From positions 26,148-90,147 of the forward strand of contig CAMTVX010000028.1 of assembly GCA_947085295.1 (NCBI GenBank): a stretch of DNA of 64,000 bases, in the 5' to 3' direction. A model generated the notes under the pieces. It did not search any database, was not told where the DNA came from, and saw nothing but the letters and a program-made list of their open reading frames with translations. This stretch comes from an uncultured Alphaproteobacteria bacterium (GTDB taxonomy: Bacteria; Pseudomonadota; Alphaproteobacteria; UBA11222). How positions within the stretch are numbered: the stretch's first letter is position 1; each line of letters begins with the position of its first letter. Shown piece after piece: positions 1 to 64,000 of the stretch. The position numbers and the translations under genes were made by a program.

Positions 1-1412
1 AACCCCGATTCTTCCCACGCATAATTGCTTAGCCCGTTGGCTGGGGCGCGCATATGCGTTACGCGCGGTGGATACATATCGCGCAGCAACACATTGGGCG
101 TTCGCCCCTGCTGCGCGCGCCGCCACATTTCTGCGCATACTGGATCGGCCTTCAAAAATTTCGCATCCGGGACATAATCCCCGGGGCCATCGGCGGCATG
201 CAGGGCCACATCAATACCCCCGGCATGCAGCGCCCGCGCAAATTCACGATTGACCAGGGCCAGGCTATAGCTGCTGTCAAATGGTCCTTCGATGCGGATT
301 TCCGGCGATGTTTCCTGCCTTGCCGATGGATGCCTATTCACCGCCATGCCAATGGATTCAAGAAATCCAGCCAGCGCATCGCGCAGCGTCTGGCGTTCGA
401 AGCGCAGTAAATTCTGGCGTTGGGCCAGCAAAATACGCCGGCGCAAAATGGGTTCATCCGCCAGCACCCTGAGCAGTGCCGCCGTCTGCGCATGGTCCTT
501 GCGCGACAATAATAAACCGCCCTGACCAATGGTGTCGGCAATGGTCGTGCTGTTATAGGCAATGACCGGCACATCATGCGCCATCGCCTCGATCAGCGGC
601 ATGCCAAATCCTTCATGCTCGCTCATGGATACATAGACATCTGCCGTCTGAAAAATCGCAGACAGACTTTCATCGGAAATTTTTCCGGTAAATTCGACGC
701 TATCGCCAAGATGCAGTTCGGCGCACATACGTTGCAGACGCGCAAGATATTCCTGCGACGAAACATCGCCGGCCAGTATCAGGCGCACGGGCACATCCAT
801 ACGGCGACGCAGATGCGAAAATATCGAAATTAAATCATGCTGGCATTTATTTTCTGAAATGCGCCCGACAAAAACCATATTATAGACGCCATCCAGACGC
901 GCCATTAAGGCTTTGTCAGCGGGAGCCTTGCGTACACGGTCAATATTCACGAGCAGCGGAATTGTAATTGCACCCGCATATCCGTGCTGCAACAGCTCTT
1001 CTGTGTTAAAGGGGGAATCCCCGATGGCCCCAATAAAGCGGCCACGCCATTTCGCAAGCTGTTCCCTGCCAATTTCCGAATAGCGGCGCATGGGACTGCC
1101 AACGGGAAAAAATTCGGCAGGCGTAATATTATGATAAATCAGCGCCAGACGGCTTTGCAGCGCCTCTACCCAGGCGCCATGATTATGCCCCAGTGAATGA
1201 TGCAACAGCAGAAGCTGGTCCGGCGCATCGGGATACGCTTCTATCGGCTGCAACTCCGCCGTTAATTCGGACGCAATCTGCGCGCAGTAAATTTCTGACG
1301 CAAATCCCAGTTCGCGCAAAAGTTCACGAATGAAAAGCATCGAATTGGTTACGCCATCGCCATAGGCGGAACCCACATGAAACTGATGAATGGCGCGCGG
1401 GTTCAATGACAC
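1..1412 (-). CDS. Glycosyltransferase family 4 protein with two tandem GT4 modules (WbdA-like glycan polymerase). It is 5'-complete and its 3' part runs past the left edge of the window. It is absent from the ORF track because it has no stop codon inside the window.
   Basis: Manual reverse-complement translation from ~1412 downward gives ...HQFHVGSAYGDGVTNSMLFIRELLRELGF.... This is followed by the GT4 C-terminal hallmark SEHEGFGMPLIEAMAHDVPVIAYNSTTIADTIG, and then a second GT4-like N-terminal module (...IRIEGPFDSSYSLALVNREFARAL...) that continues beyond coordinate 1. Candidate GTG/TTG starts at 1404-1418 sit directly after the TGA stop of the upstream methyltransferase. Confidence 0.7.
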   Translation of the reverse strand, partial: MSLNPRAIHQFHVGSAYGDGVTNSMLFIRELLRELGFASEIYCAQIASELTAELQPIEAYPDAPDQLLLLHHSLGHNHGAWVEALQSRLALIYHNITPAEFFPVGSPMRRYSEIGREQLAKWRGRFIGAIGDSPFNTEELLQHGYAGAITIPLLVNIDRVRKAPADKALMARLDGVYNMVFVGRISENKCQHDLISIFSHLRRRMDVPVRLILAGDVSSQEYLARLQRMCAELHLGDSVEFTGKISDESLSAIFQTADVYVSMSEHEGFGMPLIEAMAHDVPVIAYNSTTIADTIGQGGLLLSRKDHAQTAALLRVLADEPILRRRILLAQRQNLLRFERQTLRDALAGFLESIGMAVNRHPSARQETSPEIRIEGPFDSSYSLALVNREFARALHAGGIDVALHAADGPGDYVPDAKFLKADPVCAEMWRRAQQGRTPNVLLRDMYPPRVTHMRAPANGLSNYAWEESG

Positions 1413-1418
1413 GGACAA

Positions 1419-2729
1419 TCAGGCCTTTCGCGCCCAGATGGCATAATCCATCGGTCCATACAGCAGCCTGTTCAGGCGCATTGCAACGGCATCGTCACCC
1501 TGCAACTTCTGCGCCTCGTCCGCCTCGTGCAGATAAATCACTTCGGCATTCAAAAATCCGCGCTGTTCCACCATGAAACGTGAAACCGATGGCGGCAATG
1601 GGGCCCGGTGCGTGGGATCGTTCCAGAACGTACTCGCACCCACAATCAGATTTTCCGGATTGGGCGTTTCAAACAGAATGAACCCACCCGGGGTCAACAC
1701 CCGATTAGCTTCGTCAATAATGCGGATTAAATCATCCAGCGCCAGATGCTCTATAATGTGAAAACCTGTCAGGCCCGCAAGGCTTGCGTCCGGCAGGCTT
1801 TGCAAATGCGCCAGCGCCTCTGCTTCACGCACATCAAGATTGGCTGTGCGCGCATCCGCGACAAATACGCTGTTCAGATCAATGCCGTACGCCTTAATGC
1901 CGCTTTCTGCCAGCAATTCAATCCACTCGCCACGTCCGCACCCAATATCCAGAACCGGCAAATGTGTCGCTGCAACTGACATGCGATCCATATAAACTTC
2001 AAGTCGGCTTTTGATCTGTTCGCGGCTTCCACGAAATGCCGCCTCGAACGCCGCGTAATAGGAATCCAGCGCATCCGTGCGCGCTGGCATGGTGACGCCA
2101 ACAGCCGCTGCCCCGGCACCTGACTGCAATGCCGGTGCTGCCAGCGCAGCCGTAAGTCTGCGTTGCTGAAAAACCATCTCTGAACGATTTTCGGCACTGC
2201 GCCTTTTTTCTTCGTCCACTTCCTGACGAAGCGCCGTGGTATGCGCAAGATTAAGTTCCTGGGCCACTTTCAAACGCTGTTCGACAAAACTCATTTCCTG
2301 ACGCAATTCATCCAGACGCGCATTTACCTCACCCAGACGGGCATTGGCCTCACCCAGACGCGCATTAAAACGATGCTCGGCCGCGCCAAGTTCGCGAACT
2401 GTCATTTCAAGACGCCCGCGCGTTTCATGCACCAGCGCCAGACTTTTCAGCCAGCGCAATCCATAACCAAGATAAGGCACGGCCAGCAGCCGCGCACCAA
2501 TCTGTCTTTGCCGTTGCCACTGATTAAGCATTGCCATCGCAGAGCCTATAACGGGTATGCCGCGCAGACGCATCTTCAGCGCCAACAGGGCCGATGTCTT
2601 ATAACCTGATGCCAATTGGCCACCTGCTGTCAATGCGGGAACGCCATGCTGTTCGGGTTGCAGCATTTCAACAGCGATACGCCGTTCCAGTGCGCCATAA
2701 TCTATGTCGGGGTTGTTGGCCTCGATCAT
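1419..2729 (-). CDS. Class I SAM-dependent methyltransferase with an N-terminal coiled-coil region. It is a candidate glycan chain-terminating/modifying enzyme, WbdD-like in role but with the reverse domain order.
   Basis: The ORF track gives 1419..2774. The SAM-binding motif VLDIGCGRGEWIELL is present. The coiled-coil segment contains the heptad-like tandem repeat NARLGEANARLGEVNARLDELRQE. Met16 at 2727-2729 forms an ATGA overlap with the wzt stop, so the shorter start is preferred. Confidence 0.8.
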   Translation of the reverse strand: MIEANNPDIDYGALERRIAVEMLQPEQHGVPALTAGGQLASGYKTSALLALKMRLRGIPVIGSAMAMLNQWQRQRQIGARLLAVPYLGYGLRWLKSLALVHETRGRLEMTVRELGAAEHRFNARLGEANARLGEVNARLDELRQEMSFVEQRLKVAQELNLAHTTALRQEVDEEKRRSAENRSEMVFQQRRLTAALAAPALQSGAGAAAVGVTMPARTDALDSYYAAFEAAFRGSREQIKSRLEVYMDRMSVAATHLPVLDIGCGRGEWIELLAESGIKAYGIDLNSVFVADARTANLDVREAEALAHLQSLPDASLAGLTGFHIIEHLALDDLIRIIDEANRVLTPGGFILFETPNPENLIVGASTFWNDPTHRAPLPPSVSRFMVEQRGFLNAEVIYLHEADEAQKLQGDDAVAMRLNRLLYGPMDYAIWARKA

Positions 2730-3961
2730 GGCGCTGTCACGGCGATTTTGTGCAGGCTTGGTTCCAGCCTGCACAAGCCATCAAAATGTGGTCCTGAATA
2801 GCCGGCCACTTCGAATTGCAACAGATTATCGCACCAATGATAGCAATCCGTAAGGTGGTTATCCTTATCGTGCAATGCGGCCGTTAGCGTATAAAGGCCC
2901 GGCCCAAGATTCATCGCCATGCGAATTGAAAAACTGATGCGTTCGCCTGCTTCAAATGACAAAGGATAGCCAAGAAAATAGGTGTTGGTCCCGTATATAT
3001 CCTGCCCCAGACGGTCACGTATCAAAAACCCAAGCGTCACCGACTGCATCGCCCTGGTTGCCGCTAGATCAAAAACAAAATCGGCGACTTCACCAGAGGC
3101 GAATATCTGGCTGCCGGATATCTGTCCGGTGACTTTCGCCCCACGGATACTCACAACGCCGGAACCATAGCCGCGCGCGATTTCAGTATCGTTGGCAACC
3201 GGCGCTTGCGGTTGCTGGTGCTGCAGGGATGGGGCTACCTCATCCAGATCTGCAATCAACCGGTAATAATAATTCACTGCCTCTTCGGGCGTACCGGAGA
3301 AAACCGTTTTGCCTTCTTCCAGAACCATTGCCGTGTCACACAGAACCTTGACCGCATTCATATCGTGCGAAACAAATAATATCGCGCCCCCGCCAGCGCG
3401 AAATTCCTTGATGCGCTTCATGCATTTTTGCTGAAAATGCGCATCGCCAACGGAAAGCGCCTCGTCCACCACAAGACATTTCGGGTTGGCGTGGATGGCA
3501 ATAGAAAATGCCAGGCGCATCGTCATGCCGGATGAATAGGTGCGCACTGGATGGTGGATGACATCGCCCAATTCGCTGAAATCCACAATGGCCTGACGCT
3601 GTTGCGCCACCTCTGCCTGCGTCATGCCAAGCAGCGCCGCGTTGAAGGCGATATTATCGTAACCGGTCAATTCCGGATTGAACCCGGTACCCAATTCCAA
3701 CAGGCCTGTCACGCGCCCGGACAGCGTAACGCTGCCCTGATCTGGCAGGATGACCCCCATTACCAGTTTGAGCAGTGTTGATTTTCCCGCGCCATTGCGG
3801 CCAATCACCCCCAGCACCTGCCCTGCTTCAAGATTGATGCTGATATCCTGAATCGCCAGCTTTTCTTCATGCAGCTTGCGGCGGAAAATCAGTTCACGCA
3901 GCCGGTCGCTATGGCGCAGATAGATCCGGTAATACTTGCTTACATGGTCAACCCTGATCAT
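2726..3961 (-). CDS. wzt: ABC transporter ATP-binding protein, Wzt-like, with a ~170-aa C-terminal extension (putative glycan-terminus-binding domain).
   Basis: Walker A motif GRNGAGKST, LSGG-type signature and Walker B are present. An extra C-terminal beta-rich domain follows the nucleotide-binding domain. The gene sits directly after an ABC-2 permease and before a glycosyltransferase/methyltransferase. Confidence 0.8.
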   Translation of the reverse strand: MIRVDHVSKYYRIYLRHSDRLRELIFRRKLHEEKLAIQDISINLEAGQVLGVIGRNGAGKSTLLKLVMGVILPDQGSVTLSGRVTGLLELGTGFNPELTGYDNIAFNAALLGMTQAEVAQQRQAIVDFSELGDVIHHPVRTYSSGMTMRLAFSIAIHANPKCLVVDEALSVGDAHFQQKCMKRIKEFRAGGGAILFVSHDMNAVKVLCDTAMVLEEGKTVFSGTPEEAVNYYYRLIADLDEVAPSLQHQQPQAPVANDTEIARGYGSGVVSIRGAKVTGQISGSQIFASGEVADFVFDLAATRAMQSVTLGFLIRDRLGQDIYGTNTYFLGYPLSFEAGERISFSIRMAMNLGPGLYTLTAALHDKDNHLTDCYHWCDNLLQFEVAGYSGPHFDGLCRLEPSLHKIAVTAP

Positions 3962-3981
3962 GGTAACCCTGCCCCAACCGA

Positions 3982-4752
3982 TTAAATCGCATCGCGAATC
4001 TGGTGTTCGCTATGCGACAGAAGCCAGAGTATGCCACCTGCCATAAGGACGCTTCCAGCCAGCAACTGCATTATGTTTCCCATGTCCGGCATCGCGCCAT
4101 AAACAAAAATCTGATGATATTCACGCACAAACCACCATGCAGGATTGAACGCCTGAATGGCCTGCATGAAATGGGGCACGGAATCAATGGTGTAAACAAT
4201 GGGCACCATCCAGAACCATAACATGGTCACGACCCCGACCATTTCGCGAATGTCGCGCAGAAACACCATCAGAATGGCCCCGATCAGGCCAATTGAAAAA
4301 GCCATGAGCTGCTGACAGATAATCAATAGCGGCAACGCCAGCAAACCCGCAGACAGCGGAACCGACAATGCCAGACTCAAAAGGATAAACAGGCCAAGGG
4401 TGCAGATCAGGGTGATCCCTTCCACAATCGGAATATGGATCGCAATGAGGTTCAGGCTGAGCGGGACTTTGCTGAGTATGGCGCGCTTGTCAAAGAACAC
4501 GGTGGTCATGCGCGCAATAGTGCTGGCAAATGCGGTCCAGGGCAAAATTCCCGAAACCAGATAGATGCCATAGCCATATGTACCGGACTGCGTTCCCGGC
4601 AGGCGTGGGCCTATCAACCCCCCAAATATCACAACAAATATAAGGATTTGCAGCATCGGTGTCAGCAGCAGCCAGCCCCTGCCAAGTGCAACACCAGAAT
4701 AGCGGTCAGAAAAATCCTGCCTGACAAAGTGCCATAATAAAGCAAGGTTCAT
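3982..4752 (-). CDS. wzm: ABC-2 family polysaccharide export permease (Wzm-like).
   Basis: A 256-aa protein with six predicted TM helices. It is the first gene of the operon, 20 nt upstream of wzt. Confidence 0.75.
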   Translation of the reverse strand: MNLALLWHFVRQDFSDRYSGVALGRGWLLLTPMLQILIFVVIFGGLIGPRLPGTQSGTYGYGIYLVSGILPWTAFASTIARMTTVFFDKRAILSKVPLSLNLIAIHIPIVEGITLICTLGLFILLSLALSVPLSAGLLALPLLIICQQLMAFSIGLIGAILMVFLRDIREMVGVVTMLWFWMVPIVYTIDSVPHFMQAIQAFNPAWWFVREYHQIFVYGAMPDMGNIMQLLAGSVLMAGGILWLLSHSEHQIRDAI

Positions 4753-5059
4753 AGGAGAATCATCACCATTTTTGCCTTGTTACTGATATAAGGGGCGGTC
4801 TCGGGCGTTCTGACGGCACCTGACAGGCGGGAAAGCACTGTTGTTGCGCTTTCCTACAGTTCTGCAACCACCATGTCAAAGCTCTTGCTTTTTAACGCTC
4901 CCGGTCCATATAAGCAGCGACAAAAGCAGCGTCTGCCCTAATTGCGCTGCAATTTCTTGCAGATATCCCCAATGGTTGATATTTTGTTAACCTTTATTTG
5001 CGCCACTCAAGCTACGCTGCCCGAGAGGGCGAATCGGCTAAAGGATTGAAAGTATCGCC

Positions 5060-6805
5060 ATGAAAGGCAAAGAACAGTCGGAACTGGCCCAGGTTCTTGG
5101 CAAGTCCCGCTCCGCATTTATCGGCGCTGGCGTTTTCAGCTTTTTTATCAATCTGCTGATGCTGGTGTCGCCACTCTACATGTTGCAGATTTATGACCGG
5201 GTGCTGGCCAGCCGGAACGAGACCACTTTGTGGGTATTGACCCTTGTCGCGGTGTTCCTGATTGTTGTCTATGCCGCACTGGAAACCATGCGTTCGCGTG
5301 TGCTGGTGCGCATCAGCGGACAGATGGACAGCCTGTTGAACGCCCGGGTTTTTACCGCTTTGTTCAAATCCGCCGTGCGTGGGCCGGGGGGCGGATCCGG
5401 CCAGGCCATCCGGGATCTGGATTCGGTGCGCGACTTTTTGACCGGACAGGGGCTGTTTGCGTTTTTTGACGCGCCATGGATGCCGCTTTACCTGGCGGCG
5501 ATCTTCCTGATTGATCCCCTATTGGGCTGGGTGGCGACGGCGGGGGGTGTGACATTATTCGGACTTGCCGTGCTCACCGAAATTGCCACGCGCGATACAC
5601 TCAGTGAAGCAAGTGTCGCAAATATGCGCGCCGGGCATTTTGTTGAGGTCAGCCTGCGCAATGTCGAAGCGATTGAGGCGATGGGCATGGTCCCCGCCAT
5701 GCTCAAGCGCTGGCAGGGTCGGCGCGCCAAAATGCTGCAATTGCAGTCGCTGGCCAGCGACCGTGCGGGTGTCATTACGGCCTTGTCCAAATTCACACGC
5801 GTTGTATTGCAAATCGCCATTCTGGGCTTTGGCGCCTATCTGGTGATCCATGATCAAATCACGGCTGGTCTGATGATCGCCGCATCCATTATGATGGGCC
5901 GCGCTCTGGCGCCTGTGGAAATCGCGGTTGGTAGCTGGAAGCATTTTCTGACGGCCCGCAGTTCTTATGACCGCCTGAATGCCTTGCTCAAGGCCGTCCC
6001 CCCCCAACGTGACTTTATGCACCTGCCACCGCCGCTTGGCATTCTACAGGTGGAACAGGCCATTGTTGTGCCACCCGGCGCCACCGTGCCCGCGCTGAAG
6101 GGCGTGGGGTTCAATGTGGCCGCTGGCGATATTGTTGGCATTATCGGTCCCAGCGCTGCGGGAAAATCCACACTGGCGCGCTTGCTGGTTGGCGTTTGGC
6201 CAGCTTATGCCGGCAAGGTGCGCATTGATGGCGCCGACATTATGACCTGGGACCGTGAGCGCCTTGGCCCCTATATGGGCTATCTGCCGCAGGATGTTGA
6301 ATTGTTCGAGGGCACCATTGCCGAGAATATCGCCCGCTTTGGCGAGGTGGATGCGGATCAGGTAATTCTGGCAGCACAGCGCGCCGGGGTGCATGAGTTG
6401 ATACTCAAACTGCCCGCAGGATATGACACACAGATCGGGCCGGGTGGCCAAACGCTTTCCGGTGGCCAGCGCCAGCGCGTGGGTCTTGCGCGGGCATTAT
6501 ATGGCGACCCGGCGATTATCGTGCTGGATGAGCCCAACTCCAATCTGGATAATGATGGCGAAGCGGCACTGGCACGAACCGTTGCCGATCTGAAAGCGCG
6601 CAAGCGTACAACACTGGTAATTACGCACCGCCCCAGCCTGCTGGCGTCGGTTGACTATATTATGGTGATGCGCGAAGGATTAATCGAAAAATTTGGTCCG
6701 CGAGATGAGATTCTGGGTCAATATCTGCGTCCCGCTGCCGTGCCCAGCACGCCTGCCGAACCGGAACCCAACAGAGGCGGCGTAGCGGTGGTAAATCCGG
6801 CATGA
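5060..6805 (+). CDS. prtD: Type I secretion system ABC transporter (PrtD/AprD family; permease-ATPase without a C39 peptidase domain).
   Basis: The N-terminus FIGAGVFSFFINLLMLVSPLYMLQIYDRVL is typical of T1SS ABC exporters. It has a C-terminal nucleotide-binding domain with GPSAAGKST, LSGGQRQR and IVLDEPNSNLD. Confidence 0.85.
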   Translation: MKGKEQSELAQVLGKSRSAFIGAGVFSFFINLLMLVSPLYMLQIYDRVLASRNETTLWVLTLVAVFLIVVYAALETMRSRVLVRISGQMDSLLNARVFTALFKSAVRGPGGGSGQAIRDLDSVRDFLTGQGLFAFFDAPWMPLYLAAIFLIDPLLGWVATAGGVTLFGLAVLTEIATRDTLSEASVANMRAGHFVEVSLRNVEAIEAMGMVPAMLKRWQGRRAKMLQLQSLASDRAGVITALSKFTRVVLQIAILGFGAYLVIHDQITAGLMIAASIMMGRALAPVEIAVGSWKHFLTARSSYDRLNALLKAVPPQRDFMHLPPPLGILQVEQAIVVPPGATVPALKGVGFNVAAGDIVGIIGPSAAGKSTLARLLVGVWPAYAGKVRIDGADIMTWDRERLGPYMGYLPQDVELFEGTIAENIARFGEVDADQVILAAQRAGVHELILKLPAGYDTQIGPGGQTLSGGQRQRVGLARALYGDPAIIVLDEPNSNLDNDGEAALARTVADLKARKRTTLVITHRPSLLASVDYIMVMREGLIEKFGPRDEILGQYLRPAAVPSTPAEPEPNRGGVAVVNPA

Positions 6806-8232
6806 GTTTACAGAATATTGCGGTCCGTCTGGGTCTTCACCAGGAAGGACAGGATACTTTTAATTTCAAATCCGTATTCGATAACGCCGTGCAGCGTGTG
6901 CAGGAGATGTTTGCGCGTTCGGATCAGGAAGGCGCTGACACCAGCGCGCAGACAGACACACGTCGGCCGCTGGTGGTTGGCGGCATCATTATCGTGGTGA
7001 CATTTTTCGGGTTCGGCCTGTGGGCGGCGATTGCGCCCATCGACAGCGCCGCCATTGCCCCCGGCTTTCTGACGGTGCAGTCAAGCCGGCGCACCATCCA
7101 GCATCTTGAAGGCGGCATCGTACAGGAAATTTTTGCCAAAGACGGCATGACAGTAAAAGCCGGCGATGTATTGATCCGCCTGGACGACACCCGCGCCAAG
7201 GCGCAGACAGACATTCTTCTGGCCGATCTGCATTCACAGCTTGCCACCGAAGCGCGCCTGCTGGCGGAACGCGACGGCCTTGCGGCCCCCGTTTTTCCAG
7301 AGGAGCTGCTGAAAAACCAGTCCAATGCAACGATTACCGCAATTCTTGCCGGCCAGAAAAATGTATTCGACACCCGCATCAACGCGCTTTCCGGGCAGAA
7401 ATCCATTTTGCAGCAGCGCGTCGGGCAGTTTGATGAACAGATATCCGGCCTGCGCGCGCTGGTAACCGCAAAGGGTACCCAGGCACGTCTTATCAAAGAG
7501 GAATTGAAGGATTTATCCGGCCTGCTGGAGCGTGGCTACGTCACCAAAACCCGCGTTCTTGCGCTGGAGCGTGAAGAGGCGCGCCTTGAAGGCGAACGCG
7601 CCGAACATATCGCTGCCATCGCGCGTTCCGAACAGGGTATTGGCGAATCCAAACTGCAAATTTTTCAGTTGGAAAAATCCCGCCAGGAAGAAATCGCCCG
7701 TGAATTGCGCGATGTTCAGGCCAAAATAACCGAACTGCGCGAACGCATGGTCGCCGCCAGCGACATGCTGCGCCGCATCGATATTGTCGCGCCGGTTTCT
7801 GGTACGATCATGGATCTGGCCGTACATACCGCCGGCGGGGTCATCGGGCCGGGTGTGCCCTTGATGGATATTGTGCCATTGAATGATGTATTGGTGGTCG
7901 AGGTGCACATTAATCCAATCGACATCGACACCGTCCGCCCTGGCAGCGAAGTCGCCCTGCGTATCAGCACAGTTGATTCCCGCAAAACTCCTGTGATCAA
8001 TGGGGTTCTGGAGACCATTTCAGCCGACCGCACCGTAGAACAACGCACGGGTATGGCATATTACAAGGGGCGCGTCATCATACCTACTGCACAGCGCGAA
8101 CGGCTTGGCACACTGACCCTGCGCAGTGGCATGCAGGTAGAAGCACTGATCAATCGTGGTGAACAGACAGCCCTGCAATATGCGCTGAAGCCATTGACCG
8201 AAGCCTTCGCCAAATCCTTCCGCGAACATTAG
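6802..8232 (+). CDS. Type I secretion periplasmic adaptor (HlyD/PrtE family membrane fusion protein).
   Basis: One N-terminal TM helix, a long coiled-coil region and a C-terminal beta-barrel. The 4-nt overlap with the upstream ABC gene indicates translational coupling. Confidence 0.85.
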   Translation: MSLQNIAVRLGLHQEGQDTFNFKSVFDNAVQRVQEMFARSDQEGADTSAQTDTRRPLVVGGIIIVVTFFGFGLWAAIAPIDSAAIAPGFLTVQSSRRTIQHLEGGIVQEIFAKDGMTVKAGDVLIRLDDTRAKAQTDILLADLHSQLATEARLLAERDGLAAPVFPEELLKNQSNATITAILAGQKNVFDTRINALSGQKSILQQRVGQFDEQISGLRALVTAKGTQARLIKEELKDLSGLLERGYVTKTRVLALEREEARLEGERAEHIAAIARSEQGIGESKLQIFQLEKSRQEEIARELRDVQAKITELRERMVAASDMLRRIDIVAPVSGTIMDLAVHTAGGVIGPGVPLMDIVPLNDVLVVEVHINPIDIDTVRPGSEVALRISTVDSRKTPVINGVLETISADRTVEQRTGMAYYKGRVIIPTAQRERLGTLTLRSGMQVEALINRGEQTALQYALKPLTEAFAKSFREH

Positions 8233-8246
8233 GGCCGATAAAAGCC

Positions 8247-9656
8247 ATGCCGGTAATTTTTCGCTCTTCCACTTTAGCTGCGCTTGCCCTGCTGGCATGT
8301 GTTCCATCGGCGCAGGCGGCGCAATCGCTGGACGAGGCGATGGCGGCGGCGTATCGCAGCAATCCACAATTACAGGCCGAACGCGCCCGTCAGCGCGCCA
8401 CAGACGAAGGCGTTGCCCGCGCGCTTGGCGGCTTTCGCCCAACCATCGTCGTCACCGGCGAAGCAGGCCGCGCGGTGGACGAATTTCGCACACGCAACAC
8501 ATTCTCTGGCGCAACGAATGTCACAGATGTTAATCGCGGGCCGCGCACCTATCAGGCGCAGATGCGTCAGCCGATCTATGACGGGGGTCAGGCAATAAAT
8601 GATTACCGGCGTTCAGAAGCCATTGTCGAGCAGGGCCGCGCGCGTCTCATTTCGGCCGAACAGGCTGTGCTTGCCGAAGCTGCGCGCGCCTATGTCGATG
8701 TCGCGCGTGATTTCCGTGTGGTTCAGCTTACCCGCGATAATATCGAATATTTAACCGAGGTAGAAAAAGCCATTCGCGCCCGCTTTGCCGTCAAGGACGT
8801 CACCAATACCGATGTGGCGCAGGCTGATGCGCGGCTGGCGCGCGGCCTTGCCGATAATCAGGCGGCCGAAGGCGCATTGGCCCGGTCGCGTTCCGCCTAT
8901 GCGCGGGTGGTCGGCGAAGAAACCGATGGCGCGCTGGATATGCCGCCCCCGCCCGATAAATTGCCCGATACGCTGGACGCAGCGCTGGGTGATGTGGAAA
9001 ACAACCCTGAACTGCGCTCAGCGCGCTTTGTAGAAGTTGCCGCCCGTGCCCAGATCGGCGTCGTACGCAGCGGCCTGCTACCGGATTTATCGCTGCGCGG
9101 GGCCGTGCGCCGGCAGGACGAGGCCGACCAGAAACATTTCGAACGCGACACCGCCGAAGTGCTGGTGCAATTATCCGTACCGATTTACGAGGGTGGCATA
9201 TCAGCCGCGCAAACCCGCGAAGCCAAGCATATCGCCAGCCAGCGGCAGCTTGAGCTGGAACAGGCCACCCGCGCCGCCACCGACGCAGTACGCGCCGCCT
9301 GGGAGGGGCTGATCAGTTCACGCGCCCGCATTACCTCGATCCGCGAAAATGTTACGGCGGCAGAACTTGCCCTGGTCAGCGTCACCGAAGAAGCCAAGGT
9401 CGGCGCGCGCACCGTGCTGGACCGGTTGAACGCCCAGCAGGAACTGCTCGACGCCAGCGTCGCACTGCTGCGCGCCCAGCGTGATGAATTTATCGCCAGC
9501 AATGATCTGCTGACCGCCATCGGCAAAATGACCGCCATCAACCTTGAACTGCCCGTGGAACATTACGATCCCGTGGCAAATTACGCCGATACCCGTGGCC
9601 GCTTCTTCGGCACCGGCATTTCCCCCATCGAAAATCCTGCGCCCGAAGTGAAATAG
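8247..9656 (+). CDS. tolC: TolC family outer-membrane channel for type I secretion.
   Basis: Signal peptide MPVIFRSSTLAALALLACVPSAQA. Two internal repeats of the TolC fold. It lies immediately after the adaptor gene. Confidence 0.85.
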   Translation: MPVIFRSSTLAALALLACVPSAQAAQSLDEAMAAAYRSNPQLQAERARQRATDEGVARALGGFRPTIVVTGEAGRAVDEFRTRNTFSGATNVTDVNRGPRTYQAQMRQPIYDGGQAINDYRRSEAIVEQGRARLISAEQAVLAEAARAYVDVARDFRVVQLTRDNIEYLTEVEKAIRARFAVKDVTNTDVAQADARLARGLADNQAAEGALARSRSAYARVVGEETDGALDMPPPPDKLPDTLDAALGDVENNPELRSARFVEVAARAQIGVVRSGLLPDLSLRGAVRRQDEADQKHFERDTAEVLVQLSVPIYEGGISAAQTREAKHIASQRQLELEQATRAATDAVRAAWEGLISSRARITSIRENVTAAELALVSVTEEAKVGARTVLDRLNAQQELLDASVALLRAQRDEFIASNDLLTAIGKMTAINLELPVEHYDPVANYADTRGRFFGTGISPIENPAPEVK

Positions 9657-9797
9657 CTTATTGGCGGCATCGGCAGCCCGCCTGTGCGTAAACGATTTCA
9701 CACTTGACACCCCCCGGCAACCATCCGGTAGACTTACCCGATGGGGGCGAGGTGGGGGCAAACGCGGATGGGATTCGAAGATGCGGCCCGTTTTATG

Positions 9798-10127
9798 GGC
9801 ATCGGCCTTATCGCATGGCTATCACTATTGGCTGTGCTGATTGCATACAGAATGCTGACCGGCGCCATATGGACGCGCGGAATTTTAAGTAACGCCCAAG
9901 AAGACGGAACAAGCCATATAGATATGGAGCGTTTGCAGCTTCTGATCATTTTCCTTGTCAGTGTCGCTTTCTATATCAAGACGGGTCTGGCGGCGCTTGG
10001 GCAACCCGGGACGCTCACCATTATGCCCGAACCGCCGGAGCTGTTCCCTGAATTGCTGCTGGCAAGCAACGCCATCTATCTGGCCGGAAAATATGGCCGG
10101 AAAATACAAAAAGGAGATACGCCATGA
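9798..10127 (+). CDS. Small integral membrane protein (hypothetical), paralogous to the next ORF.
   Basis: The ORF track starts at 9741; the internal Met (MGIGLIAWL...) is preferred. Two to three TM helices are predicted. The segment MERLQLLIIFLVSVAFYI resembles RFQFLIFTFVIAGLYTI in the next ORF. Local GC is ~48%. Confidence 0.5.
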   Translation, partial: GIGLIAWLSLLAVLIAYRMLTGAIWTRGILSNAQEDGTSHIDMERLQLLIIFLVSVAFYIKTGLAALGQPGTLTIMPEPPELFPELLLASNAIYLAGKYGRKIQKGDTP

Positions 10128-10462
10128 CGCCGGTCAATATTGCCCTGTGGGGATTTATACTGCTTGGCAGCATCATACTTGGCTTTGCAGCGATTGTGCT
10201 GTGGAAGATTGGCTCCGGCGAAATTGATATAACCCGTCTGATCAGTGAGCCCGCTACTGACCCCAATAATGCGGGTGAAAATCAAAAGGGCAGCCTGTCG
10301 CGATTTCAGTTCCTGATCTTTACCTTCGTCATTGCGGGCCTGTACACCATCCTGTGCATTGAAAGCGGAACCCTGATCGAAATTCCGGATAGCGTGTTGC
10401 TGTTACTGGGCATCAGCGGCGGCAGCTTTCTTGTTTCCAAAGGCATCAGCGCCAATAAATGA
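10124..10462 (+). CDS. Small integral membrane protein (hypothetical), a tandem paralog of the previous ORF.
   Basis: About three TM helices. ATGA overlap with the preceding ORF. Same architecture (TM, polar loop, TM, TM). Confidence 0.5.
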   Translation: MTPVNIALWGFILLGSIILGFAAIVLWKIGSGEIDITRLISEPATDPNNAGENQKGSLSRFQFLIFTFVIAGLYTILCIESGTLIEIPDSVLLLLGISGGSFLVSKGISANK

Positions 10463-10484
10463 GCTTCTGGAGTGGATCTGTAAA

Positions 10485-11315
10485 ATGCAGCGTATACTGA
10501 TCATTATTGCATTAATCGCCTTCGCCACACCGTCAATGGCTGCGGACCCCACGGATATCACCCCGTGCGAAAGCATGTTTGCAGACACCGGCATGCCATC
10601 CTATCGCGGGGATTTTGACGAAGATCATCATAGTTTGCGCTGCCGCCTGGGCTATGTGCTTTCGCATAATAACGAAACCCGCATTCCTGACTGGGTGTTG
10701 CAGGAATTGCCCGACGGTCAGATATCCGGCGCGGCAAAGCGCAAAGACAATTTCAAAGCGGACGACAGCCTGCCCCCGGAAACCCGTGCAGAAAAAAGCG
10801 ACTATAAGGGCAGCGGCTTTGATCAGGGCCATCAGGCGCCCGCCGCTGACTTCAAATCAAGCCAGGAGATGACGGATGAGAGTTTTTTACTCTCGAACAT
10901 GGCCCCGCAAGTCGGCCTGAGTTTCAACCGTGGAATATGGGCGCATCTGGAAGAGCAGGTGCGCGACTGGCTTGACACCCGCAGCCGCCTGATCGTCATT
11001 ACCGGCCCGGTCTATGACGCGCCAGATCTGAACGTGCCGAAAGTGCCTGCCATTCCAAAACCCGGCGCCGGGCAGGCGGAACCTGAACGGGTTGCCGTTC
11101 CTGCCGCCTTCTACAAAATCGTCTATGATCCGGAAATCGGGCGCGCTATTGCATTCCTGATGCCGAACAAGAAATTGCCGAAACGCAAACCAGCAGAATT
11201 TCTTGCCTCCATCGCAGATATAGAAGAGCGCACCGGGCTGGACTTCTTCACCACGCTGACCAAACGCCGCCAGCGCACCCTTGAAAGCAACGTCTCGCCC
11301 ATGTGGGAGCATTAA
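10485..11315 (+). CDS. Secreted DNA/RNA non-specific endonuclease (Serratia/NucA family, beta-beta-alpha-Me).
   Basis: Sec signal peptide MQRILIIIALIAFATPSMA. DRGH-type catalytic motif DQGHQAPAADF, with the downstream metal-ligand Asn in LSNMAPQ. The ORF track start (10431) was trimmed to the Met that begins the signal peptide. Confidence 0.8.
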   Translation: MQRILIIIALIAFATPSMAADPTDITPCESMFADTGMPSYRGDFDEDHHSLRCRLGYVLSHNNETRIPDWVLQELPDGQISGAAKRKDNFKADDSLPPETRAEKSDYKGSGFDQGHQAPAADFKSSQEMTDESFLLSNMAPQVGLSFNRGIWAHLEEQVRDWLDTRSRLIVITGPVYDAPDLNVPKVPAIPKPGAGQAEPERVAVPAAFYKIVYDPEIGRAIAFLMPNKKLPKRKPAEFLASIADIEERTGLDFFTTLTKRRQRTLESNVSPMWEH

Positions 11316-11362
11316 CGCACAACTCTGGCTATAACACAGCCATTTAGACTATACTGCCCGCC

Positions 11363-13576
<2,214 letters not shown>

Positions 13577-13597
13577 CGATTCTTATCAGGGTGGTAA

Positions 13598-15091
13598 ATG
13601 GAAATAGACGAGGAGATACGAAAGATTAGAAATAGACTCCGACTTTACAGCGGGCAGTCTATTGTTGCTCAAGCATTACGCGTACTTCATTGCCAGTTTC
13701 CCAGCCCGCTCGAAGACCTAAAAGCGGCGCCCTGGCTCACCATGCTTATTGTGAAATGGGCGGTGCAGGACAAATTAGTTTTTCAATCGATTGGAGAAGT
13801 CATTACTTCTCAAGAATTTGATGCTTTGCGCAATTTGCTCTGGAACATTCAAGGGAAAATCTCAAAAAGCGAAAACACACCAAACATCCATGCGATGCTA
13901 CGAACCATGCTTCACCCCCAGGTTCAGTTTCAACGGAGAGAGACCTGGGGGTTTCTGAGGTGGCCTGCATTGATCGCACAACTTGATATGAGCCATCCAA
14001 ATCGCACTCAGTTTGAAAACACATTCTTGATTTCACCCGAGACGTATATGGACTTGAGTTTTGCGGTCTATACTCAGGTTATAAATGGAAAAAAGACATT
14101 ACCGCCAGATTACTTTGCTTCTATCGAGGGGTACTATGGTAATAGCATCTCTACCTTCTTGGAACTTTTTGTGCGTGATTTTTCATCTCTTAGACGGGAA
14201 CTTCGAGAGAACGTCAAACGCCCAATGCGAGGAAGGATAGAATTTTTTGAATTTCCCTACCTTCAGCGATTTCCCATCTTTCGCACACCCGACGGAGTTC
14301 TGAATTTTTGGCATCGCAGCGTTTTTGCACGCGGCATGGAGGATGCAGTACACCTTCGCTTGTCAAATCTTGGCGCTAGCTACACAGAACCTTTCAGTCA
14401 AATTTTCGAAGGCTACGTCTTAGGTCTTCTAAATGATAATAAGATTCTATTCTTTGGGGAAGATGAGATCCGGAAAACTTTCAGCAGGAGAGACTCCACA
14501 GTCGAAGCAATTATTGATTGTGACGACTGCAATATCTTTATCGAAGCAAAAATGAGTTTATTCTGGGATGATGTACTGCTTGATGACGACCCCCAGCAGG
14601 TTTTCAATAAAACAGAAAACGTGAGGAAAGCCATTCAACAGGGATGGCAGGCAAGTGATTTACTTCGTAGTGGACGGGGACAACTTGGTGCGTGCGCAAA
14701 CAAGGTGCAGGATTTTCTCCTGGTTGTCACCAGTCGGCAGCTAAATATAAGCGGTGGGAATATGCTCAATAATATATACCCAGAAGGATCCTTTGAAGAG
14801 GTCCTTCCTTTTAATAAGAGACGATATCTGCCGCCAGAAAATATCTTCGTTCTTTCGATCGAGGACTTTGAGCGGCTAGCCGGCTGCCACCGGCTGGGAG
14901 AAGTTGAACTAGCTCCCCTTCTCAAGAAGGCGGCTATGGCCAATAACGATCCGATAACCTCTAAGATGTTTTTTTCAGATTTCCTCCAGGAATATCGAAT
15001 GCATGAGCGGAGCATACCTCGTCTGATTCAGCTAGCCAGGGATGAAGCAACAGCAAGGTTATCTAGCGCGCTAGAGCAAGATGAGATTTGA
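13598..15091 (+). CDS. Hypothetical protein, 497 aa, AT-rich orphan gene with no confident family assignment. It has a candidate PD-(D/E)xK-like nuclease core.
   Basis: The start lies 21 bp after the uvrB stop, preceded by a GGTGG RBS. Coding GC is ~45% against ~60% in the flanks. The segment EAIIDCDDCNIFIEAKMS fits a D...(E)xK restriction-endonuclease-fold signature. No ABC, helicase, HEPN or other common motif was seen. Confidence 0.55.
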   Translation: MEIDEEIRKIRNRLRLYSGQSIVAQALRVLHCQFPSPLEDLKAAPWLTMLIVKWAVQDKLVFQSIGEVITSQEFDALRNLLWNIQGKISKSENTPNIHAMLRTMLHPQVQFQRRETWGFLRWPALIAQLDMSHPNRTQFENTFLISPETYMDLSFAVYTQVINGKKTLPPDYFASIEGYYGNSISTFLELFVRDFSSLRRELRENVKRPMRGRIEFFEFPYLQRFPIFRTPDGVLNFWHRSVFARGMEDAVHLRLSNLGASYTEPFSQIFEGYVLGLLNDNKILFFGEDEIRKTFSRRDSTVEAIIDCDDCNIFIEAKMSLFWDDVLLDDDPQQVFNKTENVRKAIQQGWQASDLLRSGRGQLGACANKVQDFLLVVTSRQLNISGGNMLNNIYPEGSFEEVLPFNKRRYLPPENIFVLSIEDFERLAGCHRLGEVELAPLLKKAAMANNDPITSKMFFSDFLQEYRMHERSIPRLIQLARDEATARLSSALEQDEI

Positions 15092-15097
15092 TTGAAT

Positions 15098-15305
15098 CGC
15101 TTTTAGCCCCCCACCCCGGCCCTCCCCACGAGGGGGAGGGAGAAGAAGAGTAGAATAGAGGGAAATCCCCTCCCCTCCTTGCCCCATGGCTGTAGCGAAG
15201 AGGGGGATGGGCTGTTGCGGTTGACATTTTGTTTCGCGTCCAGCGCCCCCTCTCCCCCTTGTGGGAGAGGGTCGGGGTGAGGGGGAAGAAGCCAGACCAT
15301 CACGC
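15098..15305. repeat. Cluster of GC-rich palindromic repeat units (REP-like), including an inverted pair.
   Basis: Units: cccccaccccggccctccccacgagggggagggagaag; ccctctcccccttgtgggagagggtcggggtgagggggaagaag; and an intervening cccctcccctcc...gaagagggggatggg. Each contains a hairpin such as ccctctccc/gggagaggg. Antisense translation produces the spurious ORFs 15071..15469 and 15103..15303. Confidence 0.7.
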
Positions 15306-15352
15306 GTTAGGAAAATGGACGGGCGGCGCACCAGCCTGTATGATCCGCACCC

Positions 15353-16129
15353 ATGACACCCATGACAGCACCACATCATAAATCCGCCCTCGTCACCGGC
15401 GCATCGCGGCGTATCGGGCGGGCCATTGCGCTGGGGCTGGCTGCCGATGGGTGGCGGGTGGCGGTGCATTATGGCGGTTCCGCCAAAGATGCGGAAGCGA
15501 CAGTGGCGGATATTCGGGAGGCGGGCGGCGAGGCGATTGCGGTGCAGGCCGATCTGGCGGACGCGGCGGCGCTTGATGCGCTGATTCCGAAGGCGACGGC
15601 GTCGCTTGGCCCGCTAAGCTGCCTCATTAACAACGCCTCGGTGTTTGAGAACGACCGGGTGGCGGATTTCACCCGCGCTTCCATGACGCATACGCTGGGC
15701 GTTAATCTGCTGGCCCCGGCGCTGCTGACACAGGCGTTCGCCAGGCAGCTTCCCAAAGGCGCGCCGGGTAATGTGATCAATATTCTGGATCAGCGGGTAT
15801 GGCGGCTGACACCGCGCTATATTTCCTATACGCTTAGCAAAAGCGCGTTGTGGACGCTGACACAGACCATGGCCATGGCGTTGGCCCCGGCGATACGTAT
15901 CAATGCCATTGGCCCCGGTCCGACATTGCCGAATGACACCCAGGATTCGGCGCAGTTCGCCCGCCAGGCGGGATCAACCATTCTGGAGCGTGGCGCAGGG
16001 CTGGACGAAATCACGGCGGCGGTGCGGTTTATTCTGTCTTCGCCCTCCATGACCGGGCAAATGATTGCGCTGGATGGTGGCCAGCACCTGGCCTGGGAAA
16101 CGCCCGATATTGCGGGCATGGAGGATTAG
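15353..16129 (+). CDS. SDR family oxidoreductase, likely a pteridine/dihydrofolate reductase FolM-type enzyme given the downstream folB.
   Basis: Cofactor motif TGASRRIGRAIA and a catalytic YxxxK (YTLSK). It lies directly upstream of the dihydroneopterin aldolase gene. Confidence 0.75.
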   Translation: MTPMTAPHHKSALVTGASRRIGRAIALGLAADGWRVAVHYGGSAKDAEATVADIREAGGEAIAVQADLADAAALDALIPKATASLGPLSCLINNASVFENDRVADFTRASMTHTLGVNLLAPALLTQAFARQLPKGAPGNVINILDQRVWRLTPRYISYTLSKSALWTLTQTMAMALAPAIRINAIGPGPTLPNDTQDSAQFARQAGSTILERGAGLDEITAAVRFILSSPSMTGQMIALDGGQHLAWETPDIAGMED

Positions 16130-16250
16130 GCGGCAAAAGACGCAGATAGAACCTACCGGTGAGGGCGCAGGCCGGGTTGTGCATCTGCCCGCTACGCCAG
16201 CGCGTGAGCGCGGCGAGAAGCTGGCGGATGCGGCCAGCAAGGTGCGCCAT

Positions 16251-16604
16251 GTGTTTATCCGCGATCTGCTGCTGGATGCGCATATTGGCGTGCATAAGCA
16301 TGAAAAGGGCCGCCGCCAGCGGGTGCGTATCAATATCGACCTGACGGTGCTGGAAACGGCGCCGGATTCCGGTGATGATCTGGCCAATGTGGTGTGTTAC
16401 GAAGATATTGTCGAAAAGGTGAAAACCCTGATCGAAGCCGAGCATATCAACCTGGCCGAAACCATGGCCGAACGCATTGCCGGGCGCTGTCTGGAAGACG
16501 CCCGCATCGTGGTGGCGCGCATCCGGGTGGAGAAGCTGACCGTGATCGCAGAGGCCGCCAGCGTGGGTGTGGAAATCGAACGCAGCAAACCGGGATTTCG
16601 TTAA
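16251..16604 (+). CDS. folB: Dihydroneopterin aldolase.
   Basis: VRHVFIRDLLLDAHIGVHKHEKGRRQRVRINIDL matches the FolB N-terminal consensus. A GTG start at 16251 is preferred over the ORF-track ATG at 16065, which overlaps the SDR gene. Confidence 0.75.
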   Translation: MFIRDLLLDAHIGVHKHEKGRRQRVRINIDLTVLETAPDSGDDLANVVCYEDIVEKVKTLIEAEHINLAETMAERIAGRCLEDARIVVARIRVEKLTVIAEAASVGVEIERSKPGFR

Positions 16605-16870
16605 AACATCTGAATTAATCATTTGCCCTATTGACTCGCGAAGGCCTCTGGACTAGCCCCCCCGGAAAAGTTTGTTCACAGAATGAAAAAACATGACAAT
16701 TGCTAAGGTTTTATGACGCTTTCGTATAAAAATGACAAAATCACTCCGATGTCGGATTAAATTGTTTATTAGTATCAGATAGTTAGGGTGGTGACTAAAA
16801 ATTAGGCAGTTTAAGGAAGTCTTAGGGTTTCTGCGTGACTCCGGCCCGTTTGAATAGTTTTCACACATGT

Positions 16871-16893
16871 TTATCCACAGCTTGCGTGGATAG
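16871..16893. promoter_or_regulatory. Inverted pair of DnaA-box-like 9-mers (TTATCCACA gcttgc GTGGATAG) inside a 325-bp AT-rich intergenic region upstream of uvrC.
   Basis: Exact TTATCCACA at 16871-16879 and an 8/9 reverse match at 16886-16893. The surrounding 16605-16931 is ~40% GC and has no ORF. Confidence 0.4.
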
Positions 16894-16931
16894 TAAACTC
16901 TACCCTTCTGGTTACGGCTCTGACCTCATTC

Positions 16932-18812
16932 ATGCAGGAAAATTCTCCCAATTCAGACGCCGAAAAAGGTCCAAAAACGGGCCCGGAGGTGATCTACGCC
17001 TATCTGCGGCAACTGCCCCACAGTCCGGGCGTGTACCGCATGCTGGGCACCCGGGGTGACGTGCTGTATGTCGGCAAGGCGCGCAGCCTGAGAAACCGGG
17101 TTTCCAGCTATACCAAGCTGACCGGGCAGACGGTGCGCATCGGCCGCATGATCCAGGCCACCGCTTCGATGGAATTTATCACCACCGAGACGGAAACCGA
17201 GGCGCTGCTGCTGGAAGCCAATCTGATCAAGCGGTTGAAGCCCTATTACAATGTGCTGCTGCGCGATGATAAAAGCTTTCCCTATATTCTGATCACTGGC
17301 GGTCATGATTTTCCGCAACTGGACAAGCATCGCGGCGCGCGCAGCCGGGCGGGCGAATATTTCGGGCCGTTCGCCAATGCAGGCGCGGTTAGCCGAACCC
17401 TTAACACCATGCAAAAGGCGTTTTTGCTGCGTTCGTGCACCGATGCGGTGTTTGCCAACCGTACCCGGCCCTGTCTGCTGCATCAAATCAAGCGGTGCAG
17501 CGCGCCCTGTGTCGGCTTTATCGATGGCCCCGCCTATACCGGGCTGGTCGCGCAGGCGCGGGATTTTCTGGCGGGCGGAGGGGCAGAGGTGCGCGCCGGA
17601 TTAACGGCTGCGATGGAGCAGGCGTCCGAGGCGCTGGATTTTGAACGCGCCGCCACGTTTCGCGACCGCATCCGCGCGATGAGCGCGGTTCAGGCGCATC
17701 AGGGCATTAATCCGCAAACCCTGCTGGAGGCCGATGTATTCGCGGCGCATCAGGAGGGCGGGCAAACCTGTATTCAGGTGTTCTTTTTCCGGGCCGGGCA
17801 AAACTGGGGCAACCGCGCCTATTTTCCACGCGCCGATAAATCACTGAGCGCGGCTGAAATACTGGGGCCGTTCATCGTGCAGTTTTACGACAATAAGCCA
17901 TCGCCAAATCTGATTTTACTGTCGCATGCGGTGGAAGGCATGCCGCTGATTTGCGACGCGCTGACGCTGCGATCGGAACGTCGGGTTGAGATCGCCGTTC
18001 CAAAACGCGGCGAGAAATTCGAGATGGTGCAGCATGCCCTTAAAAACGCGCATGAGGCCCTGGATCGCAGACTTGCCGAATCCGCCTCGCAAACAAAACT
18101 TCTACAGGATGTGGCGACCACATTTGGCCTGGACGCGCCACCGCAGCGCATCGAAGTCTATGACAATAGTCATATTCAGGGTAGTAACGCGGTGGGTGGG
18201 ATGATTGTTGCCGGGCCGCTGGGGTTCGAGAAAGGCCAATACCGCAAATTCAACATGCGCAATGAAGAACTGACCCCCGGCGATGATTACGCCATGCTGC
18301 GCGAGGTGTTGACGCGGCGCTTTCAACGGCTGTTGCGCGAAGGCCCGCGCGAAGAGAATGGCGCGTGGCCGGGTCTGGTGCTGATTGATGGCGGGGCCGG
18401 GCAACTTTCCATCGCCGTAGAGGTGCTGCGCGAGCTGGACATTACCACCGTGCCGCTGGTGGCGATTTCCAAGGGGCCGGACCGCAATGCCGGGCGTGAA
18501 CAGTTTCACGTGCCGGGCCAGCCGGTGCGCAGCCTGGAACCGCGCGATCCGGTGCTGTATTTCCTGCAACGGCTGCGGGACGAGGCGCACCGTTTTGCCA
18601 TCGGCGCACACCGCAACGCCCGCGCACGGGCCGCGACCGCTTCGCCGCTGGACGAAATGACGGGCATCGGGCCTCGGCGCAAGCGCGCCCTGCTTAATCA
18701 TTTTGGCTCGGCCCGCGCGGTTTCCCAGGCGGGGCTAAGCGATCTGGAAGCCGTGCCGGGCATCAGTACGGCCATGGCCAAACAAATTTACGCGCATTTC
18801 CATGATGGATAG
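16932..18812 (+). CDS. uvrC: Excinuclease ABC subunit C.
   Basis: GIY-YIG N-terminus ([28 protein letters not shown]), UvrBC-interaction region and a C-terminal RNase H-like/HhH domain. Confidence 0.95.
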
Positions 18813-18869
18813 GCTGATCACAACGCCTTGTGTATGATAGTGACCTCTGCAACCTTCAGGATTCGCCCG

Positions 18870-19448
18870 ATGCCCCGCAATCTGCCCAATATTCTGACCT
18901 ATTGGCGTATTGCGCTGATACCGGTGCTGGTGGTGACATTTTATTTTCCGGGCGACTTTGCCGACTGGCTGGCGCTGGGAATTTTTGTCGTTGCGGGGGT
19001 GACGGATTTTTTTGATGGCTATCTGGCGCGATCGATGCAGCAGCAGTCGGCGCTTGGCGCCATGCTGGACCCGATTGCCGACAAGCTACTGGTGGGTGCG
19101 GCCATTGTCATGCTGGTCTATTCCAGGCGCATTGACGGGCTGAATGTTGTTTCGGCGGTGATCATTCTGTGCCGGGAAATTCTGGTGTCGGGTTTGCGCG
19201 AATTTCTGGCGGGCTTGAAGGTCAGCGTTCCGGTTTCACGATTGGCCAAATGGAAAACCGCCGGGCAAATGATTGCGCTTGGATTTTTGCTGGCGGGCGA
19301 TGCCGGAGACAAAGCCGTATGGATGAACCATGAAATCGGCATTACCGGCCTGTGGATCGCGGCTATCCTGACACTGTATACAGGCTATGACTATCTGCGC
19401 GCCGGGTTGCGCCACGCCAGCGGTCCGGTTATCGGGCGCGTCCCATGA
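18870..19448 (+). CDS. pgsA: CDP-diacylglycerol--glycerol-3-phosphate 3-phosphatidyltransferase.
   Basis: CDP-alcohol phosphatidyltransferase motif region DGYLAR...GAMLDPIADK. The internal Met MPRNLPNILTYWRIALIP is the preferred start. Confidence 0.85.
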   Translation: MPRNLPNILTYWRIALIPVLVVTFYFPGDFADWLALGIFVVAGVTDFFDGYLARSMQQQSALGAMLDPIADKLLVGAAIVMLVYSRRIDGLNVVSAVIILCREILVSGLREFLAGLKVSVPVSRLAKWKTAGQMIALGFLLAGDAGDKAVWMNHEIGITGLWIAAILTLYTGYDYLRAGLRHASGPVIGRVP

Positions 19449-19696
19449 AGCTGTTATATTTTGCCTGGGTGCGCCAACGCATTGGCATCGCATCGGAAGA
19501 CATTACGCCGCCAGACGGCGTAACCAATGTCACCGCGCTGATCGCATGGTTGCGCACACGCGGGCCAGGCTATGCGCGCGCGTTCGCTGATCTGGAGGCG
19601 CTGCGGGTGGCCGTCAATCAGGAACATGCAGGCTTTGACGCGGCCATAAAACAGGGCGATGAAGTGGCCTTCTTCCCACCCGTGACCGGGGGATAA
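19445..19696 (+). CDS. moaD: Molybdopterin synthase sulfur-carrier subunit.
   Basis: 83 aa with a ThiS/MoaD fold and a C-terminal Gly-Gly (…FFPPVTGG). Confidence 0.8.
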   Translation: MKLLYFAWVRQRIGIASEDITPPDGVTNVTALIAWLRTRGPGYARAFADLEALRVAVNQEHAGFDAAIKQGDEVAFFPPVTGG

Positions 19697-19697
19697 G

Positions 19698-20147
19698 ATG
19701 ATAAAAGTGCAGCAGCAGGATTTTGATCTGGCCGCCGAAATCACCGCGCTGACCCGTGGCAAAACCGATATTGGCGGCGTGGTCAGCTTTACCGGCCTGG
19801 TGCGCGATGTGTCCGATGGGGCGCGCGTCGCCACCATGACGCTGGAACATTATCCCGGCATGACCGAAAAGCAACTGGCCGCGATCGAGGCCGAGGCCAA
19901 TGCGCGCTGGCCGCTCAGCGCCTCGCTGATCATTCACCGCTATGGGCGGCTGATGCCCGGCGAACAGATCATGGCGGTCGTCACCGCCTCGGCGCACCGG
20001 CAGGCGGCGTTCGAGGCGGCCGAATTCCTGGTCGACTGGCTGAAAACCAAAGCGCCCTTCTGGAAACTGGAAAGCGACGGCACGGACGAGACATGGGTTG
20101 CGGCCCGCGACAGCGACGATACGGCGGCGGAGCGGTGGAAGGGGTGA
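19698..20147 (+). CDS. moaE: Molybdopterin synthase catalytic subunit.
   Basis: 149 aa with an MoaE-family pattern, immediately after moaD. Confidence 0.85.
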   Translation: MIKVQQQDFDLAAEITALTRGKTDIGGVVSFTGLVRDVSDGARVATMTLEHYPGMTEKQLAAIEAEANARWPLSASLIIHRYGRLMPGEQIMAVVTASAHRQAAFEAAEFLVDWLKTKAPFWKLESDGTDETWVAARDSDDTAAERWKG

Positions 20148-20183
20148 GCAGGTATTTTTTACATTACGAATAGGTGATTTATT

Positions 20184-20726
20184 TTGCGCTTACTGGCCAT
20201 TTCCGGCAGTCTGAGAGACAAATCCTCCAACACATCTGCGTTGCAGGCGGCAGTGATCCTGGCGCCACCCGAAGTTGAAGTTGTTCTTTATACGGATTTG
20301 GGGAAGCTTCCGCATTTTAATCCGGACCTGGATACGGATAGACCCCCGGAATATGTCAGCGCACTGCGTCAGAAAATCGCGTGCTGTGACGGGCTTATAA
20401 TTTGCTCTCCGGAATATGCGCATGGCATTGCAGGCACCATGAAGAACGCACTTGACTGGCTTGTGAGCAGTGTTGAATTTCCGCAAAAGCCGGTGGCGCT
20501 GATCAATACGTCACAGCGTGCAGTCCATTCTGAGGCACAGTTACGCGAAATCCTGAAAACCATGTCGGCACGTGTGGTTGACGAAGCCTCTATCACACTC
20601 CCGCTTTTGGGCCAGAAGCTGGACGCTGCCTCAATCACAGCGCATCCAGATTTTTCTGTCCAACTTCAATCAGCCCTTGCGTATTTTATGGCGGCAATCC
20701 GGGCGAGAGCGACGACAGACAATTAG
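20184..20726 (+). CDS. NAD(P)H-dependent FMN reductase family oxidoreductase.
   Basis: Flavodoxin-like fold with N-terminal LAISGSLRDKSSNTSAL, typical of the SsuE/NADPH-FMN reductase family. Confidence 0.7.
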   Translation: MRLLAISGSLRDKSSNTSALQAAVILAPPEVEVVLYTDLGKLPHFNPDLDTDRPPEYVSALRQKIACCDGLIICSPEYAHGIAGTMKNALDWLVSSVEFPQKPVALINTSQRAVHSEAQLREILKTMSARVVDEASITLPLLGQKLDAASITAHPDFSVQLQSALAYFMAAIRARATTDN

Positions 20727-20773
20727 TTGCCCGCGTAGTTGCCCGCGACATGGGAGGTAGGATGAGGCTACCC

Positions 20774-21655
20774 CTACTTCGCCCTAATCAGCTTATCGTA
20801 ATCCCCCATCAACGTCTGCGTGATCTGACCGGGCGTAAACCTATGCGGGCCGATTTCTGACACCGGGGTTACTTCCGCCGCCGTGCCGGTGATGAAGCAT
20901 TGCTCGAATGTGCTCATTTCTTCGGGCTGGATGGCGCGTTCGATGATGTCGATCTGGCGGGTTTTGGCCAGGCTGATCACGCTTTGGCGGGTGATGCCGT
21001 CCAGGAAACAATCGGGTTTGGGCGTATGCAGTTTGCCGTCCTTGACGAAGAAAATATTGGCGCCCGTCGCTTCGGCCACCAGGCCGCGATAATCATACAT
21101 CAGCGCATCGGCATAGCCTTTGGATTCCGCCTCATGTTTGGACAGGGTGCAGATCATGTACAGACCCGCCGCCTTGGCAAAACACGGAATAGTTTCGGGC
21201 GAGGGGCGCCGCCAGCGCGAAATATCCATGCGAATGCCGCGCGCGCGTTCGGCCGGATCGAAATAGGACGGCCATTCCCACACGGCGACGGCGACATTGA
21301 TGCGTCCGGCCTGTGCCGACACGCCCATCATTTCACTGCCGCGCCACGCAATCGGGCGCACATAGGCATCGGTAAATCCCTGCGCCTTGACGGTTTCAAT
21401 GCAGGCGGCATTGATCTGATCCTGCGTATACGGAATTTTGAAATCAAGATATTCGGCGGACTTGAACAGACGCTCGGTATGCTCCTTTAATTTGAAGATT
21501 GTACCGCTATAAACCCGCTCGCCTTCGAACACGCTGTCGGCATAATGCAGGGCATGGGTCAGCACATGGATCTTGGCGTCGCGCCAGGGCACAAGCTTGC
21601 CGTTAAGCCAGATCACGCCGTCACGATCATCAAAAGAGGCAGTAGACATCGTCAT
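20774..21655 (-). CDS. ilvE: Branched-chain amino acid aminotransferase.
   Basis: PLP fold class IV with the conserved EGTGANIFFVKDGKLHTP region; 293 aa. Confidence 0.85.
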   Translation of the reverse strand: MTMSTASFDDRDGVIWLNGKLVPWRDAKIHVLTHALHYADSVFEGERVYSGTIFKLKEHTERLFKSAEYLDFKIPYTQDQINAACIETVKAQGFTDAYVRPIAWRGSEMMGVSAQAGRINVAVAVWEWPSYFDPAERARGIRMDISRWRRPSPETIPCFAKAAGLYMICTLSKHEAESKGYADALMYDYRGLVAEATGANIFFVKDGKLHTPKPDCFLDGITRQSVISLAKTRQIDIIERAIQPEEMSTFEQCFITGTAAEVTPVSEIGPHRFTPGQITQTLMGDYDKLIRAK

Positions 21656-21818
21656 ATTTCCGCAATTTAGAGGATTGGTGTAAGTTACAGTCCAAACTAA
21701 CCTTAGCTGGAGCAGCTATTACCCAATACGGGGCTAAAACAAGTGATTTTCAGGCGTTACGAACGATTATGTCGCAAAACCATGCATAGTTGTAACAAAC
21801 TTCACGAAATATGTCAAT

Positions 21819-22325
21819 ATGGCTGACATAAATATTTTATCGTCCAATGCGGGACCGGGGAGTGCCAGCGAATCGGCCAAAATTGGCGAGGCCATCGAAT
21901 TGTTGTTTTTTGCCTATCGCGATTTTACCAGTGATCCCGATGTCATACTGGCGCATTCTGATTATGGCCGTGCGCATCACCGGATATTGCATTTCGTGGG
22001 GGCCTATCCCGGCATTAATGTTGCGCAATTACTCAGCATACTGCGCATCACCAAACAGAGTCTGGGACGGGTGCTGAAACAATTACTCAAACAGGGATTT
22101 GTCGAGCAGCGCCCCGGCAACCATGACCGACGTCAGCGCCTGCTGTTTCTGACCGATAAAGGCAAGGCGTTCGAGGCGCGGCTTTCCACACCCCAGCAGG
22201 AACGGGTACGGCGCGCCTTTACGGCGGCAGGGCCCGATGCGGTTGCTGGCTATCTACAGGTGCTGGAACATCTGATTAATGAATCGGAACGTAAAGTTAT
22301 TCTTGATGCGATCAAGCGTGGATAA
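21819..22325 (+). CDS. MarR family transcriptional regulator (PetP-like position, immediately upstream of an OmpR-type response regulator).
   Basis: Winged-HTH MarR pattern (...NVAQLLSILRITKQSLGRVLKQLLKQGFVEQRPG..DRRQRLLFLTDKG). Its stop abuts the next start. Confidence 0.8.
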   Translation: MADINILSSNAGPGSASESAKIGEAIELLFFAYRDFTSDPDVILAHSDYGRAHHRILHFVGAYPGINVAQLLSILRITKQSLGRVLKQLLKQGFVEQRPGNHDRRQRLLFLTDKGKAFEARLSTPQQERVRRAFTAAGPDAVAGYLQVLEHLINESERKVILDAIKRG

Positions 22326-23036
22326 TTGCGAATGAGTGATGCGCGTTTTGAATCAGAAACCAGCGCGCCCCATATTCTGGTGGTGGATGACGACACCCGC
22401 CTGCGCAAACTTTTGCAAAAGTTTCTGATGGAGCATGGCTACCGGGTGACGCTTGCCGCCAGTGCGGCGGAGGCGCGCGCGCGCATGGATGGGCTGGCGT
22501 TTGATCTGACCGTACTGGACGTGATGATGCCGGGGGAAAGCGGGTTGGAACTGACGCAGTTTTTGCGCGGGCGCACCGAAATGCCGGTGCTGCTGTTGTC
22601 TGCGCGATCCGAAACCAATGCGCGGATTGCCGGGCTGGAGGCTGGCGCGGATGATTACCTGGGCAAGCCATTTGAGCCAAAAGAGCTTTTGCTGCGCATC
22701 CAGGCATTGCTGCGGCGCGCGGCAACAGCGACAGAGCCGCCGCTTCGCACCATCCGGCTGGGTGAATGGGAAGCCGATCTGGAGCGCGGCGATCTGCGCA
22801 ACGGCGATATGCTGATCCGGCTTGCGCCGGGTGAGCTGAGCCTTTTACGTCTGTTGGCCGCCAATCCCGGTGTGCCGGTTAGCCGCACCGAACTTTCCGA
22901 ACAAACCGGCGCCGCCCAGGAGCGCACAGTGGATGTGCAGATTACGCGGTTGCGACGCAAGTTTGAACTGGACCCGCGCGCGCCCCGTCATCTGCAAACT
23001 GTGCGCGGACAAGGATATGTGCTTTGGCCGGATTAA
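22326..23036 (+). CDS. OmpR-family two-component response regulator.
   Basis: Receiver domain (ILVVDDD...LDVMMPGESG) plus a C-terminal winged-helix DNA-binding domain. Confidence 0.85.
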   Translation: MRMSDARFESETSAPHILVVDDDTRLRKLLQKFLMEHGYRVTLAASAAEARARMDGLAFDLTVLDVMMPGESGLELTQFLRGRTEMPVLLLSARSETNARIAGLEAGADDYLGKPFEPKELLLRIQALLRRAATATEPPLRTIRLGEWEADLERGDLRNGDMLIRLAPGELSLLRLLAANPGVPVSRTELSEQTGAAQERTVDVQITRLRRKFELDPRAPRHLQTVRGQGYVLWPD

Positions 23037-24355
23037 CTGATCTATGGCCATTAAAAAACCTTTTGCCGAAAGGGCTGTTTGGCCGATCGCTGCTGATCGT
23101 GGTGGCGCCCGTAATTATATTACAGGCCATTGTCACCTATATTTTCTTTGAGCGGCACTGGGACACGGTTACACGGCGGCTGTCCCGCGCCGTGGTGGGA
23201 GAGGTCGCGATGCTGACCGAAACCTACGGTCGGCCGCTTGATGCAGCGACCATGCAGATCGTGAATGCGCAGGCAGCGCGAACCTTTCAACTGGAAGTGG
23301 CTTTTCTGCCGGGTGAAAAACTGCCCGACCCGACAACCGATGAGTCCCTGTTTTCTTCCATGGTGACGCTGAGCGATGAGCTTGCAAAACAGATTACGCA
23401 AAAATTCTGGATTGATACCCATCGATATGGCGATTATCTGGATCTGCGTGTGCAACTCGATCATGGCGTGTTGCGCATTCTGACGCCGCGCAACCGGGTC
23501 ACGTCGCAAACCGCGCATATATTTATTTTATGGATGTTCGGCACTTCACTGGTGCTGCTGACGGTCGCTGTAATCTTTCTGCGCAATCAGGTTCGCCCGA
23601 TTGCACTGCTGGCAGAAGCGGCGGAAGAATTTGGCAAAGGCCGCGAAGTGCCCGATTTCAAGGCGACCGGCGCGACTGAGGTTCGCCAGGCGGCCGCAGC
23701 CTTTCTGGAAATGCGCGACCGTATTGGACGCCAGATTGCCCAACGCACCTTTATGCTGGCGGGCGTCAGCCATGATCTTCGCACCCCATTAACGCGAATG
23801 AATTTACAACTCGCCATGCTTCCTGAAAGCGACGAGATTGAGGCGCTGCGCGCGGACATTCGTGAAATGCAATATATGCTGGATGAATATCTGGCCTTTG
23901 CTGGCGGTCAGGCGGGCGAAGCGGAAATCCAAACGGATATTGGTCAGCTTATCGAAGAAATCGTCGCCGAATACACCAGACGCGGTACACAGATCAATAT
24001 CACATCGGAGCCGGATTTGTTTTTGCCACTGCGGCGCGGAAGCTTCAAACGCTGCATTGTAAATCTGGTCGAGAATGCGCATTCCCACGGCAAACATGTC
24101 GAAATCCACGCGGCCAGAACCGGCGACCATATCGAAATTGCCATTGAAGATGATGGCCCCGGCCTGCCCCCGGATAAATACGAAGACGCATTTGTACCGT
24201 TTCAGCGCTTTGACGATAGCCGTAATCCGGATCGCGCAGGGGTGGGGCTTGGGCTTGCGATTGCCCGCGACATCGCGCGCAGTCACGGCGGCGATATAAG
24301 TCTGGGGCGTTGCAGAACCGGTGGTTTGCGCGCCACTATCCGCATACCCGTATAA
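23024..24355 (+). CDS. Sensor histidine kinase (two TM helices, HAMP, HisKA, HATPase).
   Basis: H-box GVSHDLRTPLTRM and G-boxes DDGPGLP / GVGLGLAI. It overlaps the response-regulator gene by 13 nt. Confidence 0.85.
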   Translation: MAGLTDLWPLKNLLPKGLFGRSLLIVVAPVIILQAIVTYIFFERHWDTVTRRLSRAVVGEVAMLTETYGRPLDAATMQIVNAQAARTFQLEVAFLPGEKLPDPTTDESLFSSMVTLSDELAKQITQKFWIDTHRYGDYLDLRVQLDHGVLRILTPRNRVTSQTAHIFILWMFGTSLVLLTVAVIFLRNQVRPIALLAEAAEEFGKGREVPDFKATGATEVRQAAAAFLEMRDRIGRQIAQRTFMLAGVSHDLRTPLTRMNLQLAMLPESDEIEALRADIREMQYMLDEYLAFAGGQAGEAEIQTDIGQLIEEIVAEYTRRGTQINITSEPDLFLPLRRGSFKRCIVNLVENAHSHGKHVEIHAARTGDHIEIAIEDDGPGLPPDKYEDAFVPFQRFDDSRNPDRAGVGLGLAIARDIARSHGGDISLGRCRTGGLRATIRIPV

Positions 24356-24395
24356 AATGCTATGTTTGACGCCGACTCAACAAATGTGAAGTATC

Positions 24396-26228
24396 GTGAG
24401 CGATAACAACAAAAAAACTGGCGTGACGCAGGAGGATTCCAGCGTAAACCAATCTGCTGTTGCGCTGATGCGCCGGCTGATCACGGATCATATGCGACCA
24501 CATATGTGGCGTATTCTTGCCGCCATTTCGTTGATGGCTATCGTCGCGGCATCAACCGCCATGACGGCGCAATTGCTGGACCCGGCTATAAAATATCTGT
24601 TCATAGATAAAAACCCGAACATGCTGATACTGATACCGCTGGCGGTGTTTGGCGTCATGGTCATAAAAGCAGGCGCGAGTTTTGGTGAAAATATTCTAAT
24701 GAATTTTGTTGGACAGCGTATTATTTCTGACATTCAGATCGGCATGTTTGAACATCTGATGAAGGCCGATACCGGTTGGCTGCGGCGATATCACAGCGGC
24801 AAGATTATCGCGCATTTTCTCAATGACGCGGTATTGATGCGCGAAGCGGTTAGCCGTTCGATCACCGGGCTTGGCAAGGATTTTCTGACCCTCATTATGC
24901 TTCTGGGGGTGATGGTGTATCAGGATCCGGTAATGACGGGCATCGCAATTTTCATCCTGCCCGTTGTGGTTGGATTTGTCCGGCAGTTGTCGCGGCTGAT
25001 GCGCAAATCCGTAAATCGCGGCATGGTGGAAACCGGCAATCTTTCCACACTGCTTTCCGAAACGCTGGCGGGCAGCCGTGTTGTGAAAGCCTATGGCCAG
25101 GAAAGTCATGAAGTCCGGCGCGTCACTCAATCTATTAACCGGCGCATGGATTTTATTATGCGCGGGGTGCGCGCACGATCTGCCGCTGCGCCGATTACCG
25201 AAGTGCTGACCGGCCTTGCGATTGCCGCCGCGATTTATTATTCGGGCGTCCGCGCGCTTTCGGGAAATATGGAAATCAACCATTTTGCGGCTTTTCTGGG
25301 CGCCATGATGCTGGCTTATCAGCCGCTGAAAAGTCTTGCGACCCTTAGCACGGCCTTGCAGGAAGGGCTTGCTGCGGCCGCGCGCAGTTTTTCGGTTATG
25401 GATATAAAACCCTCGATCCATGATGGACCTGATGCAACCTCTCTGAACGTGCAGCGGGGCCGCATAAAATTTGAAAATGTTCATTTTTCCTATGATGAAG
25501 ATGAGGAGGCGCTGCGCGGCATTGATCTCGAAATAGCGCCCGGACAGACTATCGCGCTGGTTGGGCCCAGTGGCGCTGGCAAAAGCACGATGCTCAATCT
25601 GATCCCGCGTTTTTATGATGTTACATCGGGGCGGCTGACCATCGATGGCGCTGATGTGCGTGATGTGACGATGGCGTCATTGCGCAAGGCCATCGCGCTG
25701 GTGACACAGGAGCCATTTCTGTTTGACGATACCGTGCGCGCGAATATCGCCTATGGGCGGCCAGAAGCGGATAGCGCAGAAATTGAAGCTGCGGCGCGCG
25801 CGGCAGATGCGCACGAGTTTATCATGGCGTTACCGCAAGGTTATCTTACCATTGTTGGCGAGGCCGGTATGCGATTGTCCGGCGGGCAACGCCAACGGTT
25901 GGCCATTGCGCGCGCCATGCTGAAAAACGCGCCGATATTATTGCTGGACGAAGCGACATCATCGCTGGACACGGATTCTGAACGTCAGGTGCAGGGCGCG
26001 CTGGCCAAATTGATGCAGGGGCGCACTTCACTGGTGATTGCGCACCGTCTTTCGACCATCATGGATGCCGATTGCATTCATGTGATTGTAGATGGACGCA
26101 TTGTCGAATCCGGAAAACACCAACAGTTGCTTGCCAAAAATGGCATATATGCCGGCCTGTGTCGCAGCCAGTTTACGGACATGGATGCACATGATGAAAC
26201 GCCCAGGACGGCAATATCCGCCATATGA
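24396..26228 (+). CDS. msbA: ABC transporter permease/ATP-binding protein, MsbA-like lipid A-core flippase.
   Basis: Six-TM exporter domain plus a nucleotide-binding domain (GPSGAGKST, LSGGQRQR, LLLDEATSSLD). It sits at the head of the DUF374-waaA-lpxK cluster. Confidence 0.75.
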   Translation: MSDNNKKTGVTQEDSSVNQSAVALMRRLITDHMRPHMWRILAAISLMAIVAASTAMTAQLLDPAIKYLFIDKNPNMLILIPLAVFGVMVIKAGASFGENILMNFVGQRIISDIQIGMFEHLMKADTGWLRRYHSGKIIAHFLNDAVLMREAVSRSITGLGKDFLTLIMLLGVMVYQDPVMTGIAIFILPVVVGFVRQLSRLMRKSVNRGMVETGNLSTLLSETLAGSRVVKAYGQESHEVRRVTQSINRRMDFIMRGVRARSAAAPITEVLTGLAIAAAIYYSGVRALSGNMEINHFAAFLGAMMLAYQPLKSLATLSTALQEGLAAAARSFSVMDIKPSIHDGPDATSLNVQRGRIKFENVHFSYDEDEEALRGIDLEIAPGQTIALVGPSGAGKSTMLNLIPRFYDVTSGRLTIDGADVRDVTMASLRKAIALVTQEPFLFDDTVRANIAYGRPEADSAEIEAAARAADAHEFIMALPQGYLTIVGEAGMRLSGGQRQRLAIARAMLKNAPILLLDEATSSLDTDSERQVQGALAKLMQGRTSLVIAHRLSTIMDADCIHVIVDGRIVESGKHQQLLAKNGIYAGLCRSQFTDMDAHDETPRTAISAI

Positions 26229-26941
26229 AGCCGTCCGCGCAATTGTTTCATAAGCGTTTTTTCCGAATCATCGTATGCTGGCTTGTTGCCATGTTTATCC
26301 GTCTGGTTTGGATGTCGGGTAGATGGCGAACCGTGGGGGCGGAAATACCGTCAGCATTTTGGGACAGCAATCAGCCATTTATTCTGGCCTTTTGGCATGG
26401 ACGCTTGATGATGATGCCCTATTGCTGGCGTCCGGAAAAAGGGATGAACATGCTAATTTCACAGCATCGTGACGGCGAACTTATTGCGCGCACAATCGGC
26501 CATTTTGGTTTGGGTTCGATACGTGGATCAAGCGCCAAACCCGGCAAGCAGGATAAAGGCGGCGGTGGGGCGCTGCGCGCGATGATCAAACAATTGTCAC
26601 GCAATGAATATGTTGGCATCACGCCCGATGGGCCGCGCGGCCCGCGCCAGCGTGTGGGCGATGGCATACTTTCCGTCGCACGACTTTCCGGCGTCCCCAT
26701 AATTCCCGTCAGCTTTGCAACAAAGCGACGCATTCACACCAGAAGCTGGGACCGGTTTTTAATCGCTTTGCCATTTTCCAGTGGCGTATTCGTATGGGGC
26801 AAGCCGCATTATGTGCCGCGCGATGCCGATGCGGACATGCAGGAAAAGGCGCGCCTGATGCTGGAACAGGATCTTAATCGCATTACGGCAGAGGCCGATG
26901 CGCAATGCGGCCATTCACAGTCCGGGCACGAAGCAGCATGA
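26225..26941 (+). CDS. DUF374 / lysophospholipid acyltransferase-like protein commonly found upstream of waaA.
   Basis: 238 aa with an N-terminal TM helix. The conserved neighbourhood is msbA-DUF374-kdtA. ATGA overlap with waaA. Confidence 0.65.
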   Translation: MKPSAQLFHKRFFRIIVCWLVAMFIRLVWMSGRWRTVGAEIPSAFWDSNQPFILAFWHGRLMMMPYCWRPEKGMNMLISQHRDGELIARTIGHFGLGSIRGSSAKPGKQDKGGGGALRAMIKQLSRNEYVGITPDGPRGPRQRVGDGILSVARLSGVPIIPVSFATKRRIHTRSWDRFLIALPFSSGVFVWGKPHYVPRDADADMQEKARLMLEQDLNRITAEADAQCGHSQSGHEAA

Positions 26942-28206
26942 TCCGGCTTTATGGTTTACTGTGCTTTCTATCCGCACCATTTATCTATCTGCTGTTATGG
27001 CGACGCAAACGCACAGGCAAGGAAGACCCCGAACGCATCACCGAACGAAGGGGACGAACCAACACCATCCGCCCAGTGGGAAAATTACTGTGGGTTCACG
27101 CGGCAAGTATAGGCGAAGGCCTGTCTGCGCTTCCAATGATACAGCAACTGCTCGCCCGCAATTCTGATCTTAATGTGCTGATTACAACGGGAACCGTATC
27201 TTCGGCCCGCATATTGGAAAAACAATTACCCGGGCGTGTCACCCATCAGTTTGTTCCATATGATCGCGCGCGATGGGTGCGGCGGTTTCTGGATCATTGG
27301 CGGCCAGACGTCGCGGTCTGGATTGAATCTGAACTGTGGCCGAATTTAATGCTGGAAACCGCTGCGCGCTGCATTCCGATGGCGCTGGTCAATGGACGCA
27401 TGTCGGCGCGCTCCTACCGGCGATGGCGGCTGGGACGGCGCAGCATCGAACACCTGCTGAACTGTTTTCGCGTCATTCTGGCGCATGACGAACAGAGCGC
27501 GAAATTTATCCGCAATCTGGGCGCCCTTCATGCCACGCATGTTGGTGATCTGAAACAGGCGGCCGAGGCGTTGCCCGTTGACGAAGCCGAACTGGCCCGG
27601 TTTCTGGCCACTATCGGGGATCGACCCGTATGGCTGGCCGCCAGCACGCATGCCGGTGAAGAAGACGCCGTTCAAAAAGTACACGAAAGTTTGCGTGAGC
27701 GGTTTCCAGGGCTGCTTAGTATCATTGCGCCGCGCCATGCGGATCGTGGCCTCGCGATTGCCCAACAGATTACCGGCGCAGGTTTGAATGTCGTGCGCCG
27801 TTCAACCGGCGAGATGCCTACCCGCGATACGGACATTTATCTTGCCGACACGATGGGCGAGATGGGTTTGATTTACCGCCTGACAATGATTGCCTTTGTT
27901 GGTGGCAGCCTGGTTCCACATGGCGGGCAAAATCCGCTGGAACCTGCGCGGCTTGGCAGCGCCATTCTGCACGGGCCGCATATTGATAATTTTACCTCGA
28001 TATATGCAGATCTGGATGCCGCAGGCGCAGCGCGCCAGATCAATGATGTTTCCCTGCTTGCGGATAATGTCGCGATGCTGTTACGTGACAAACAGACCGC
28101 TGCATCGCGTGGACGCGCGGCAAAGGCGCAGGCGCTAAAGGGACGCGACAAGGTGCTGGAACATATCATTGCCGCCATTGAACCATTGTTGCCGGACCGC
28201 AAATAA
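26938..28206 (+). CDS. waaA: 3-deoxy-D-manno-octulosonic acid (Kdo) transferase.
   Basis: LWVHAASIGEGLSALPMIQQL is typical of the KdtA N-terminus. GT-B fold, ~420 aa. Confidence 0.85.
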   Translation: MIRLYGLLCFLSAPFIYLLLWRRKRTGKEDPERITERRGRTNTIRPVGKLLWVHAASIGEGLSALPMIQQLLARNSDLNVLITTGTVSSARILEKQLPGRVTHQFVPYDRARWVRRFLDHWRPDVAVWIESELWPNLMLETAARCIPMALVNGRMSARSYRRWRLGRRSIEHLLNCFRVILAHDEQSAKFIRNLGALHATHVGDLKQAAEALPVDEAELARFLATIGDRPVWLAASTHAGEEDAVQKVHESLRERFPGLLSIIAPRHADRGLAIAQQITGAGLNVVRRSTGEMPTRDTDIYLADTMGEMGLIYRLTMIAFVGGSLVPHGGQNPLEPARLGSAILHGPHIDNFTSIYADLDAAGAARQINDVSLLADNVAMLLRDKQTAASRGRAAKAQALKGRDKVLEHIIAAIEPLLPDRK

Positions 28207-29183
28207 TGCGCGCGCCAGAATTCTGGTATCCCTTGACTGGACGAACTGCTGGCCTCCTGCCCTGGCTGCTGGCGCCATTTGCCCTGTGTTACATGTTCGC
28301 TGGCTGGTTACGTGCGGCATTTGCACAGCCCTATCGCGCTGCAATTCCCGTTATCTGTGTCGGCAATCTTACCGCTGGCGGTACGGGAAAAACTCCGGTG
28401 GCGCTGGCGCTGGCGGCGCGCTTGCTGAATGAGGGCGTAAAAGTACATTTTCTTACGCGCGGATATGGTGGCAATATTGCGGGTCCGGTACGCGTTGAGC
28501 CGAACAATCATAACGCGGCGCATGTGGGCGACGAGGCCCTGTTGCTGGTGGGCGTTGCCCCCACCTGGGTGGCGCGCGATCCAAAAGCCGGGGCCAGGGC
28601 AGCGATTTCCGCCGGGGCCGAACTGCTGATTTTGGATGATGGGCTTCAGAACCCATATCTGGTCAAGGATTTATCCATTGCGCTGATAGATGCAGAACGT
28701 GGTTTTGGAAATGGCTGGGTGATCCCGTCCGGGCCATTGCGCGAACCGGTGGCACGTGGCCTTTCCCGCGCCAGCGCGATCATCACCATCGGCGATGGTG
28801 GAAGTTTTTCAGGCTTTGGAAAAACGCAGTTGCGCGCGCACCGGCATATTCTGAGTCCGGATGCCGTAAATGGCAAACGCCTGTATGCGTTTTGTGGTAT
28901 TGGCGCGCCTCAGCAGTTTTTCGATATGCTGCGAAATGCAGGGGCCGATCTGGCTGGCGCGGTGGCATTCCCGGATCATCATCCGTATACGGATGATGAA
29001 ATCAATCAGATTATTTTGAATGCGCTGAAACTGGACGCAACCCCCATTACCACAGAAAAAGACCGGGTCCGTCTATCCGCGCAGATGCGCCAGAAAATAC
29101 CTGCGATTGCGATGGAAATACGTTTTTGCGATGAACCGGCATTGGCGCGCCTGCTTGAGTCTGTGATACACAGGCCCGCATGA
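28206..29183 (+). CDS. lpxK: Tetraacyldisaccharide 4'-kinase.
   Basis: P-loop VGNLTAGGTGKTP and LpxK family length; ATGA-coupled to waaA. Confidence 0.9.
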   Translation: MRAPEFWYPLTGRTAGLLPWLLAPFALCYMFAGWLRAAFAQPYRAAIPVICVGNLTAGGTGKTPVALALAARLLNEGVKVHFLTRGYGGNIAGPVRVEPNNHNAAHVGDEALLLVGVAPTWVARDPKAGARAAISAGAELLILDDGLQNPYLVKDLSIALIDAERGFGNGWVIPSGPLREPVARGLSRASAIITIGDGGSFSGFGKTQLRAHRHILSPDAVNGKRLYAFCGIGAPQQFFDMLRNAGADLAGAVAFPDHHPYTDDEINQIILNALKLDATPITTEKDRVRLSAQMRQKIPAIAMEIRFCDEPALARLLESVIHRPA

Positions 29184-30073
29184 AGGCCCCCACCCCATAT
29201 CGTCGTATGCGCCGCGTCACAGAGGCCGCCATTATGCGCACCCTGCTATCGGGGTTGCGCCTGCTATCCGTGGATCGCGCTTCCGCGATCGGCGGGGCGA
29301 TTGGGCGCACCATCGGACCGTATCTTGGCGTCACGCGCCACGCGGAGAAAAATCTGCGCGCCTGTTTCAGCCAGATGGATAAAGCGCAAATCACCACGAT
29401 CATTTCTGACATGTGGGAAAATCTGGGCCGCACCGCATTTGAATATGCGCACCTTGACAGCTTTCGTTTTTATGAAAATGACAGCCCCGTTGAAGTACGA
29501 GGCATGGACCATATCGCGCAGGTCGTTGACGCAGGTAAAGGCGCGATTTTTGTCAGCGGCCATTTCGCCAATTGGGAATTGCTGTCTGCGGGTCTGGTGC
29601 AGCGTGGACTACCGGTAATGACCGTGTATCGCGCGGCCAGCAATCCGTTGGCGGATGAAATTATCACCGAACTGCGCCGCACAATGGGCACACCGCATCA
29701 GGCGCCCAAAGGCCCCGCCGGTGCGCGCATGCTGCTGTCCTGGATGAATGAACGCAAATATGTCGCCATGCTGTCGGACCAGAAAATGAACGATGGCGTC
29801 GCCGCAGATTTTCTTGGCCGCCCGGCCATGTGTCCCCCCGCCGCAGCGCAGCTTGCCCGCCGCTTTGGCTGTCCCATTGTGTTCGCCAGCATCCGCCGCA
29901 CAATTGGGGCGCATTTTATCATAGAGGTGCAGGAACCATTTTACGTTCCCCAAACCAGAGATCGCGCCGCCGATATATTGACGGGCGTCAATGAAATCAA
30001 TCACCGGCTGGAAATTTTTATTCGCCGCTATCCTGCCCAGTGGCTGTGGCTGCATCGTCGCTGGCCTGACTAA
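29180..30073 (+). CDS. Lipid A biosynthesis lauroyl/myristoyl acyltransferase (LpxL/HtrB family).
   Basis: LPLAT-family motif around FVSGHFANWEL. Last gene of the lipid A cluster. Confidence 0.75.
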   Translation: MKAPTPYRRMRRVTEAAIMRTLLSGLRLLSVDRASAIGGAIGRTIGPYLGVTRHAEKNLRACFSQMDKAQITTIISDMWENLGRTAFEYAHLDSFRFYENDSPVEVRGMDHIAQVVDAGKGAIFVSGHFANWELLSAGLVQRGLPVMTVYRAASNPLADEIITELRRTMGTPHQAPKGPAGARMLLSWMNERKYVAMLSDQKMNDGVAADFLGRPAMCPPAAAQLARRFGCPIVFASIRRTIGAHFIIEVQEPFYVPQTRDRAADILTGVNEINHRLEIFIRRYPAQWLWLHRRWPD

Positions 30074-30281
30074 GCGCCATCTCACGTTCAGTTGATGCCA
30101 ACGCGCTGCAATAGGCCTCCTGACGCACCGGGTTCCAGTAGCGCAGTTCCTCCAGCGGAATGGGCTTGCCGGTGACAGCGCAGATCACAAAACTACCGGG
30201 TGACAGAATCTGATAATCCGAAAGATCATAGCGCAGCCGGGCGGGGCCGTTCGATTTGCCTGAAAAACTTTTTTCGTCCAT
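30018..30281 (-). CDS. DUF2093 domain protein.
   Basis: PARLRYDLSDYQILSPGSFVICAVTGKPIPLEELRYWNPVRQEAYCS matches the small conserved alphaproteobacterial protein usually found next to xseA. Confidence 0.6.
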   Translation of the reverse strand: MDEKSFSGKSNGPARLRYDLSDYQILSPGSFVICAVTGKPIPLEELRYWNPVRQEAYCSALASTEREMALSQASDDAATATGQDSGE

Positions 30282-30308
30282 GCGCGTTGTTGACACCTGA
30301 TGCTATGA

Positions 30309-31779
30309 TTAAAACAAACGACCCTGGTTATCGCTTGCGGGTTTTGGCCCGGCCCTGCCGGTTGCCATTGGGGCGGGCTTTGCCCCGTCGATTGTAGCAC
30401 TGCGCCGTCCATCCTGAAACTCGATTTCCACCGCCATGCCGGGGGCCGTATCCGCTGCCATGTGCAGCGGTTTGCCCGCCCCATCGCGGACCAGCGCAAA
30501 ACCGCGCGCCAGCACCCCCTGATGCGACAGCGCGCGCAGCAATTGGCCCAGCCCATCCAGCCTGACGCTGTGATCGCGCAGTAGCCGGCGCTCGCCATCC
30601 TGCAAACGGCGTATCGCTTCGCTCAGGCTGCGCTGCCCGCGTTGAATATGGTCATGCACCAATCCCGCGCGTAAGCGCGCCGCAAGCCGCGCCAGCCGGG
30701 TTTCGCCTGCGCGTATGTTGGCCAGCAGCGCACGCGGCAAGCGCTCCGCCACCGCATCGAACCGCTGGCGCGGCAGCCCAAGAATTTCGCTCAGTCGCGG
30801 CAGGCCGCGCGCCGCACTGATCAGCCGCGCGCGCCGTTCCTCTAACAGGCGCCCCTGCGCGCCCAGCAGGCGGCGTTCGAAATCCAGCACCTGGGCACGC
30901 AATTCACTGCGCACCGGCACCGCCATTTCAGCGGCCGCCGTCGGCGTCGGGGCGCGCAGATCGGACGCAAAATCGATCAGCGTGGTATCGGTTTCATGGC
31001 CCACCGCGCTGATCAGCGGGATGTCACTGGCCGCCGCCGCGCGCACCACGATCTCTTCGTTGAACGCCCACAGATCTTCGATGCTGCCGCCGCCGCGCGC
31101 CACGATAATCACATCCGGGCGCGGCACGGCGCCGCCGGGCGCAAGCCGGTTAAAGCCCTCAATCGCTGCTGCAATCTGCCCCGCCGCCTGTTCGCCCTGC
31201 ACCAGCACCGGCCACAGCAACACATGGCGCGGAAACCGGTCCGCCAGCCGGTGCAGAATATCGCGGATCACCGCACCCGTCGGCGAGGTGACAATGCCGA
31301 TCACTTCCGGCAGATAAGGAATAAGCTGTTTTCGCGCCGCATCGAACAGTCCTTCGGACGCAAGTTTCTTGCGCCGTTCTTCGAGTTGCGCCAGCAGCGC
31401 GCCGATGCCCGCAGGCGCCATGCTCTCAATCACGATCTGATATTTCGAGCGTGCCGGATAGGTGGTCAGCTTGCCGGTACACACCACTTCCATGCCGTCT
31501 TCCGGCTTGAAGCGAAGCGTACTGGCCACCCCTTTCCACATCACCCCATCAATCACCGCCCGGTCATCTTTCAGCGTCAGATAACAATGCCCGCTGGCCG
31601 CCCGCATAAACCCCGAAATCTCGCCCCGCACCCGCACCAGCCCAAACTCACCCTCAACCAGGCGCTTGAGCGCTGTTGATAACTCGCTGACGCTGAGTTC
31701 GGGAAGGTTGGTGGGGGTATCGGAAAGACTCACGTTATGTCCTTGGGCTTTTTGCTTTGCGATCTGCATGATACAAGTC
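30309..31779 (-). CDS. xseA: Exodeoxyribonuclease VII large subunit.
   Basis: OB-fold N-terminus [30 protein letters not shown] and a catalytic core. The ORF-track start at 31991 would overlap divergent purD, so the internal Met (MQIAKQKAQ) is preferred. Confidence 0.9.
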
Positions 31780-31803
31780 CCGGATGATTTTGGGAAATAA
31801 AGC

Positions 31804-33087
31804 ATGAATATACTACTGATCGGTTCGGGCGGGCGCGAGCATGCGCTGGCGTGGGCGTTGCGCAAGTCGGCGTTGCTGGGCAAGCTGTATTGTGCGCCGG
31901 GGAATGGCGGGATTGCGGCGCTGGCGCAATGTGTGGTGCTTGATCCGCTGGACTTTGCCGCTGTCACCGCATTCGTGCGGGCGCACGACATTGGCTTTGT
32001 GATTGTCGGGCCGGAGGTTCCGCTGGTGGCGGGGCTGGTGGATCATCTCACCGAACAGGGTATCAGGGCATTTGGCCCGACGGCGGCGGCAGCGCGGCTG
32101 GAGGGATCAAAGGGTTTCACCAAGGATTTATGCGCGGCCAATAATATCCCTACGGCAGCCTATCAGCGGTTCAGCGACGCGGCCGCCGCCAAGGCCTATA
32201 TCCGCCAGCAGGGTGCCCCCATCGTAATCAAGGCCGATGGTCTTGCGGCCGGCAAGGGCGTGATCCTGGCCGAAACACTGGCGCAGGCGGAAGCCGCCGT
32301 CGATGACATTCTGGGCGGCGCATTTGGAAGTGCTGGCGCGGAGCTGGTGGTGGAAGAATTTTTATATGGCGAAGAGGCCAGTTTTTTTGTGCTGGTCGAT
32401 GGCAAGACCGCGCTGCCGCTGGCCACCGCGCAGGACCATAAACGGGTGGGCGATGGTGACACCGGCCCCAACACCGGCGGCATGGGGGCCTATTCGCCCG
32501 CACCGGTGATGAGCGATGAAATCTGCGCCCAGACCATGCAGCGCATCATTGAACCGACCGTTGCCGCCATGACGGCGGCGGGAACGCCGTTCAGGGGGGT
32601 GCTGTTCGCGGGGCTGATGATTACGGATAAGGGGCCGTATCTGATCGAATATAATACCCGCTTTGGCGACCCGGAATGTCAGGTGCTGATGGCGCGGCTG
32701 GAAAGCGATCTGCTACCCGCACTGCTGGCGTCAGCCGAGGGTAATCTGGCCGGTGTCAATTTACGCTGGTCACCACAGGCGGCGGTAACGGTGGTGATGG
32801 CAGCCAAAGGCTATCCCGGAGACTATAAAAAGGGCGAAGTTATTGTCGGGCTTGAAGCCGCAGGCCAAGGACCGGGCGTGCAGATATTTCATGCAGGAAC
32901 CACGGCCCGGAATGGCGAAATCCTTAGCAATGGCGGGCGGGTGCTGAATATCACCGCCACAGGCGACACCATTACCCAGGCCGTCAGCCGCGCCTACAGC
33001 GCCGCAGACAAAATTGACTGGCCAGGCGGATTCTGCCGCCGTGATATTGCGTGGCGGGCACTGGAAAGAGAGCGCCAAAGCAGCTAA
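31804..33087 (+). CDS. purD: Phosphoribosylamine--glycine ligase.
   Basis: [20 protein letters not shown]-terminus and an ATP-grasp domain; 427 aa. Confidence 0.95.
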
Positions 33088-33131
33088 TATGCGTTAACAT
33101 AAGAAAACAATCACAGCCGGGGACAGGAATC

Positions 33132-34208
33132 ATGGAAGAACCTAATAGACAGGAACAATTTTCCGGCACCAAAGAGGTTGATCCAAAGCATCGCCTGGAT
33201 GAAAAAGCGCTGTTCGCCTATATGCAAAAGCATGTGGAAGGTTTCCAGGGCCCACTACAGGTCGAGGAATTCAAGGGTGGCCAGTCCAACCCGACCTATA
33301 AGCTGATCACGCCGCGCGCGTCCTATGTACTGCGCCGCAAGCCGCCCGGCATTTTGCTGAAATCCGCGCATGCCGTAGACCGCGAATATAAGGTGATTTC
33401 AGCGCTGAATAAAACCAGCATCCCCGTGCCGCGCACCTTTTGCATGTGCGAGGATGAAAGCATTCTGGGCACCATGTTCTACATCATGGAATGCGTCGAA
33501 GGCCGGGTGTTCTGGGAACCGCTGGTGCCCGGCGTCAGCAAGCAGGACCGCAGCAAAATTTTCGACAGCCAGGTCAGCTTCCTGGCCAATCTGCACAAGG
33601 TCGATTACGCCGCCATCGGGCTGGGCGATTTTGGCAGCCCCGGCAATTATTTCGCGCGCCAGATTTCACGCTGGACCAAGCAATATCAGGCGTCCGTAAC
33701 CGAAGACATCCCGGAAATGAACCGGTTGATCGACTGGTTGCCCAACAATATTCCGCCCGATGATTCCGTCAGCCTGGTGCACGGCGATTTCCGGCTGGAC
33801 AATGCCATTGTGCATCCCACCGAGCCGCGCATTATTGCGGCACTTGATTGGGAACTGTCCACCATCGGCCACCCGCTGGGCGATTTTACCTATCATCTGA
33901 TGCAATGGCGCAGCCCGGATTCTGATCTGGGCACCACGCCGGAAGCCGAACTGCGCGCCCTGGGCATTCCACTGGAAAAAGACTATGCCGCGCGTTATTG
34001 CGAACTGGTCGGGCGTAAAAACATCGAAAATCTCGACTTTTACTTCGCCTATAATTTCTTCCGGCTGGCGGGCATTTTACAGGGCATTCTGGGCCGCGTA
34101 CGCGACGGCACAGCCGCCAGCGAACACGCCGCCGAACGCGCCGCCCGGGTGCGCCCACTCTCCGAAGCCGCCTGGAAATACGCTCAGGCGGCGGGCGCGG
34201 TGGGGTGA
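33132..34208 (+). CDS. Phosphotransferase (APH/ChoK-like kinase) family protein.
   Basis: The segment HGDFRLDNAI resembles an APH-family catalytic loop. A Gly-rich N-lobe is present. Start set at MEEPNRQ. Confidence 0.7.
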   Translation: MEEPNRQEQFSGTKEVDPKHRLDEKALFAYMQKHVEGFQGPLQVEEFKGGQSNPTYKLITPRASYVLRRKPPGILLKSAHAVDREYKVISALNKTSIPVPRTFCMCEDESILGTMFYIMECVEGRVFWEPLVPGVSKQDRSKIFDSQVSFLANLHKVDYAAIGLGDFGSPGNYFARQISRWTKQYQASVTEDIPEMNRLIDWLPNNIPPDDSVSLVHGDFRLDNAIVHPTEPRIIAALDWELSTIGHPLGDFTYHLMQWRSPDSDLGTTPEAELRALGIPLEKDYAARYCELVGRKNIENLDFYFAYNFFRLAGILQGILGRVRDGTAASEHAAERAARVRPLSEAAWKYAQAAGAVG

Positions 34209-34215
34209 GGCCCTG

Positions 34216-34530
34216 CTAGATTCCGGTTATCAGAAAATCCATGGCCGCTATGATTTCGTCACGATTTTGCGCCAACGACATCACTGCGGCGCCCAGCGCA
34301 ACCTTTGGCACCGCCGCGAGAAGTTCCGTCATCATCACCATGTTTGCGCCATCGATTTGAAACTGCGGGTGCAGGCGCTGCGCTGATTTTCCCACACTCT
34401 CGGTTGGCGCAATCGGGACGACCACCCGTGTTGAAAAACCGGACAGGAAATCGCTTTGCACATCCAGTAAATAAGGGACAGTCTGCGCGCTTTTTGGATT
34501 CGGGTTGCGGTAGACATCGAACTGCGCCAT
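34216..34530 (-). CDS. ccdB: Type II toxin CcdB family (gyrase poison).
   Basis: MAQFDVYRNPNPKSAQTVPYLLDVQSDFLSGFSTRVVVPIAPTES... and C-terminal ...MDFLITGI align along their length with E. coli CcdB. Confidence 0.8.
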   Translation of the reverse strand: MAQFDVYRNPNPKSAQTVPYLLDVQSDFLSGFSTRVVVPIAPTESVGKSAQRLHPQFQIDGANMVMMTELLAAVPKVALGAAVMSLAQNRDEIIAAMDFLITGI

Positions 34531-35123
34531 CAGAACTGCCGCAAGCCGTCGCTCCAAAGACCGTTGCGCTCGACGAACTGATTATGCGCCTCAATCGCCG
34601 CGCTGTTCTCCGCCTGCCAAAGTTCCTGTGCTTGTTGCGAAAGCAGTGTCGTGAGGCTGTTTTCCAGCGTTTCGGATAAATTGATGTTCAATAGCTTTGC
34701 CGCAGCAAGCAGTTTGGTATTAATCGAGAGGTTCACAGGCTTCTTATTGGCATGCGGCGCCTTGATCAGCGCATCCTGCAGATATTGGAAATCACATTCC
34801 CGGATCGCTGTGCGCTGGGCTGTCGCATTTTCAACGACTTTGGCGATTTTGGAAATATCTGATAGAGTGACACCAGCGGTTTTAAGGCTGTTTTCAATAA
34901 CTTCCACGTGTTTTTTGGCGTCATGCAGTACATTGTACGCATGCTGATAGCGGATCGAAAGTGCTTCGGCTATCCGGGCGGTTGGCCAGCCCGCTTCGGC
35001 TAAAGCCCTGATTTGTGCGCTTATCGTCCCATGCAATTGACGGATTTCCGCCAGTAATTTCTCATCTGGGTAGTTTGCAGGGATTGGCACGCGCGACCTC
35101 GTACATTCATCATGTATGCGCAT
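34530..35123 (-). CDS. ccdA: CcdA family antitoxin with an unusual ~115-aa N-terminal extension containing an HTH-like segment.
   Basis: The C-terminal 75 aa (KKPVNLSINTKLLAAAKLLNINLSETLENSLTTLLSQQAQELWQAENSAAIEAHNQFVERNGLWSD) match CcdA. The N-terminal region carries GWPTARIAEALSIRYQHAYNVL. Its stop overlaps the ccdB start (TGATG). Confidence 0.7.
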   Translation of the reverse strand: MRIHDECTRSRVPIPANYPDEKLLAEIRQLHGTISAQIRALAEAGWPTARIAEALSIRYQHAYNVLHDAKKHVEVIENSLKTAGVTLSDISKIAKVVENATAQRTAIRECDFQYLQDALIKAPHANKKPVNLSINTKLLAAAKLLNINLSETLENSLTTLLSQQAQELWQAENSAAIEAHNQFVERNGLWSDGLRQF

Positions 35124-35193
35124 AATATTATTATACCTACATAAGTCAATACCTATCTACCATAACAAAGGAGAGGCATGAACGCTCTGATGC

Positions 35194-35586
35194 CTACCGC
35201 CGCCTCTTACTTCTATCCATGTCCGCCGCGCGGGATTCCATCCGGTCTGCTTCATTGAGAAGTTCGGCGGCCTCGATCTGTTTGAAGTTGGCGTCTTCAA
35301 TCATGTCAGAGGATAACAGATTGCAATCGCGCGCGGCCTCCTTGTCCTCAATCCGCGCGCAATCCGCGATGATGCGTTGCCCCTCGGACATTTGCACTTT
35401 TGCGGCACGCAACAAAAGCTGCCCCTTGTTGCGCAGGCGAATGCCCTCGCAGGTATAGAAATCAATCTCCGGCATCCCCGACTTGTTGCAGATCCTTTCC
35501 GGTGCCTGGGCGCGCGCATCGCCGCTGAAACCGGCTGTCAGCGCAATCGCCAAAAATAAAACTGCACTAAAGTATCGCAAGAACAT
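35194..35586 (-). CDS. Hypothetical exported protein (signal peptide, four Cys).
   Basis: MFLRYFSAVLFLAIALTAGFSGDARA signal peptide; no family recognised. Confidence 0.45.
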   Translation of the reverse strand: MFLRYFSAVLFLAIALTAGFSGDARAQAPERICNKSGMPEIDFYTCEGIRLRNKGQLLLRAAKVQMSEGQRIIADCARIEDKEAARDCNLLSSDMIEDANFKQIEAAELLNEADRMESRAADMDRSKRRR

Positions 35587-35914
35587 TCTCCGGCGGACGG
35601 CCAATCGCGGCCTTGCCATTAGCCACAACAATGGGCCGTTCGATAAGTATGGGTGTATTGATCATCGCGCCAATAAGTTGGCCATGCGTCAATTTTTCTC
35701 TGTCCAGCTCCTGCTCCTTATACGCCGCTTCATCCTTGCGCATCAGATCACGAGGCTTCATTGCAAGCATCTGCAAAATATCTTCAAGCTCTTTAACCGT
35801 GGGAGGTGTCTGCAAATATTCAATCACCTGCGGCTTGATACCACGCTCCTTTAGTAACGCCAGCGTCAGGCGCGATTTTGTACAGCGTGGATTATGATAA
35901 ATTTTAACACTCAT
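35567..35914 (-). CDS. ArsC/Spx family reductase (YffB-like).
   Basis: MSVKIYHNPRCTKSRLTLALLKERGIKPQVIEYL with the CxxS/T-type ArsC family N-terminal motif. Confidence 0.8.
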   Translation of the reverse strand: MSVKIYHNPRCTKSRLTLALLKERGIKPQVIEYLQTPPTVKELEDILQMLAMKPRDLMRKDEAAYKEQELDREKLTHGQLIGAMINTPILIERPIVVANGKAAIGRPPENVLAIL

Positions 35915-35928
35915 TCTTTGTTTTTTCC

Positions 35929-36981
35929 TCAGGCATCAATCCCGACGGCTTTCTGAACACTGGCAAGGCCGTCTTTTTCTAATAACTCCCCCAACTCAAC
36001 CACTATCATAGCTGCCAAATCCGGCCCCGCAAAGGTCATTGCCGTATAAAGTTGAACCAGCGACGCGCCAGCGCGTATCTTGGCATAGGCATCCGCACCA
36101 CTGGCCACACCGCCCACACCTATCAGCACAAGTTTGCCTTCGGCAAGACGATACGCATCACGCAGTATCTGTGTCGATGGCTTGAACAATGGCCGCCCGG
36201 AAAGCCCGCCCTGTTCGCCGCGATGCCTGCTGCGCAAATTTTCGCGTCCGCCGATGGTGGTGTTGGAAATAATCAACCCGTCAATGCCCGCATCCAGCGC
36301 CACCGCCACCACATCGCGTAGCGCCTGTTCATCCAGGTCTGGCGCGATCTTCAACAACAGCGGCACATTTGTATTTTTGCGCGCGCGCGCCGCCAGCAAT
36401 TGCGCCAGCAGATTTTGCAACTGTTCGCGATCCTGCAATCCACGCAGGCCCGGCGTATTGGGCGACGACACGTTAATCGTGAAATAATCCACCAGCCCCG
36501 CCAGCGCCTCAAAACAGATCAGATAATCAGCGATGCGATCCACGCTGTCCTTGTTGGCGCCGATATTCGCGCCAACAACGCCGGGCCGCAAACGCCGCGC
36601 CGCCAGCCGCGCCCTGTAAACATCCAGCCCCTGATTGTTAAAGCCCAGCCGGTTGATGACAGCGCGATCTTCAGGCAGGCGAAATATGCGCGGGCGCGGA
36701 TTACCCGCCTGTGGCAATGGCGTTACCGTACCGGTTTCGGCAAAACCAAAACCCAGACGCAGCATCGCATCAGGCACTTCCGCGTTTTTGTCGAACCCGG
36801 CCGCTATTCCAATCGGGTTAGGAAAATTTAATCCAAGTACAGCGCTTTGAAGAGCCGGTTTTTGTGACCCGGAAATGCGCGGCCCAAAGCCCCGTTTAAG
36901 CGCGCGAATCGTCAGGCCGTGCGCCGTTTCCGGATCCAGCATGCGCAACAATGGCCCGGCAAGCGCGTACAGCCCCGCCAT
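35929..36981 (-). CDS. pyrD: Dihydroorotate dehydrogenase (quinone), class 2.
   Basis: TIM-barrel DHOD motifs (GFGFAETGTVTP, IGVGGVASG) and an N-terminal membrane-association segment. Confidence 0.9.
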   Translation of the reverse strand: MAGLYALAGPLLRMLDPETAHGLTIRALKRGFGPRISGSQKPALQSAVLGLNFPNPIGIAAGFDKNAEVPDAMLRLGFGFAETGTVTPLPQAGNPRPRIFRLPEDRAVINRLGFNNQGLDVYRARLAARRLRPGVVGANIGANKDSVDRIADYLICFEALAGLVDYFTINVSSPNTPGLRGLQDREQLQNLLAQLLAARARKNTNVPLLLKIAPDLDEQALRDVVAVALDAGIDGLIISNTTIGGRENLRSRHRGEQGGLSGRPLFKPSTQILRDAYRLAEGKLVLIGVGGVASGADAYAKIRAGASLVQLYTAMTFAGPDLAAMIVVELGELLEKDGLASVQKAVGIDA

Positions 36982-37332
36982 TCAAATACCTGTTTCCGCT
37001 GAAAATTCATGCATACCGTCATCCCCAAGGGGCAATTCATACACCCGCGCAATTTTGTTCAGCGGTAGTACCCCATACAGATGCGGAAATAAATCCCCGC
37101 CGCGTGAAGGTTCCCAGCGCAAATCCATCGCCAGGTGATCCGGATCAATGGCCAGCAATACCAGGTTCGTCTCGCCGGCAAAATGTCGCGCGGCGGTTTC
37201 GCGAACCTGTCTGGCGGTTGAAAAATGGATAAACCCATCTGCGATATCGACGGGTGCGCCGATTAACTGGCCCTGTGCGCGCGCCGCCTGCCATTCGGTC
37301 TGGTGTAAAATTTTATAGATGAAATCCGGCAT
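36982..37332 (-). CDS. DUF952 domain protein.
   Basis: MPDFIYKILHQTEWQAARAQGQLIGAPVDIADGFIHFSTARQVRETAARHFAG...WEPSRGGDLFPHLYG is the characteristic ~115-aa family. The longer 254-aa ORF-track call would collide with the divergent repressor gene. Confidence 0.75.
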   Translation of the reverse strand: MPDFIYKILHQTEWQAARAQGQLIGAPVDIADGFIHFSTARQVRETAARHFAGETNLVLLAIDPDHLAMDLRWEPSRGGDLFPHLYGVLPLNKIARVYELPLGDDGMHEFSAETGI

Positions 37333-37370
37333 TTTCGGCTTCCCATTACTGCCATAATAAGCTAAAAATC

Positions 37371-37384
37371 CTATCCCGTGATAG
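37371..37384. promoter_or_regulatory. CTATC-N4-GATAG palindrome in the 67-bp divergent promoter region between the DUF952 and S24-repressor genes (candidate operator).
   Basis: ctatcccgtgatag read directly from the sequence. Confidence 0.3.
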
Positions 37385-37399
37385 ATGTCATAAAAAGCC

Positions 37400-38035
37400 A
37401 TGTTAAGCCATAAACAAGTTTGGGAAGGAATCGACGCGCTTGCGGCGGCCCACGGGTTTTCTCCGTCCGGGCTGGCCAAGCGCGCAGGGCTGGACCCGAC
37501 AATTTTCAACCGTTCAAAACGCTTGCAGGATGGCAAACAGCGCTGGCCCAGCACGGAAAGCCTGTCGCGCGTTCTGGCCGTTACGGGCGCGTCGATTGCC
37601 GATTTTGCGCTATTGATTTCGCCGGCGACGGATGTTGCCGCGCGCAATTCCCGGCCTATCCCGGTTATTGGCTTTGCCCAGGCCGGGGCGCAGGGCTTTT
37701 TCGATGATGGCGGCTTTCCGGTAGGCGGCGGCTGGGATACCGTCAATTTCCCCGGCCTTGGCGATGAAAACGCCTATGCGCTGGAAATCAGTGGTGACAG
37801 CATGCTGCCGGTATATCGCGATGGCGATATTGTCGTTGTCTCGCCCCATGCGGATGTGCGACGCGGGGACCGGGTGATCGCCAAAACCCTGAACGGTGAA
37901 GTCATGGTGAAACAGTTACTGCGCAAAACCGTCAGCCGGGTGGAACTGGCTTCGTTCAACCCGGAATTTCCGCTGCGCAGCTTCTCGCCTGCTGATATTA
38001 GCTGGATAGCCCGCATCATCTGGGCATCGCAATAG
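37400..38035 (+). CDS. XRE-HTH / S24 peptidase family repressor (phage CI / SetR-like, LexA-type autocleavage domain).
   Basis: N-terminal HTH, a C-terminal GDSMLP (Ser nucleophile) and a downstream VMVKQLL (Lys) dyad. It is not canonical alphaproteobacterial LexA. Confidence 0.75.
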   Translation: MLSHKQVWEGIDALAAAHGFSPSGLAKRAGLDPTIFNRSKRLQDGKQRWPSTESLSRVLAVTGASIADFALLISPATDVAARNSRPIPVIGFAQAGAQGFFDDGGFPVGGGWDTVNFPGLGDENAYALEISGDSMLPVYRDGDIVVVSPHADVRRGDRVIAKTLNGEVMVKQLLRKTVSRVELASFNPEFPLRSFSPADISWIARIIWASQ

Positions 38036-38038
38036 GCG

Positions 38039-38287
38039 TTAATTGCAGCCTTCTTTTCCACCGATGCATCCACAATTCGGAAAAACATCGGTTCCCAGGC
38101 GCGTCAAATGTCCCTCTACTGCGGCGCGCAATAAATCCTGGCTGGTCCAACCCAGCTTTGCGGCGGCAACCTGCACCCGGTGATAAAGTGCCGGATCCAG
38201 CCGGAAGGTCAGTGCCTTCATGCCTCCTGATTTATTATCCTCGGTAATGCGCTGCGGTCGCATCGGTTTGACAATCTGGGCAGGCAT
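38039..38287 (-). CDS. Ribbon-helix-helix (CopG/ParG-like) DNA-binding protein with a disordered N-terminal tail.
   Basis: C-terminal MKALTFRLDPALYHRVQVAAAKLGWTSQDLLRAAVEGHL is an RHH motif. It lies downstream of the ParA-like gene. The start is uncertain (the ORF track extends to 38530). Confidence 0.5.
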   Translation of the reverse strand: MPAQIVKPMRPQRITEDNKSGGMKALTFRLDPALYHRVQVAAAKLGWTSQDLLRAAVEGHLTRLGTDVFPNCGCIGGKEGCN

Positions 38288-38584
38288 ATCGCAATTTTGC
38301 TGCCTGGGACGAAATTCAGATGGCGGCGCACTTGCAGGCGCGCTCGGCCTTTCTGTTTCAAAAACATCAGGACTAAAGTGCGAAGTAGGTAACGCCTCAC
38401 CTTTGCGGGAAATAAGCCCGCTGTGAAGCGAAGTATATTTTTCCATGCTCATACCGAAATATCCTGTTTGGGCGTAATAGTGCCGACCAGCGCCTGGTGT
38501 GCGGGCTGCGTAGTGGCTTTCATCACGCAATCATGCCTTGCCAACATACACAGACGCCATAAGGCGTGTGTGTCTTGACACCGG

Positions 38585-39694
38585 TTACGCGCGTCGGCCA
38601 AAGCCCATCATGCGATTGATGAACGGGGCGTTCATGCCGCGCTTTGCCGGCGCCATATCCTTCAGAATCTGTTCTGGCTTGATCGCCTCCTCGCAAGCGT
38701 CGCCGGAGCCAAGAATTTCTTCCAAAGAGGTGGGATAATCCAGCTCACCGCGCAATCGCTGCACGGCCTCCAGCAATGCCTGTTGTGGATTTTCCACCAG
38801 AGGCGGGGGTACGCTGGCCGAATCGAACGCCACATCGGCTTTGATATTCTGCACTTCAGGCGTGGGCATAACCGGCGCATTTAATTGGGTATTCTCGAAT
38901 GCTTCGAGCAGCGCCGGAATATTTGCCACCGACGGTTTGGAAATCGCGGAAGCAAGCGTCGCCAGATCTGCATTTTGTGCTACTGCGGCCCGCGACACCG
39001 TTTCCGGCAGCATATTTTTCTGGGCTTCAAAATCAAACCCGACCGGATCGATAAAATCTACCGGACCCCCATCCAGTCTTGCCAGGCGGCCAGACAGATA
39101 GCTCCATAAATCGCTTACTTCCTTTGCCGATGCGCCTTTCGCACTATGCTCCATCACGGTGCGGCCATCGGTCATACTGGCTGCAAAATCCACACGATGG
39201 TTTAACATGACGGGCGCGACGGTGCCGTGCTGCGACAATGCCACGGCCGCTTCGGACGTGATCTTGGCGCGCGCGGTGGCGGCATTAATCACAAACACCA
39301 TCGCCTTGTTGTGCGCGGCAGCGATTTCAACTGTCGCGCCAACGGCACGCAGATCATGCGGGCTGGGCCGCGTAGGCATCACCACAAGATCCGCAAAGCT
39401 GACCACATGCGAAATGGCTTTTGTCACCGCAGGCGGCGTGTCGATAAACACCATCTTGAACCCCTGCGCACGCAGGCTATCCACATCTGCTTGCAGGCTG
39501 TCAAATCGCGCGCCAACAAAGGCCGGGGTTTCCGCCGCACGTGCATTCCACCATTTGGCCAGACTGCCCTGCGGATCGGTATCAATCAGCGCGACGGGGC
39601 CCTGGCCGGATAATTCAGCCTGCACGGCAAGGTGTCCGGCCAGCGTGGTTTTGCCTGAGCCGCCCTTTTGCGATGCGAGAACAATAATACGCAT
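38585..39694 (-). CDS. ParA/MinD-family ATPase with a ~170-aa Ala/Pro/Val-rich C-terminal extension.
   Basis: Deviant Walker A motif ASQKGGSGKTT at residues 8-18 of the MRIIVL start. The ParA core ends near residue ~200, followed by a low-complexity tail. The ORF-track start at 39802 was trimmed. Confidence 0.8.
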   Translation of the reverse strand: MRIIVLASQKGGSGKTTLAGHLAVQAELSGQGPVALIDTDPQGSLAKWWNARAAETPAFVGARFDSLQADVDSLRAQGFKMVFIDTPPAVTKAISHVVSFADLVVMPTRPSPHDLRAVGATVEIAAAHNKAMVFVINAATARAKITSEAAVALSQHGTVAPVMLNHRVDFAASMTDGRTVMEHSAKGASAKEVSDLWSYLSGRLARLDGGPVDFIDPVGFDFEAQKNMLPETVSRAAVAQNADLATLASAISKPSVANIPALLEAFENTQLNAPVMPTPEVQNIKADVAFDSASVPPPLVENPQQALLEAVQRLRGELDYPTSLEEILGSGDACEEAIKPEQILKDMAPAKRGMNAPFINRMMGFGRRA

Positions 39695-40104
39695 ACTCTC
39701 TCCTTTCGGTAGCCCCGCTGCCCTGCCTTTCATAAAGGAATGGGGCCGGTAGCTTTGCGTCCCGTCATTCCTGACGGGTTGCCGTTTCGAGAAGCGCGTC
39801 ACCCCTGCATCTTAACGCAAAGGTGCTGGCCCCCGTCCTGTGTCAGGTCATTCCCAAAATTCACTTCGTCAGATGCTTATCCAATTGCGCGAACTTCGTA
39901 TGCCCTATGCCGACCATTTAAGCGCTAACAGCTTAATTTCCAGTAAAATTAATCCCTGTTGGCCATTGCGCACACACAGTTTTTTGTTAGTAAACTGTTG
40001 ACCATGTTTGCTTTTTTGGCACTGGACTGTTGTTGGGGCTTGCGCCGGGGCTGGTGTCGTGCTAATTTCTTACCAAATATATGTCGATAGAAAAAGGTAA
40101 GAAA

Positions 40105-40317
40105 ATGGCTGATACCGCAACCCTTTCGGCAAAGTTCCAGATATCTATCCCCAAGGCGGTGCGCACGGCGCGAAAATGGCGGGCGGGACAGGAATTTGCC
40201 TTCATTCCCAAAGGCGCGGGTGTGCTTTTGATCCCGGTTCCCGAAGCGGATGAACTTGCCGGAATCGCCAAAGGCGCGAAGCCGGTGGATTATCGGGACC
40301 GGAACGACCGCTTCTGA
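40105..40317 (+). CDS. vapB: AbrB/MazE/SpoVT-type antitoxin (VapB).
   Basis: MADTATLSAKFQISIPKAVR swapped-hairpin motif. Its stop overlaps the vapC start. Confidence 0.75.
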   Translation: MADTATLSAKFQISIPKAVRTARKWRAGQEFAFIPKGAGVLLIPVPEADELAGIAKGAKPVDYRDRNDRF

Positions 40318-40697
40318 TGCGCCTTGTGGACACATCCGCCTGGGTTGAATGGCTGATCGCATCACCCACGGGCAAAGCCGTCGCATCCGCCATCCCCGCG
40401 CGCGAAGACTGGCTGGTGCCGACCATCGTACAACTCGAACTCGCCAAATGGCTGACGCGCGAGGTTGGCGAGGACAAGGCCGATCAGGTCGTGGCTTTCA
40501 CACAAATGTGCCATGTCGCGCCGCTGGACACCAAAATCGCCCTGGCGGCGGCGGAACTGTGCCGCCAGCACAAACTCGCCACCGCCGACGCGATTGTCTA
40601 CGCCACCGCGCGGGAGTTTGGCGCCGAGCTGTTAACCTGCGATGTGGATTTTAAGGGGCTGCCGGGTGTGGTATTTGTGGGGAAGGTGGGGGGTTGA
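40317..40697 (+). CDS. vapC: PIN-domain toxin VapC.
   Basis: MRLVDTSAWVEWL with the acidic PIN residues (D5, E..., D...). 126 aa. Confidence 0.85.
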   Translation: MRLVDTSAWVEWLIASPTGKAVASAIPAREDWLVPTIVQLELAKWLTREVGEDKADQVVAFTQMCHVAPLDTKIALAAAELCRQHKLATADAIVYATAREFGAELLTCDVDFKGLPGVVFVGKVGG

Positions 40698-40768
40698 CCT
40701 ACAGTCCACTTAAATTCATCATCTCGCCGTGCCTTTTAAAGACAATCTAAAGAATAGAGAAAATCAGT

Positions 40769-41635
40769 ATGATTAACTTTACCTTGGAGTATGCAGGGAG
40801 GGATGCCGACGATCATAAAATCGATTTTTATGATGTCGCTCACGCGATAATTGGATTCCAGCGTTCTTTGGCAATCACAACGCATCTTGTGCTCACTGGT
40901 GAGATAATCACTCAAGCGCCTTCGCTACAAAATGCAAGAATTCTTACTGTACCTCCGCAAGAAGGGAGTTGGGCAATTACCGCAATTATTGTTGGCGCGG
41001 TGTTTGCGGCCGGAACGGCCTCAAAAGATACTCCAATCGGTCATCTTATCCATTCCGCTTATGATTACATAATTTCCGAATTGCTTGGCTTTCATGTGGA
41101 TTACGAAAAATCGCTTGGTCAGCAGTATGAGCTTCTAAAGAAGGGGCCTGAATCAACAATACCAATGCTCGAACAGTCTAAAATGGATTCAGCAATTGAA
41201 AAATGTGAAGGTGCTATTAACGATATGCACCGGCCAATTTGGAAATCTCAAACGGCATTAACTGCCGAACTAATATCTCACATAGGTCTAGATAAAAAAA
41301 TATTTGGGCAGCAGCTGAATATAGAGACTTATGAACATATTAACTTCACTCGTAGAATATCTGATAATTATAGAATTTCCGGTCGCGTCTCTAGTTATAA
41401 TATCAATACCTACAAAGGACGTATTTTTCTTCCCGAAGAGAAACGCCCAATCCCATTTATTTTGGCAGATAAGGCAAAAAACAACCTCAGTGTTGAATTG
41501 ATCACGCGCAGCTTGACAATGAATGCTCGAAATAGATCCAGACCAGAGGGGAATATTAGCTGCATTGCATATCGGGATTTAAGTCGTACTGGGCGACTAA
41601 AAAGTCTGTTTATAATAGAGGTTTTAGCGGATTGA
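40769..41635 (+). CDS. Hypothetical protein, 288 aa, AT-rich orphan gene (island cargo); no family recognised.
   Basis: Coding GC ~42% against ~60% in the flanks. It lies immediately 3' of vapBC, inside a repressor/ParA/TA cluster. Mixed alpha/beta, with no TM helix and no common catalytic motif seen. Confidence 0.5.
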   Translation: MINFTLEYAGRDADDHKIDFYDVAHAIIGFQRSLAITTHLVLTGEIITQAPSLQNARILTVPPQEGSWAITAIIVGAVFAAGTASKDTPIGHLIHSAYDYIISELLGFHVDYEKSLGQQYELLKKGPESTIPMLEQSKMDSAIEKCEGAINDMHRPIWKSQTALTAELISHIGLDKKIFGQQLNIETYEHINFTRRISDNYRISGRVSSYNINTYKGRIFLPEEKRPIPFILADKAKNNLSVELITRSLTMNARNRSRPEGNISCIAYRDLSRTGRLKSLFIIEVLAD

Positions 41636-41700
41636 GCTAGAGACAAAAATTATAAAGCGAGTGCGGTGTCTAGTCCTCTTAGAGCCGATTTGTTCCCTGC

Positions 41701-44013
41701 TTATCTATGATGCCCTTTCGCATCTCGCAATGCCTGCCACATGGCGAACGGCGTCAACGGCATATCGACATGCGTGATGCCCAGATGCGCCACGGCGTCC
41801 AGCACGGCGTTTACCAGCGCGGGCGGTGCGCCGGTTGAGCCGGCTTCGCCGCAGCCTTTGATGCCCATCTCATTAGTGGTGCAGGGGGCGTTTTTGAAGG
41901 CGATGGTAAAATCCGGCATGTCATCGGCGCGCGGCATCCAGTAATCGAGGAAAGAGCCGCTGAGCATCTGCCCGGTTTGCGGGTCATACACCGCATGCTC
42001 GCCCAGCGCCTGGCCCAGTCCCTGCACGATGCCGCCATGCACCTGCCCCTCGACGATCATCGGGTTCAGCACATTGCCGAAATCATCCACGGCGGTATAA
42101 TTCAGCACACGGATGATGCCGGTTTGCGGGTCTATGCCCACTTCGCAGATGTGGCAGCCATTGGGAAACTGAAACGGCGTGTTGTGATATTCGCCATTGG
42201 CGCCAAGGCCCTCATTGCCATTGGCGCGCGCAGTGTCAAACAGGCTGATGGCGCGATCCGTGCCCGAAATTCGAAACTGCCCTGCTTCATATTCAATATC
42301 AACAGCGGCCGCTTCCAGTTGTTCGGCGGCGATCAGTTTGCCCTTGGCAATTGTTGCTTGCGCCGCGAGATTGGCCGCACCGCTGCCCATCAGGCCGGAG
42401 CCGGAGCCGCCCGAAAGCCCCCCACCCGGCCATTCATTCGTGTCACCACTGGTGACAGTAATGCGCTCAAACGGCACGCCCAGCGCATCGGCAATGATCT
42501 GCGCATACACTGTTTCATGGCCCATGCCATTGGACTGATTGCCCATGAACACCCGGATCGTATCATCGGGCAGTACATCGACGCGCGCGGTTTCCATCGG
42601 CGGGCCACCGGCCTTTTCCACATAATAGGCCATGCCGATGCCGGACAGTTCGCCCCGCGTCATGCGTTCACGCTTGCGTGGCCCAAAGCCATCCCAATCG
42701 GCAAGGCTTTTGGCCTCATTCATCACATTCAGAAAATCGCCACTGTCATAAATATAGCCACCGGAAGTGGCGTAGGGCATCTGCTCCGGGCGGATAAAAT
42801 TGCGCGCGCGCAGTTCATCGGGCGCAATGCCCATTTCACGCGCGGCGGCATCGGCCAGACGTTCGATGATATAGGCCGCCTCAGGTCGCCCCGCACCGCG
42901 ATAGGCATCGGTTGGCACCGTGTTGGTAAATGCCGGTGTAACATTGAGATACATCGCCGGAATATCATACACGCCGACCTGCAATCCACCCGCGCCCAGA
43001 CACGACACACCCGGCCCCATCACTGAGGCATAGGCACCCGTATTGGAAATTGTGCGCACCCGCACCGCCAGCATGCGCCCGTCTTTATCCAGCGCCAGTT
43101 CCGCCTCGTTCACCTGATCGCGGCCCTGATTATCGGTGAGAAAACTCTCAGAGCGTTCCGCCGTCCATTTCACCGTGCGGCCAATATGCTTCGCGGCCCA
43201 TAAGGTGGCAATCTGTTCGGGATACAAAAACGCCTTCATGCCGAAACTGCCGCCCACATCATAGGTGCGCACCCGCATCTTTTCAGGCGGTATATGAAAC
43301 ACCGCCTCGGCGGTTAATCCGCGCCAGCGAAACACCCCCTGGGTTGCGGTGTGCATGGTGTACTGATCCGTTGACGGATCATATTCCGCTATCGCCATGC
43401 GCGGCTCCATCGCATTGGCGACCAGACGGTTATTCACCAGACGAAGCCGTGTTACGTGATGCGCGCTGGCAAAGGCCGCATCGGTAGCGGCGCGGTTTCC
43501 CAGTTCCCAATCCACCACCAGATTACCCGGCGCCTCTGGCCAGATTTGCGGCGCGCCGGGGGCCAGCGCCTGAACAGCATCGGTAACGGCGGGCAGTTCT
43601 TCGTAATCCACCACTACCAGATCAACGGCGTCGCGGGCCTGCTGCCATGTTTTGGCAACCACCATCGCAACAGGATCGCCCGCATGGCGCGCAATATCCG
43701 TACAAAGCGCTGATCGGTGCGGCGTTACATTGGCGGGGCCACCATCCCGGCCGGGCAGCACGGCGATACACGGCATGCCGCCAAGCCCGGCGGTGACCAT
43801 GTCCTTGGCGGTTAATACGGCAATGACGCCTGGGGCGGCGCTGGCTTCGGAACTATCAATACCCATTATCCGGGCATGGGCATGGGGCGAGCGCACAAAA
43901 CAGACATAGGTCTGCCCTGGCACATTTACATCATCGCCATAACGGCCCTTGCCAATGATAAACCGGTCATCTTCCTTGCGACGATACGGTTGGCCAACAG
44001 CAAATATGCCCAT
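41701..44013 (-). CDS. Molybdopterin-binding large subunit of a xanthine dehydrogenase / CO dehydrogenase (CoxL-like) family molybdenum hydroxylase.
   Basis: 770 aa. The N-terminus MGIFAVGQPYRRKEDDRFIIGKGRYGDDVNVPGQTYVCFVRSPHAHARI and MoCo-binding segments (GGSFG, GxGxRE) are present. No adjacent 2Fe-2S or FAD subunit genes. Confidence 0.85.
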   Translation of the reverse strand: MGIFAVGQPYRRKEDDRFIIGKGRYGDDVNVPGQTYVCFVRSPHAHARIMGIDSSEASAAPGVIAVLTAKDMVTAGLGGMPCIAVLPGRDGGPANVTPHRSALCTDIARHAGDPVAMVVAKTWQQARDAVDLVVVDYEELPAVTDAVQALAPGAPQIWPEAPGNLVVDWELGNRAATDAAFASAHHVTRLRLVNNRLVANAMEPRMAIAEYDPSTDQYTMHTATQGVFRWRGLTAEAVFHIPPEKMRVRTYDVGGSFGMKAFLYPEQIATLWAAKHIGRTVKWTAERSESFLTDNQGRDQVNEAELALDKDGRMLAVRVRTISNTGAYASVMGPGVSCLGAGGLQVGVYDIPAMYLNVTPAFTNTVPTDAYRGAGRPEAAYIIERLADAAAREMGIAPDELRARNFIRPEQMPYATSGGYIYDSGDFLNVMNEAKSLADWDGFGPRKRERMTRGELSGIGMAYYVEKAGGPPMETARVDVLPDDTIRVFMGNQSNGMGHETVYAQIIADALGVPFERITVTSGDTNEWPGGGLSGGSGSGLMGSGAANLAAQATIAKGKLIAAEQLEAAAVDIEYEAGQFRISGTDRAISLFDTARANGNEGLGANGEYHNTPFQFPNGCHICEVGIDPQTGIIRVLNYTAVDDFGNVLNPMIVEGQVHGGIVQGLGQALGEHAVYDPQTGQMLSGSFLDYWMPRADDMPDFTIAFKNAPCTTNEMGIKGCGEAGSTGAPPALVNAVLDAVAHLGITHVDMPLTPFAMWQALRDAKGHHR

Positions 44014-44187
44014 GATTCTGGTTCCTTATGAATTTCAACAGACGCGGCCATCCTAGCAGACCACGGGCCTAATTCTGACAGATATTGCGCCAAATTGGCT
44101 ATTTGTGTATGTATGCTCAACTTTTGGCGTTTGAGGCCGGTTTACGCCCCTCTGCCCCGCCCGTTACGTAAGGATCAGCATAGGCTT

Positions 44188-44502
44188 ATGGAAACCGTCA
44201 TTATTGTCATTCACCTGATTTTGGCCATTGCGCTGGTCATTACCGTGCTTTTACAGCAATCAGAAGGCGGCGCGCTGGGCATTGGCGCAAGCCCTATGGG
44301 CGGCTTTATGACCGGACGCGGCGCGGCCAATCTTTTAACCCGTGTCACGGCCGTTCTTGCGGCAGGGTTTTTTGGCACATCTATTGTGCTTACCATACTG
44401 GCGCGCGACACTGTAACGGCCCCTTCGATACTCGATTCGGAGCCCGCTGTCGAAAAACCTGCGGCTGCACCCGAAACACCCTCGGTTCCTTCCTCGCAAT
44501 AG
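44188..44502 (+). CDS. secG: Preprotein translocase subunit SecG.
   Basis: METVIIVIHLILAIALVITVLLQQSEGGALG is the SecG signature; the ORF-track start was trimmed to this Met. Confidence 0.85.
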   Translation: METVIIVIHLILAIALVITVLLQQSEGGALGIGASPMGGFMTGRGAANLLTRVTAVLAAGFFGTSIVLTILARDTVTAPSILDSEPAVEKPAAAPETPSVPSSQ

Positions 44503-44536
44503 CGGCTGGAATCTGCTGCTTTTCATAATTATGTAA

Positions 44537-47046
<2,510 letters not shown>

Positions 47047-47108
47047 GCCGATAGCCCGGTCTCGTTTACACTAAATTCAACCAAAACCAGAACTGGGAGG
47101 AAGATAAG

Positions 47109-47618
47109 ATGGCGGTGAAGAAATTTCCCGTGGAATATACCCATATCATGATGTTTGCACGTTCCGTGGGGGACGATAATCCGATCTATCATGATGAGGA
47201 ATATGCCAAAAACACAGAGGTTGGAGGCATTATTGCGCCCCCGACTTTTGCGCAGGCGAGCGCACAGTTTGATCCAAACTTTTTTCTTCGGCCCAAGGTG
47301 GGACAGCCCTGGCTGGGTTCGGGCAAAACGCCCACCGGGATTGCGCCCAAGCCAAAGGTTGAAGGCGAGAAAAAAGAAGGCGGCGGCGGTGGCGGCCTGC
47401 ATGCGGAGCAGCATTTCGAATATCACCGGAATCTGCGCCCCGGCGACGTACTGAGCGTGACCGTGAAGCCCGGCAATAAATGGGAAAAAGAAGGCAAGCG
47501 TTCCGGCAAGCTGAAATTCTCCGAGACCATCAGCGAGTATCGCGATCAAAAAGGCGAGCTGGTGATCACCGCGCGCAGCGTCGGCGTTCAGACCGAACGC
47601 GTCGTCGAACAGAAATAG
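47109..47618 (+). CDS. MaoC-N-terminal-like (FAS1-type) hotdog dehydratase subunit with an internal poly-Gly stretch.
   Basis: Hotdog-fold protein with the insert EGEKKEGGGGGGLHAEQ; paired with a downstream MaoC dehydratase (HadA/HadB-like arrangement). Confidence 0.65.
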   Translation: MAVKKFPVEYTHIMMFARSVGDDNPIYHDEEYAKNTEVGGIIAPPTFAQASAQFDPNFFLRPKVGQPWLGSGKTPTGIAPKPKVEGEKKEGGGGGGLHAEQHFEYHRNLRPGDVLSVTVKPGNKWEKEGKRSGKLKFSETISEYRDQKGELVITARSVGVQTERVVEQK

Positions 47619-47633
47619 TGGGAGGGCTATCAA

Positions 47634-48056
47634 ATGCCGTTAAGCGCAAAAAAATTGAAAGTGGGCGACACCCACAGCGAACAGGTTGTTGAAAATCTGA
47701 CCCGCACGCAACTGGTCATGTATTCGGGCACTTCGGGGGATTATAATCCTCTGCACTCGGATGAAGTGTTTTCCACCCAGGTGGCCGGGTACCCGTCGGT
47801 TTTTTCTCATGGCATGCTGTCCATGGGGTTAACCGGAAAAATGCTGACCAATTATGTCGGCGACGGGCGGCTGACCAAATATGGCGTGCGCTTTTCAACC
47901 CAGGTCTGGCCGGGCGATGATCTGACCGCCACCGCAACGGTCGAGGCGATCCGCGAAGAAGGCGGCAAGCATTATGTCGATCTTGCCATCAGCACCCGCA
48001 ATCAAAAGGGCCAGGAAGTGATCGCCGGAAACGCCACCGCGCGGATTGATCCGTAG
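47634..48056 (+). CDS. MaoC family (R)-specific enoyl-CoA/ACP hydratase-dehydratase.
   Basis: MaoC hotdog motif ...YSGTSGDYNPLHSDEVF... Confidence 0.8.
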   Translation: MPLSAKKLKVGDTHSEQVVENLTRTQLVMYSGTSGDYNPLHSDEVFSTQVAGYPSVFSHGMLSMGLTGKMLTNYVGDGRLTKYGVRFSTQVWPGDDLTATATVEAIREEGGKHYVDLAISTRNQKGQEVIAGNATARIDP

Positions 48057-48067
48057 ACGCAGCTTCA

Positions 48068-48156
48068 GTCATTGCGAGCGTAGCGTGGCAATCCAGAGTC
48101 TCACGCGAAGAGCTGTGTTTGCGGCTCCTGGATTGCCACGCTACGCTCGCAATGAC
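48068..48156. repeat. Long perfect hairpin: 29-bp inverted repeat with a 31-nt loop between the convergent MaoC and pepF genes (REP/MITE-like, or a bidirectional terminator).
   Basis: gtcattgcgagcgtagcgtggcaatccag ... ctggattgccacgctacgctcgcaatgac; the two arms are exact reverse complements. Confidence 0.7.
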
Positions 48157-48188
48157 TACGGAGATGTTGGACGTGCTTCGCGCTGCTT

Positions 48189-49973
48189 CTAACCCGGCCC
48201 GGCTTCCAGTTCGTCGATAAAACCGCTGATCATCGAAAGACCGCCGCGCCAGAAGGCTGGATCGCTGGCATCCAGTCCGAATGGTTTCAATAATTCGCCA
48301 TAGCGTTTGGAACCGCCTGCGCGCAACATGGTGAAATATTTTTCCTGAAAACCCGATGCGGCATTGGAATAAACCGCAAACAGGGAGTTCACCAGACAAT
48401 CGCCAAACGCATAGGCGTACACATAAAACGGCGAGTGAATGAAATGCGGAATATAGCACCAGTAATTTTCGTATCCGGCCGACAGGTCAATCGATGGCCC
48501 CAGGCTTTCGCGCTGCACACCCAGCCAGATTTCGCCTAGCTGTTCCGGCGTCAATTCGCCCTGCTTGCGCGCGTCATGCACCCGGCGTTCAAATTCATAA
48601 AACGCAATCTGGCGCACCACCGTGTTCAGCATGTCCTCAACCTTGGAGGCCAGCATGGCGTGGCGTTCCACTTTGGTCTTTGCCGTTTTCAGCAGCGCCT
48701 GAAAGGTCAGCATTTCACCGAACACGCTGGCGGTTTCCGCCAGTGTCAGCGGCGTATCGGCCAGTAGCGCACCCTGCCCCGCCGCCAGCACCTGATGCAC
48801 CCCGTGGCCCAGTTCATGCGCCAGCGTCATCACATCGCGCAGTTTTCCCTGATAATTCATCAGCACATAAGGATGCGCACTGGGCACCGTTGGATGCGAA
48901 AACGCGCCGCTGATTTTTCCCGCAGCCGTGGGCGCGTGAATCCAGCGCGCATCGAAAAACTGCCGTCCGATTTCCGCCATTTCCGGCGCGAAATCCGCAT
49001 ATGCCGAAAGCACCGTCGTGCGCGCCTCGTCCCAGCCGATGCGCCGGTCGGCCTGATCCGGCAGTGGTGCGTTGCGATCCCAGAACGCCAGTTTTTCCTT
49101 GCCCATCCATTTCGCTTTCAGCGCGTAATAGTGATGCGATAATTGCGGATAGGAATCGCGCACCGCACTGACCAGCGCCGCCACCACTTCGGGTTCCACC
49201 TGGTTCGATAGATGCCGTGAGGTCGCCGGTTCCGGGTAATGCCGCCAGCGGTCTTCGATATCCTTGTCCTTGGCCAGTATGTTGGTGATCAGCGCAAACA
49301 GTTTGATGTTGCGCCCGAACACGTCGGATAATGCGATGGCGGCATCGGCCCGCAGGGCGGCGTCCGGTTCACTCAACAGATGCAGGGTTTCTTCTTCGGT
49401 CAGTTCCTTGCCGCGTACGCTAAAACGTAATCCCGCCACGGTTTCATCGAACAACCGGCTCCAGGCCGCGCGGCCCGTAACAGATTTTTCGACCAGAAAT
49501 TTTTCCAGCTCGTCCGATAGCTGATGCGGCCGGTAGACACGCAAATCCTCGACCCATGCGCGATAGCGGGCCGCCATAGGATCGCGCAGCATCTCCGCAA
49601 TGCGCGCATCGTCAATGCGGTTGATTTCCAGCGTGAAGAAAACCAGCACCGAGCCGATTTCACTGGCGCGCGCACCGGCATCGGCCTGAAAGCGGGCCAG
49701 GTCGGGATCATCCATATTTGTGACATAGACCAGCGAGGCAAAGGACAAAATCCGCCCCAGCGTTTCTTCTATCGCTTCATAGGCGCGGATCGCCGCGCCA
49801 AATGCCGCGCCATCCAGCGTGGCAAGTTTTCCCTGCCAGTCTTGCGCAAACTGTTTCGCGGCTGTTTCGGCCTGCGCAAAATCCGCCGCAAATTTCGGAT
49901 CATCAATGCCAGCATAGAGCGCGCCCAGATCCCATTCCGGCAGGTCACCCAGATATTTCTCTATTGCGGTCAT
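48189..49973 (-). CDS. pepF: M3 family oligoendopeptidase (PepF-like).
   Basis: Zinc motif HELGHGVH plus a downstream E; 594 aa. Confidence 0.85.
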   Translation of the reverse strand: MTAIEKYLGDLPEWDLGALYAGIDDPKFAADFAQAETAAKQFAQDWQGKLATLDGAAFGAAIRAYEAIEETLGRILSFASLVYVTNMDDPDLARFQADAGARASEIGSVLVFFTLEINRIDDARIAEMLRDPMAARYRAWVEDLRVYRPHQLSDELEKFLVEKSVTGRAAWSRLFDETVAGLRFSVRGKELTEEETLHLLSEPDAALRADAAIALSDVFGRNIKLFALITNILAKDKDIEDRWRHYPEPATSRHLSNQVEPEVVAALVSAVRDSYPQLSHHYYALKAKWMGKEKLAFWDRNAPLPDQADRRIGWDEARTTVLSAYADFAPEMAEIGRQFFDARWIHAPTAAGKISGAFSHPTVPSAHPYVLMNYQGKLRDVMTLAHELGHGVHQVLAAGQGALLADTPLTLAETASVFGEMLTFQALLKTAKTKVERHAMLASKVEDMLNTVVRQIAFYEFERRVHDARKQGELTPEQLGEIWLGVQRESLGPSIDLSAGYENYWCYIPHFIHSPFYVYAYAFGDCLVNSLFAVYSNAASGFQEKYFTMLRAGGSKRYGELLKPFGLDASDPAFWRGGLSMISGFIDELEAGPG

Positions 49974-49994
49974 AGGCGCCCTCTCAAAATAAAG

Positions 49995-50330
49995 TTACAG
50001 CTTTGACAGGACGGTATTATCTGCTTTCGCTGGAACGTACCGCACAACCTGAATTTCGTCCTGACGCTTTCTGGCCCGCGCCACGTCGTAAGCGTTCTGC
50101 ATATTCATAAGGGTTTCCATATCCACATCGAATGCTTTTTCCAGACGAATCGCCATCTCGGGAGAAAGCGATGCCCGGCCATTGAGCAAGGCAGAGAGCG
50201 CCGCGCGCGTAATGCCAAGAGCCCTGGCAGCCTGAGTAATAGTAAGACCCAATGGCTCCAGAATGATTAGCTTGACGAAGGCGCCTGGGTGGCCGGGGCT
50301 CTTCATCCGAATGCCAATGGTCTTGGTCAT
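49995..50330 (-). CDS. higA: HigA-family antitoxin (XRE HTH).
   Basis: [44 protein letters not shown]. It lies downstream of higB. The start was trimmed to MTKTIGIRM. Confidence 0.75.
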
Positions 50331-50343
50331 TGCGACATCTCTC

Positions 50344-50631
50344 CTAATGATAGTCTTCGAAATCAAGATCAATAATCTCGGCATCATTGTTCACTCGAAA
50401 CGTGATGCGCCAGTTCTTGCTAACCGAGAGGCTCCATGTGCCTTTGCGGTCGCCGGTTAGTTGATGCGCTTTCCAGGCCTGAAGTCGCTGAATTGCCTCG
50501 ATGCCCGGCGCCGCTTGAAGAAACGCCATAATGGCTGCGATTTTCGCTGACTGTACGGCGGGCAATCCCGCTGGATCGTCTTGTGTAACCAGCCGACGCA
50601 GACCTTTATGTCGAATGCTTCGAACTTTCAT
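50344..50631 (-). CDS. higB: HigB / RelE-ParE superfamily toxin (plasmid maintenance system killer).
   Basis: 95 aa; the segment [37 protein letters not shown] matches HigB-type toxins. Toxin-first order is typical of higBA. Confidence 0.75.
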
Positions 50632-50733
50632 GGGAAAGGCTAGCAGAGAAACGCGGCATGTGTCAAGCTACACTATACAAACTCTATGGATTGGCCCTTT
50701 TTGCTTTCTGAAAGGGACGCAAGCCAGGTGTGC

Positions 50734-50985
50734 TCATACGCCGGGCAGCCCGACCGCCGCTGCATACAGTTCGATCAGCGCCTGCTGCTCGCTATAATCA
50801 TCGCGGTCCATTTTGCGCAGGCGTACAATATGGCGCATGATTTTAGGATCAAAGCCGTTGCCCTTGGCCTCGGAATAGACCTCCTTGATATCGCCAGCGA
50901 TGGTGGCCTTTTCTTCTTCCAGCCGTTCGATGCGGGCAATAAAGGCCTTTAATTGGTCGGCTGCGATAACGCCCCCGTCAGACAT
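50734..50985 (-). CDS. DUF2312 / UPF0335 protein (GapR-like nucleoid-associated protein of alphaproteobacteria).
   Basis: QLKAFIARIERLEEEKATIAGDIKEVYSEAKGNGFDPKIMRHIVRLRKMD matches the GapR family. Confidence 0.75.
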   Translation of the reverse strand: MSDGGVIAADQLKAFIARIERLEEEKATIAGDIKEVYSEAKGNGFDPKIMRHIVRLRKMDRDDYSEQQALIELYAAAVGLPGV

Positions 50986-51008
50986 GTTTCCTGCTCCCCT
51001 GAAAAATT

Positions 51009-51305
51009 TTAATCATGCTTTTTTGCGGCCGCCATCGCGGCCAGTTGTTCTGGTGTCGCCTCGGTCTGATACTTCGCCTTCCATTGCGCGAATGGCATGC
51101 CATAGACGGTTTCGCGCGCATCATCGCGGCTGATGTTCAAACCTTTTTCGTCGGCGGCCTCTTTATACCAGTCGGACAAACAGTTGCGGCAAAATCCCGC
51201 CAGAATCATCAGGTCAATATTCTGCACATCGGTGCGCGACGCCAGATGCCGGGTCAGGCGGCGAAAGGCGGCGGCTTCAAGTTCGGTTTGGGTCTGCTTA
51301 TCCAT
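51009..51305 (-). CDS. DUF1244 domain protein.
   Basis: MDKQTQTELEAAAFRRLTRHLASRTDVQNIDLMILAGFCRNCLSDWY; conserved small protein with a CxxC-like pair. The ORF-track N-terminal extension was trimmed. Confidence 0.6.
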   Translation of the reverse strand: MDKQTQTELEAAAFRRLTRHLASRTDVQNIDLMILAGFCRNCLSDWYKEAADEKGLNISRDDARETVYGMPFAQWKAKYQTEATPEQLAAMAAAKKHD

Positions 51306-51309
51306 CACA

Positions 51310-52068
51310 TTACCTTTCCAGTACATCCAATATAGGACGCAAATGCGCCGCCAGCAATTGCGCCCAGTGGGTTGCACCGGGTTTATCCACAATCAAATCC
51401 TGACGCAGCTCAATCAATACATGCGCCAGGCCATTTTTTGTGCCGTGCTGATACATGCAATCGCCGACCAGTTCGCCGGAATAGGGCAGATTATCGCCCA
51501 CACATAGATTGCCATCCGCCTGCAACGACGCCAGCATGGGTTGCGCAATGCGCCCGTCCTTATCCCACAATATGCCGATATGCCAGGGCCGGGTGTACCC
51601 CTGAAATACCGGCGTAAAACTGTGCAGCGACAGTATCGCAGGCGCAATGCGCATTGCGCGCGCCGCCGCAATGCGATCGGCAATCGCGCGATGATAGGGC
51701 TGGTAATAGCGCGCAACACGGTCCGCGATGGTCGTTGCGTCCGCAAAACGATTGCCGGGAATGATTGCGCCATCCGACAGTTTCATCACCAGCGTCGGGT
51801 CATCCGCCCCACGGTTCGGATCAATCAGCAGGCGGGAAAACCCGGCCAGCACCGCAGGCGCGTTTAACAGCCGGGATAATTCCGCCGTAACAGACGCCGC
51901 GCCAATATCATAGGCGATGTGCCGCGTGAATGCCTCGGCAGGCAGACCAAGATCGTTAAAGTCCGGCGGCACGGCATTACTGGCATGATCGCATACCAGT
52001 AGCACGGCGGGATCACCGTCCGGATTCAGAACGCGAAATGCTTCATGTTTGGAGGTATTTTCTGGCAT
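51310..52068 (-). CDS. N-formylglutamate amidohydrolase family protein.
   Basis: LLVCDHASNAVPPDF and later HSFTP motifs typical of the FGase family. Confidence 0.7.
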   Translation of the reverse strand: MPENTSKHEAFRVLNPDGDPAVLLVCDHASNAVPPDFNDLGLPAEAFTRHIAYDIGAASVTAELSRLLNAPAVLAGFSRLLIDPNRGADDPTLVMKLSDGAIIPGNRFADATTIADRVARYYQPYHRAIADRIAAARAMRIAPAILSLHSFTPVFQGYTRPWHIGILWDKDGRIAQPMLASLQADGNLCVGDNLPYSGELVGDCMYQHGTKNGLAHVLIELRQDLIVDKPGATHWAQLLAAHLRPILDVLER

Positions 52069-52178
52069 GGCTGATGTGTATCACGATTCGCGCTTTTAAC
52101 GCGGCACGGTAGAGGTGTAACACTTATTTACCACATATCAGGCTATACTCACGCTATCAATCTGGAGCCAAAATCAAT

Positions 52179-53621
52179 ATGCACCGCGACCGTAAAGTAA
52201 AAATCCTGGCGACGCTTGGGCCTGCCAGCGCAACGCCTGAGATGATCCGCAATCTATTCCTGGCCGGGGCCGACGTGTTTCGCATTAATATGAGCCATAC
52301 CAGCCATGATGCGGCCACCAAAATGTATGACATGATCCGCGAAGCAGAGGCGGAGCTGGACCGCCCCATCGGCATTCTGGCTGATTTGCAGGGTCCAAAA
52401 TTGCGCATTGGCGAAATTACCGGCAATGCCGCCGTACTGACCGCCGGGCAAAGTTTTATGCTGGACCTGGAGCCGCAGGCAGGCGACGCGACCCGCGCGC
52501 CCTTGCCGCACCCGGAAATATTTCAGGCCCTGAAAGCCGGCTCGACCCTGCTGATAGATGATGGCCGTATCCGCTTGACGGTGCACAACATTCAGTCAGA
52601 CCGCGCTGAAACCACGGTGGTGGTTGGAGGCACGTTAAGCTCGCGCAAGGGTGTCAATGTACCTGACGTGGTGCTGCCGCTTAGCGCATTGTCGCCCAAG
52701 GATCGCGCCGATCTGGAACATGTCGCGGCACTTGGTGTGGACTGGATCGCGTTATCGTTTGTGCAGCGCGCCGAAGATGTGATTGAGGCGCGCCGCCTGA
52801 TTACAGGGCGCACGGCCGTGCTGGCGAAAATTGAAAAGCCGTCGGCGCTGGAAGATCTGACAAAAATCATTGAAGCCAGCGACGCCATCATGGTCGCGCG
52901 CGGCGATCTGGGGGTTGAATTGCCGGTGGAACATGTTCCCGGCTGGCAAAAACAGATCACCCGCGCGGCGCGCGCCGCCGGTAAACCGGTAGTGATTGCC
53001 ACGCAAATGCTGGAATCCATGATCGAAGCGCCGATCCCCACGCGGGCGGAAGTGTCCGATGTGGCGACCGCCGTGTATGATGGCGCGGACGCCATTATGC
53101 TGTCGGCAGAATCCGCATCCGGTAAATATCCCATTGAGGCGGTGACGATGATGAACCGCATTGCCTGCCGCGTTGAAAGCGATCCGAATTATGCCGCTGC
53201 GGTTGCGGGATTACGCACACCGCCGCAACCAACCGCCGCAGACGCCATCGCAGAAGCCGCGCATACCGTGGCCGATACTGTGAATGCCGCCGCCATTGTC
53301 AGCTATACCAATTCCGGCTCCACCGGACTGCGCGTGGCGCGCACCCGGCCGCTGGTTCCCATTATGGTGCTGACCACGCGCATTGGTACGGCGCGGCGGC
53401 TGTCACTTGCGTGGGGGCTGCATTGCGTTTGCACGGTGGATGTGCATGATTTTCACGAAATGGTGGACAAGGCGTCGCGTATGGTGTTTCAGGAGCGTTT
53501 CGCGCGTAGCGGCCAGCGCATTGTCATTACCGCAGGCGTTCCCTTCGGCACGCCGGGCGCTACCAATGTACTGCATATCGCCTTGGTCGGCAGCGGTGGC
53601 CAGCGACCAGAAATTCCGTAA
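52179..53621 (+). CDS. pyk: Pyruvate kinase.
   Basis: KILATLGPAS...MVARGDLGVE pyruvate kinase barrel and C-terminal domains. Confidence 0.9.
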   Translation: MHRDRKVKILATLGPASATPEMIRNLFLAGADVFRINMSHTSHDAATKMYDMIREAEAELDRPIGILADLQGPKLRIGEITGNAAVLTAGQSFMLDLEPQAGDATRAPLPHPEIFQALKAGSTLLIDDGRIRLTVHNIQSDRAETTVVVGGTLSSRKGVNVPDVVLPLSALSPKDRADLEHVAALGVDWIALSFVQRAEDVIEARRLITGRTAVLAKIEKPSALEDLTKIIEASDAIMVARGDLGVELPVEHVPGWQKQITRAARAAGKPVVIATQMLESMIEAPIPTRAEVSDVATAVYDGADAIMLSAESASGKYPIEAVTMMNRIACRVESDPNYAAAVAGLRTPPQPTAADAIAEAAHTVADTVNAAAIVSYTNSGSTGLRVARTRPLVPIMVLTTRIGTARRLSLAWGLHCVCTVDVHDFHEMVDKASRMVFQERFARSGQRIVITAGVPFGTPGATNVLHIALVGSGGQRPEIP

Positions 53622-53625
53622 CCGA

Positions 53626-54606
53626 TCAGTTATTGGCCTGACGGGCAACATCATGGATCGCGTCCAACACCACATCTGGATGCGCATGATGCGGTGAATG
53701 GCCAGTGTTTGGCAGCAGGATCAGCTTTGATCCGGCAACCTGACTGTGCAGGCGTCTGCCGTGATTTTCAGGATTTACCGATTTGTCGTCTTCGCCAAAA
53801 ATGATCGTCATCGGCATGCGAAGTTCTGCATAGCGATTTTTTTGTACTGCCAGAAACGCTGCAAGGTTACGCATATCCTCGGCATTGGCCCGCCAGTTAT
53901 CGGGGCGCACCAGCAGCGACAGCCCCGCCCGTTCCGCATAATTTGCAGGCGGCGCGTTTGGCGCAAAATTGCGCGCCACCGCTGAGGATGAGGCAAACGC
54001 AAAGCCCGGCGCGGCGAACATGTTCAAAAACATATCTCCCAGCACCGGAACCGCAGGAAGACGATTATGCAGGGCGGGATCACTGCGCCAGGGATGCGAT
54101 GCCCCCGCCAGCATAACCACGCCCCCTGTATCCTGCGGATAATCCAGCGCATAGGCCAGCACCACCGCACCTGCCCAGCTATGCCCAACCAGAATGGGTT
54201 TCTGCGCGCCGATCCTGTCCAGCAACCCGTGGATGAGTTTTGCCTGTATCGCCGGATCGATCCAGCCCACGCCATTGGTAGCAGGGCGCTGGCTGTAGCC
54301 ATAGCCGGGACGGTCAATGGCAATGACCCGGTATTGTTCGGCCAAAGCCGGAAAAATACTGATGACAAAATCGCGTAGATTGCTACTGGCGCCGTGCACT
54401 AACAGGATCGTCTGACGCCCCGTCTGATCCGGAGCGCTATCCAGATAATGCAGCCTGACGCCGTCAATTTCGATAAAACTGCCGAGCGGGGGATGCGCCT
54501 GGATCGCACTGTTGGCGGCGTAACCACTATAGCCCACAAGGCCGCCCGTCATGGCCGCCAAAAACAATATTACGCCAATCACCCTTCTGCCCCTTACACG
54601 CCGCAC
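53626..54606 (-). CDS. Alpha/beta hydrolase with an N-terminal membrane anchor.
   Basis: Nucleophile elbow GHSWAG and HGASSN oxyanion region. Confidence 0.75.
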   Translation of the reverse strand: MRRVRGRRVIGVILFLAAMTGGLVGYSGYAANSAIQAHPPLGSFIEIDGVRLHYLDSAPDQTGRQTILLVHGASSNLRDFVISIFPALAEQYRVIAIDRPGYGYSQRPATNGVGWIDPAIQAKLIHGLLDRIGAQKPILVGHSWAGAVVLAYALDYPQDTGGVVMLAGASHPWRSDPALHNRLPAVPVLGDMFLNMFAAPGFAFASSSAVARNFAPNAPPANYAERAGLSLLVRPDNWRANAEDMRNLAAFLAVQKNRYAELRMPMTIIFGEDDKSVNPENHGRRLHSQVAGSKLILLPNTGHSPHHAHPDVVLDAIHDVARQANN

Positions 54607-54610
54607 ACGG

Positions 54611-55183
54611 CTAAATCCCGCGTCCCTTGACCGTCAATTCCAGACGTTCCGCTTCCCTGGCAATATCTTTCAGATGGGGATTGATCTGTAATGCGCGTTT
54701 ATAGGCCTGTAATGCCCGCGCATCTTCGCCCATCGCCAGCATAATAGTGCCAAGCCCCGACCATGCGCCGAAATGTCGCGGCTCCAGGCGCAGGGTACGC
54801 TCGACATCCCGCAAAGCAGCCTTGTAATCATCCCGCATAAAAAAAGCCGTGGCCCGTTTATTCCAGCCCTCGGCATATTCGGGGGAAAGGACGACAACTT
54901 CGTTGAGCAGATCAATCGCCGGTTCAGAGGCATCCTCGCGCAGGAATGCGTCCGCCCGCGAAAGCAGCACATCCGTCGTATCGCTACCGGAAACCTGCCA
55001 TAGCGTCCAGATCTGGCCTTCTATCGCGCGGGCCTCTTCTGGCGCCATATCCTTGTTCAACAGTTTCTCAAACAGGGGCGCGAGGTGCGGATGACGCTGG
55101 TCGGCCAGTGCGGGAGAAACACAGCCCAGCATCACCGCCAAAAGCGCGGCCCACCAGCCGGAATATGTCAGATTAACCCTCAT
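54611..55183 (-). CDS. Tetratricopeptide repeat protein (exported).
   Basis: Signal-like N-terminus MRVNLTYSGWWAALLAVMLGCVSPALA followed by TPR-like helices (AYKRALQINP...). The ORF-track start was trimmed. Confidence 0.6.
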   Translation of the reverse strand: MRVNLTYSGWWAALLAVMLGCVSPALADQRHPHLAPLFEKLLNKDMAPEEARAIEGQIWTLWQVSGSDTTDVLLSRADAFLREDASEPAIDLLNEVVVLSPEYAEGWNKRATAFFMRDDYKAALRDVERTLRLEPRHFGAWSGLGTIMLAMGEDARALQAYKRALQINPHLKDIAREAERLELTVKGRGI

Positions 55184-55482
55184 GACGTACAGATAAGCAT
55201 TAATCCTGCCCTTCGCCAAGTGGTTGGTAAACACCAATTTAGCCAGGCTGTGACCGGCATCACCCATCCGTATCGTCAATGAACACAAAAATGCCTTATT
55301 CTGGCCTTGGTCCCGCCGCTTTGCCCGTTCATGATCCTTTCTGTACTCCCCCGTACATGGATCTCCTGGACCCCCTGCCAACTCGCCCTTGGCAGGGGGT
55401 CGCCTGTTTTTAAAACTTGCTCAATTGGCCGGTTGGTCTGATACATACATTTAGACCAGCCATACCCCAAAAGAGCATTTTC

Positions 55483-57075
55483 ATGAGTATTCCACGCGAT
55501 TTATGTTTATCCAGCAAAGCCTGGCCATTTGAAGAGGCCCGCAAGGTTCTGGCCCGAATTGGCGGAAAAATGCCTGCCAAGGGACATGTGCTGTTTGAAA
55601 CCGGGTACGGACCTAGCGGATTACCGCATATTGGCACATTTGGCGAGGTTGCGCGCACCAGCATGGTCCGATTCGCTTTTGAACAGATCAGCGATGTGCC
55701 GACCCGGCTGATCTGCTTTTCCGACGATATGGATGGCCTGCGCCGGGTGCCGGAAAATATTCCCAACGGCGAAATCATGCTGCCGCATCTGAAGAAACCA
55801 TTGACCGATGTGCCGGATCCGTTTGGCCAGCATGACAGCTTTGGCGCCCATAATAATGCGCGGTTGCGGGCGTTTCTGGATGCGTTCGGGTTTCAGTATG
55901 AATTTTTCAGTTCCACGAAAATGTACCGGTCGGGAAAATTCGACGACGCACTGCGCACTGTGCTGAAAAATTATGATGCCGTGATCAATGTGGTGCTGCC
56001 GGAACTGGGCGAAGAGCGCCGCAAAACCTATAGCCCGTTTCTGCCCGTGTGCGTGAAAACCGGGCGCGTACTGGAAGTCCCGGTGGTAGAAGTACGCCCC
56101 GCCACGGATAGCATTGTGTATCGCGACGAAGACGGATCACTGGTGGAAACCCTTGTCACCGGCGGACGCTGCAAATTGCAATGGCGTCCCGACTGGGCAA
56201 TGCGCTGGTTCGCGCTGGATGTTGATTATGAAATGTCCGGCAAGGATCTCATCAGCTCTGTGCAGATGGGCAGCCGCATTTGCAAGGCGATCGGTGGACG
56301 GCCGCCGGAAACGCTTAGCTACGAATTATTTCTGGATGAAAATGGCGAGCGTATTTCCAAATCGCGCGGCAATGGCCTTACCATTGACGAATGGCTGCGC
56401 TATGCGTCGCCTGAAAGTCTGCAACTCTATATGTTTCAAAAGCCACGCACCGCAAAGCGGCTGCATTTCGATGTGATCCCCAAGGCGGTGGATGAATATA
56501 TCGCGCATCTGGATGCGCTGGCCGGGCAAACGCCAACCGAACAGCTATCCAATCCGGCATGGCATATTCATCGTGGAACACCCCCAAAGGAAGAAGTGCC
56601 GATTTCTTTTTCCATGCTGCTTAATCTTGCCAGCGCCAGTAACAGCCGCGACAGCAGCGTATTATGGGGATTTATTGCGCGTTATCTGCCGGGCGTGCAG
56701 CCTGTGGCACATCCCATCCTGGATAAAATGGTGGGATATGCTGTGGCCTATTATCACGACTTTGTCCTTCCGGCGAAAAAATATCGTCCGCCTACGGATC
56801 AGGAACGCGCCGCAATGATGGACCTGCACGATCGGCTGAAGACGCTTGATTCCGGCACCAGCGCGGAACTTTTGCAAAATCTGGTGTTTGAAACCGGCAA
56901 GGCGCACGGCTTTGAAAATCTGCGCGACTGGTTCAGGGCGCTGTACGAAGTGCTGCTTGGGCAAAGCCAGGGACCGCGCATGGGTTCATTCATCGCGCTG
57001 TATGGCGTGGAGGAAACCTGCAAGCTGATCGCCGGCATGCTTGCGCAAAATAAATCGCAGGTCAGCTCTATATGA
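55483..57075 (+). CDS. lysK: Lysine--tRNA ligase, class I.
   Basis: Class I HIGH-like SGLPHIGTFGE and KMSKS-like KSRGNG motifs, characteristic of the alphaproteobacterial class I LysRS. Confidence 0.85.
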   Translation: MSIPRDLCLSSKAWPFEEARKVLARIGGKMPAKGHVLFETGYGPSGLPHIGTFGEVARTSMVRFAFEQISDVPTRLICFSDDMDGLRRVPENIPNGEIMLPHLKKPLTDVPDPFGQHDSFGAHNNARLRAFLDAFGFQYEFFSSTKMYRSGKFDDALRTVLKNYDAVINVVLPELGEERRKTYSPFLPVCVKTGRVLEVPVVEVRPATDSIVYRDEDGSLVETLVTGGRCKLQWRPDWAMRWFALDVDYEMSGKDLISSVQMGSRICKAIGGRPPETLSYELFLDENGERISKSRGNGLTIDEWLRYASPESLQLYMFQKPRTAKRLHFDVIPKAVDEYIAHLDALAGQTPTEQLSNPAWHIHRGTPPKEEVPISFSMLLNLASASNSRDSSVLWGFIARYLPGVQPVAHPILDKMVGYAVAYYHDFVLPAKKYRPPTDQERAAMMDLHDRLKTLDSGTSAELLQNLVFETGKAHGFENLRDWFRALYEVLLGQSQGPRMGSFIALYGVEETCKLIAGMLAQNKSQVSSI

Positions 57076-57581
57076 AGCGGCTTTATCTGTTGCGCAGCAC
57101 GCGCCACCGAACTGTCGATTCCGCGCTGTCCGATTATCATCGCCCCCTCACGCGGCGTGGTGAAATTGCCGCCACGGCCATGGGCAAGGCCATGCAAAAA
57201 AATGGCTATATTCCGGATCTGGTGATTTGCGCAACGGCCACCCGCACCCGTCAGACACTGGCGAATGCCTGGCCATATCTACAGGGTATGAATGGGGCAG
57301 CCCCTGAACTTTTACATGATTTCCGCATCCATTTAATGCGCGGCGATGCGATGCTGCAACGCCTGCGTGAAATTAATGCGTGCTTTGATCGCGTCCTGAT
57401 TGTTAGCATCGCCCCAGGGATAAGTGATCTTGCGCGGCTTGTGATCCATCCAAAAGAAGATACGCCCGATCCCTTTGCACAAGACCTTCCGATGGGAGGC
57501 CTGGCAATCTTCGACTGTGACGCGGATGACTGGACGAGCCTTTCGCCAGCCTGTGGTACACTGATCAATATTCTCAAATGA
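57072..57581 (+). CDS. Histidine phosphatase family protein (SixA-like), possibly with a degenerate catalytic motif.
   Basis: LTRRGEIAATAMGKAMQKNGYIPDLVICATATRTRQTL aligns with SixA. The N-terminal RHG motif reads LRSTRHRT instead. Confidence 0.55.
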   Translation: MKRLYLLRSTRHRTVDSALSDYHRPLTRRGEIAATAMGKAMQKNGYIPDLVICATATRTRQTLANAWPYLQGMNGAAPELLHDFRIHLMRGDAMLQRLREINACFDRVLIVSIAPGISDLARLVIHPKEDTPDPFAQDLPMGGLAIFDCDADDWTSLSPACGTLINILK

Positions 57582-58542
57582 TTGTTTTGAACAGGCCGCC
57601 TTCGCGCAGCCCCATCAGTGTGCGCACGCCACAATAGCCAACCAGGCTACTGGCCAGCGCAAGCAGAACGATACAAAAAACTGTCGGGAAACCCGTCCCG
57701 ATAGCGCCGCTATAATCCATTGCAGCAGCGGCCGCAGCACCTGCCGGAAATGTAAAGGACCACCAGGCAAGGCTGAAACGCAAGCGCGCAAAACGCACGG
57801 CATGTGCAATCGTCAAAATCAAAAACAGCACCATGGTGTAAAACAGAAACCGCGCAAAGCCATCGATCAACTGCTGATTCAGCACGACATAAGACATGAA
57901 CGCAAGCGCAGGCGGCGTAACCGGAATGGCCAGTAATGGCAGCTCTTCATCCTTCAACGGCATATCGAAAAACAACCGCTCAAACATCATCACCAGAAAG
58001 AACAGCCATAACAGCAAGCCCAGCGAAAACATCATCCAGCCAATCTCAACAAAGCCAAGCTGATACCCGGTCGCCGGACCAAGCAGCAAACCTGCGGATG
58101 GCAAAAACAATGACGGCTGAAATATCCGGCGTGGATGACCGCCCTGCATCCAGCGCATCAGGATTATTATCAGCAGAAAAAATTGCGTCACAGTTCCAAT
58201 AACCCACAGCAATGTGGCAACGGACTGATCCAGTGGCAAGGCGCCCGCCGCGAGCAGTTGCAGGCTTAATGGCACAGTGGCAAAAAACGCAATCCGCTTC
58301 AGATCACTTACCTCATCGCGCATGGCCTGTGGCGCGCGGGCGATCTTCAGGCCATAGGCCGTGGCAATCCACGCAAACACCAGAACGCCGGCAAATATCA
58401 GCACCTCGCCAATCCACGGCGCGACCCCTAGGATCGGCGCGGATTTGCGCCAGGCAAGACCAAGCCCGGAAATTCCCAGAACAGCCGCGAACAGGGATAC
58501 CGGAATATCCGGAACAGGTTTTCCGATTTTACGATCCGTCAT
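57574..58542 (-). CDS. TDT (TehA/Mae1, SLAC1-like) family anion transporter.
   Basis: Ten TM helices, ~320 aa, matching the C4-dicarboxylate/tellurite-resistance transporter family pattern. Confidence 0.6.
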   Translation of the reverse strand: MTDRKIGKPVPDIPVSLFAAVLGISGLGLAWRKSAPILGVAPWIGEVLIFAGVLVFAWIATAYGLKIARAPQAMRDEVSDLKRIAFFATVPLSLQLLAAGALPLDQSVATLLWVIGTVTQFFLLIIILMRWMQGGHPRRIFQPSLFLPSAGLLLGPATGYQLGFVEIGWMMFSLGLLLWLFFLVMMFERLFFDMPLKDEELPLLAIPVTPPALAFMSYVVLNQQLIDGFARFLFYTMVLFLILTIAHAVRFARLRFSLAWWSFTFPAGAAAAAAMDYSGAIGTGFPTVFCIVLLALASSLVGYCGVRTLMGLREGGLFKTII

Positions 58543-58557
58543 CCGCCAAACCCCAAA

Positions 58558-59373
58558 TTAAAATCGCTTCCAGACTGCCATGAACAGCGCATTGCCTGCA
58601 CCGGTATTGCGTCCTGCATATTCGCTAAAGCCACCTGCCTGCAAGGCCATACCATGCGGTAGATCCCTTACGATGGATATCTGCGCTTTAGACAGATCAT
58701 ATGCGGTTGGATCAGAATCACCTGCGCGTTGTATCGAAACAATGTTAAAGCTCTGAATGATAATTTGATACTTTTGCAATGCACGAATTCCAAACGTGGC
58801 ATCGGCACGCAATTGGTCTGCCGTCTTTTTATCACGCACACGATAACCGGCTTCTACAGATGAAAAATATTTCACATTCAGAAAATTTTTGACAAGCTGT
58901 CCACTGCGCCCAAACAGCAGGCGCGCCTCCATGTCCCGGCTTTCGCTTTCAAGCAGCGGCTCACGGTCAACTGACCTTGCGCCGGGCATTTTTACCAGTG
59001 TCTGGGCGGATAGTATCCAAAAATCGCCCACCAGAATTCTGGCCCGCGCGAACATTTCGATATACGAAAGACCATACATTTTTTGTCTGCCTGCGGTTGC
59101 TGCGGACGGCACGTCAAGGCGATAGAGACCTGGTTGCGCGCCAAGGGTCAGGCTGTCGGTCAGGCCGTAAACGCCGTATAGGGATAATTCCTGCTTACGA
59201 TAGGCCCTGTCTGGCGCTTTAACGCCAAAATCATCGAAACGTGCATCAGACCTGTAATCGCTCAGTGTACTGATGATTAACGCCTCGCCCCTGTTCTGCA
59301 ACCATGCGGCCTGTGCTTGCGTGGTGCAAACCCACGCAAGCAATCCCATAGGCCCCGCTATTCGCCGCCACAT
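58558..59373 (-). CDS. MipA/OmpV family outer-membrane protein.
   Basis: Signal peptide plus a beta-barrel with an aromatic C-terminus (…MAVWKRF). Confidence 0.6.
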   Translation of the reverse strand: MWRRIAGPMGLLAWVCTTQAQAAWLQNRGEALIISTLSDYRSDARFDDFGVKAPDRAYRKQELSLYGVYGLTDSLTLGAQPGLYRLDVPSAATAGRQKMYGLSYIEMFARARILVGDFWILSAQTLVKMPGARSVDREPLLESESRDMEARLLFGRSGQLVKNFLNVKYFSSVEAGYRVRDKKTADQLRADATFGIRALQKYQIIIQSFNIVSIQRAGDSDPTAYDLSKAQISIVRDLPHGMALQAGGFSEYAGRNTGAGNALFMAVWKRF

Positions 59374-59388
59374 GCGGGAGATGTGCGA

Positions 59389-61473
<2,085 letters not shown>

Positions 61474-61513
61474 CTACGGAAGTGATCTGTGGATAATTTA
61501 AGGGGGAAACCAA

Positions 61514-61927
61514 ATGACCATAGAATTGACCATGCTCGCCTGGAGTACTGTTCTACTCATTGTTCTGATTATGACATCGGCCAACGCCAATGTGATGGCT
61601 ATGGGAATGGCGTGGGGTTTTGGGAACCGCGATGAACCCGCATCGGTACCCGGCTGGGGTGCGCGGGCCAGGCGCACCTACCTCAATCACCTTGAAAACC
61701 TTGTGATCTTTGGACTGCTGGTTATTATTGCGCATCTGGCCAATGTGCATAACGATCTGACCGTTATGGGTGCGCAATTGTTCCTGGCAGCGCGCATTGT
61801 GTATGCCATTTTATATATTGCCGGGATCAGCGCCCTGGCATCGCGCACCCTGGCCTATTTTGCGGGACTGATTGGCACGATCATGGTCGCCTATGCGATA
61901 CTGACAGCGGTTCCTGTCGCTGCGTAA
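61514..61927 (+). CDS. MAPEG family membrane protein.
   Basis: Four-TM, 137-aa protein matching the MAPEG superfamily pattern. Confidence 0.6.
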   Translation: MTIELTMLAWSTVLLIVLIMTSANANVMAMGMAWGFGNRDEPASVPGWGARARRTYLNHLENLVIFGLLVIIAHLANVHNDLTVMGAQLFLAARIVYAILYIAGISALASRTLAYFAGLIGTIMVAYAILTAVPVAA

Positions 61928-61944
61928 ATTCGCTTCATCTGCGT

Positions 61945-61969
61945 AAACGGGCTCAAACTCAGCCCGTTT
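61945..61969 (+). terminator. Hairpin after the MAPEG gene (weak intrinsic terminator).
   Basis: aaacgggct caaactc agcccgttt; the trailing U-tract is weak. Confidence 0.4.
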
Positions 61970-61977
61970 ACGGCAGG

Positions 61978-62017
61978 CCAGACTTGTTCTGGAAAGTCCA
62001 GATTTGTTCTGGAAAGT
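61978..62017. repeat. 20-bp tandem direct repeat (two copies, one mismatch).
   Basis: ccagacttgttctggaaagt / ccagatttgttctggaaagt, lying between two convergent terminators. Confidence 0.6.
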
Positions 62018-62045
62018 AAAGGGGCGGCCCCTTTGCTTTCGCCGA
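62018..62045 (-). terminator. Intrinsic terminator for the globin gene.
   Basis: On the minus strand, aaaggggccgcccctttac is followed by tttcc (GC-rich hairpin plus T-tract). Confidence 0.55.
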
Positions 62046-62047
62046 AT

Positions 62048-62524
62048 TTATTTCTGCGCGCTGGCTATCATTTGCGCATCTTCCGCGCGGTAAATTTCCT
62101 TTTCCTGTTTGATAAGGATGTCAGCCAGAAAATTATAAGCGTCGCCCCAGGCCATCATCACTTCGCTGGTGGCCGCATCACCAAGAACATCCTTGATCGC
62201 CTGCAAAAGGCAGGCGCCAATCACCGGATATTGCTCTGCAATGACCCGCATATTGGTATGCTTGTGCGCGATATGCGCCAGTGGACCTTTCAGTGCATCC
62301 AGATTGTCAATGTTCATGGCATAGGCGCATACAGCCTCGGCAAGCCGCGCGGGCTGCGGACCGCCGTCGAGAGGATATTTCATCCAGGTGTTTTCAAAAA
62401 AGCGCTTATATTCAGGCCGCTCCGTAAACGCGATCTGATACATTCGCGCAGTAATTTCTTTCCCGTGTTCCTGTAATACCGGCGCAGTCGACCTGATGAT
62501 GGCTTTGGTTTGTGTACTTAACAT
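62048..62524 (-). CDS. Single-domain bacterial haemoglobin (Vitreoscilla Vgb-like globin).
   Basis: [33 protein letters not shown]...[41 protein letters not shown] aligns closely with VHb, including the proximal His region. Confidence 0.85.
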   Translation of the reverse strand: [158 protein letters not shown]

Positions 62525-62671
62525 TGACGACGCTCTCCTTTACTTTTTTCAATGTGTCCTCGGTTGATACTCTACCGTCACAGAAAAAAATGGGATTGAT
62601 CATAATCAAGGTTATTGTAAATACAGAGGTATAGATGAATATGCCCTGCGTAAATAATGAACGGATAGATC

Positions 62672-64000
62672 ATGCGAAAGTTTTACATGGGCCTGACGAT
62701 TATTGCGTCACTATCACTAGCCCCGGCCTTGCATGCTCTGGCTGGAACCTATGATCTGACCATTGACGAGATGCGCGCCGGTTTCAACGGGCGTGAACGT
62801 CAAACCATGGCGATCAACGGGCAGATACCCGGTCCCACCCTGCGTTTTACCGAAGGCGAAGATGTGACGATCAATGTGACCAATAAAATGGACACAGACA
62901 CCTCTTTGCACTGGCACGGGATTTTGCTGCCATATACGCAGGACGGCGTTCCCGGCATTAGCTTTCCCGGCATCAAACCGGGCGAGACATTTACCTATAA
63001 ATTCAGGATCAAACAGTCGGGCACTTACTGGTATCACAGCCATTCAGGCCTGCAGGAACAGGAAGGCATATACGGGCCAATCATCATCACACCGATCAAA
63101 CGCGATCCGTATAAATATGATCGTGACTATGTGGTGATGCTGTCCGACTGGACCGATGAAAAACCCGAAGCCATCCTTGGGCATCTGAAAAAGAACAGCG
63201 ATTATTACAATTACGCGCAGCGCACCGTTGCAACTTTCTTCAACGATATTTCTGAAAAAGGCTTTGCCGAAACCCTGAAAGATCGTGCCGATTGGGGCAG
63301 GATGCGAATGAACCCGACAGATATTTCCGATGTCAGCGGGTATACATTTCTGATTAACGGCAAAAGCGCCGGGCAAAACTGGACCGGCCTGTTCAAGCCG
63401 GGTGAGCGGGTGCGGCTGCGACTTATCAATGGCGCTGCCATGAGTTATTTTGACGTGCGAATTCCTGGCCTGAAAATGACTGTGGTACAGGCGGACGGCA
63501 ACAATGTGCAGCCGGTTCCGGTTGATGAACTGCGCATTGCTACGGCGGAAACCTATGACGTTATTGTTCAGCCTGAAGAGGAAAAACCATTTACAATTTT
63601 TGCTGAATCCCTTGACCGCACCGGCTATGCACGGGGAACGCTGGCGCCTGCGCAAGGCATGAGCGGAGAAATTCCCTCCCTTCGCCCACGCCCACAACTG
63701 ACTATGTCGGATATGGGGGCGGATATGGATCATGTGAGCCCGCCCAAAACAGCTATGGCCGGGGACAAGAAATCATCCGGGCATGGGATGGATCATGGCG
63801 CAATGGCCGACATGGATATGACCGCCACGGACATGCAAAGCGGCATAGCGCCAAAGGCGGCAAAGGCCCACGGCAAGGTTCTGGTGTATGGTGACCTGAA
63901 AGCCATGGTTGCGTACGATGCGTACCGCGCGCCGGACCGTGAAATTGAACTTAAGCTTACTGGAAATATGAAGCGCTATTTCTGGTCGATCAATGGCAAA
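62672..64000 (+). CDS. copA: Multicopper oxidase (CopA/PcoA-type) with a Met/His-rich segment. Its 3' end is truncated by the window edge, so it is absent from the ORF track.
   Basis: Signal peptide MRKFYMGLTIIASLSLAPALHALA, copper-site motifs HWHGILLP and WYHSHSG, and a Met-rich insert MGADMDHV...GHGMDHGAMADMDMTATDMQ. Confidence 0.85.
   Translation, partial: MRKFYMGLTIIASLSLAPALHALAGTYDLTIDEMRAGFNGRERQTMAINGQIPGPTLRFTEGEDVTINVTNKMDTDTSLHWHGILLPYTQDGVPGISFPGIKPGETFTYKFRIKQSGTYWYHSHSGLQEQEGIYGPIIITPIKRDPYKYDRDYVVMLSDWTDEKPEAILGHLKKNSDYYNYAQRTVATFFNDISEKGFAETLKDRADWGRMRMNPTDISDVSGYTFLINGKSAGQNWTGLFKPGERVRLRLINGAAMSYFDVRIPGLKMTVVQADGNNVQPVPVDELRIATAETYDVIVQPEEEKPFTIFAESLDRTGYARGTLAPAQGMSGEIPSLRPRPQLTMSDMGADMDHVSPPKTAMAGDKKSSGHGMDHGAMADMDMTATDMQSGIAPKAAKAHGKVLVYGDLKAMVAYDAYRAPDREIELKLTGNMKRYFWSINGK

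Follow-up and report, generated by a model that had tools for sequence, protein, structure and literature searches.

A coiled coil in the terminating enzyme, combined with a carbohydrate-binding Wzt, has been described as the hallmark of one strategy for ending polysaccharide chains (PMC11231755, PMC11127046). The soluble methyltransferase-kinase terminator WbdD of E. coli O9a and K. pneumoniae O3 is borne on an extended coiled coil, and its gene accompanies those for a multi-module GT4 polymerase (WbdA) and for a Wzt possessing a cap-reading C-terminal domain (PMC3482155, PMC11231755). The WbdD of E. coli O8 and K. pneumoniae O5 is a methyltransferase-only terminator that adds a methyl cap, with a WbdA of three GT4 modules and export through a carbohydrate-binding Wzt (PMC11231755, PMC3560663). 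Coiled-coil terminators of ABC-transporter-dependent O-polysaccharides (O-PS) also include K. pneumoniae O7 ORF6, O4 ORF7 and O12 WbbB and the methyltransferase of E. coli O101/O162 (PMC11231755, PMC13168486). The D-rhamnan ABC-transporter locus of P. aeruginosa (CPA) likewise encodes SAM methyltransferases, PA5457 and PA5459; however, these lack interaction and coil regions and failed to act like WbdD in regulating length (PMC3560663), so an O-PS-linked methyltransferase need not be a ruler-type terminator. In Aquifex aeolicus, whose WzmWzt serves a 3-O-methyl-capped D-Rha/D-Man O antigen, the carbohydrate-binding domain of Wzt has been shown to bind the 3-O-methyl-Man/Rha cap; the same account makes no mention of a methyltransferase or of WbdD, and the terminators are therefore not comparable (PMC9445017). 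Finally, the TET operon of P. syringae has the order wzm, wzt, a methyltransferase gene named 'wbdD' and a gene named 'wbdA' with two GT4 modules, next to gmd/rmd, and Tn5 insertion in wzm, wzt, wbdD or gmd gives a rough LPS phenotype with loss of the O-chain (PMC7820976).

The window analysed here, a 64,000-nt stretch of DNA from an uncultured Alphaproteobacteria bacterium, begins with a minus-strand locus that shares with the WbdD systems a multi-module GT4 enzyme, a cap-reading Wzt domain and a putative soluble terminator on an extended coiled coil, which, as in O8/O5, appears to be methyltransferase-only. The order of its genes is that of the P. syringae TET operon (wzm, wzt, SAM methyltransferase, multi-domain GT4). 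We consider it probable, from sequence and predicted structure, that the locus provides the core export and termination functions of an ABC-transporter-dependent polysaccharide pathway, with the coiled-coil methyltransferase as its capping terminator. The genes and their upstream region are as follows:

1–1412, minus strand: 5′ part (470 codons) of a multi-module GT4 glycosyltransferase, putative polymerase (Glycos_transf_1 at residues 181–329)
1419–2729, minus strand: coiled-coil methyltransferase, putative chain terminator, 436 aa (ORF; ATGA with wzt; class I SAM methyltransferase families)
2726–3961, minus strand: wzt, ATPase subunit with a C-terminal carbohydrate-binding domain, 411 aa (Pfam ABC_tran and Wzt_C)
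2765–3175, minus strand: carbohydrate-binding (cap-recognition) domain of Wzt, residues 263–399 (Wzt_C, E value 2.9e-30)
3982–4752, minus strand: wzm, ABC-2 type permease of the glycan exporter, 256 aa (ORF; Pfam ABC2_membrane, E value 2.7e-12)
4753–5059, no strand: divergent intergenic region separating wzm from a type I secretion ABC gene (read from the sequence)

The four-gene order on the minus strand and the glycosyltransferase running off the window had both been proposed in the original prediction, and they were borne out by the ORFs and by strong Pfam family matches for all four genes. The NCBIfam matches of wzm are weak (KpsM, galactan Wzm), and its orthologues, 73–92 % identical, occupy the same position in loci L001–L011. 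The further proposal that all junctions are coupled holds for wzt and the methyltransferase gene, which overlap in an ATGA (ATG at 2729–2727, TGA at 2728–2726), but not for wzm and wzt, which are separated by a 20-nt gap with no overlap. Nor does it hold for the TTG directly following the methyltransferase stop codon, which is not conserved (TAC in L004 and L005); the conserved glycosyltransferase start is a GTG at 1412–1410, 6 nt past that stop, which yields MSLNPRAIHQFH, with the counterparts MSPNPRA in L004 and, from an ATG, MSFRPRA in L011. For the methyltransferase itself, we favour the ATG at 2729 over the upstream GTG of a 451-aa ORF on account of the conserved N-terminus of its homologues, MIEANNPDID. 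The operon promoter presumably lies within 4753–5059; no sigma-70 consensus was found inside this interval, where site counts equal background, and the ops element is absent from it.

The C-terminus of Wzt had been suggested as a possible glycan-terminus-binding domain, a point named beforehand as one on which the capping reading could be refuted. Judged by its sequence, it is a bona fide Wzt_C domain resembling that of A. aeolicus, with a match of 105.6 bits against a Pfam cut-off of 30.4. Full-length Wzt aligned with A. aeolicus Wzt (8DKU/7K2T, E value 3.4e-120), and the domain matched 6O14/8DKY (E value about 1e-28) and 5HNO (E value 0.017). A. aeolicus WzmWzt is the closest solved relative of the window Wzt, and the two have cap-binding residues in common: the carbohydrate-binding domains are about 45–50 % identical by eye over the aligned stretch, and of the eight cap-contacting side chains of A. 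aeolicus Wzt named in PMC9445017, seven are conserved (Y233, R302, D308, N313, H350, H355 and W362, corresponding to Y233, R315, D321, N326, H364, H369 and W376 in the window Wzt). The sole differing contact, V380 of A. aeolicus, is an Asp (D394) in the window Wzt, and the recognised cap may therefore differ.

Within the methyltransferase, we delimited the following parts:

1422–2078, minus strand: C-terminal class I SAM-dependent methyltransferase domain, residues 218–436 (best solved relative 3DLI)
2139–2471, minus strand: single continuous alpha-helix, residues 87–197 (AlphaFold2)
2308–2366, minus strand: 21-nt tandem repeat in 2.8 copies, encoding the heptads NARLGEA, NARLGEV and NARLDEL (Tandem Repeats Finder)
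2472–2591, minus strand: basic/hydrophobic helices with a conserved RLRGIPVIG motif, residues 47–86 (AlphaFold2 helices 47–56, 59–75 and 77–83)

The AlphaFold2 model runs from a basic/hydrophobic N-terminal segment through a 111-residue helix and a disordered linker to a C-terminal class I methyltransferase. No further globular domain is present in this model, and no kinase family was found in the 436-aa protein using Pfam and NCBIfam, in agreement with the N-terminal coil and lack of a kinase domain noted originally, whereas WbdD of O9a is a methyltransferase-kinase. The class I SAM methyltransferase Pfam domains cover residues about 253–360. The best solved match, 3DLI, is an A. fulgidus methyltransferase that is itself uncharacterised (phmmer: E value 9.4e-37; Foldseek: E value 3e-24, TM 0.87). 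No WbdD chain was present among the phmmer matches (all PDB sequences, E value up to 0.01) and no WbdD entry among the top 50 structural matches from Foldseek; the domain shares with WbdD the general class I fold only, with no detectable relation beyond it.

This generic fold, the uncharacterised nature of its closest solved relative and NCBIfam matches that all fall far under their cut-offs would be compatible with an enzyme acting on internal repeat residues or on a non-glycan substrate, with Wzt reading something else or the terminator being encoded elsewhere. We regard this as highly improbable, given the setting of the gene. Relatives with a 73–75 % identical methyltransferase carry a compact, conserved five-gene cluster, wzm-wzt-MT-GT-gmd, in which the methyltransferase (MT) is the only modifying enzyme, and in the window it is translationally coupled to wzt, whose predicted pocket keeps residues that bind the 3-O-methyl sugar in A. 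aeolicus (PMC9445017). Across phyla, members of the family are associated with wzt and GT4 genes. In a survey of 86 loci (80 diverse species loci and six close-relative loci), wzt lay ≤6 kb from the family methyltransferase in 50, usually directly upstream and on the same strand, and a GT4 gene followed in 59; the commonest placement was right after wzt and ahead of the GT4 gene. The cap residues of Wzt_C, the sole modifying enzyme and this wzt/GT4 association together support the terminal capping that was originally proposed.

Within the helix, the coiled-coil signal is strongest at about residues 99–168, with one constant heptad register and 75–100 % hydrophobic a/d positions in a simple a/d-position scan; pLDDT exceeds 90 at about residues 110–180. 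The near-perfect NARLGE(A/V) tandem repeat that had been read by eye was recovered by Tandem Repeats Finder (period 21, 86 % matches, score 90). At the same position, a LASTEQK heptad repeat differs in copy number between P0003 and P0122, two proteins that are >90 % identical and differ by one heptad. The motifs RWLKSL and FQQRRL lie 94 residues apart in 11 lineages, and the inner coils of these lineages are only 19–59 % identical to that of the window; the spacing differs by −7, +7, −21 or −35 in other lineages; many of the coil length changes are multiples of seven that compensate each other within a protein. Coil length is thus kept, or shifted by heptads, despite sequence drift, which fits a spacer or ruler.

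It is also conceivable, although rather unlikely, that the methyltransferase caps or decorates the glycan while the coil merely oligomerises or docks on the polymerase or transporter, chain length then reflecting a kinetic balance of extension, capping and export. Such a role would suit the shortest family members (390 aa, e.g. P0018), which have no heptad-consistent segment at the thresholds used, and the weak shift in chain length seen on overexpression of the P. aeruginosa CPA methyltransferases (PMC3560663). However, a pure docking element would be expected to keep its sequence and not its length, whereas the 94-residue spacing is held while the sequence drifts and many shifts are compensating multiples of seven, as expected of a spacer.

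Under the preferred reading of the coil as a spacer or ruler, the multi-module GT4 enzyme would extend a chain linked to undecaprenyl on the cytoplasmic side of the membrane, where the 436-aa protein would be positioned at the elongation site via its conserved basic/hydrophobic N-terminal segment. Ahead of the coil, 148 of 251 family members, drawn from several phyla, carry a [KRQ]..hPhh[GR] motif, and no segment of the methyltransferase is hydrophobic enough for a transmembrane helix; we propose residues 47–86 as a putative membrane- or polymerase-proximal anchor. The coiled coil, of about 110 residues and possibly oligomeric, would keep the C-terminal SAM-dependent methyltransferase off the membrane. 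A chain end reaching this domain, its presumed substrate, would be O-methylated, and elongation would stop; the carbohydrate-binding domain of Wzt would then read the methylated terminal sugar, and Wzm-Wzt would export capped chains only.

The order of these parts sets the protein apart from the characterised terminators. WbdD has catalytic domains, coil and a C-terminal membrane/WbdA-binding region, and the O8 coil is likewise C-terminal of the methyltransferase, whereas the window protein has an anchor-like segment, coil and methyltransferase. In the O7, O4, O12 and O101/O162 proteins alike, the coil follows the terminating module, and several of these terminators are fused to polymerase modules; here, the putative terminating module comes after the coil, on a polypeptide separate from the polymerase. 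The window's domain order is family-wide: the stretch between the GCG motif and the C-terminus keeps a constant size (174–187 aa), while the N-terminal extension varies from about 130 to 500 residues. The gene cluster is fairly ordinary, and its one unusual feature is that the coiled-coil 'ruler' of the putative capping enzyme is at the front, not the back. The 'distinct architecture' claimed for the protein holds only in comparison with biochemically characterised terminators; the family itself is very common, with the exact protein (P0001) accompanied by >1,200 homologues in at least 593 species, and several of these are already named 'O-antigen chain-terminating methyltransferase' in IMG by auto-annotation.

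The same gene order also occurs in P. syringae, where locus L087 encodes a 459-aa family methyltransferase flanked by wzt (Wzt_C) and a GT4 gene of two modules; a Gmd-like gene lies nearby, as does a type I secretion system, which is upstream in the same orientation. Over residues 50–430, the window protein shares only about 39 % identity with the Pseudomonas clade (Pseudomonas sp. L048: E value 2e-67), and P. syringae P0148, from a wzm-wzt-MT-GT locus, is 76 % identical to the L048 protein; the match rests on P0148 and not on Psa IYO_023005. The published description of the TET operon makes no mention of a coiled coil (PMC7820976).

The glycosyltransferase (Glycos_transf_1, E value 8.6e-32, Pfam) contains, within the window, a complete GT4 module and the beginning of another. 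It had been described as a two-module GT4-GT4 polymerase; however, its orthologues in relatives are proteins of 1092–1112 aa with three GT4 modules (L004 and L001 among them), as in WbdA of O8/O5, and the window sequence is 79 % identical to residues 1–470 of the 1112-aa enzyme of L004. The TET glycosyltransferase differs in having two modules. Matches bearing on donor and polymerising activity are to generic GT4 families only. In the relatives, gmd follows the glycosyltransferase gene (434–441 bits against a cut-off of 415), which is suggestive of a GDP-mannose or GDP-rhamnose donor and points to a 6-deoxyhexose, whereas O8 contains mannose as its only sugar. Within the window, we found neither rmd nor manB/C, and no gene for an initiating transferase, an adaptor glycosyltransferase or a ligase, so the sugar and final acceptor are guesses. 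Lipid A/Kdo genes (24396–30073) and kdsA (46207–47046) are present in the window, indicating that the organism makes LPS, and the polymer is most likely an LPS O-polysaccharide whose sugars derive from GDP-mannose (D-rhamnose and/or D-mannose).

Upstream of wzm, the cluster is adjoined by a divergent set of genes:

5060–9656, plus strand: type I secretion genes, namely ABC (5060–6805), HlyD/AprE-type (6802–8232) and outer membrane factor (8247–9656) (Pfam; a neighbour of the cluster)

This divergent adjacency recurs in L001 and L004–L006, and a type I secretion system also adjoins the cluster in P. syringae, where genes for two DUF4214/RTX proteins and for a SapC homologue come after the cluster; DUF4214 is also part of some family methyltransferases. 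In Campylobacter fetus, the S-layer leaves the cell through a type I system and attaches to the LPS of that organism, and the serotype B O-chain is a D-rhamnan with a 3-O-methyl-D-rhamnose cap. The product could, instead of an LPS O-antigen, be another ABC-exported glycan (capsule-like or lipid-anchored) that holds a type-I-secreted surface protein (S-layer or RTX). We give this little credence: no RTX-repeat protein is encoded within the window, and no KpsE/D or KpsS/C, the partners of KpsM/T-type capsule export, are present among the annotated flanking genes. The surface-protein and O-antigen readings are not exclusive, however, since an O-antigen can itself be the anchor.

At 1-4752, the window carries an ordinary O-antigen-type operon of four closely packed genes on the minus strand:

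3982-4752, minus strand: wzm, ABC-2 permease
2726-3961, minus strand: wzt, ABC ATPase domain followed by Pfam Wzt_C (residues 263-399, E value 2.9e-30)
1419-2729, minus strand: methyltransferase (MT) gene, 436 aa, with class I SAM-methyltransferase matches only at residues ~253-360
Last reading frame, exiting the window at position 1, minus strand: GT4 glycosyltransferase (GT) gene

The original prediction described all junctions in this operon as coupled. The ATGA overlap between wzt and the MT gene is present in the sequence; however, wzm and wzt are separated by 20 nt. The GT start proposed at a TTG directly after the MT stop was rejected, as this TTG is not kept in relatives; the start is instead a conserved GTG at 1412-1410, six bases further on, which yields the same N-terminus as that of the orthologues. 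A 451-aa ORF for MT beginning at a GTG was also rejected on conservation grounds. A scan for regulatory signals returned promoter-like and terminator-like sites that were not clearly over background, and the enterobacterial ops element GGCGGTAG was not found in the operon leader.

In relatives whose MT is 73-75% identical to that of the window, the gene order is wzm-wzt-MT-GT-gmd, followed by unrelated genes (prfB, class A PBP). The window GT fragment is 79% identical to the first 470 residues of the GT in L004, and the rest of the protein was inferred from the relatives (loci L001-L011). Their GTs are 1092-1112 aa in length and contain three GT4 modules, rather than the two initially assigned to the putative polymerase. 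Comparison with PDB and NCBIfam yielded generic GT4 similarity only as regards specificity. The last gene of the relatives' cluster exceeds the NCBIfam equivalog cut-off for GDP-mannose 4,6-dehydratase, pointing to D-rhamnose or another GDP-6-deoxyhexose. The window contains neither rmd nor manB/C, and no gene for an initiating transferase or a ligase. It does contain a lipid A/Kdo block (24396-30073, plus strand) encoding an MsbA-like ABC exporter, a DUF374 protein, the Kdo transferase WaaA, LpxK and an LpxL-like late acyltransferase, as well as a KdsA-type gene after pyrG (46207-47046, plus strand); the MsbA-like, WaaA, LpxK, LpxL-like and KdsA genes show that the organism makes LPS. Just upstream of the lipid A block lie genes for a MarR-type regulator, then an OmpR-type response regulator and a HAMP histidine kinase (21819-24355, plus strand).

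The capping hypothesis required that the Wzt C-terminus resemble an O-polysaccharide-binding domain, and it does. Wzt aligns over its full length with Aquifex aeolicus Wzt (8DKU/7K2T, E value 3.4e-120). A search with the C-terminal domain by itself recovers the isolated carbohydrate-binding domain of A. aeolicus (6O14/8DKY, E value ~1e-28), along with a weak match to another Wzt carbohydrate-binding domain of known structure (5HNO, E value 0.017). In A. aeolicus, the O antigen is built from D-rhamnose and D-mannose and ends in a 3-O-methyl-Rha or 3-O-methyl-Man cap, and the residues that hold the cap are known from structures (PMC9445017). In the alignment, the contacts Y233, R302 (R315 in the window), D308 (D321), N313 (N326), H350 (H364), H355 (H369) and W362 (W376) are kept, and F305 is conservatively changed to L318. 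Together with the Wzt_C match and the domain alignment, these kept contacts mean that the prediction came through its own test. V380, a residue of the neighbouring protomer that touches the cap sugar at C6 (PMC9445017), differs, being Asp394 in the window (2782-2784); with this substitution, the pocket may favour a cap bearing a C6-hydroxyl (mannose-type) or one that differs in some other way. Judged by sequence, the characterized pocket most similar to that of the window Wzt is one that reads an O-methyl cap.

An AlphaFold2 model of MT (52 homologues, mean pLDDT 83.8) comprises a short helix (residues 11-23), a disordered stretch (27-45), three short Arg/Lys- and hydrophobic-rich helices (47-83), a single unbroken helix (87-197), a disordered Ala/Gly-rich linker (200-216) and a Rossmann-type methyltransferase domain (218-436). 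Residues 99-168 hold one constant heptad register with core positions 75-100% hydrophobic in a simple a/d-position scan, and nowhere does MT reach the hydrophobicity expected of a transmembrane helix. MT contains no kinase, as had been noted, and Tandem Repeats Finder recovered the 21-nt repeat encoding NARLGEA/NARLGEV/NARLDEL at 2308-2366. The closest solved relative of the catalytic domain is 3DLI, an uncharacterized Archaeoglobus methyltransferase (E value 9.4e-37; Foldseek TM 0.87). WbdD, the E. coli methyltransferase with a coiled-coil ruler, was not retrieved by the MT sequence search and is absent from the top 50 structural matches; MT is therefore outside the WbdD family, although on paper it works in a WbdD-like manner. 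The N-terminal module (residues 1-215) was not seen on other catalytic domains among 16 matches from 1.84 billion representatives: those of ~400-560 aa that align from the N-terminus fit MT-bearing members of the family, another three are short fragments, and the remainder resemble coiled-coil repeat matches.

The protein collection contains >1,200 MT homologues, and the family was confirmed at at least 593 loci (one genome per species) in Alpha-, Beta- and Gammaproteobacteria, Cyanobacteria, Acidobacteria, Bacteroidota, Nitrospirae and others. Several members are labelled 'O-antigen chain-terminating methyltransferase' in IMG; the NCBI label is a generic class I methyltransferase, most members being only 'class I SAM-dependent methyltransferase'. 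In a survey of 86 loci (80 species-level and 6 from close relatives), wzt lies within 6 kb of the family gene in 50, mostly directly upstream on the same strand, and a GT4 gene follows it in 59. The locus is a new example of a very common, automatically annotated and biochemically uncharacterized terminator type. In every family member the methyltransferase domain is C-terminal and of fixed extent (174-187 residues, counted from the GCG motif to the C-terminus), whereas the N-terminal extension varies from ~130 to ~500 residues. In 148 of 251 members, those of the Pseudomonas and acidobacterial clades among them, a basic/hydrophobic motif (RLRGIPVIG in the window) directly precedes the coil, and we infer that this end of MT is probably the membrane- or polymerase-proximal one.

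The length of the coil is conserved to a degree that its sequence is not. In eleven lineages of the alphaproteobacterial clade, the distance between the flanking motifs RWLKSL and FQQRRL is exactly 94 residues; the methyltransferase domains of these lineages are 64-85% identical, while their inner coils share 19-59% identity with that of the window, counted without gaps. Conserved sub-motifs occur at shifted positions, showing that insertions and deletions have compensated one another. Other lineages depart from 94 residues by -7 (three times), +7, -21 and -35, and lengths that are not multiple-of-seven offsets also occur (88, 90, 93, 112 and 116 residues). A single LASTEQK heptad separates two family proteins that are >90% identical, at the same place as the NARLGEx repeat of the window. 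A drifting sequence with a conserved or quantized length is the signature expected of a spacer and so supports the ruler idea, short of proof. Lineage-specific tandem repeats were also observed in or near the coil of other members (P0016, P0013, P0017, P0060 and P0053 in the family alignment A1), e.g. six copies of DARIDGM, three copies of TRDQLHVALDQ and QQPERTES near the N-terminus; as different lineages carry repeats of their own, repeat-driven length change seems recurrent in the family.

A coiled coil is described as the hallmark of terminators in the ABC-transporter-dependent O-polysaccharide pathway, in which chain-length control is understood from a handful of enterobacterial examples; each of those described has its terminating module on the N-terminal side of the coil, namely WbdD of O9a and O8, WbbB, Klebsiella pneumoniae O4 ORF7 and O7 ORF6, C. 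youngae ORF5 and the E. coli O101/O162 methyltransferase (PMC11231755, PMC11127046, PMC13168486, PMC3482155). The window family reverses this order, with the coil first and a C-terminal methyltransferase unrelated to that of WbdD. The claim of a distinct architecture therefore stands against the characterized prototypes, and the reversed arrangement is not described among terminators in the accessible literature, although reviews in the field may already note it. It does not extend to the operon, a type that is not new: the Pseudomonas syringae 'TET operon' comprises wzm, wzt, a SAM methyltransferase ('wbdD') and a two-domain GT4 ('wbdA') beside gmd/rmd, and transposon insertions in it give rough mutants; a coil is not discussed in that paper (PMC7820976). 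One P. syringae genome (locus L087) encodes a 459-aa family member in exactly the TET-operon context, and the published Psa methyltransferase may belong to the same family. Pseudomonas aeruginosa PA5457/PA5459 were considered as the closest analogues and rejected, as they lack interaction domains and, as published, do not behave like WbdD.

The initial observation is confirmed, and sequence analysis, as far as it reaches, supports its interpretation. The fullest reading combines an independently evolved, inverted WbdD ruler, heptad retuning by repeat slippage and a glycan that anchors a protein exported by type I secretion; jointly, we consider these tentative and rather unlikely all to hold. 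A non-WbdD methyltransferase would sit at the C-terminal, membrane-distal end of the coil, with the conserved anchor motif at the N-terminal end, and coil length would be held constant or retuned in heptad steps through slippage at 21-nt repeats such as that at 2308-2366, so that strains could shift O-chain modal length by simple changes in repeat number. The capped rhamnan/mannan may also anchor a protein secreted through the conserved type I system next to the operon. The same apparent geometry has been reached by a much larger family with reversed parts and an unrelated methyltransferase. Should the ruler reading be true, the principle would be more general than the prototypes suggest, and perhaps convergent, and heptad-quantized length changes would be a direct prediction testable in tractable Pseudomonas members. 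The interest of the window locus itself is modest and lies mainly in the comparative length data, through which the ruler hypothesis can be put to a direct test in relatives that can be cultured.

The type I secretion system (ABC protein, HlyD/AprE-type adaptor and outer membrane factor; 5060-9656, plus strand) is divergent from wzm, an adjacency kept in the closest relatives (L001, L004-L006). P. syringae locus L087 also has such a system, with two DUF4214/RTX proteins and a SapC homologue after the glycan genes, and some family methyltransferases themselves carry DUF4214. The conserved adjacency and the DUF4214/RTX/SapC context hint at the glycan as the anchor of a secreted surface protein. 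As regards an RTX substrate, no window-encoded protein contains more than a single GGxGxD motif. A gene for a DNA/RNA non-specific endonuclease (10431-11315, plus strand; Endonuclease_NS, E value 1e-49) separates the outer membrane factor gene from uvrB and appears to be inserted, as uvrB comes directly after the former in relatives L004-L006. After uvrB, a 497-aa ORF (13598-15091, plus strand) has no Pfam match, and in L004 the gene in the equivalent position encodes a pentapeptide-repeat protein. Finally, a protein with paired DUF7946 and DUF7947 domains is encoded at 40769-41635 (plus strand).

Follow-up and report, generated by a model that had tools for sequence, protein, structure and literature searches.

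A conserved pair of small membrane proteins beside a predicted exported EndoG-like nuclease: a candidate holin-like gate with exchangeable payloads

In a window of 64,000 nucleotides (the whole stretch of alphaproteobacterial DNA analysed here), two small inner-membrane proteins, M1 and M2, and a DNA/RNA non-specific nuclease are encoded by what is, by sequence, a self-contained and conserved three-gene operon. Operon organisation, paralogy of M1 and M2, a nuclease predicted to be exported and active, and the association of the pair with a swappable payload are, taken jointly, very probable. For the function of the pair we favour a holin-like gate, with a probability of roughly 35%, over a nuclease anchor or DNA-processing platform.

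Results

Organisation of the operon

The features of the module are as follows.

9704–9734, forward strand: possible sigma-70-like promoter (TTGACA, 19-nt spacer, TAGACT), read from the sequence on weak evidence
9768–10127, forward strand: M1, small inner-membrane protein of 119 aa, first paralog (open reading frame; public gene calls)
10124–10462, forward strand: M2, small inner-membrane protein of 112 aa, second paralog (open reading frame; ATGA overlap with M1)
10485–11315, forward strand: precursor of a DNA/RNA non-specific Endonuclease_NS, predicted to be exported, 276 aa, EndoG-like, beta-beta-alpha-Me (PF01223 match)
10485–10541, forward strand: predicted Sec signal peptide MQRILIIIALIAFATPSMA, cleavage after SMA (inspection; similar N-termini in homologs)
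10821–10955, forward strand: nuclease catalytic core with DQGH (His116, 10830–10832), Asn148 (10926–10928) and Glu156 (10950–10952) (alignment)

The three co-directional open reading frames that a preliminary description of this DNA had placed at 9741–11315 are present there, and the ATGA in which it saw the M1 stop overlap the M2 start lies at 10124–10127. Its M1 start at 9741 had to be revised. In public annotations of identical contigs, and among its homologs, M1 is 119–120 aa long, which favours the ATG at 9768 (119 aa) as the most likely start and leaves 9741 as an alternative in-frame ATG. For the nuclease, a start at TTG 10431 was rejected in favour of ATG 10485 (276 aa).

With its last base at 9734, the TTGACA-N19-TAGACT element lies 6 nt ahead of the alternative M1 ATG and was passed over by the promoter scanner because its spacer exceeds 18 nt. 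TTtACA...TAnnnT-like elements are found 50–65 nt 5' of M1 in many related loci. Across 78 loci, the region 5' of M1 contained sigma-70-like hexamers only, with no alphaproteobacterial SOS, CtrA, PhoB or EcfG box. No terminator-like site separates the M1, M2 and nuclease genes, and matches within the genes were at chance level. An Rfam search gave no match, a repeat search gave no meaningful repeat and a Bradyrhizobium transcription start site data set held no usable entry.

The low GC content reported at first (about 48%) was overstated, the values being 51.7% for M1, 50.4% for M2 and 56.0% for the nuclease gene; the whole module has 54.0%, compared with 56.0% for the window. The dip in M1 and M2 results from hydrophobic codons and is not a signal of foreign DNA. 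GC3 of the three genes (56–64%) is similar to that of their neighbours, and horizontal transfer as inferred from composition was rejected on this ground.

Conservation of gene order and neighbourhood

The order M1–M2–nuclease is kept in 73 of 80 genome loci, which are mostly alphaproteobacterial and represent several orders; conservation of gene order was one of the checks that the preliminary description had asked for. Median gaps are 15 nt between M1 and M2 and 11.5 nt between M2 and the nuclease gene, with a 4-nt overlap in about 20 loci. An M1-type frame lies directly 5' of M2 in 77–79 of the 80 genome loci and in 79 of 84 metagenome loci. Kept order and short gaps or overlaps across loci support the earlier suggestion that the genes form a functional module.

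ABC, HlyD and TolC genes of a type 1 secretion system (T1SS) do lie immediately upstream in the window, as described before, but a functional link to them was not supported and was rejected: related loci contain TolC in 1 of 80, HlyD in 0 of 80 and an ABC protein in 4 of 80 cases. The adjacency is incidental. When all flanking frames were clustered, the sole conserved neighbour was uvrB, which lies beside the module in 24 of 80 loci; a gap of 47 nt, free of terminators, separates module and uvrB. The module sits outside any obvious mobile or defence island, and a tRNA-linked island was rejected, tRNA-Arg being found beside M1 in four Rhodobacterales loci only.

An EndoG-like nuclease with a predicted export signal

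The third gene encodes a full-length Endonuclease_NS (PF01223; E = 1.1e-49; 169.5 bits against a cut-off of 23), which covers profile positions 17–220 of 223. In a PDB search, the best-scoring solved relatives were Drosophila EndoG (E = 3.4e-32), mammalian EndoG (~1e-26) and EXOG (~2e-25). EndoG and EXOG outscore Anabaena NucA and the Serratia nuclease and are "closest" in terms of these PDB scores only, with no phylogeny behind the term.

The enzyme had been introduced as a DRGH nuclease with an intact catalytic motif. Its catalytic residues His116, Asn148 and Glu156 are intact, but the motif reads DQGH. In an alignment of the window nuclease with 67 module nucleases and the Serratia nuclease, these three residues coincide with the Serratia catalytic residues, which we take to be H89, the metal-binding N119 and E127. 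The second motif position is Arg in 57 of the 68 module nucleases, Gln in five, Lys in five and Ile in one, giving a DRGH consensus in which the window enzyme has Gln in place of Arg; the Gly and His of the motif are invariant (68/68).

A signal peptide was also part of the first account. By inspection, MQRILIIIALIAFATPSMA followed by ADP looks Sec-type: its n-region is basic, its h-region hydrophobic, and the residues at −3 and −1 ahead of the Ala are small. Comparable N-termini are present in 68 homologs. Outside the cytoplasm, and only there, the nuclease should fold, probably with a Cys28–Cys53 disulfide, and be active; the conserved Cys pair suggests that the enzyme has no activity before it is oxidised there. 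Taken alone, the nuclease is ordinary.

M1 and M2 belong to one unannotated family

On the evidence of their profiles, M1 and M2 are ancient paralogs within an unannotated family of 110–140-aa inner-membrane proteins, which always come in tandem, M1 before M2. A direct pairwise BLASTP comparison gave E = 0.08 only, so that paralogy is proven only at the family level. There, the relationship proposed earlier is borne out by profile–profile alignment (hhalign, 99.2%, E = 1.7e-19, 114 columns), and the M1 profile recovers 80 of 80 M2 sequences and no shuffled or reversed controls. The segments first quoted as locally similar, RLQLLIIFLVSVAFYI and RFQFLIFTFVIAGLYTI, occupy the same columns of the profile–profile alignment.

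Each protein has two strong transmembrane helices and a third hydrophobic segment that is rich in Gly, and both C-termini are basic, M1 ending in ...GKYGRKIQKGDTP and M2 in ...SKGISANK. Shared motifs are R-x-Q, [IL]P and LLG.S.G.Y...K. A word search returned 663 homologs of M2, and at E ≤ 1e-3 the family counts 3,323 cluster representatives; M1 and M2 of the window fit both family profiles. Across 24 diverse M2 members 32 columns are invariant, with the conserved core KxSLSRFQFLIFTFVIAGLY...E.G...IP..L.LLGISGG..V.SK, and identity across alphaproteobacterial orders is 50–63%. Conservation is strongest within the membrane segments, not in the exposed parts. Some M2 homologs carry C-terminal Ig-like domains or Pro/Ala-rich tails, and one carries a C-terminal IPT/TIG domain. 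The AlphaFold monomer of M2 is of low confidence (pLDDT 68), which makes it unfit for a fold search. Four apparent M1–M2 or M2–nuclease fusions (P0129, P0164, P0188 and P0242) in the databases look like products of frameshifts or misassembly and were left aside as evidence on topology.

Searches of M1 and M2 against Pfam, NCBIfam, PADLOC and PHROGs returned nothing significant, and PDB profile searches returned no solved relative. Among the PADLOC-DB v2 defence models, M1 and M2 had no matches and the nuclease had only a weak, partial match to Csx25 (E = 7.6e-4). M2 relatives were absent from 2.9 million viral contigs (two scans, either profile) and from 50,697 phage genomes (tblastn), and a phage origin was rejected for this reason. 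A weak link exists from the family to phage membrane proteins, phrog_1322 being hit by 9 of 20 members (best E = 0.002). Full-text literature searches retrieved no description of the operon or of the M1/M2 membrane-protein family.

A constant pair with a swappable payload

Outside the Alphaproteobacteria, the pair is followed by other genes. Endonuclease_NS was never found after it in 84 non-alphaproteobacterial loci. The preliminary description had named conservation of the membrane proteins without a nuclease as grounds for abandoning the module; this is literally the case, yet it refines the module idea and does not destroy it. In these loci, an equally tight downstream gene (6–125 nt after M2) encodes another hydrolase or an exported OB-fold protein. 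In 43 of 62 non-alphaproteobacterial loci this is an unannotated exported protein, here called X. It has a tandem OB fold, and its top structural matches are without exception SSB, PriB, RPA or Teb1. The other payloads are Endonuclease_1 (Endonuclease I), PLDc_2, GH25 (two loci), PG_binding+GH19, PG_binding+VanY, patatin and a secreted ComEC-type MBL (TIGR00361 region 425–513, E = 4.9e-16).

N-terminal export signals are found on the nucleases, the MBL and X, and are missing from the peptidoglycan hydrolases, three of which follow the pair in series at one locus (L092). Peptidoglycan hydrolases and patatin together account for only 5 of the 62 loci. As read from the gene neighbourhoods, the same M1–M2 pair serves at least eight unrelated enzyme families. 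That the pair stays constant while the hydrolase is exchanged speaks for a membrane function of a generic kind.

Discussion

A proposed holin-like gate

We propose that M1 and M2 would assemble as a hetero-oligomeric complex in the inner membrane, which would act on the membrane generically, whatever the payload. In nearly every version of the module, the inner membrane would keep payload and substrate apart, with exported nucleases set against cytoplasmic DNA and signal-less peptidoglycan hydrolases against periplasmic murein. Upon a trigger, perhaps a collapse of the membrane potential caused by damage or infection, the pair would open a breach through which the payload could meet its substrate. 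In the window, the periplasmic nuclease could thus reach cellular or invading DNA, or the DNA could reach the nuclease, and the outcome would be controlled death or lysis with destruction of DNA. Pore formation by M1 and M2 is a putative part of this proposal.

This compartment logic is suggested by the distribution of export signals, which are present on the nucleases, the MBL and X and not on the peptidoglycan hydrolases. The build of the proteins (about 110 aa, two transmembrane helices and a Gly-rich segment, basic C-terminus) and the weak phrog_1322 links to phage membrane proteins also count in favour of the gate. Specific anchoring or inhibition would demand recognition of no fewer than eight unrelated folds by a pair whose M2 keeps 50–63% identity across alphaproteobacterial orders.

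Several observations speak against a gate. M2 is not a recognisable phage holin, having no relatives in viral contigs or phage genomes, and it is strikingly conserved, whereas holins are usually poorly conserved. The peptidoglycan hydrolase and patatin payloads are few and could be a side branch, and patatin does not fit the logic of compartment separation. The frequent uvrB neighbour, the ordinary sigma-70-like promoter, the location outside any obvious mobile or defence island and the lack of a matching PADLOC model also weigh against it, as does the low confidence of the M2 monomer model. Finally, the IPT/TIG domain at the C-terminus of one M2 homolog suggests that this end is periplasmic, which would also suit docking.

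Docking of the payload is the essence of the strongest alternative, which we regard as possible but hold to tentatively. Here, M1 and M2 would pair as a heterodimer in the inner membrane. Its periplasmic parts would dock the exported nuclease at the outer face of that membrane, or retain it there, and might also hand on the products of the enzyme. The cell would in this way break down DNA entering the periplasm, whether to scavenge nutrients or to keep out transforming or GTA DNA. The pair would resemble the membrane anchoring of EndA, EXOG and EndoG, or accessory domains of ComEC supplied in trans. The alphaproteobacterial payloads are exported nucleases in 73 of 80 cases, and most of the others are exported and DNA-related (the X OB fold, Endonuclease_1, PLD and the ComEC-type MBL); OB and MBL are accessory domains of ComEC. 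Tight translational coupling suggests a stoichiometric complex, the IPT/TIG and Ig-like domains and Pro/Ala-rich tails of M2 homologs suggest a payload-contacting periplasmic C-terminus, and strong conservation in a chromosomal uvrB context fits a housekeeping-like role. However, a surface for docking would need to accommodate a variety of unrelated folds, yet M2 barely changes, and its conservation peaks inside the membrane. The window M2 is nearly tail-less at its C-terminus (...SKGISANK), which leaves little periplasmic surface, and the signal-less GH25, GH19, VanY and M15 payloads and the patatin are left unexplained.

It is improbable that the pair is instead a non-lytic translocator akin to type 10 (holin-dependent) secretion, moving payloads from the cytoplasm or periplasm outward, with a nuclease that acts in the medium in eDNA or biofilm turnover or in competition. 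Such a route would be needed by the signal-less peptidoglycan hydrolases directly after the pair. The Serratia nuclease regulon includes the holin-like nucE and the lysozyme-like nucD, and Serratia secretes chitinases via a holin plus an endopeptidase. However, the nuclease already has a predicted Sec signal peptide, an inner-membrane protein alone gives no passage through the outer membrane, a peptidoglycan hydrolase partner is missing from the window module and the neighbouring T1SS is not conserved with the module.

A NuiA-like role, in which M1 and M2 would inhibit the nuclease and protect its producer, had been raised in the preliminary description and is very hard to credit. Nothing speaks for it but the position of the genes next to that of a potentially toxic nuclease. 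Both M1 and M2 are integral membrane proteins similar to no Pfam family, NuiA included, and the nuclease is predicted to be exported and, from its Cys pair, to lack activity before it is oxidised beyond the cytoplasm. An immunity protein co-varies with its toxin, yet here a single conserved pair is found with at least eight unrelated enzyme families, the reverse of the pattern expected of a specific inhibitor. Equally remote is the reading that the genes are mere neighbours, or cargo of the T1SS encoded directly upstream, which is close to refuted by the conserved order and spacing across several alphaproteobacterial orders, the near absence of TolC and HlyD from related loci and the predicted N-terminal Sec signal of the nuclease in place of a C-terminal T1SS signal.

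Wider meaning

Soil and aquatic bacteria contain thousands of members of the M1–M2 family, unannotated and genomically locked to changing degradative enzymes, with five kinds of nuclease or DNA-binding-like payload, three kinds of murein hydrolase and one lipase. Patterns of a constant core with a swappable effector have repeatedly pointed to new secretion, defence and cell-death systems. Should the pair prove to be a gate, it would offer a testable bacterial model of compartmentalised nuclease release with a parallel in EndoG; if it is a docking platform, it would represent a new way to build membrane-bound DNA-processing machinery. Either reading provides a functional handle on more than 3,000 clusters of "hypothetical proteins" and on the unannotated exported tandem-OB family X. 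A further-reaching version of the gate proposal is a long shot: M1–M2 would be a widespread class of heteromeric, non-phage holin-like gates that separate a lethal hydrolase from its substrate until triggered, and the alphaproteobacterial form would be a bacterial counterpart, possibly an antecedent, of apoptotic EndoG release.

Comparison with known systems

The Serratia nuclease and Anabaena NucA have in common with the window enzyme the full-length catalytic domain and the aligned His, Asn and Glu; the predicted N-terminal Sec signal and the conserved cysteines of the window enzyme are consistent with activity only after export. They differ in having DRGH where the window enzyme, nearer to EndoG and EXOG by sequence, has DQGH. 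They also lack the M1–M2 pair, which precedes the module nuclease, and no NuiA-like gene is present here. NucA–NuiA is likewise a sugar-non-specific nuclease beside a small accessory gene, but NuiA is a soluble inhibitor, whereas M1 and M2 are membrane proteins without a Pfam family that also occur alongside unrelated enzymes.

In DNA uptake by Streptococcus pneumoniae, the nuclease EndA, of the Endonuclease_NS family, is kept at the membrane, and the channel protein ComEC also has an OB fold and an MBL nuclease domain. The M1–M2 payloads likewise include an OB-fold protein and a ComEC-type MBL, although anchoring would here be in trans. No similarity of M1 or M2 to ComEC was detectable and no competence genes were seen near the module.

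Holin–endolysin cassettes, type 10 secretion and Serratia nucE/nucD likewise have tandem small multi-transmembrane proteins with a basic C-terminus directly 5' of a hydrolase. In size, transmembrane segments and charged C-terminus, M1 (119 aa) and M2 (112 aa) are holin-like, and four to five distant M1–M2 loci have a signal-less neighbour of endolysin type (GH25, PGB+GH19, PGB+VanY, M15). The window has no endolysin, and M1 and M2 matched no holin family significantly. M1–M2 differ from holins in their very high conservation and in their usual payload, which is an exported nuclease or OB-fold protein and not an endolysin.

EndoG and EXOG are eukaryotic and nuclear-encoded, EXOG carries its own N-terminal anchor, and we know of no M1- or M2-like partner for them. 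Both are located at or on the inner membrane of mitochondria, in the intermembrane space, which corresponds topologically to the periplasm, and a breach of the membrane sets them free.

Gene layout and composition of the module

Three co-directional open reading frames lie where the preliminary description had placed them. They encode two small inner-membrane proteins, M1 and M2, and an Endonuclease_NS nuclease.

Features in and around the module (window positions)
1419-4752, minus strand: Wzm/Wzt-type ABC-2 polysaccharide exporter with methyltransferase
5060-9656, plus strand: ABC/HlyD/TolC type I secretion genes (T1SS), divergent from the exporter
9704-9734: TTGACA-N19-TAGACT element, read from sequence
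9768-10127, plus strand: M1
10124-10462, plus strand: M2
10485-11315, plus strand: nuclease
11363-13576, plus strand: uvrB, 47 nt past the nuclease
13598-15091, plus strand: GapS1-family anti-phage protein, 497 aa (NCBIfam NF047931, E 2e-116)
15353-16129: short-chain dehydrogenase
16932-18812, plus strand: uvrC, 3.3 kb beyond uvrB, with the GapS1 and dehydrogenase genes in between

The module coordinates rest on public gene calls, which predict products of 119, 112 and 276 aa on identical metagenomic contigs, and on the 119-124 aa length of M1 homologs. An alternative M1 ATG at 9741 lies just 6 nt beyond the TTGACA-N19-TAGACT element. The M1 and M2 genes share an ATGA overlap, and GGAG precedes the nuclease ATG. 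Terminator- or promoter-like sites between the module genes did not exceed chance in a site scan of the window; searches of the module returned no Rfam match and no meaningful repeat.

The GC content of M1, M2 and the nuclease gene is 51.7, 50.4 and 56.0%, against a window mean of 56.0%, and their third-position GC (56-64%) is similar to that of adjoining genes. The lower GC of about 48% reported previously was thus overstated. Codons for hydrophobic residues account for the dip, which is no signal of foreign DNA.

M1 and M2 are paralogs outside known families

Pairwise BLASTP of M1 and M2 reaches an E value of only 0.08; at the family level their paralogy is clear. An M1 profile of 72 sequences detected 80/80 M2 sequences (median E 4e-14) but no shuffled or reversed control made from them, and hhalign aligned the two families over 114 columns (probability 99.2%, E 1.7e-19). 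The similar segments originally cited fall in register within this profile-profile alignment. Both proteins follow one plan. A loop of ~30 residues (G.I.L.GLL) joins a strong TM1 to an R-x-Q motif at the entrance of TM2; beyond TM2 come an acidic turn closing with [IL]P and a hydrophobic segment rich in Gly (LLG.S.G.Y), with a Lys after it. M1 evolves faster than M2, which has 32 invariant columns in 24 diverse members. A weak monomer model of M2 (pLDDT 68) places helices at 3-31 and 58-81 and leaves the C-terminal third ill-defined. Neither protein matched Pfam, NCBIfam, PADLOC or PDB sequences; the two are an accessory pair outside every library searched.

The nuclease resembles EndoG and EXOG

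The nuclease covers the whole of PF01223 Endonuclease_NS (E 1.1e-49) and begins with a sequence, MQRILIIIALIAFATPSMA|ADP, that resembles a Sec signal peptide. In an alignment with 67 nucleases of related loci and the Serratia nuclease, His116 and the Gly just before it are invariant among the related-locus proteins, Asn148 and Glu156 are conserved, and so are Cys28 and Cys53 across the related loci. In the window protein, Gln takes the place of Arg in DRGH (family tally R 57, Q 5, K 5, I 1; n=68). Among solved proteins, the mitochondrial enzymes EndoG (Drosophila E 3.4e-32, mammalian ~1e-26) and EXOG (~2e-25) come closest by sequence; Anabaena NucA (2.3e-21) and Serratia nuclease (8.8e-19) score lower. 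By sequence, the nuclease joins a known family as a new member nearest to EndoG and EXOG; it is an ordinary one, probably exported and active. EndoG has been discussed as a 'protomitochondrial toxin' of eubacterial origin (PMC10565124); neither membrane partners nor a location in the periplasm was found mentioned in that paper.

The three genes are kept together in Alphaproteobacteria

A scan for M2 relatives with one genome per species gave 137 loci, and the best 80 were analysed. Nearly all are alphaproteobacterial, spanning Hyphomicrobiales, Caulobacterales, Rhodobacterales, Rhodospirillales, Sphingomonadales and Kordiimonas. Among these best 80, an Endonuclease_NS gene lies directly 3' of M2 in 73 and an M1-type frame directly 5' in 77-79, so the module proposed in the preliminary description holds. 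Median gaps are 15 nt (M1-M2) and 11.5 nt (M2-nuclease), with a 4-nt overlap in ~20 loci, and virtually all module nucleases open with a signal-peptide-like segment. The standard order is missing at contig ends, in a few non-alphaproteobacterial loci and in L015, a Paracoccaceae chromosome (OZ252048.1). There, a ~2.5 kb insertion interrupts the nuclease gene (6339-9894), separating an N-terminal half with signal peptide (6339-6716) from a C-terminal half (9286-9894).

The only recurrent neighbour is uvrB, 3' and on the same strand in 24 of the best 80 loci. No SOS, CtrA, PhoB or EcfG box was found 5' of M1 in the related loci, where sigma-70-like hexamers were the sole promoter-type signals. 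Given their kept order and short gaps, M1, M2 and the nuclease gene form a conserved operon. The suggested T1SS link did not survive: with TolC in 1/80 and HlyD in 0/80 of the same loci, the upstream T1SS stands outside the module. Apparent M1-M2 or M2-nuclease fusions in public protein sets (P0129, P0164, P0188, P0242) are probably assembly or gene-calling artefacts, because they resemble frameshifted read-throughs of adjacent genes.

In the window, transcription from the module could run on into uvrB, as the 47-nt gap between nuclease and uvrB lacks a terminator-like site. The GapS1-family gene starts 22 nt past the uvrB stop and looks like an inserted defence gene because of its GC of 45% against 56% for the window; in one Bradyrhizobium locus (L168 10362-11876), a reverse-transcriptase (RVT_1) gene fills the slot after uvrB. 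A low-GC patch (~42-48%) lies at roughly 16400-17000. A tRNA-Arg(TCT) occurs ~100 nt 5' of M1, on the opposite strand, only in L015, L018, L026 and L052, all Rhodobacterales and relatives; this adjacency is either synteny confined to the lineage or a former insertion site.

The pair precedes other payloads elsewhere

An exhaustive profile search recovered 3,323 cluster representatives of the family (E<=1e-3). Scanning metagenomes with a profile of non-alphaproteobacterial M2 gave 528 loci; the best 80, mostly from soil, were analysed with four contigs obtained by exact look-up. The pair is present in 79 of these 84 loci, the other five starting at a contig end, and Endonuclease_NS in none. The payload, as we call the gene directly 3' of the pair, is swappable across bacteria.

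Genes following the M1-M2 pair
L087 4685-5764; L096 5419-6450; L077 1949-2737; 40 more loci: family X (alignment A3)
Endonuclease_1
PLD-like lipoprotein
Secreted ComEC-type metallo-beta-lactamase (MBL)
GH25 muramidase, two loci
PG_binding+GH19
PG_binding+VanY
Patatin-like lipase
L092 221-3253: the pair, then three consecutive signal-less peptidoglycan hydrolases (PG_binding_1+GH19; Peptidase_M15_4; second PG_binding_1+GH19)

Family X is the commonest payload in this set outside Alphaproteobacteria (for example in Pyrinomonadaceae), directly following the pair in 43 of the 62 loci that possess a downstream gene, at a median gap of 15 nt. It is an exported protein of 290-470 aa with two OB-like barrels and many invariant His/Asp/Glu/Cys, and has no match in Pfam, NCBIfam or PDB. 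Its N-termini, Arg-rich and then briefly hydrophobic in 42/43 loci, may be Tat-type signals, and the family may represent a new exported DNA-binding protein or nuclease. Export signals occur on the nucleases, MBL and X, but not on murein hydrolases or patatin.

A proposed holin-like gate and its alternatives

That a conserved pair precedes a swappable hydrolase argues for a generic action of M1-M2, to or at the membrane. It also weakens a pure anchor reading. Our leading, tentative proposal, with a probability of about 0.35, is a putative holin-like gate, which would cover nearly all payload versions. The inner membrane would separate exported nucleases from cytoplasmic DNA and cytoplasmic murein hydrolases from the wall, and a lesion made by M1-M2 would bring enzyme and substrate together. 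The size, TM plan and basic C-termini of M1 and M2 fit such a gate, as does their tandem paralogy, reminiscent of holin/antiholin pairs. A recurrent weak match to the phage membrane-protein family phrog_1322 (9/20 members, best E 0.002) also fits. Against the gate count the absence of the M2 family from 2.9 million viral contigs and 50,697 phage genomes, an M2 conservation far above that usual for holins, the small number of murein-hydrolase loci, the frequent adjoining of uvrB without an obvious island, and the confinement of tRNA adjacency to four Rhodobacterales loci.

The main rival, a doubtful but possible one, is a putative membrane platform: on its periplasmic side, M1-M2 would hold or serve a DNA-acting exported protein, in an arrangement similar to EndA or EXOG, or to ComEC accessory domains provided in trans. 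Exported DNA-related payloads do predominate, and IPT/TIG or Ig-like domains at the C-terminus of some M2 homologs suggest that this end lies in the periplasm; signal-less payloads, however, would go unexplained. A role as putative export or release helper is unlikely. Putative immunity proteins are very improbable, since one conserved pair with swappable hydrolases speaks against recognition of a single enzyme, and mere adjacency of the three genes is scarcely credible.

Full-text literature searches returned no description of the module operon. The window nuclease is ordinary; the interest lies in a conserved, unannotated M1-M2 pair with swappable payloads, a concrete and testable lead. The finding is kin to cassettes of a hydrolase with small membrane proteins, or to membrane-associated nucleases, and there is a modest chance that it will prove to be more than that.

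Follow-up and report, generated by a model that had tools for sequence, protein, structure and literature searches.

The 497-aa protein encoded between uvrB and the SDR-folB operon in the window (the whole 64-kb stretch of DNA analysed here) is very probably an intact member of the GapS1 (GAPS1) anti-phage family that combines sensor and effector in one stand-alone chain. Judged by a full-length match of its sequence, the protein is a member of the family: the NCBIfam model NF047931 ("antiphage_GapS1") was hit with E = 2e-116 and 389.5 bits (cut-off 320), with residues 10-461 aligned to profile positions 1-454 of 455. The model is also passed by five homologs at 33-79% identity, and a homolog from a Nitrosomonas plasmid scores 448 bits, higher than the protein studied here. 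A search of 5.8 billion proteins yielded 183 relatives, the best 120 of which are 39-79% identical (the protein's own entry apart), and homologs are scattered across beta- and gammaproteobacteria. Several relatives, from Variovorax, Caballeronia, Paraburkholderia, Ramlibacter and Cupriavidus, carry the NCBI name "GapS1 family protein", and some homologs are listed as 'Restriction endonuclease' in UniRef. The size of the family was taken from an exhaustive search with the profile against 1.84 billion cluster representatives (clusters at 50% identity), which gave 1,125 clusters at E <= 1e-3, 810 at E <= 1e-10 and 376 at E <= 1e-30, nearly all about 500 aa in length and matched from end to end.

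A Pfam scan of the 497-aa protein returned 0 families at E <= 10, PADLOC-DB 2023 likewise returned 0 families in a release that may not include GAPS1, and searches of PDB sequences with phmmer and the family profile gave noise only (GpsB, PheT, E > 0.1). With neither Pfam nor the 2023 PADLOC library giving a match, the protein looked like an orphan to a motif-based reader, and an earlier interpretation of this DNA from its sequence only (hereafter the sequence-only reading) had indeed presented it as an orphan of unknown family. That description cannot be kept in view of the full-length match above the cut-off, the homologs already named GapS1 and the 1,125 clusters. The absence of Walker, HEPN, TIR, SIR2 and helicase motifs, noted in the same reading, agrees with our finding no Pfam domain of any kind. 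The annotation is settled, in that current NCBI annotation models would automatically name the protein a GapS1 anti-phage nuclease, and the understanding of the GapS1 family is unchanged by the points seen here. The features of the locus are listed in Table 1.

Table 1. Features of the GapS1 locus; positions are counted from the first nucleotide of the window.
Feature	Position	Strand	Basis
uvrB-GapS1 spacer, 21 bp, only a GGTGG ribosome-binding-like site	13577..13597	+	sequence
GapS1-family (GAPS1) anti-phage protein gene, 497 aa, intact	13598..15091	+	ORF; NF047931 match; homolog names; dN/dS 0.26 vs L081 allele
N-terminal all-helical domain, about aa 1-255	13598..14362	+	AlphaFold2 helices 3-224; conserved family-wide
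C-terminal PD-(D/E)xK nuclease domain, about aa 256-465	14363..14992	+	alpha-beta-beta-beta-alpha-beta core
E271 codon, helix-1 glutamate of nuclease core	14408..14410	+	E in 36/36 members; invariant in close alignment
E303 codon, 'D' position of PD-(D/E)xK	14504..14506	+	always acidic: 26 D, 10 E
E316-A317-K318 codons, (D/E)xK motif	14543..14551	+	316 acidic (22 E, 14 D); K318 36/36
GC-rich imperfect inverted repeat, one long hairpin	15089..15302	.	arms, fold, absence from other alleles
Right boundary of inserted segment, host homology resumes	15310..15352	+	blastn; conserved SDR upstream block

Fold and predicted active site

The AlphaFold2 model, built on an alignment of 26 sequences, has a mean pLDDT of 89.3 and a pTM of 0.88. 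Its nuclease core is made up of helix 260-280, strands 304-307 and 311-318, helix 340-356 and strands 371-378 and 416-420. In the structure comparison Upx was the top match (9wuf, score 10.9, 271 residues aligned), with lower scores for N.BspD6I (8.0), the small subunit of R.BspD6I (7.4), FokI (6.9), HindIII (6.7), Bse634I (5.9), SeAvs3 (5.8), McrC (5.3) and Shedu SduA (4.6). SgrAI and PspGI were also among the best fold matches after Upx, and Foldseek was in agreement. Since the structural matches are Upx and restriction enzymes, the restriction-endonuclease fold is confirmed. The sequence-only reading had proposed a defence-type nuclease with such a fold in its C-terminal part, and the GapS1 match, the modelled core and the structural matches bear this out.

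The predicted catalytic set comprises E271, E303, E316 and K318, all of which are invariant in the close alignment. The family alignment of 36 sequences, extending down to 21% identity, shows how far these positions are kept (Table 1), and it is this family-wide conservation, together with a prototype-like spacing of 15 residues, that leads us to the motif E271...(D/E)303-x12-(D/E)316-x-K318. The distance from E303 to K318 equals that from D313 to K328 in Vibrio GAPS1, and from the spacing and the family alignment we infer that the two pairs are equivalent. In contrast to the Vibrio protein, the first catalytic acid in the alphaproteobacterial branch of GapS1 is E and not D, a minority state found in 10/36 members. 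The homolog on the Nitrosomonas plasmid reads V-D-A...I-E-S-K at the motif positions and has D at the equivalent of 303.

The segment EAIIDCDDCNIFIEAKMS, which the sequence-only reading had singled out, does contain the nuclease motif, but the acid conserved in it is E303, with which the segment begins, and not D307, D309 or D310. These three aspartates (IIDCDD), which had been claimed as catalytic, vary freely among the 36 members. E316 and K318, the ExK of 'IEAK' likewise claimed as catalytic, are kept. The N-terminal domain is not variable, as had been supposed: W46, Q108, Q112, R121 and P226 show little or no variation in alignments that reach down to 21% identity, and Q108, Q112, R121 and P226 are invariant across the GapS1 family. 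On the strength of the GAPS1 literature this domain is presumed to be the sensor of the phage trigger.

Comparison with GAPS1 and other nuclease systems

GAPS1 was described as a single protein with a C-terminal PD-(D/E)xK domain from a Vibrio Gamma-Mobile-Trio (GMT) island, the prototype being WP_005477165.1 of Vibrio parahaemolyticus (Mahata et al., bioRxiv 10.1101/2023.03.28.534373). Defence against T7 was abolished by the substitutions D313A and K328A in the Vibrio protein, T7 escape mutants mapped to the capsid protein Gp10, and co-expression of GAPS1 with Gp10 led to dormancy and not to death; four E. coli GAPS1 homologs at only 24-29% identity also protect, and about 3.5% of RefSeq genomes encode a homolog (bioRxiv 10.1101/2023.03.28.534373). 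The protein in the window shares with GAPS1 the layout of one ~500-aa chain that is helical in its N-terminal part and ends in a PD-(D/E)xK domain towards the C-terminus, the acid and lysine 15 residues apart, and the patchy, horizontally spread distribution of its family. Unlike Vibrio GAPS1, it belongs to an alphaproteobacterial host, is encoded not on a GMT island but by a solitary 1.7-kb insertion between uvrB and the SDR-folB operon, is probably expressed by read-through from uvrB, and appears to be old and vertically kept.

Following the published experiments on the family, from which trigger, dormancy and anti-phage activity would be carried over to this organism, the helical N-terminal half (about aa 1-255) would detect a phage protein, which may be the major capsid protein as in the Vibrio prototype. 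Such sensing would activate the C-terminal PD-(D/E)xK nuclease (E271, E303, E316-x-K318), and the activated nuclease would cause growth arrest (dormancy) and in this way block phage production.

The closest solved structure, Upx, is a protein of 1,212 aa in which a middle domain bridges two nuclease domains; Upx senses terminase or gp16, and its nuclease is activated by the phage protein (PMC13099982, PMC13601566). Both are stand-alone defence proteins whose PD-(D/E)xK nuclease is under the control of further domains in one chain, and the structural match hints that what the two single-protein systems have in common goes beyond the nuclease core. Neither PADLOC nor a profile search of PDB sequences picked up sequence similarity to Upx. 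We rejected membership in Upx, as 497 aa with one PD-(D/E)xK core stand against ~1,200 aa with N- and C-terminal nuclease domains. Shedu (SduA, DUF4263), the type favoured by the sequence-only reading, is similar in that a C-terminal PD-(D/E)xK nuclease follows a non-catalytic N-terminal region. In contrast to Shedu, the N-terminal domain here is conserved across the GapS1 family. The assignment was abandoned because there is no DUF4263 or Shedu HMM match (Pfam 0 families at E <= 10; PADLOC 0), and the structural similarity to SduA does not extend specifically beyond the generic nuclease core. From endonucleases of the FokI/BspD6I type the protein differs by its lack of a recognition domain and of a cognate methyltransferase, by an identity of about 10% and by its family, which is GapS1. 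A place in a type II restriction-modification system was rejected as well, the neighbours being uvrB and SDR with no cognate methyltransferase alongside.

Foreign composition and age of the insertion

The GapS1 reading frame begins with ATG and is separated by exactly 21 bp from uvrB (737 aa, 11363..13576), as the sequence-only reading had stated (uvrB end 13576, ORF start 13598). With a GC content of 0.451 and a GC3 of 0.454 the gene stands out against uvrB (GC/GC3 0.596/0.701), SDR (0.627/0.707), folB (0.604/0.689) and uvrC (0.607/0.697). The values of ~45% GC in the gene and ~60% in its flanks, the A/T-rich third codon positions and the return to host composition in SDR and folB, all reported in that reading, were reproduced by these measurements. 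Among all 1494-bp segments of the 64 kb (mean GC 0.560, sd 0.030) the gene has a z of -3.6, and a GC content as low as or lower than that of the gene was found only in segments overlapping it; the next-lowest stretch elsewhere in the 64 kb, near 40.7 kb, has 0.47. The earlier claim of a foreign composition is upheld by this z value and by the GC3 of 0.45 against about 0.70. An integrase or tRNA, which we looked for as an insertion signature, was not present beside the GapS1 gene, nor was another defence gene.

Judged by uvrB, the source is an alphaproteobacterium, and none of the GTDB representatives listed as matches is more than 78% identical. We fetched 160 loci with uvrB and SDR anchors from genome and metagenome collections. 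uvrB lies upstream of SDR on the same strand in 40/160, and in 37 alphaproteobacterial loci of these 40 the gap is tight (28-311 bp) with no gene in between; in 14 loci of the 160 a Na/Ca exchanger gene is directly upstream of SDR. A GapS1 homolog was found in 0 of the 160 fetched loci. As the gap is short in 37 loci and none of them has GapS1, the ancestral arrangement is a tight uvrB-SDR(-folB-uvrC-pgsA-moaD-moaE) array. Into this the window has received ~1.7 kb of foreign, AT-rich DNA with a single ORF, extending from 13577 to about 15310. Looking for an empty site in relatives, as the sequence-only reading had advised, therefore gave a positive answer, with uvrB abutting SDR in 37 loci.

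Diverged alleles at the same site were found in two further pairs of related loci. L081 and L082, in which the housekeeping proteins are 84-95% identical to those of the window, have the order uvrB, Na/Ca exchanger, a 52-bp duplicate of the uvrB 3' end, GapS1 and SDR-folB-uvrC-pgsA-moaD-moaE, with a GapS1 allele that is 66% identical and has a GC content of 0.43 versus 0.59-0.66 in the flanks. In L086 and L087 the GapS1 allele is 79% identical and follows a uvrB 3' end; its 3' side is bordered by about 45 bp from the 5' region of SDR, after which comes a class IV aminotransferase gene that in the window is located beyond moaE. uvrB and GapS1 are 345 bp apart in L087, the interval containing another repeat element. 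The occurrence of the arrangement in relatives (L081/L082, L086/L087), which the sequence-only reading had named as a ground for refutation, tells in part against that reading, but the foreign origin is not overturned, given the 37 empty sites.

Between the window and L081, dS of GapS1 is 0.81 and that of seven flanking genes 0.46-1.06, whereas dN is 0.21 for GapS1 and 0.03-0.15 in the flanks. With a dN/dS of 0.26 the gene is, by sequence comparison, under purifying selection. Since relatives carry diverged alleles at the same site and the synonymous divergence is like that of the flanks, the insertion appears to be old, and the recent island implied by the sequence-only reading does not fit these data. 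Recent horizontal transfer, or repeated independent insertion into a hotspot, was rejected as the main explanation, as a dS of 0.81 is no different from the values seen in the flanking genes (0.46-1.06). The simplest reading is one old insertion, inherited vertically and kept functional with fast protein evolution; it would predate the divergence of at least three related lineages of alphaproteobacteria. Allelic replacement may also have contributed to the same-site alleles. The series of empty and filled sites presents a single AT-rich defence gene kept at one junction across speciation (dS about 0.5-0.8) under purifying selection.

Spacer and transcription

No promoter-like or terminator-like site was found on the plus strand between uvrB and the GapS1 ATG. 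The sequence TTCT(T)ATC(A)GGT, which directly precedes the ATG, recurs in the L081 and L087 alleles. As the spacer of 21 bp leaves no room for a promoter of its own, transcription by read-through from uvrB is probable, and GapS1 is likely to be co-transcribed with uvrB in this genome. The only plus-strand promoter-like site, TGGACG-17-TATGAT at 15316-15344, is in the SDR upstream block, which matches in L081, L086/87 and L090. Host homology in blastn resumes at 15320 (L081), 15313 (L086/87), 15310 (L090) and 15307 (L091).

Alternative explanations

The GapS1 gene is solitary between housekeeping genes and not on a GMT island, which is a point against the anti-phage reading favoured here; such an island is the source of the GAPS1 name and no requirement, and most homologs were found by homology across RefSeq. 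A conventional solitary restriction endonuclease, either type IV and modification-dependent or a type II orphan, would itself cleave foreign DNA and not bring about dormancy on a signal from a phage protein, and true restriction enzymes (N.BspD6I, FokI, HindIII, McrC etc.) are the best fold matches after Upx. The UniRef name of some homologs points in the same direction, and the nucleic-acid target is not established even for the GAPS1 prototype. However, the whole-length match is to the GapS1 model and to no restriction-enzyme family, with Pfam empty; the gene is flanked by uvrB and SDR with no methyltransferase adjacent, the N-terminal domain is without a recognisable DNA-recognition or modified-base-reading domain, and family members tested experimentally answer the capsid protein and cause dormancy. 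We therefore regard a conventional restriction enzyme as very unlikely.

The position behind uvrB would also fit a nuclease that was domesticated for housekeeping, is co-transcribed with uvrB, works with nucleotide excision repair and no longer serves defence, and the long vertical retention beside uvrB could conceivably reflect such a role. The 21-bp gap without promoter or terminator would suit it, as would the retention of the gene at one site in three or more diverged lineages, with a flank-like dS and a dN/dS of 0.26, and the preservation of the junction between uvrB 3' end and GapS1 in L081 despite the gene inserted upstream. Against this, uvrB abuts SDR without GapS1 in 37 alphaproteobacterial loci, 345 bp with another repeat element separate the two genes in L087, the foreign composition has been kept and dN of GapS1 is 2-6 times that of its neighbours, while its homologs have a patchy distribution in beta- and gammaproteobacteria and include members carried by a conjugative plasmid or located within defence islands; we give domestication hardly any chance. 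Just as improbable in our estimate is an inactive relic, a defence gene once acquired and no longer expressed or functional. The gene has no promoter of its own in this genome, and xenogeneic silencing may act on AT-rich DNA when the alphaproteobacterial host is GC-rich. Yet the reading frame is full-length with an HMM match from end to end, the catalytic and family-invariant residues are all intact, and dN/dS is well below 1 over a dS of about 0.8. An intact single-chain GapS1 protein remains by far the preferred explanation.

Junction, wider context and hairpin element

The junction is rearranged in L090, the closest relative by uvrC (93%) and pgsA (96%), in which the SDR-moaE block lies beside CO-dehydrogenase genes. 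In L092 a complete type II restriction-modification system with Vsr is found directly upstream of SDR, i.e. the uvrB-SDR junction carries other defence cargo elsewhere. Homologs of GapS1 in other bacteria are found in mobile or defence-island settings: the Nitrosomonas family member is on a conjugative plasmid, the Ramlibacter homolog lies between a type III restriction-modification system and two GmrSD genes, the Paraburkholderia homolog is beside NACHT or methylase, and a further homolog is beside a resolvase and a phage pRha gene.

A more far-reaching proposal, in which GapS1 has lost its own promoter and been joined to the uvrB transcription unit and the uvrB/SDR junction is a long-lived defence hotspot, seems rather unlikely to us. 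The basis for transcriptional coupling is the 21-bp gap, the lack of a promoter or terminator and the L081 junction, which is kept as a duplicated uvrB 3' remnant. If the coupling were true, an abortive-infection-type nuclease would be expressed together with a DNA-damage-repair gene. A hotspot, if real, would have received GapS1 in three lineages and type II restriction-modification with Vsr in a fourth, and the duplications of gene ends would be the marks of repeated illegitimate insertions.

The sequence-only reading had described a cluster of GC-rich palindromic repeats 3' of the gene. The GC-rich block is real; it consists of one imperfect inverted repeat and not of independent repeats. 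Its arms (15089-15136 and 15255-15302) are 48 nt long and 71% complementary, and the repeat also has smaller internal palindromes. Rfam gave no match at gathering thresholds in this region, and a second copy of the element or of its core motifs was found neither in the 64-kb window nor in 169 fetched loci. As neither of the other alleles (L081, L086/L087) has the hairpin in its corresponding intergenic DNA, it is a later, lineage-specific addition. The fold has an energy of -120.7 kcal/mol (z = -6.4 vs shuffles); the element, which lies between GapS1 and the SDR promoter region, may be a terminator, an insulator or a MITE/REP-like element.

Variable gene content at the uvrB-SDR and moaE-aminotransferase intervals

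The junction between uvrB and the SDR gene, which is filled in the window by the anti-phage nuclease gene GapS1, holds other defence cargo in the related lineage L092, where a type II restriction-modification system is located directly 5' of SDR (see table) and is followed by a 120-bp duplicate remnant of the 3' end of the aminotransferase gene. In L081, a related contig with a diverged GapS1 allele, a Na/Ca-exchanger gene is flanked by two directly repeated copies of the 3' end of uvrB (52 bp, at 718-769 and 1782-1833; the window counterpart for comparison with L081 770-1838 is 13520-13571), an arrangement that looks like an insertion scar, illegitimate or site-directed. Fourteen other loci carry a Na/Ca exchanger immediately 5' of SDR. 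The interval that separates moaE from the class IV aminotransferase gene, 5 kb away, is a second variable junction, occupied in the window by an FMN reductase gene (20184-20726) in place of the L081 genes listed in the table.

The 5.7-kb stretch from GapS1 to the aminotransferase gene, comprising SDR-folB-uvrC-pgsA-moaD-moaE and FMN_red in the window, is absent at that place in two further loci with diverged GapS1 alleles, L086 (1782-2517) and L087 (1943-2202), where the 5' region of SDR is reduced to about 45 bp. CO-dehydrogenase genes adjoin the SDR-to-moaE genes in L090 (1-6000), the closest relative by uvrC/pgsA. The palindrome GGACCCCGGAnnAAnTCCGGGGTGACA is common to L087 and L090 and absent from the window.

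Features of the window and of related loci
Feature	Sequence	Position	Strand	Remarks
Na/Ca-exchanger gene	L081	816-1781 (within 770-1838)		between uvrB and GapS1; related metagenome contig
Complete type II restriction-modification system	L092	3128-5833		C5 methyltransferase, REase_II (E = 7e-139), Vsr
Dcm methylase, GIY-YIG protein, Vsr	L081	8375-10543		GC 0.47-0.54; moaE-class IV aminotransferase interval
Two small ORFs, predicted membrane	window	9741-10127, 10124-10462		upstream of uvrB
Endonuclease_NS ORF (DNA/RNA non-specific endonuclease family)	window	10431-11315		family match, E = 1e-49
PIN-domain protein	window	40317-40697		AT-rich stretch
DUF7946/DUF7947 protein	window	40769-41635		AT-rich stretch
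c-di-GMP-I-GGC riboswitch	window	39704-39792	-	Rfam, 61.5 bits, over gathering score
TPP riboswitch	window	61278-61379	-	Rfam, 70.5 bits, over gathering score

Hairpin, RNA elements and AT-rich stretches of the window

The GC-rich hairpin element 3' of GapS1 (15089-15302) is present as a single copy in the window, and none of the 169 fetched loci contains a copy. It may be a REP/MITE-like element, or may act as a terminator or insulator. Rfam gave matches to two riboswitches (see table), and the 64 kb contain no tRNA genes.

The second most AT-rich stretch (40317-41635, GC about 0.46-0.47) may represent another foreign module of toxin or defence type; PADLOC gave no match for it. Directly 5' of uvrB the GC content is reduced to 0.50-0.55 (9741-11315), and the Endonuclease_NS ORF located here has a hydrophobic stretch at its N-terminus. 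The folB-uvrC intergenic region (16605-16931) is markedly AT-rich as well, with a GC content of about 0.41 over 16650-16949, and the corresponding gap in L081 is similar in length (about 300 bp).

Follow-up and report, generated by a model that had tools for sequence, protein, structure and literature searches.

The block at positions 37333-41650 of the window (the whole 64,000-nt stretch of DNA analyzed here) probably consists of three unrelated things side by side rather than one decayed mobile element (Table 1). The first is a conserved host LexA/CI-like HTH-S24 regulator. The second is a plasmid-derived, long-domesticated ParA/adaptor pair with a c-di-GMP riboswitch, and the third is a small swap-in islet with a toxin-antitoxin pair and accessory genes, which is the sole recently acquired DNA in the block. 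The riboswitch, located between parA and vapB, was missed in a sequence-only reading of this DNA, and our best reading is that c-di-GMP controls translation of the domesticated partition-type system. Loci from relatives that we compared with the window carry L-numbers (L001, L006, etc.).

Table 1. Coordinates of features in and around the block
Feature	Position	Strand	Evidence or context
pyrD	35929-36981		After DUF952 gene; core context
DUF952 gene	36982-37332	-	Pfam DUF952, E 1e-32; divergent from S24 gene
Palindrome CTATCCCGTGATAG	37371-37384	.	Between -10-like box and S24 start codon
HTH + S24 LexA/CI-like regulator, 211 aa	37400-38035	+	Pfam Peptidase_S24, E 4e-23
ParG-like adaptor, 137 aa	38039-38452	-	Multiple alignment, AF2 model, hhalign
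ParA-like Walker ATPase, 369 aa	38585-39694	-	NCBIfam equivalog NF041546 ParA_partition, 166 bits, below cutoff of 180
Shine-Dalgarno (SD) GGAGAGAG	39696-39703	-	Directly after aptamer; sequence
c-di-GMP-I (GEMM-I) riboswitch aptamer	39704-39793	-	Rfam RF03167, 61.5 bits, E 4e-12
Anti-SD CUUCUC	39790-39795	-	Just 5' of P1
Leader hairpin CACCUUUGCGU-UAAG-AUGCAGGGGUG	39800-39825	-	5' of aptamer; MFE folds
Palindrome TAATTTTACTGGAAATTA	39934-39951	.	parA upstream region
Variable islet, 1.7 kb	40018-41731	.	Between parA promoter region and CoxL gene 3' end
vapB (AbrB/MazE-type)	40081-40317	+	TIGR01439, E 5e-8
vapC (PIN)	40317-40697	+	PIN, E 4e-20
DUF7946+DUF7947 gene, 288 aa	40769-41635	+	Pfam, E 1e-38 and 2e-16

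The c-di-GMP-I riboswitch upstream of parA

Comparative sequence analysis gives good support for the existence of the riboswitch, and c-di-GMP is its predicted ligand. Our own covariance model scored the window aptamer at 104.8 bits and placed an aptamer immediately 5' of parA at 16 species-level loci; among long-tailed relatives, all nine that were examined have it. Aptamers at the same position in five relatives matched RF01051 at 61-65.5 bits (threshold, 35). In an alignment of 14 sequences, 96.9% of cells were paired, compared to 26-49% in slid-partner controls, and eight pairs displayed compensatory (double) changes. The GNRA loop on the first hairpin is GGAA in the window and GGAA, GUGA, GUAA, or GAAA in the aptamers overall. 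The contact bases are a G before the GC pair, an A after ACGC, and a C before the 3' strand of P1, which we take to be the equivalents of Vc2 G20, A47, and C92. The aptamer is missing from ~69 of 83 ParA loci, so control by c-di-GMP is not an inherent property of the module.

The SD and the AUG do not vary and lie next to the aptamer, the distance from the end of P1 to the SD is 0-3 nt, and CCGAAAGGAGAGAnnATGCGTATTAT is invariant in six relatives. In the window, the parA ATG is at 39694-39692, and the 9 nt between aptamer and ATG leave no room for a terminator. The anti-SD followed by ACGCG can pair with GGAGAG and AUGCGU, and the MFE fold contains the aptamer, in which an extended P1 spans both the SD and the AUG. 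This extended P1 reaches the GG of the SD in 12 of the 16 loci, and in L131, where CUUCUC is replaced by CCUCCUC, the pairing is kept. Since the bases 5' of P1 can pair with the SD and the start codon, c-di-GMP is most likely an OFF signal, a direction in which we have moderate confidence. Binding of c-di-GMP would most likely stabilize the extended P1 and hide the ribosome-binding site and start codon, and high c-di-GMP would lower translation of ParA and of the downstream adaptor. Computed SD accessibility with and without an enforced aptamer had no consistent direction across 13 loci, and flank duplex energies were no better than those of shuffles.

An ON switch, in which the SD is trapped without ligand and freed by c-di-GMP so that ParA and the adaptor are made at high c-di-GMP, appears rather doubtful. 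One candidate for the trap is an upstream block at 39815-39839, with 80% complementarity to 39736-39760 within the aptamer; the other is a UUCCUUU-AAAGGAG pairing. In favor of an ON switch, the 25-nt inverted repeat ranks first in the region, a competing fold is found within ~7 kcal/mol of the MFE, and SD accessibility goes up in some loci (L025, L009, L011, and L014) once the aptamer is enforced. However, a conserved hairpin locally ties up the upstream block, UUCCUUU conservation breaks down in L006 and L130, and the anti-SD beside P1 is more widely conserved. L001, L006, L130, and L132 all retain the leader hairpin, with compensatory changes.

A c-di-GMP riboswitch before a ParA pair would couple, at the RNA level, second-messenger signaling with a machine of the partition type, and it offers a direct, testable handle that predicts when the system is made. 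In the literature, we found no report of such an RNA-level link or of a c-di-GMP-I riboswitch with a ParA/RHH partition-type operon, and no experiment or publication on the ParA/adaptor module.

The ParA/adaptor module

ParA consists of an ATPase domain (about residues 1-210), a lineage-specific insert of ~125 aa, which accounts for the long tail described earlier, and an invariant C-terminal FGRR. Among solved structures, ParF/ParA of TP228 come closest to it (E 3e-15), and its ATPase domain shares 55-64% identity with the ParA proteins of small plasmids. ParA relatives are present in at least 587 species genomes, and those that are taxon-labeled are almost all alphaproteobacterial; the deviant Walker A motif KGGSGKT is invariant. 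The gene for the RHH protein had been read as an open reading frame at 38039-38530, the real start of which is at about 38452. This adaptor comprises an N-terminal peptide (SLHSGLIARKGEAxP), a Pro-rich disordered linker, a C-terminal RHH domain, and a cysteine tail (FPNCGCIxGxxGC). In the AF2 model, residues 80-125 have pLDDT values of 79-90 with helices at 87-99 and 104-123, and the N-terminus is disordered; a Foldseek comparison with RHH proteins gave no significant match (E > 3). Profile comparison related the adaptor to the 80-aa partner encoded beside repA on a 15.5-kb plasmid (Deefgea piscis plasmid NZ_CP054145; hhalign probability 95.9%, E 5.8e-9), with which it has the N-terminal peptide and the C-terminal RHH domain in common. 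In 76 of 82 loci, ParA is followed downstream by an adaptor-homologous ORF, and the N-terminal peptide is present in ~50 of 72 partner ORFs.

The earlier proposal of a partition pair is borne out by homology, which assigns the pair to the type Ib (ParF/ParG-like) systems. ParA is small and ParF-related with a deviant Walker A motif, and the partner has, as judged from architecture and homology, the predicted flexible N-tail and C-terminal RHH domain of this type; in relatives, the genes are chromosomal and not carried by an extrachromosomal replicon that they would serve. These comparisons support that ParA and the adaptor are a two-gene module homologous to type Ib small-plasmid partition pairs. 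In this lineage, the module is domesticated: it lies amid core genes (pyrD, pyrG, secG, and purD) on chromosomes of 3-5 Mb in relatives, with conserved synteny and host-like composition. Homology to plasmid ParA/ParG-like proteins predicts that the N-terminal peptide of the adaptor stimulates the ParA ATPase and that DNA is bound by the C-terminal RHH dimer. The palindrome TAATTTTACTGGAAATTA may serve the RHH partner as an operator or a centromere-like site; it does not differ among the window, L001, and L006, whereas its flanks do, and it occurs once in the window (0.01 copies expected by chance). Our search turned up this one candidate DNA site and no repeated centromere array. Loci of other clades carry different AT-rich inverted repeats.

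ATPases of the ParA/MinD type are responsible for positioning chromosomes, plasmids, and protein machines. For the module, we tentatively suggest an ancient capture of a plasmid partition machine by an alphaproteobacterial chromosome, with gain of the FGRR tail and the adaptor cysteine motif, such that positioning or segregation of a DNA site or cellular cargo may be switched in step with the c-di-GMP program, be it motile-sessile or cell-cycle. It is unlikely that ParA/RHH moves no cargo and is instead a pair of transcription factors tuned by c-di-GMP (RHH repressor and ParA corepressor) or an addiction/defense-like module. The operon has no conserved third gene or repeat array beside it in the loci compared, a single conserved palindrome lies upstream, and chromosomal toxin-antitoxin modules are abundant nearby; moreover, type Ib partners (ParG and omega) are known autorepressors. 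On the other hand, the ATPase domain has stayed 60-75% identical without variation in any nucleotide-binding motif, and the partner retains an ATPase-stimulating-type peptide, which argues for a working ATPase cycle. PADLOC gave no match. A type Ib pair that is fixed across hundreds of alphaproteobacterial chromosomes and has no known cargo poses a cell-biology question.

The S24 regulator, the islet, and the origin of the block

The S24 protein aligns over its full length with PHROG 4 "transcriptional repressor" (E 1e-26), its N-terminal domain had no Pfam HTH match, and Ala95-Gly96, Ser134, and Lys171 are invariant. With the Ser/Lys dyad, the Ala-Gly site, and the N-terminal region, it belongs to the LexA/CI-type self-cleaving repressors. 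It is not LexA itself, as it scored 36.8 bits against the LexA equivalog (cutoff, 110.95). The protein is 94% identical to its L001 counterpart, and >7,900 homologues, 60-65% identical at full length, are encoded on Mb-size chromosomes; linkage to ParA is confined to this lineage and absent elsewhere. The S24 gene is a core alphaproteobacterial LexA/CI-like paralogue and a host gene. What holds of the CI/SetR-type assignment made earlier is the S24 domain, the dyad, and the cleavage site; the element context does not, as the gene is a core gene outside any prophage or ICE. CTATC-N4-GATAG, to which the sequence-only reading drew attention, has a single match in the whole window, and relatives keep it in part, as CTAT-N6-ATAG; a 5+5 palindrome is statistically ordinary. 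TATAAT-TCCTAT is conserved as far as Ancylobacter. The palindrome is a candidate auto-operator to which the S24 protein is predicted to bind, and the regulator probably represses its own promoter and would be inactivated via self-cleavage.

Alignment to relatives located the boundaries of variable DNA. Homology with L001 breaks at 40017/40018 and 41731/41732, and homology with L006 breaks at 40695/40696 and 41731/41732. The slot is occupied by a 123-aa HTH-like ORF in L001, a SIR2-like gene and vapBC in L006, and DUF6979, a 59-aa ORF, and vapBC in L132. In the window, vapB and vapC overlap by 1 nt, and the VapC translation contains visible D5, E, D, and D residues; an AbrB/MazE antitoxin gene overlapping a PIN gene with acidic residues identifies a VapBC type II toxin-antitoxin system. 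The L006 copies at the same place are 90%/87% identical, L132 has a PIN pair there, and vapBC is absent in L001-4. The AT-rich gene (GC 0.39-0.44) is absent from all relatives compared. Its DUF7946/7947 product matched phrog_13337 (E 6e-26); searches of plasmids and phages gave just two hits, both of them weak and both to plasmids. The islet varies between relatives and includes one AT-rich gene, and in these respects partly resembles a mobile element; it has no integrase, and its direct repeat matches at only 13/15 positions.

That all of 37333-41650 is the decayed regulatory/maintenance backbone of one integrated plasmid or ICE, as originally claimed, is very unlikely and largely refuted by synteny, as judged from the sequence comparisons. 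In its favor are the homology of ParA and its partner to proteins of plasmid partition, the match of the S24 protein to profiles of phage repressors, the adjoining vapBC and AT-rich gene, and a Skermanella S24 homologue that neighbors phage genes. However, distant genera keep S24 divergent from DUF952-pyrD without ParA nearby, ParA and partner occur without S24 in most lineages, and variability is limited to the islet. The divergent DUF952-pyrD/S24 layout is common to L001-4, L006, L130, L132, and Ancylobacter L086 and L088, and S24, partner, and ParA are syntenic in L001-L004, L006, L130, and L132 (ParA 64-80% identical), colinear down to 64% ParA identity and host-like in GC. This three-gene block does not show the marks of an integrated mobile element, namely an integrase or relaxase, att repeats or a tRNA target, absence from the site in relatives, and foreign composition. 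The flanks, DUF952/pyrD on one side and a CoxL-like gene on the other, are as described earlier, as is the lack of a tRNA in the window. The stretch 33000-45000 is colinear with L001 except for the islet, so there is no room for an integrase within it, and the sole flanking repeat is an imperfect 15-mer (13/15) of the kind expected by chance. The sequence-only reading had itself held that conservation and host-like composition outside the cargo would count against mobile origin; this is what the relatives display. Accessory status holds for vapBC and the AT-rich gene, and the genes of the block do not form a single unit. The adjacency of repressor, ParA, and toxin-antitoxin genes mimics a mobile-element backbone but here involves mostly core genes, an annotation trap that is now corrected.

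Comparison with known systems

Like LexA, lambda CI, and SetR, the S24 regulator combines an S24 domain containing a Ser-Lys dyad and an Ala-Gly cleavage site with an N-terminal DNA-binding region and a palindrome over its own promoter; unlike the SetR/CI family, its gene lies outside a prophage or ICE and is tied to DUF952-pyrD. The aptamer has the fold of Vibrio cholerae Vc2 (RF01051), with two hairpins, a GNRA loop, and P1, and shares with the c-di-GMP-I class the cores GGCAAACC and GGGACGCAAAGC, the 5'-UTR position, and an SD directly after P1; unlike in known cases, the predicted target is a ParA/RHH partition-type operon in Alphaproteobacteria. An orphan c-di-GMP-I-GGC variant with another ligand is extremely improbable: RF03167, in the same clan (CL00126) as RF01051, is the best-scoring Rfam model (gathering score, 59) and L058 likewise matches it, but the defining A-to-G change at the A47 equivalent (ACGCGAAGC) is missing, the window and all 16 related aptamers having A (ACGCAAAGC or ACGCAAAAC), near-identical relatives are called RF01051, and none of 39 metagenomic loci with the GGC core pattern, not all of them true aptamers, lies upstream of this ParA. 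Those loci precede Flp pilin-like and large secreted proteins instead.

CdbA of Myxococcus xanthus is an RHH nucleoid protein that binds c-di-GMP (PMC7156744). As would hold for the adaptor, it is an RHH DNA-binding protein tied to c-di-GMP and chromosome organization, and it was among the adaptor's weak, non-significant fold matches; in CdbA the c-di-GMP link is through protein binding, whereas here it would be through an RNA switch. Also among the closest known systems are the type Ib plasmid systems (ParF/ParG of TP228, and ParA with a small RHH partner on small proteobacterial plasmids such as that of Deefgea), which likewise have a small deviant-Walker-A ATPase, a partner made up of N-peptide, flexible linker, and C-terminal RHH domain, and the order parA-partner with an AT-rich palindrome upstream. 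Unlike these, the module described here is chromosomal and lies among core genes in at least 587 species, with no replicon or centromere array identified with it; its ParA has a C-terminal extension ending in FGRR and a 125-aa lineage insert, its adaptor is longer and has a CxC cysteine tail, and a subset of loci is under predicted riboswitch control.

Gene order and variability of the block

All genes named in the sequence-only reading were recovered by ORF listing and profile searches, its palindrome CTATCCCGTGATAG was located, and no tRNA gene was found within the window. Its interpretation of the block as a single mobile element did not hold: gene order is kept in relatives, GC content is similar to that of the flanks (0.54-0.61 for S24-partner-ParA), and variability is confined to 40018-41731.

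Features in and around the block, with their positions in the window
Feature	Position	Strand	Basis
DUF952 gene	36982-37332	-	ORF listing and profile searches
Palindrome CTATCCCGTGATAG	37371-37384
HTH+S24 protein gene	37400-38035	+	ORF listing and profile searches
Partner ORF, C-terminal ribbon-helix-helix (RHH)	38039-38530, real start near 38452	-	ORF listing and profile searches
ParA-like ATPase gene	38585-39694	-	ORF listing and profile searches
c-di-GMP-I-clan aptamer	39704-39792	-	Rfam scan
Palindrome TAATTTTACTGGAAATTA (18 nt)	39934-39951
vapB	40081-40317		ORF listing and profile searches
vapC	40317-40697		ORF listing and profile searches
DUF7946+DUF7947 gene, 288 aa, in 39-44% GC trough	40769-41635		Profile searches and composition
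CoxL-like gene	41701-44013	-	ORF listing and profile searches
TPP riboswitch (RF00059, 70.5 bits)	61278-61379	-	Whole-window Rfam scan

Five relatives with ParA 79-80% identical to that of the window (L001-L004 and L006, a Pseudomonadota MAG that is the closest species genome) share the order secG, CoxL, a variable slot, riboswitch, ParA, partner and, on the opposite strand, S24, followed by DUF952, pyrD, ArsC, a hypothetical gene, ccdAB, APH and purD. Positions 33000-45000 are colinear with L001 at 81-88% identity apart from 40018-41731. Among more distant relatives, the entire gene order is retained in L132 (ParA 66%), ParA-partner-S24-DUF952-pyrD in a different left context in L130 (64%), and ParA and partner alone in L131 (64%). 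S24-partner-ParA combines synteny with host-like composition, which the sequence-only reading itself had taken as counting against a mobile origin. The ccdAB pair at 34216-35123 (-) comprises a 113-aa ccdB and an unusually long ccdA of 197 aa, in which an N-terminal extension of ~125 aa with a weak HTH_23 match precedes the CcdA domain; the pair is kept at the same place in L001-L004 and L132 and is missing in L130.

The proposed alignment to relatives gave insertion boundaries for the vapBC-DUF7946/7947 islet and none for S24-partner-ParA, which is colinear. Homology ends at 40017/40018 and 41731/41732 with L001, and at 40695/40696 and 41731/41732 with L006. Cargo in the slot beside the CoxL gene differs from genome to genome: the DUF7946/7947 gene in the window, a SIR2-like gene in L006 (weak Pfam match, E 0.004), DUF6979 and a 59-aa ORF in L132, and a 123-aa HTH-like ORF in L001. 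vapBC is common to the window, L006 (90%/87% identical) and L132 and is missing from L001-L004. The DUF7946/7947 protein matches phrog_13337; it gave no PADLOC match, no phage match and two weak plasmid matches only, and we found nothing on it in the literature. The suggested search for att-like repeats gave no convincing pair: a 15-mer direct repeat (13/15; 40720-40734 and 41721-41735) brackets this gene, and its right copy falls in the last CoxL codons, exactly where the CoxL C-terminus differs from those of relatives, but it is the sole candidate around the islet and one among 13 similar chance-level repeat families. We conclude that this 1.7-kb segment, a small variable hotspot lacking an integrase, is the only part of recent horizontal origin.

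The ParA/partner pair and the S24 regulator

The assignment of a ParA/ParG-like pair stands by homology; the pair is, however, an old chromosomal resident. At least 587 species genomes encode ~245-aa ParA proteins that share 60-75% identity with the ParA ATPase domain (~210 aa); the carriers include Sphingomonadales, Hyphomonadaceae, Maricaulis, Marinicaulis, Parvibaculum, Micropepsaceae and Hyphomicrobiales, and complete 3-5 Mb chromosomes. Among solved structures, ParF/ParA of plasmid TP228 are the nearest, and identity to ParAs of small proteobacterial plasmids is 55-64%; a 15.5-kb Deefgea plasmid has the order relBE-like, ParA, 80-aa protein, RepA. All chromosomal ParA homologues have an extended C-terminus that closes with an invariant FGRR (38585-38600, -, in the window), whereas the plasmid ParA lacks it; the "long tail" of the window ParA is an insert of ~125 aa ahead of this end. 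In neighbour clustering, ParA (82 loci) was accompanied consistently by the partner alone (76 loci), with no conserved third gene or cargo beside the operon. A defence annotation was not supported: none of the six proteins had a PADLOC match.

The partner profile matches the 80-aa plasmid protein, which reads MSKTASLTSGLVAKKGQAAP...KALTVKLDRERYEALKNAGIKLDKKSQEIFVEALDSWL, across both ends (hhalign 95.9%, E 5.8e-9). In the window partner, MSMEKYTSLHSGLISRKGEALP is followed by a Pro-rich linker, KALTFRLDPALYHRVQVAAAKLGWTSQDLLRAAVEGHL and FPNCGCIGGKEGCN. An AF2 model is disordered at the N-terminus and confident for a C-domain of strand-helix-helix fold; its top-ranked Foldseek matches are RHH proteins, at non-significant scores. 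The N-terminal peptide (F/Y)ASLxxGLLARKGxAxP occurs in ~50 of 72 partner ORFs, with all lineages represented. The window partner has conserved cysteines at C54 and, past the RHH, at C127-x-C129...C136 (FPNCGCIxGxxGC), which could form a metal or redox site. Among the partner ORFs of the window and L005-L085, the CxC tail is present in most lineages and missing in Sphingomonadales and Marinicaulis. The FGRR end and the CxC tail are features of the chromosomal version only. In most other lineages the parA and partner genes adjoin or overlap; in the window, 130 nt separate the parA stop from the partner start and contain the hairpin ACACACGCC-UUAU-GGCGUCUGUGU (38500-38585, -). The partner and S24 genes are convergent, with 3 nt between their stop codons (38033-38041) and no space for terminators.

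The S24 protein is the most conserved of the neighbourhood (94% identity to L001 versus 85% for pyrD) and has thousands of full-length homologues on Mb-size chromosomes throughout Alphaproteobacteria, at 60-65% identity. Its gene is divergent from DUF952-pyrD also in Ancylobacter (L086) and one more genome (L088), both without ParA nearby. Because of this conservation, spread and linkage, it is a core LexA/CI-like paralogue and not a prophage or ICE repressor. Ala95-Gly96, Ser134 and Lys171 are invariant, which suggests that self-cleavage chemistry is retained. The palindrome CTATCCCGTGATAG is flanked by a conserved TATAAT-like box on one side and the S24 start codon on the other, and is only partially conserved in close relatives, as CTAT-N6-ATAG. 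In Skermanella stibiiresistens (L087, 1-6633), an S24 homologue adjoins integrase, T7-like capsid and head-tail connector genes and lies near GapR, a context unlike the DUF952-pyrD one.

A c-di-GMP-I aptamer upstream of parA

The Rfam scan identified a c-di-GMP-I-clan aptamer (61.5 bits, E 4e-12), missed by the sequence-only reading, that stops 9 nt short of the parA ATG and is followed directly by the Shine-Dalgarno (SD) sequence GGAGAGAG. RF01051 matches of 61-65.5 bits occupy the same position in five relatives. With a covariance model derived from nine copies, a scan of the ParA loci placed the aptamer immediately 5' of parA in the window, L001-L004, L005, L006, L009, L011, L012 and L014; further such loci are L017, L025, L045, L050, L058 and L130-L132. 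The ~69 other ParA loci and the two plasmids lack it. Carriers fall into at least three groups by ParA identity. Relatives with and without the riboswitch in one clade have a common upstream promoter-like block, so the ~100-nt aptamer behaves as an insertable or deletable module. In L050, an additional aptamer (5300-5382) precedes a different ORF ~600 nt from the one preceding parA (5893-5978).

The fold is well supported: 96.9% of cells are paired versus 26-49% in slid registers, eight pairs show compensatory changes, and all first-hairpin loops are GNRA. The Rfam label RF03167 suggested the GGC (orphan-ligand) variant, which was rejected: all copies read ACGCAAAGC (or ACGCAAAAC), with an A at the diagnostic site where that variant has G; the other two contact positions are G and C. 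A GGC-core scan of metagenomes gave 39 loci, none (0/39) upstream of this ParA. On these observations the aptamer is a canonical c-di-GMP-I one, the label being a near-threshold call. GGC-core matches (ACGCGAAGC; L091-L129) lie upstream of a Flp-pilin-like gene in L106 and of large secreted proteins in L096, L100, L102 and L103, with an SD directly 3' of the closing helix P1 in several loci.

Upstream DNA sites, predicted control and known systems

The palindrome TAATTTTACTGGAAATTA, which occurs once in the window and is unchanged in L001 and L006, is a candidate operator or centromere-like site. We found no repeat array and, upstream of parA, no operator shared across lineages; AT-rich repeats there are clade-specific. 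The parA upstream regions of the window, L001 and L006 also have in common the block AAACATGGTCAAC (39998-40010; TTGACCAT on the opposite strand), which resembles, with one mismatch, a CtrA half-site (TTAACCAT).

A terminator would not fit, which argues for control at translation initiation (or via Rho), and CCGAAAGGAGAGAnnATGCGTATTAT is invariant in six relatives with 64-97% ParA identity. The minimum free energy (MFE) fold of the leader contains the aptamer, with P1 extended by UUCUC/GAGAG pairing, then by CGCG/UGCG of the start codon region. Allowing a 2-nt bulge, 12 of 16 loci have an extension long enough to include the SD GG, and in L131 CCUCCUC replaces CUUCUC (39790-39795 in the window) with pairing preserved. 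A hairpin 5' of the aptamer (39800-39825) is preserved with compensatory changes. Alternatively, a 25-nt upstream block, 80% complementary to the aptamer core, could pair with it in a fold modelled at ~7 kcal/mol above the MFE. In RNAduplex, neither the pairing of long upstream regions with the aptamer nor that of the short flanks was better than that of shuffles. Partition-function SD accessibility with and without the aptamer enforced gave no consistent sign. We predict with good confidence that translation of parA-partner is controlled by c-di-GMP, and lean modestly towards a switch that is OFF at high c-di-GMP.

In the literature, we found no description of a c-di-GMP riboswitch before a partition-type operon, of this widespread chromosomal type Ib module, or of its FGRR or CxC additions. 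The S24 protein belongs to the known LexA/CI-like superfamily; the RNA falls in an established class, the c-di-GMP-I riboswitch, and the ParA/partner proteins represent a variant of an established system type, type Ib partition.
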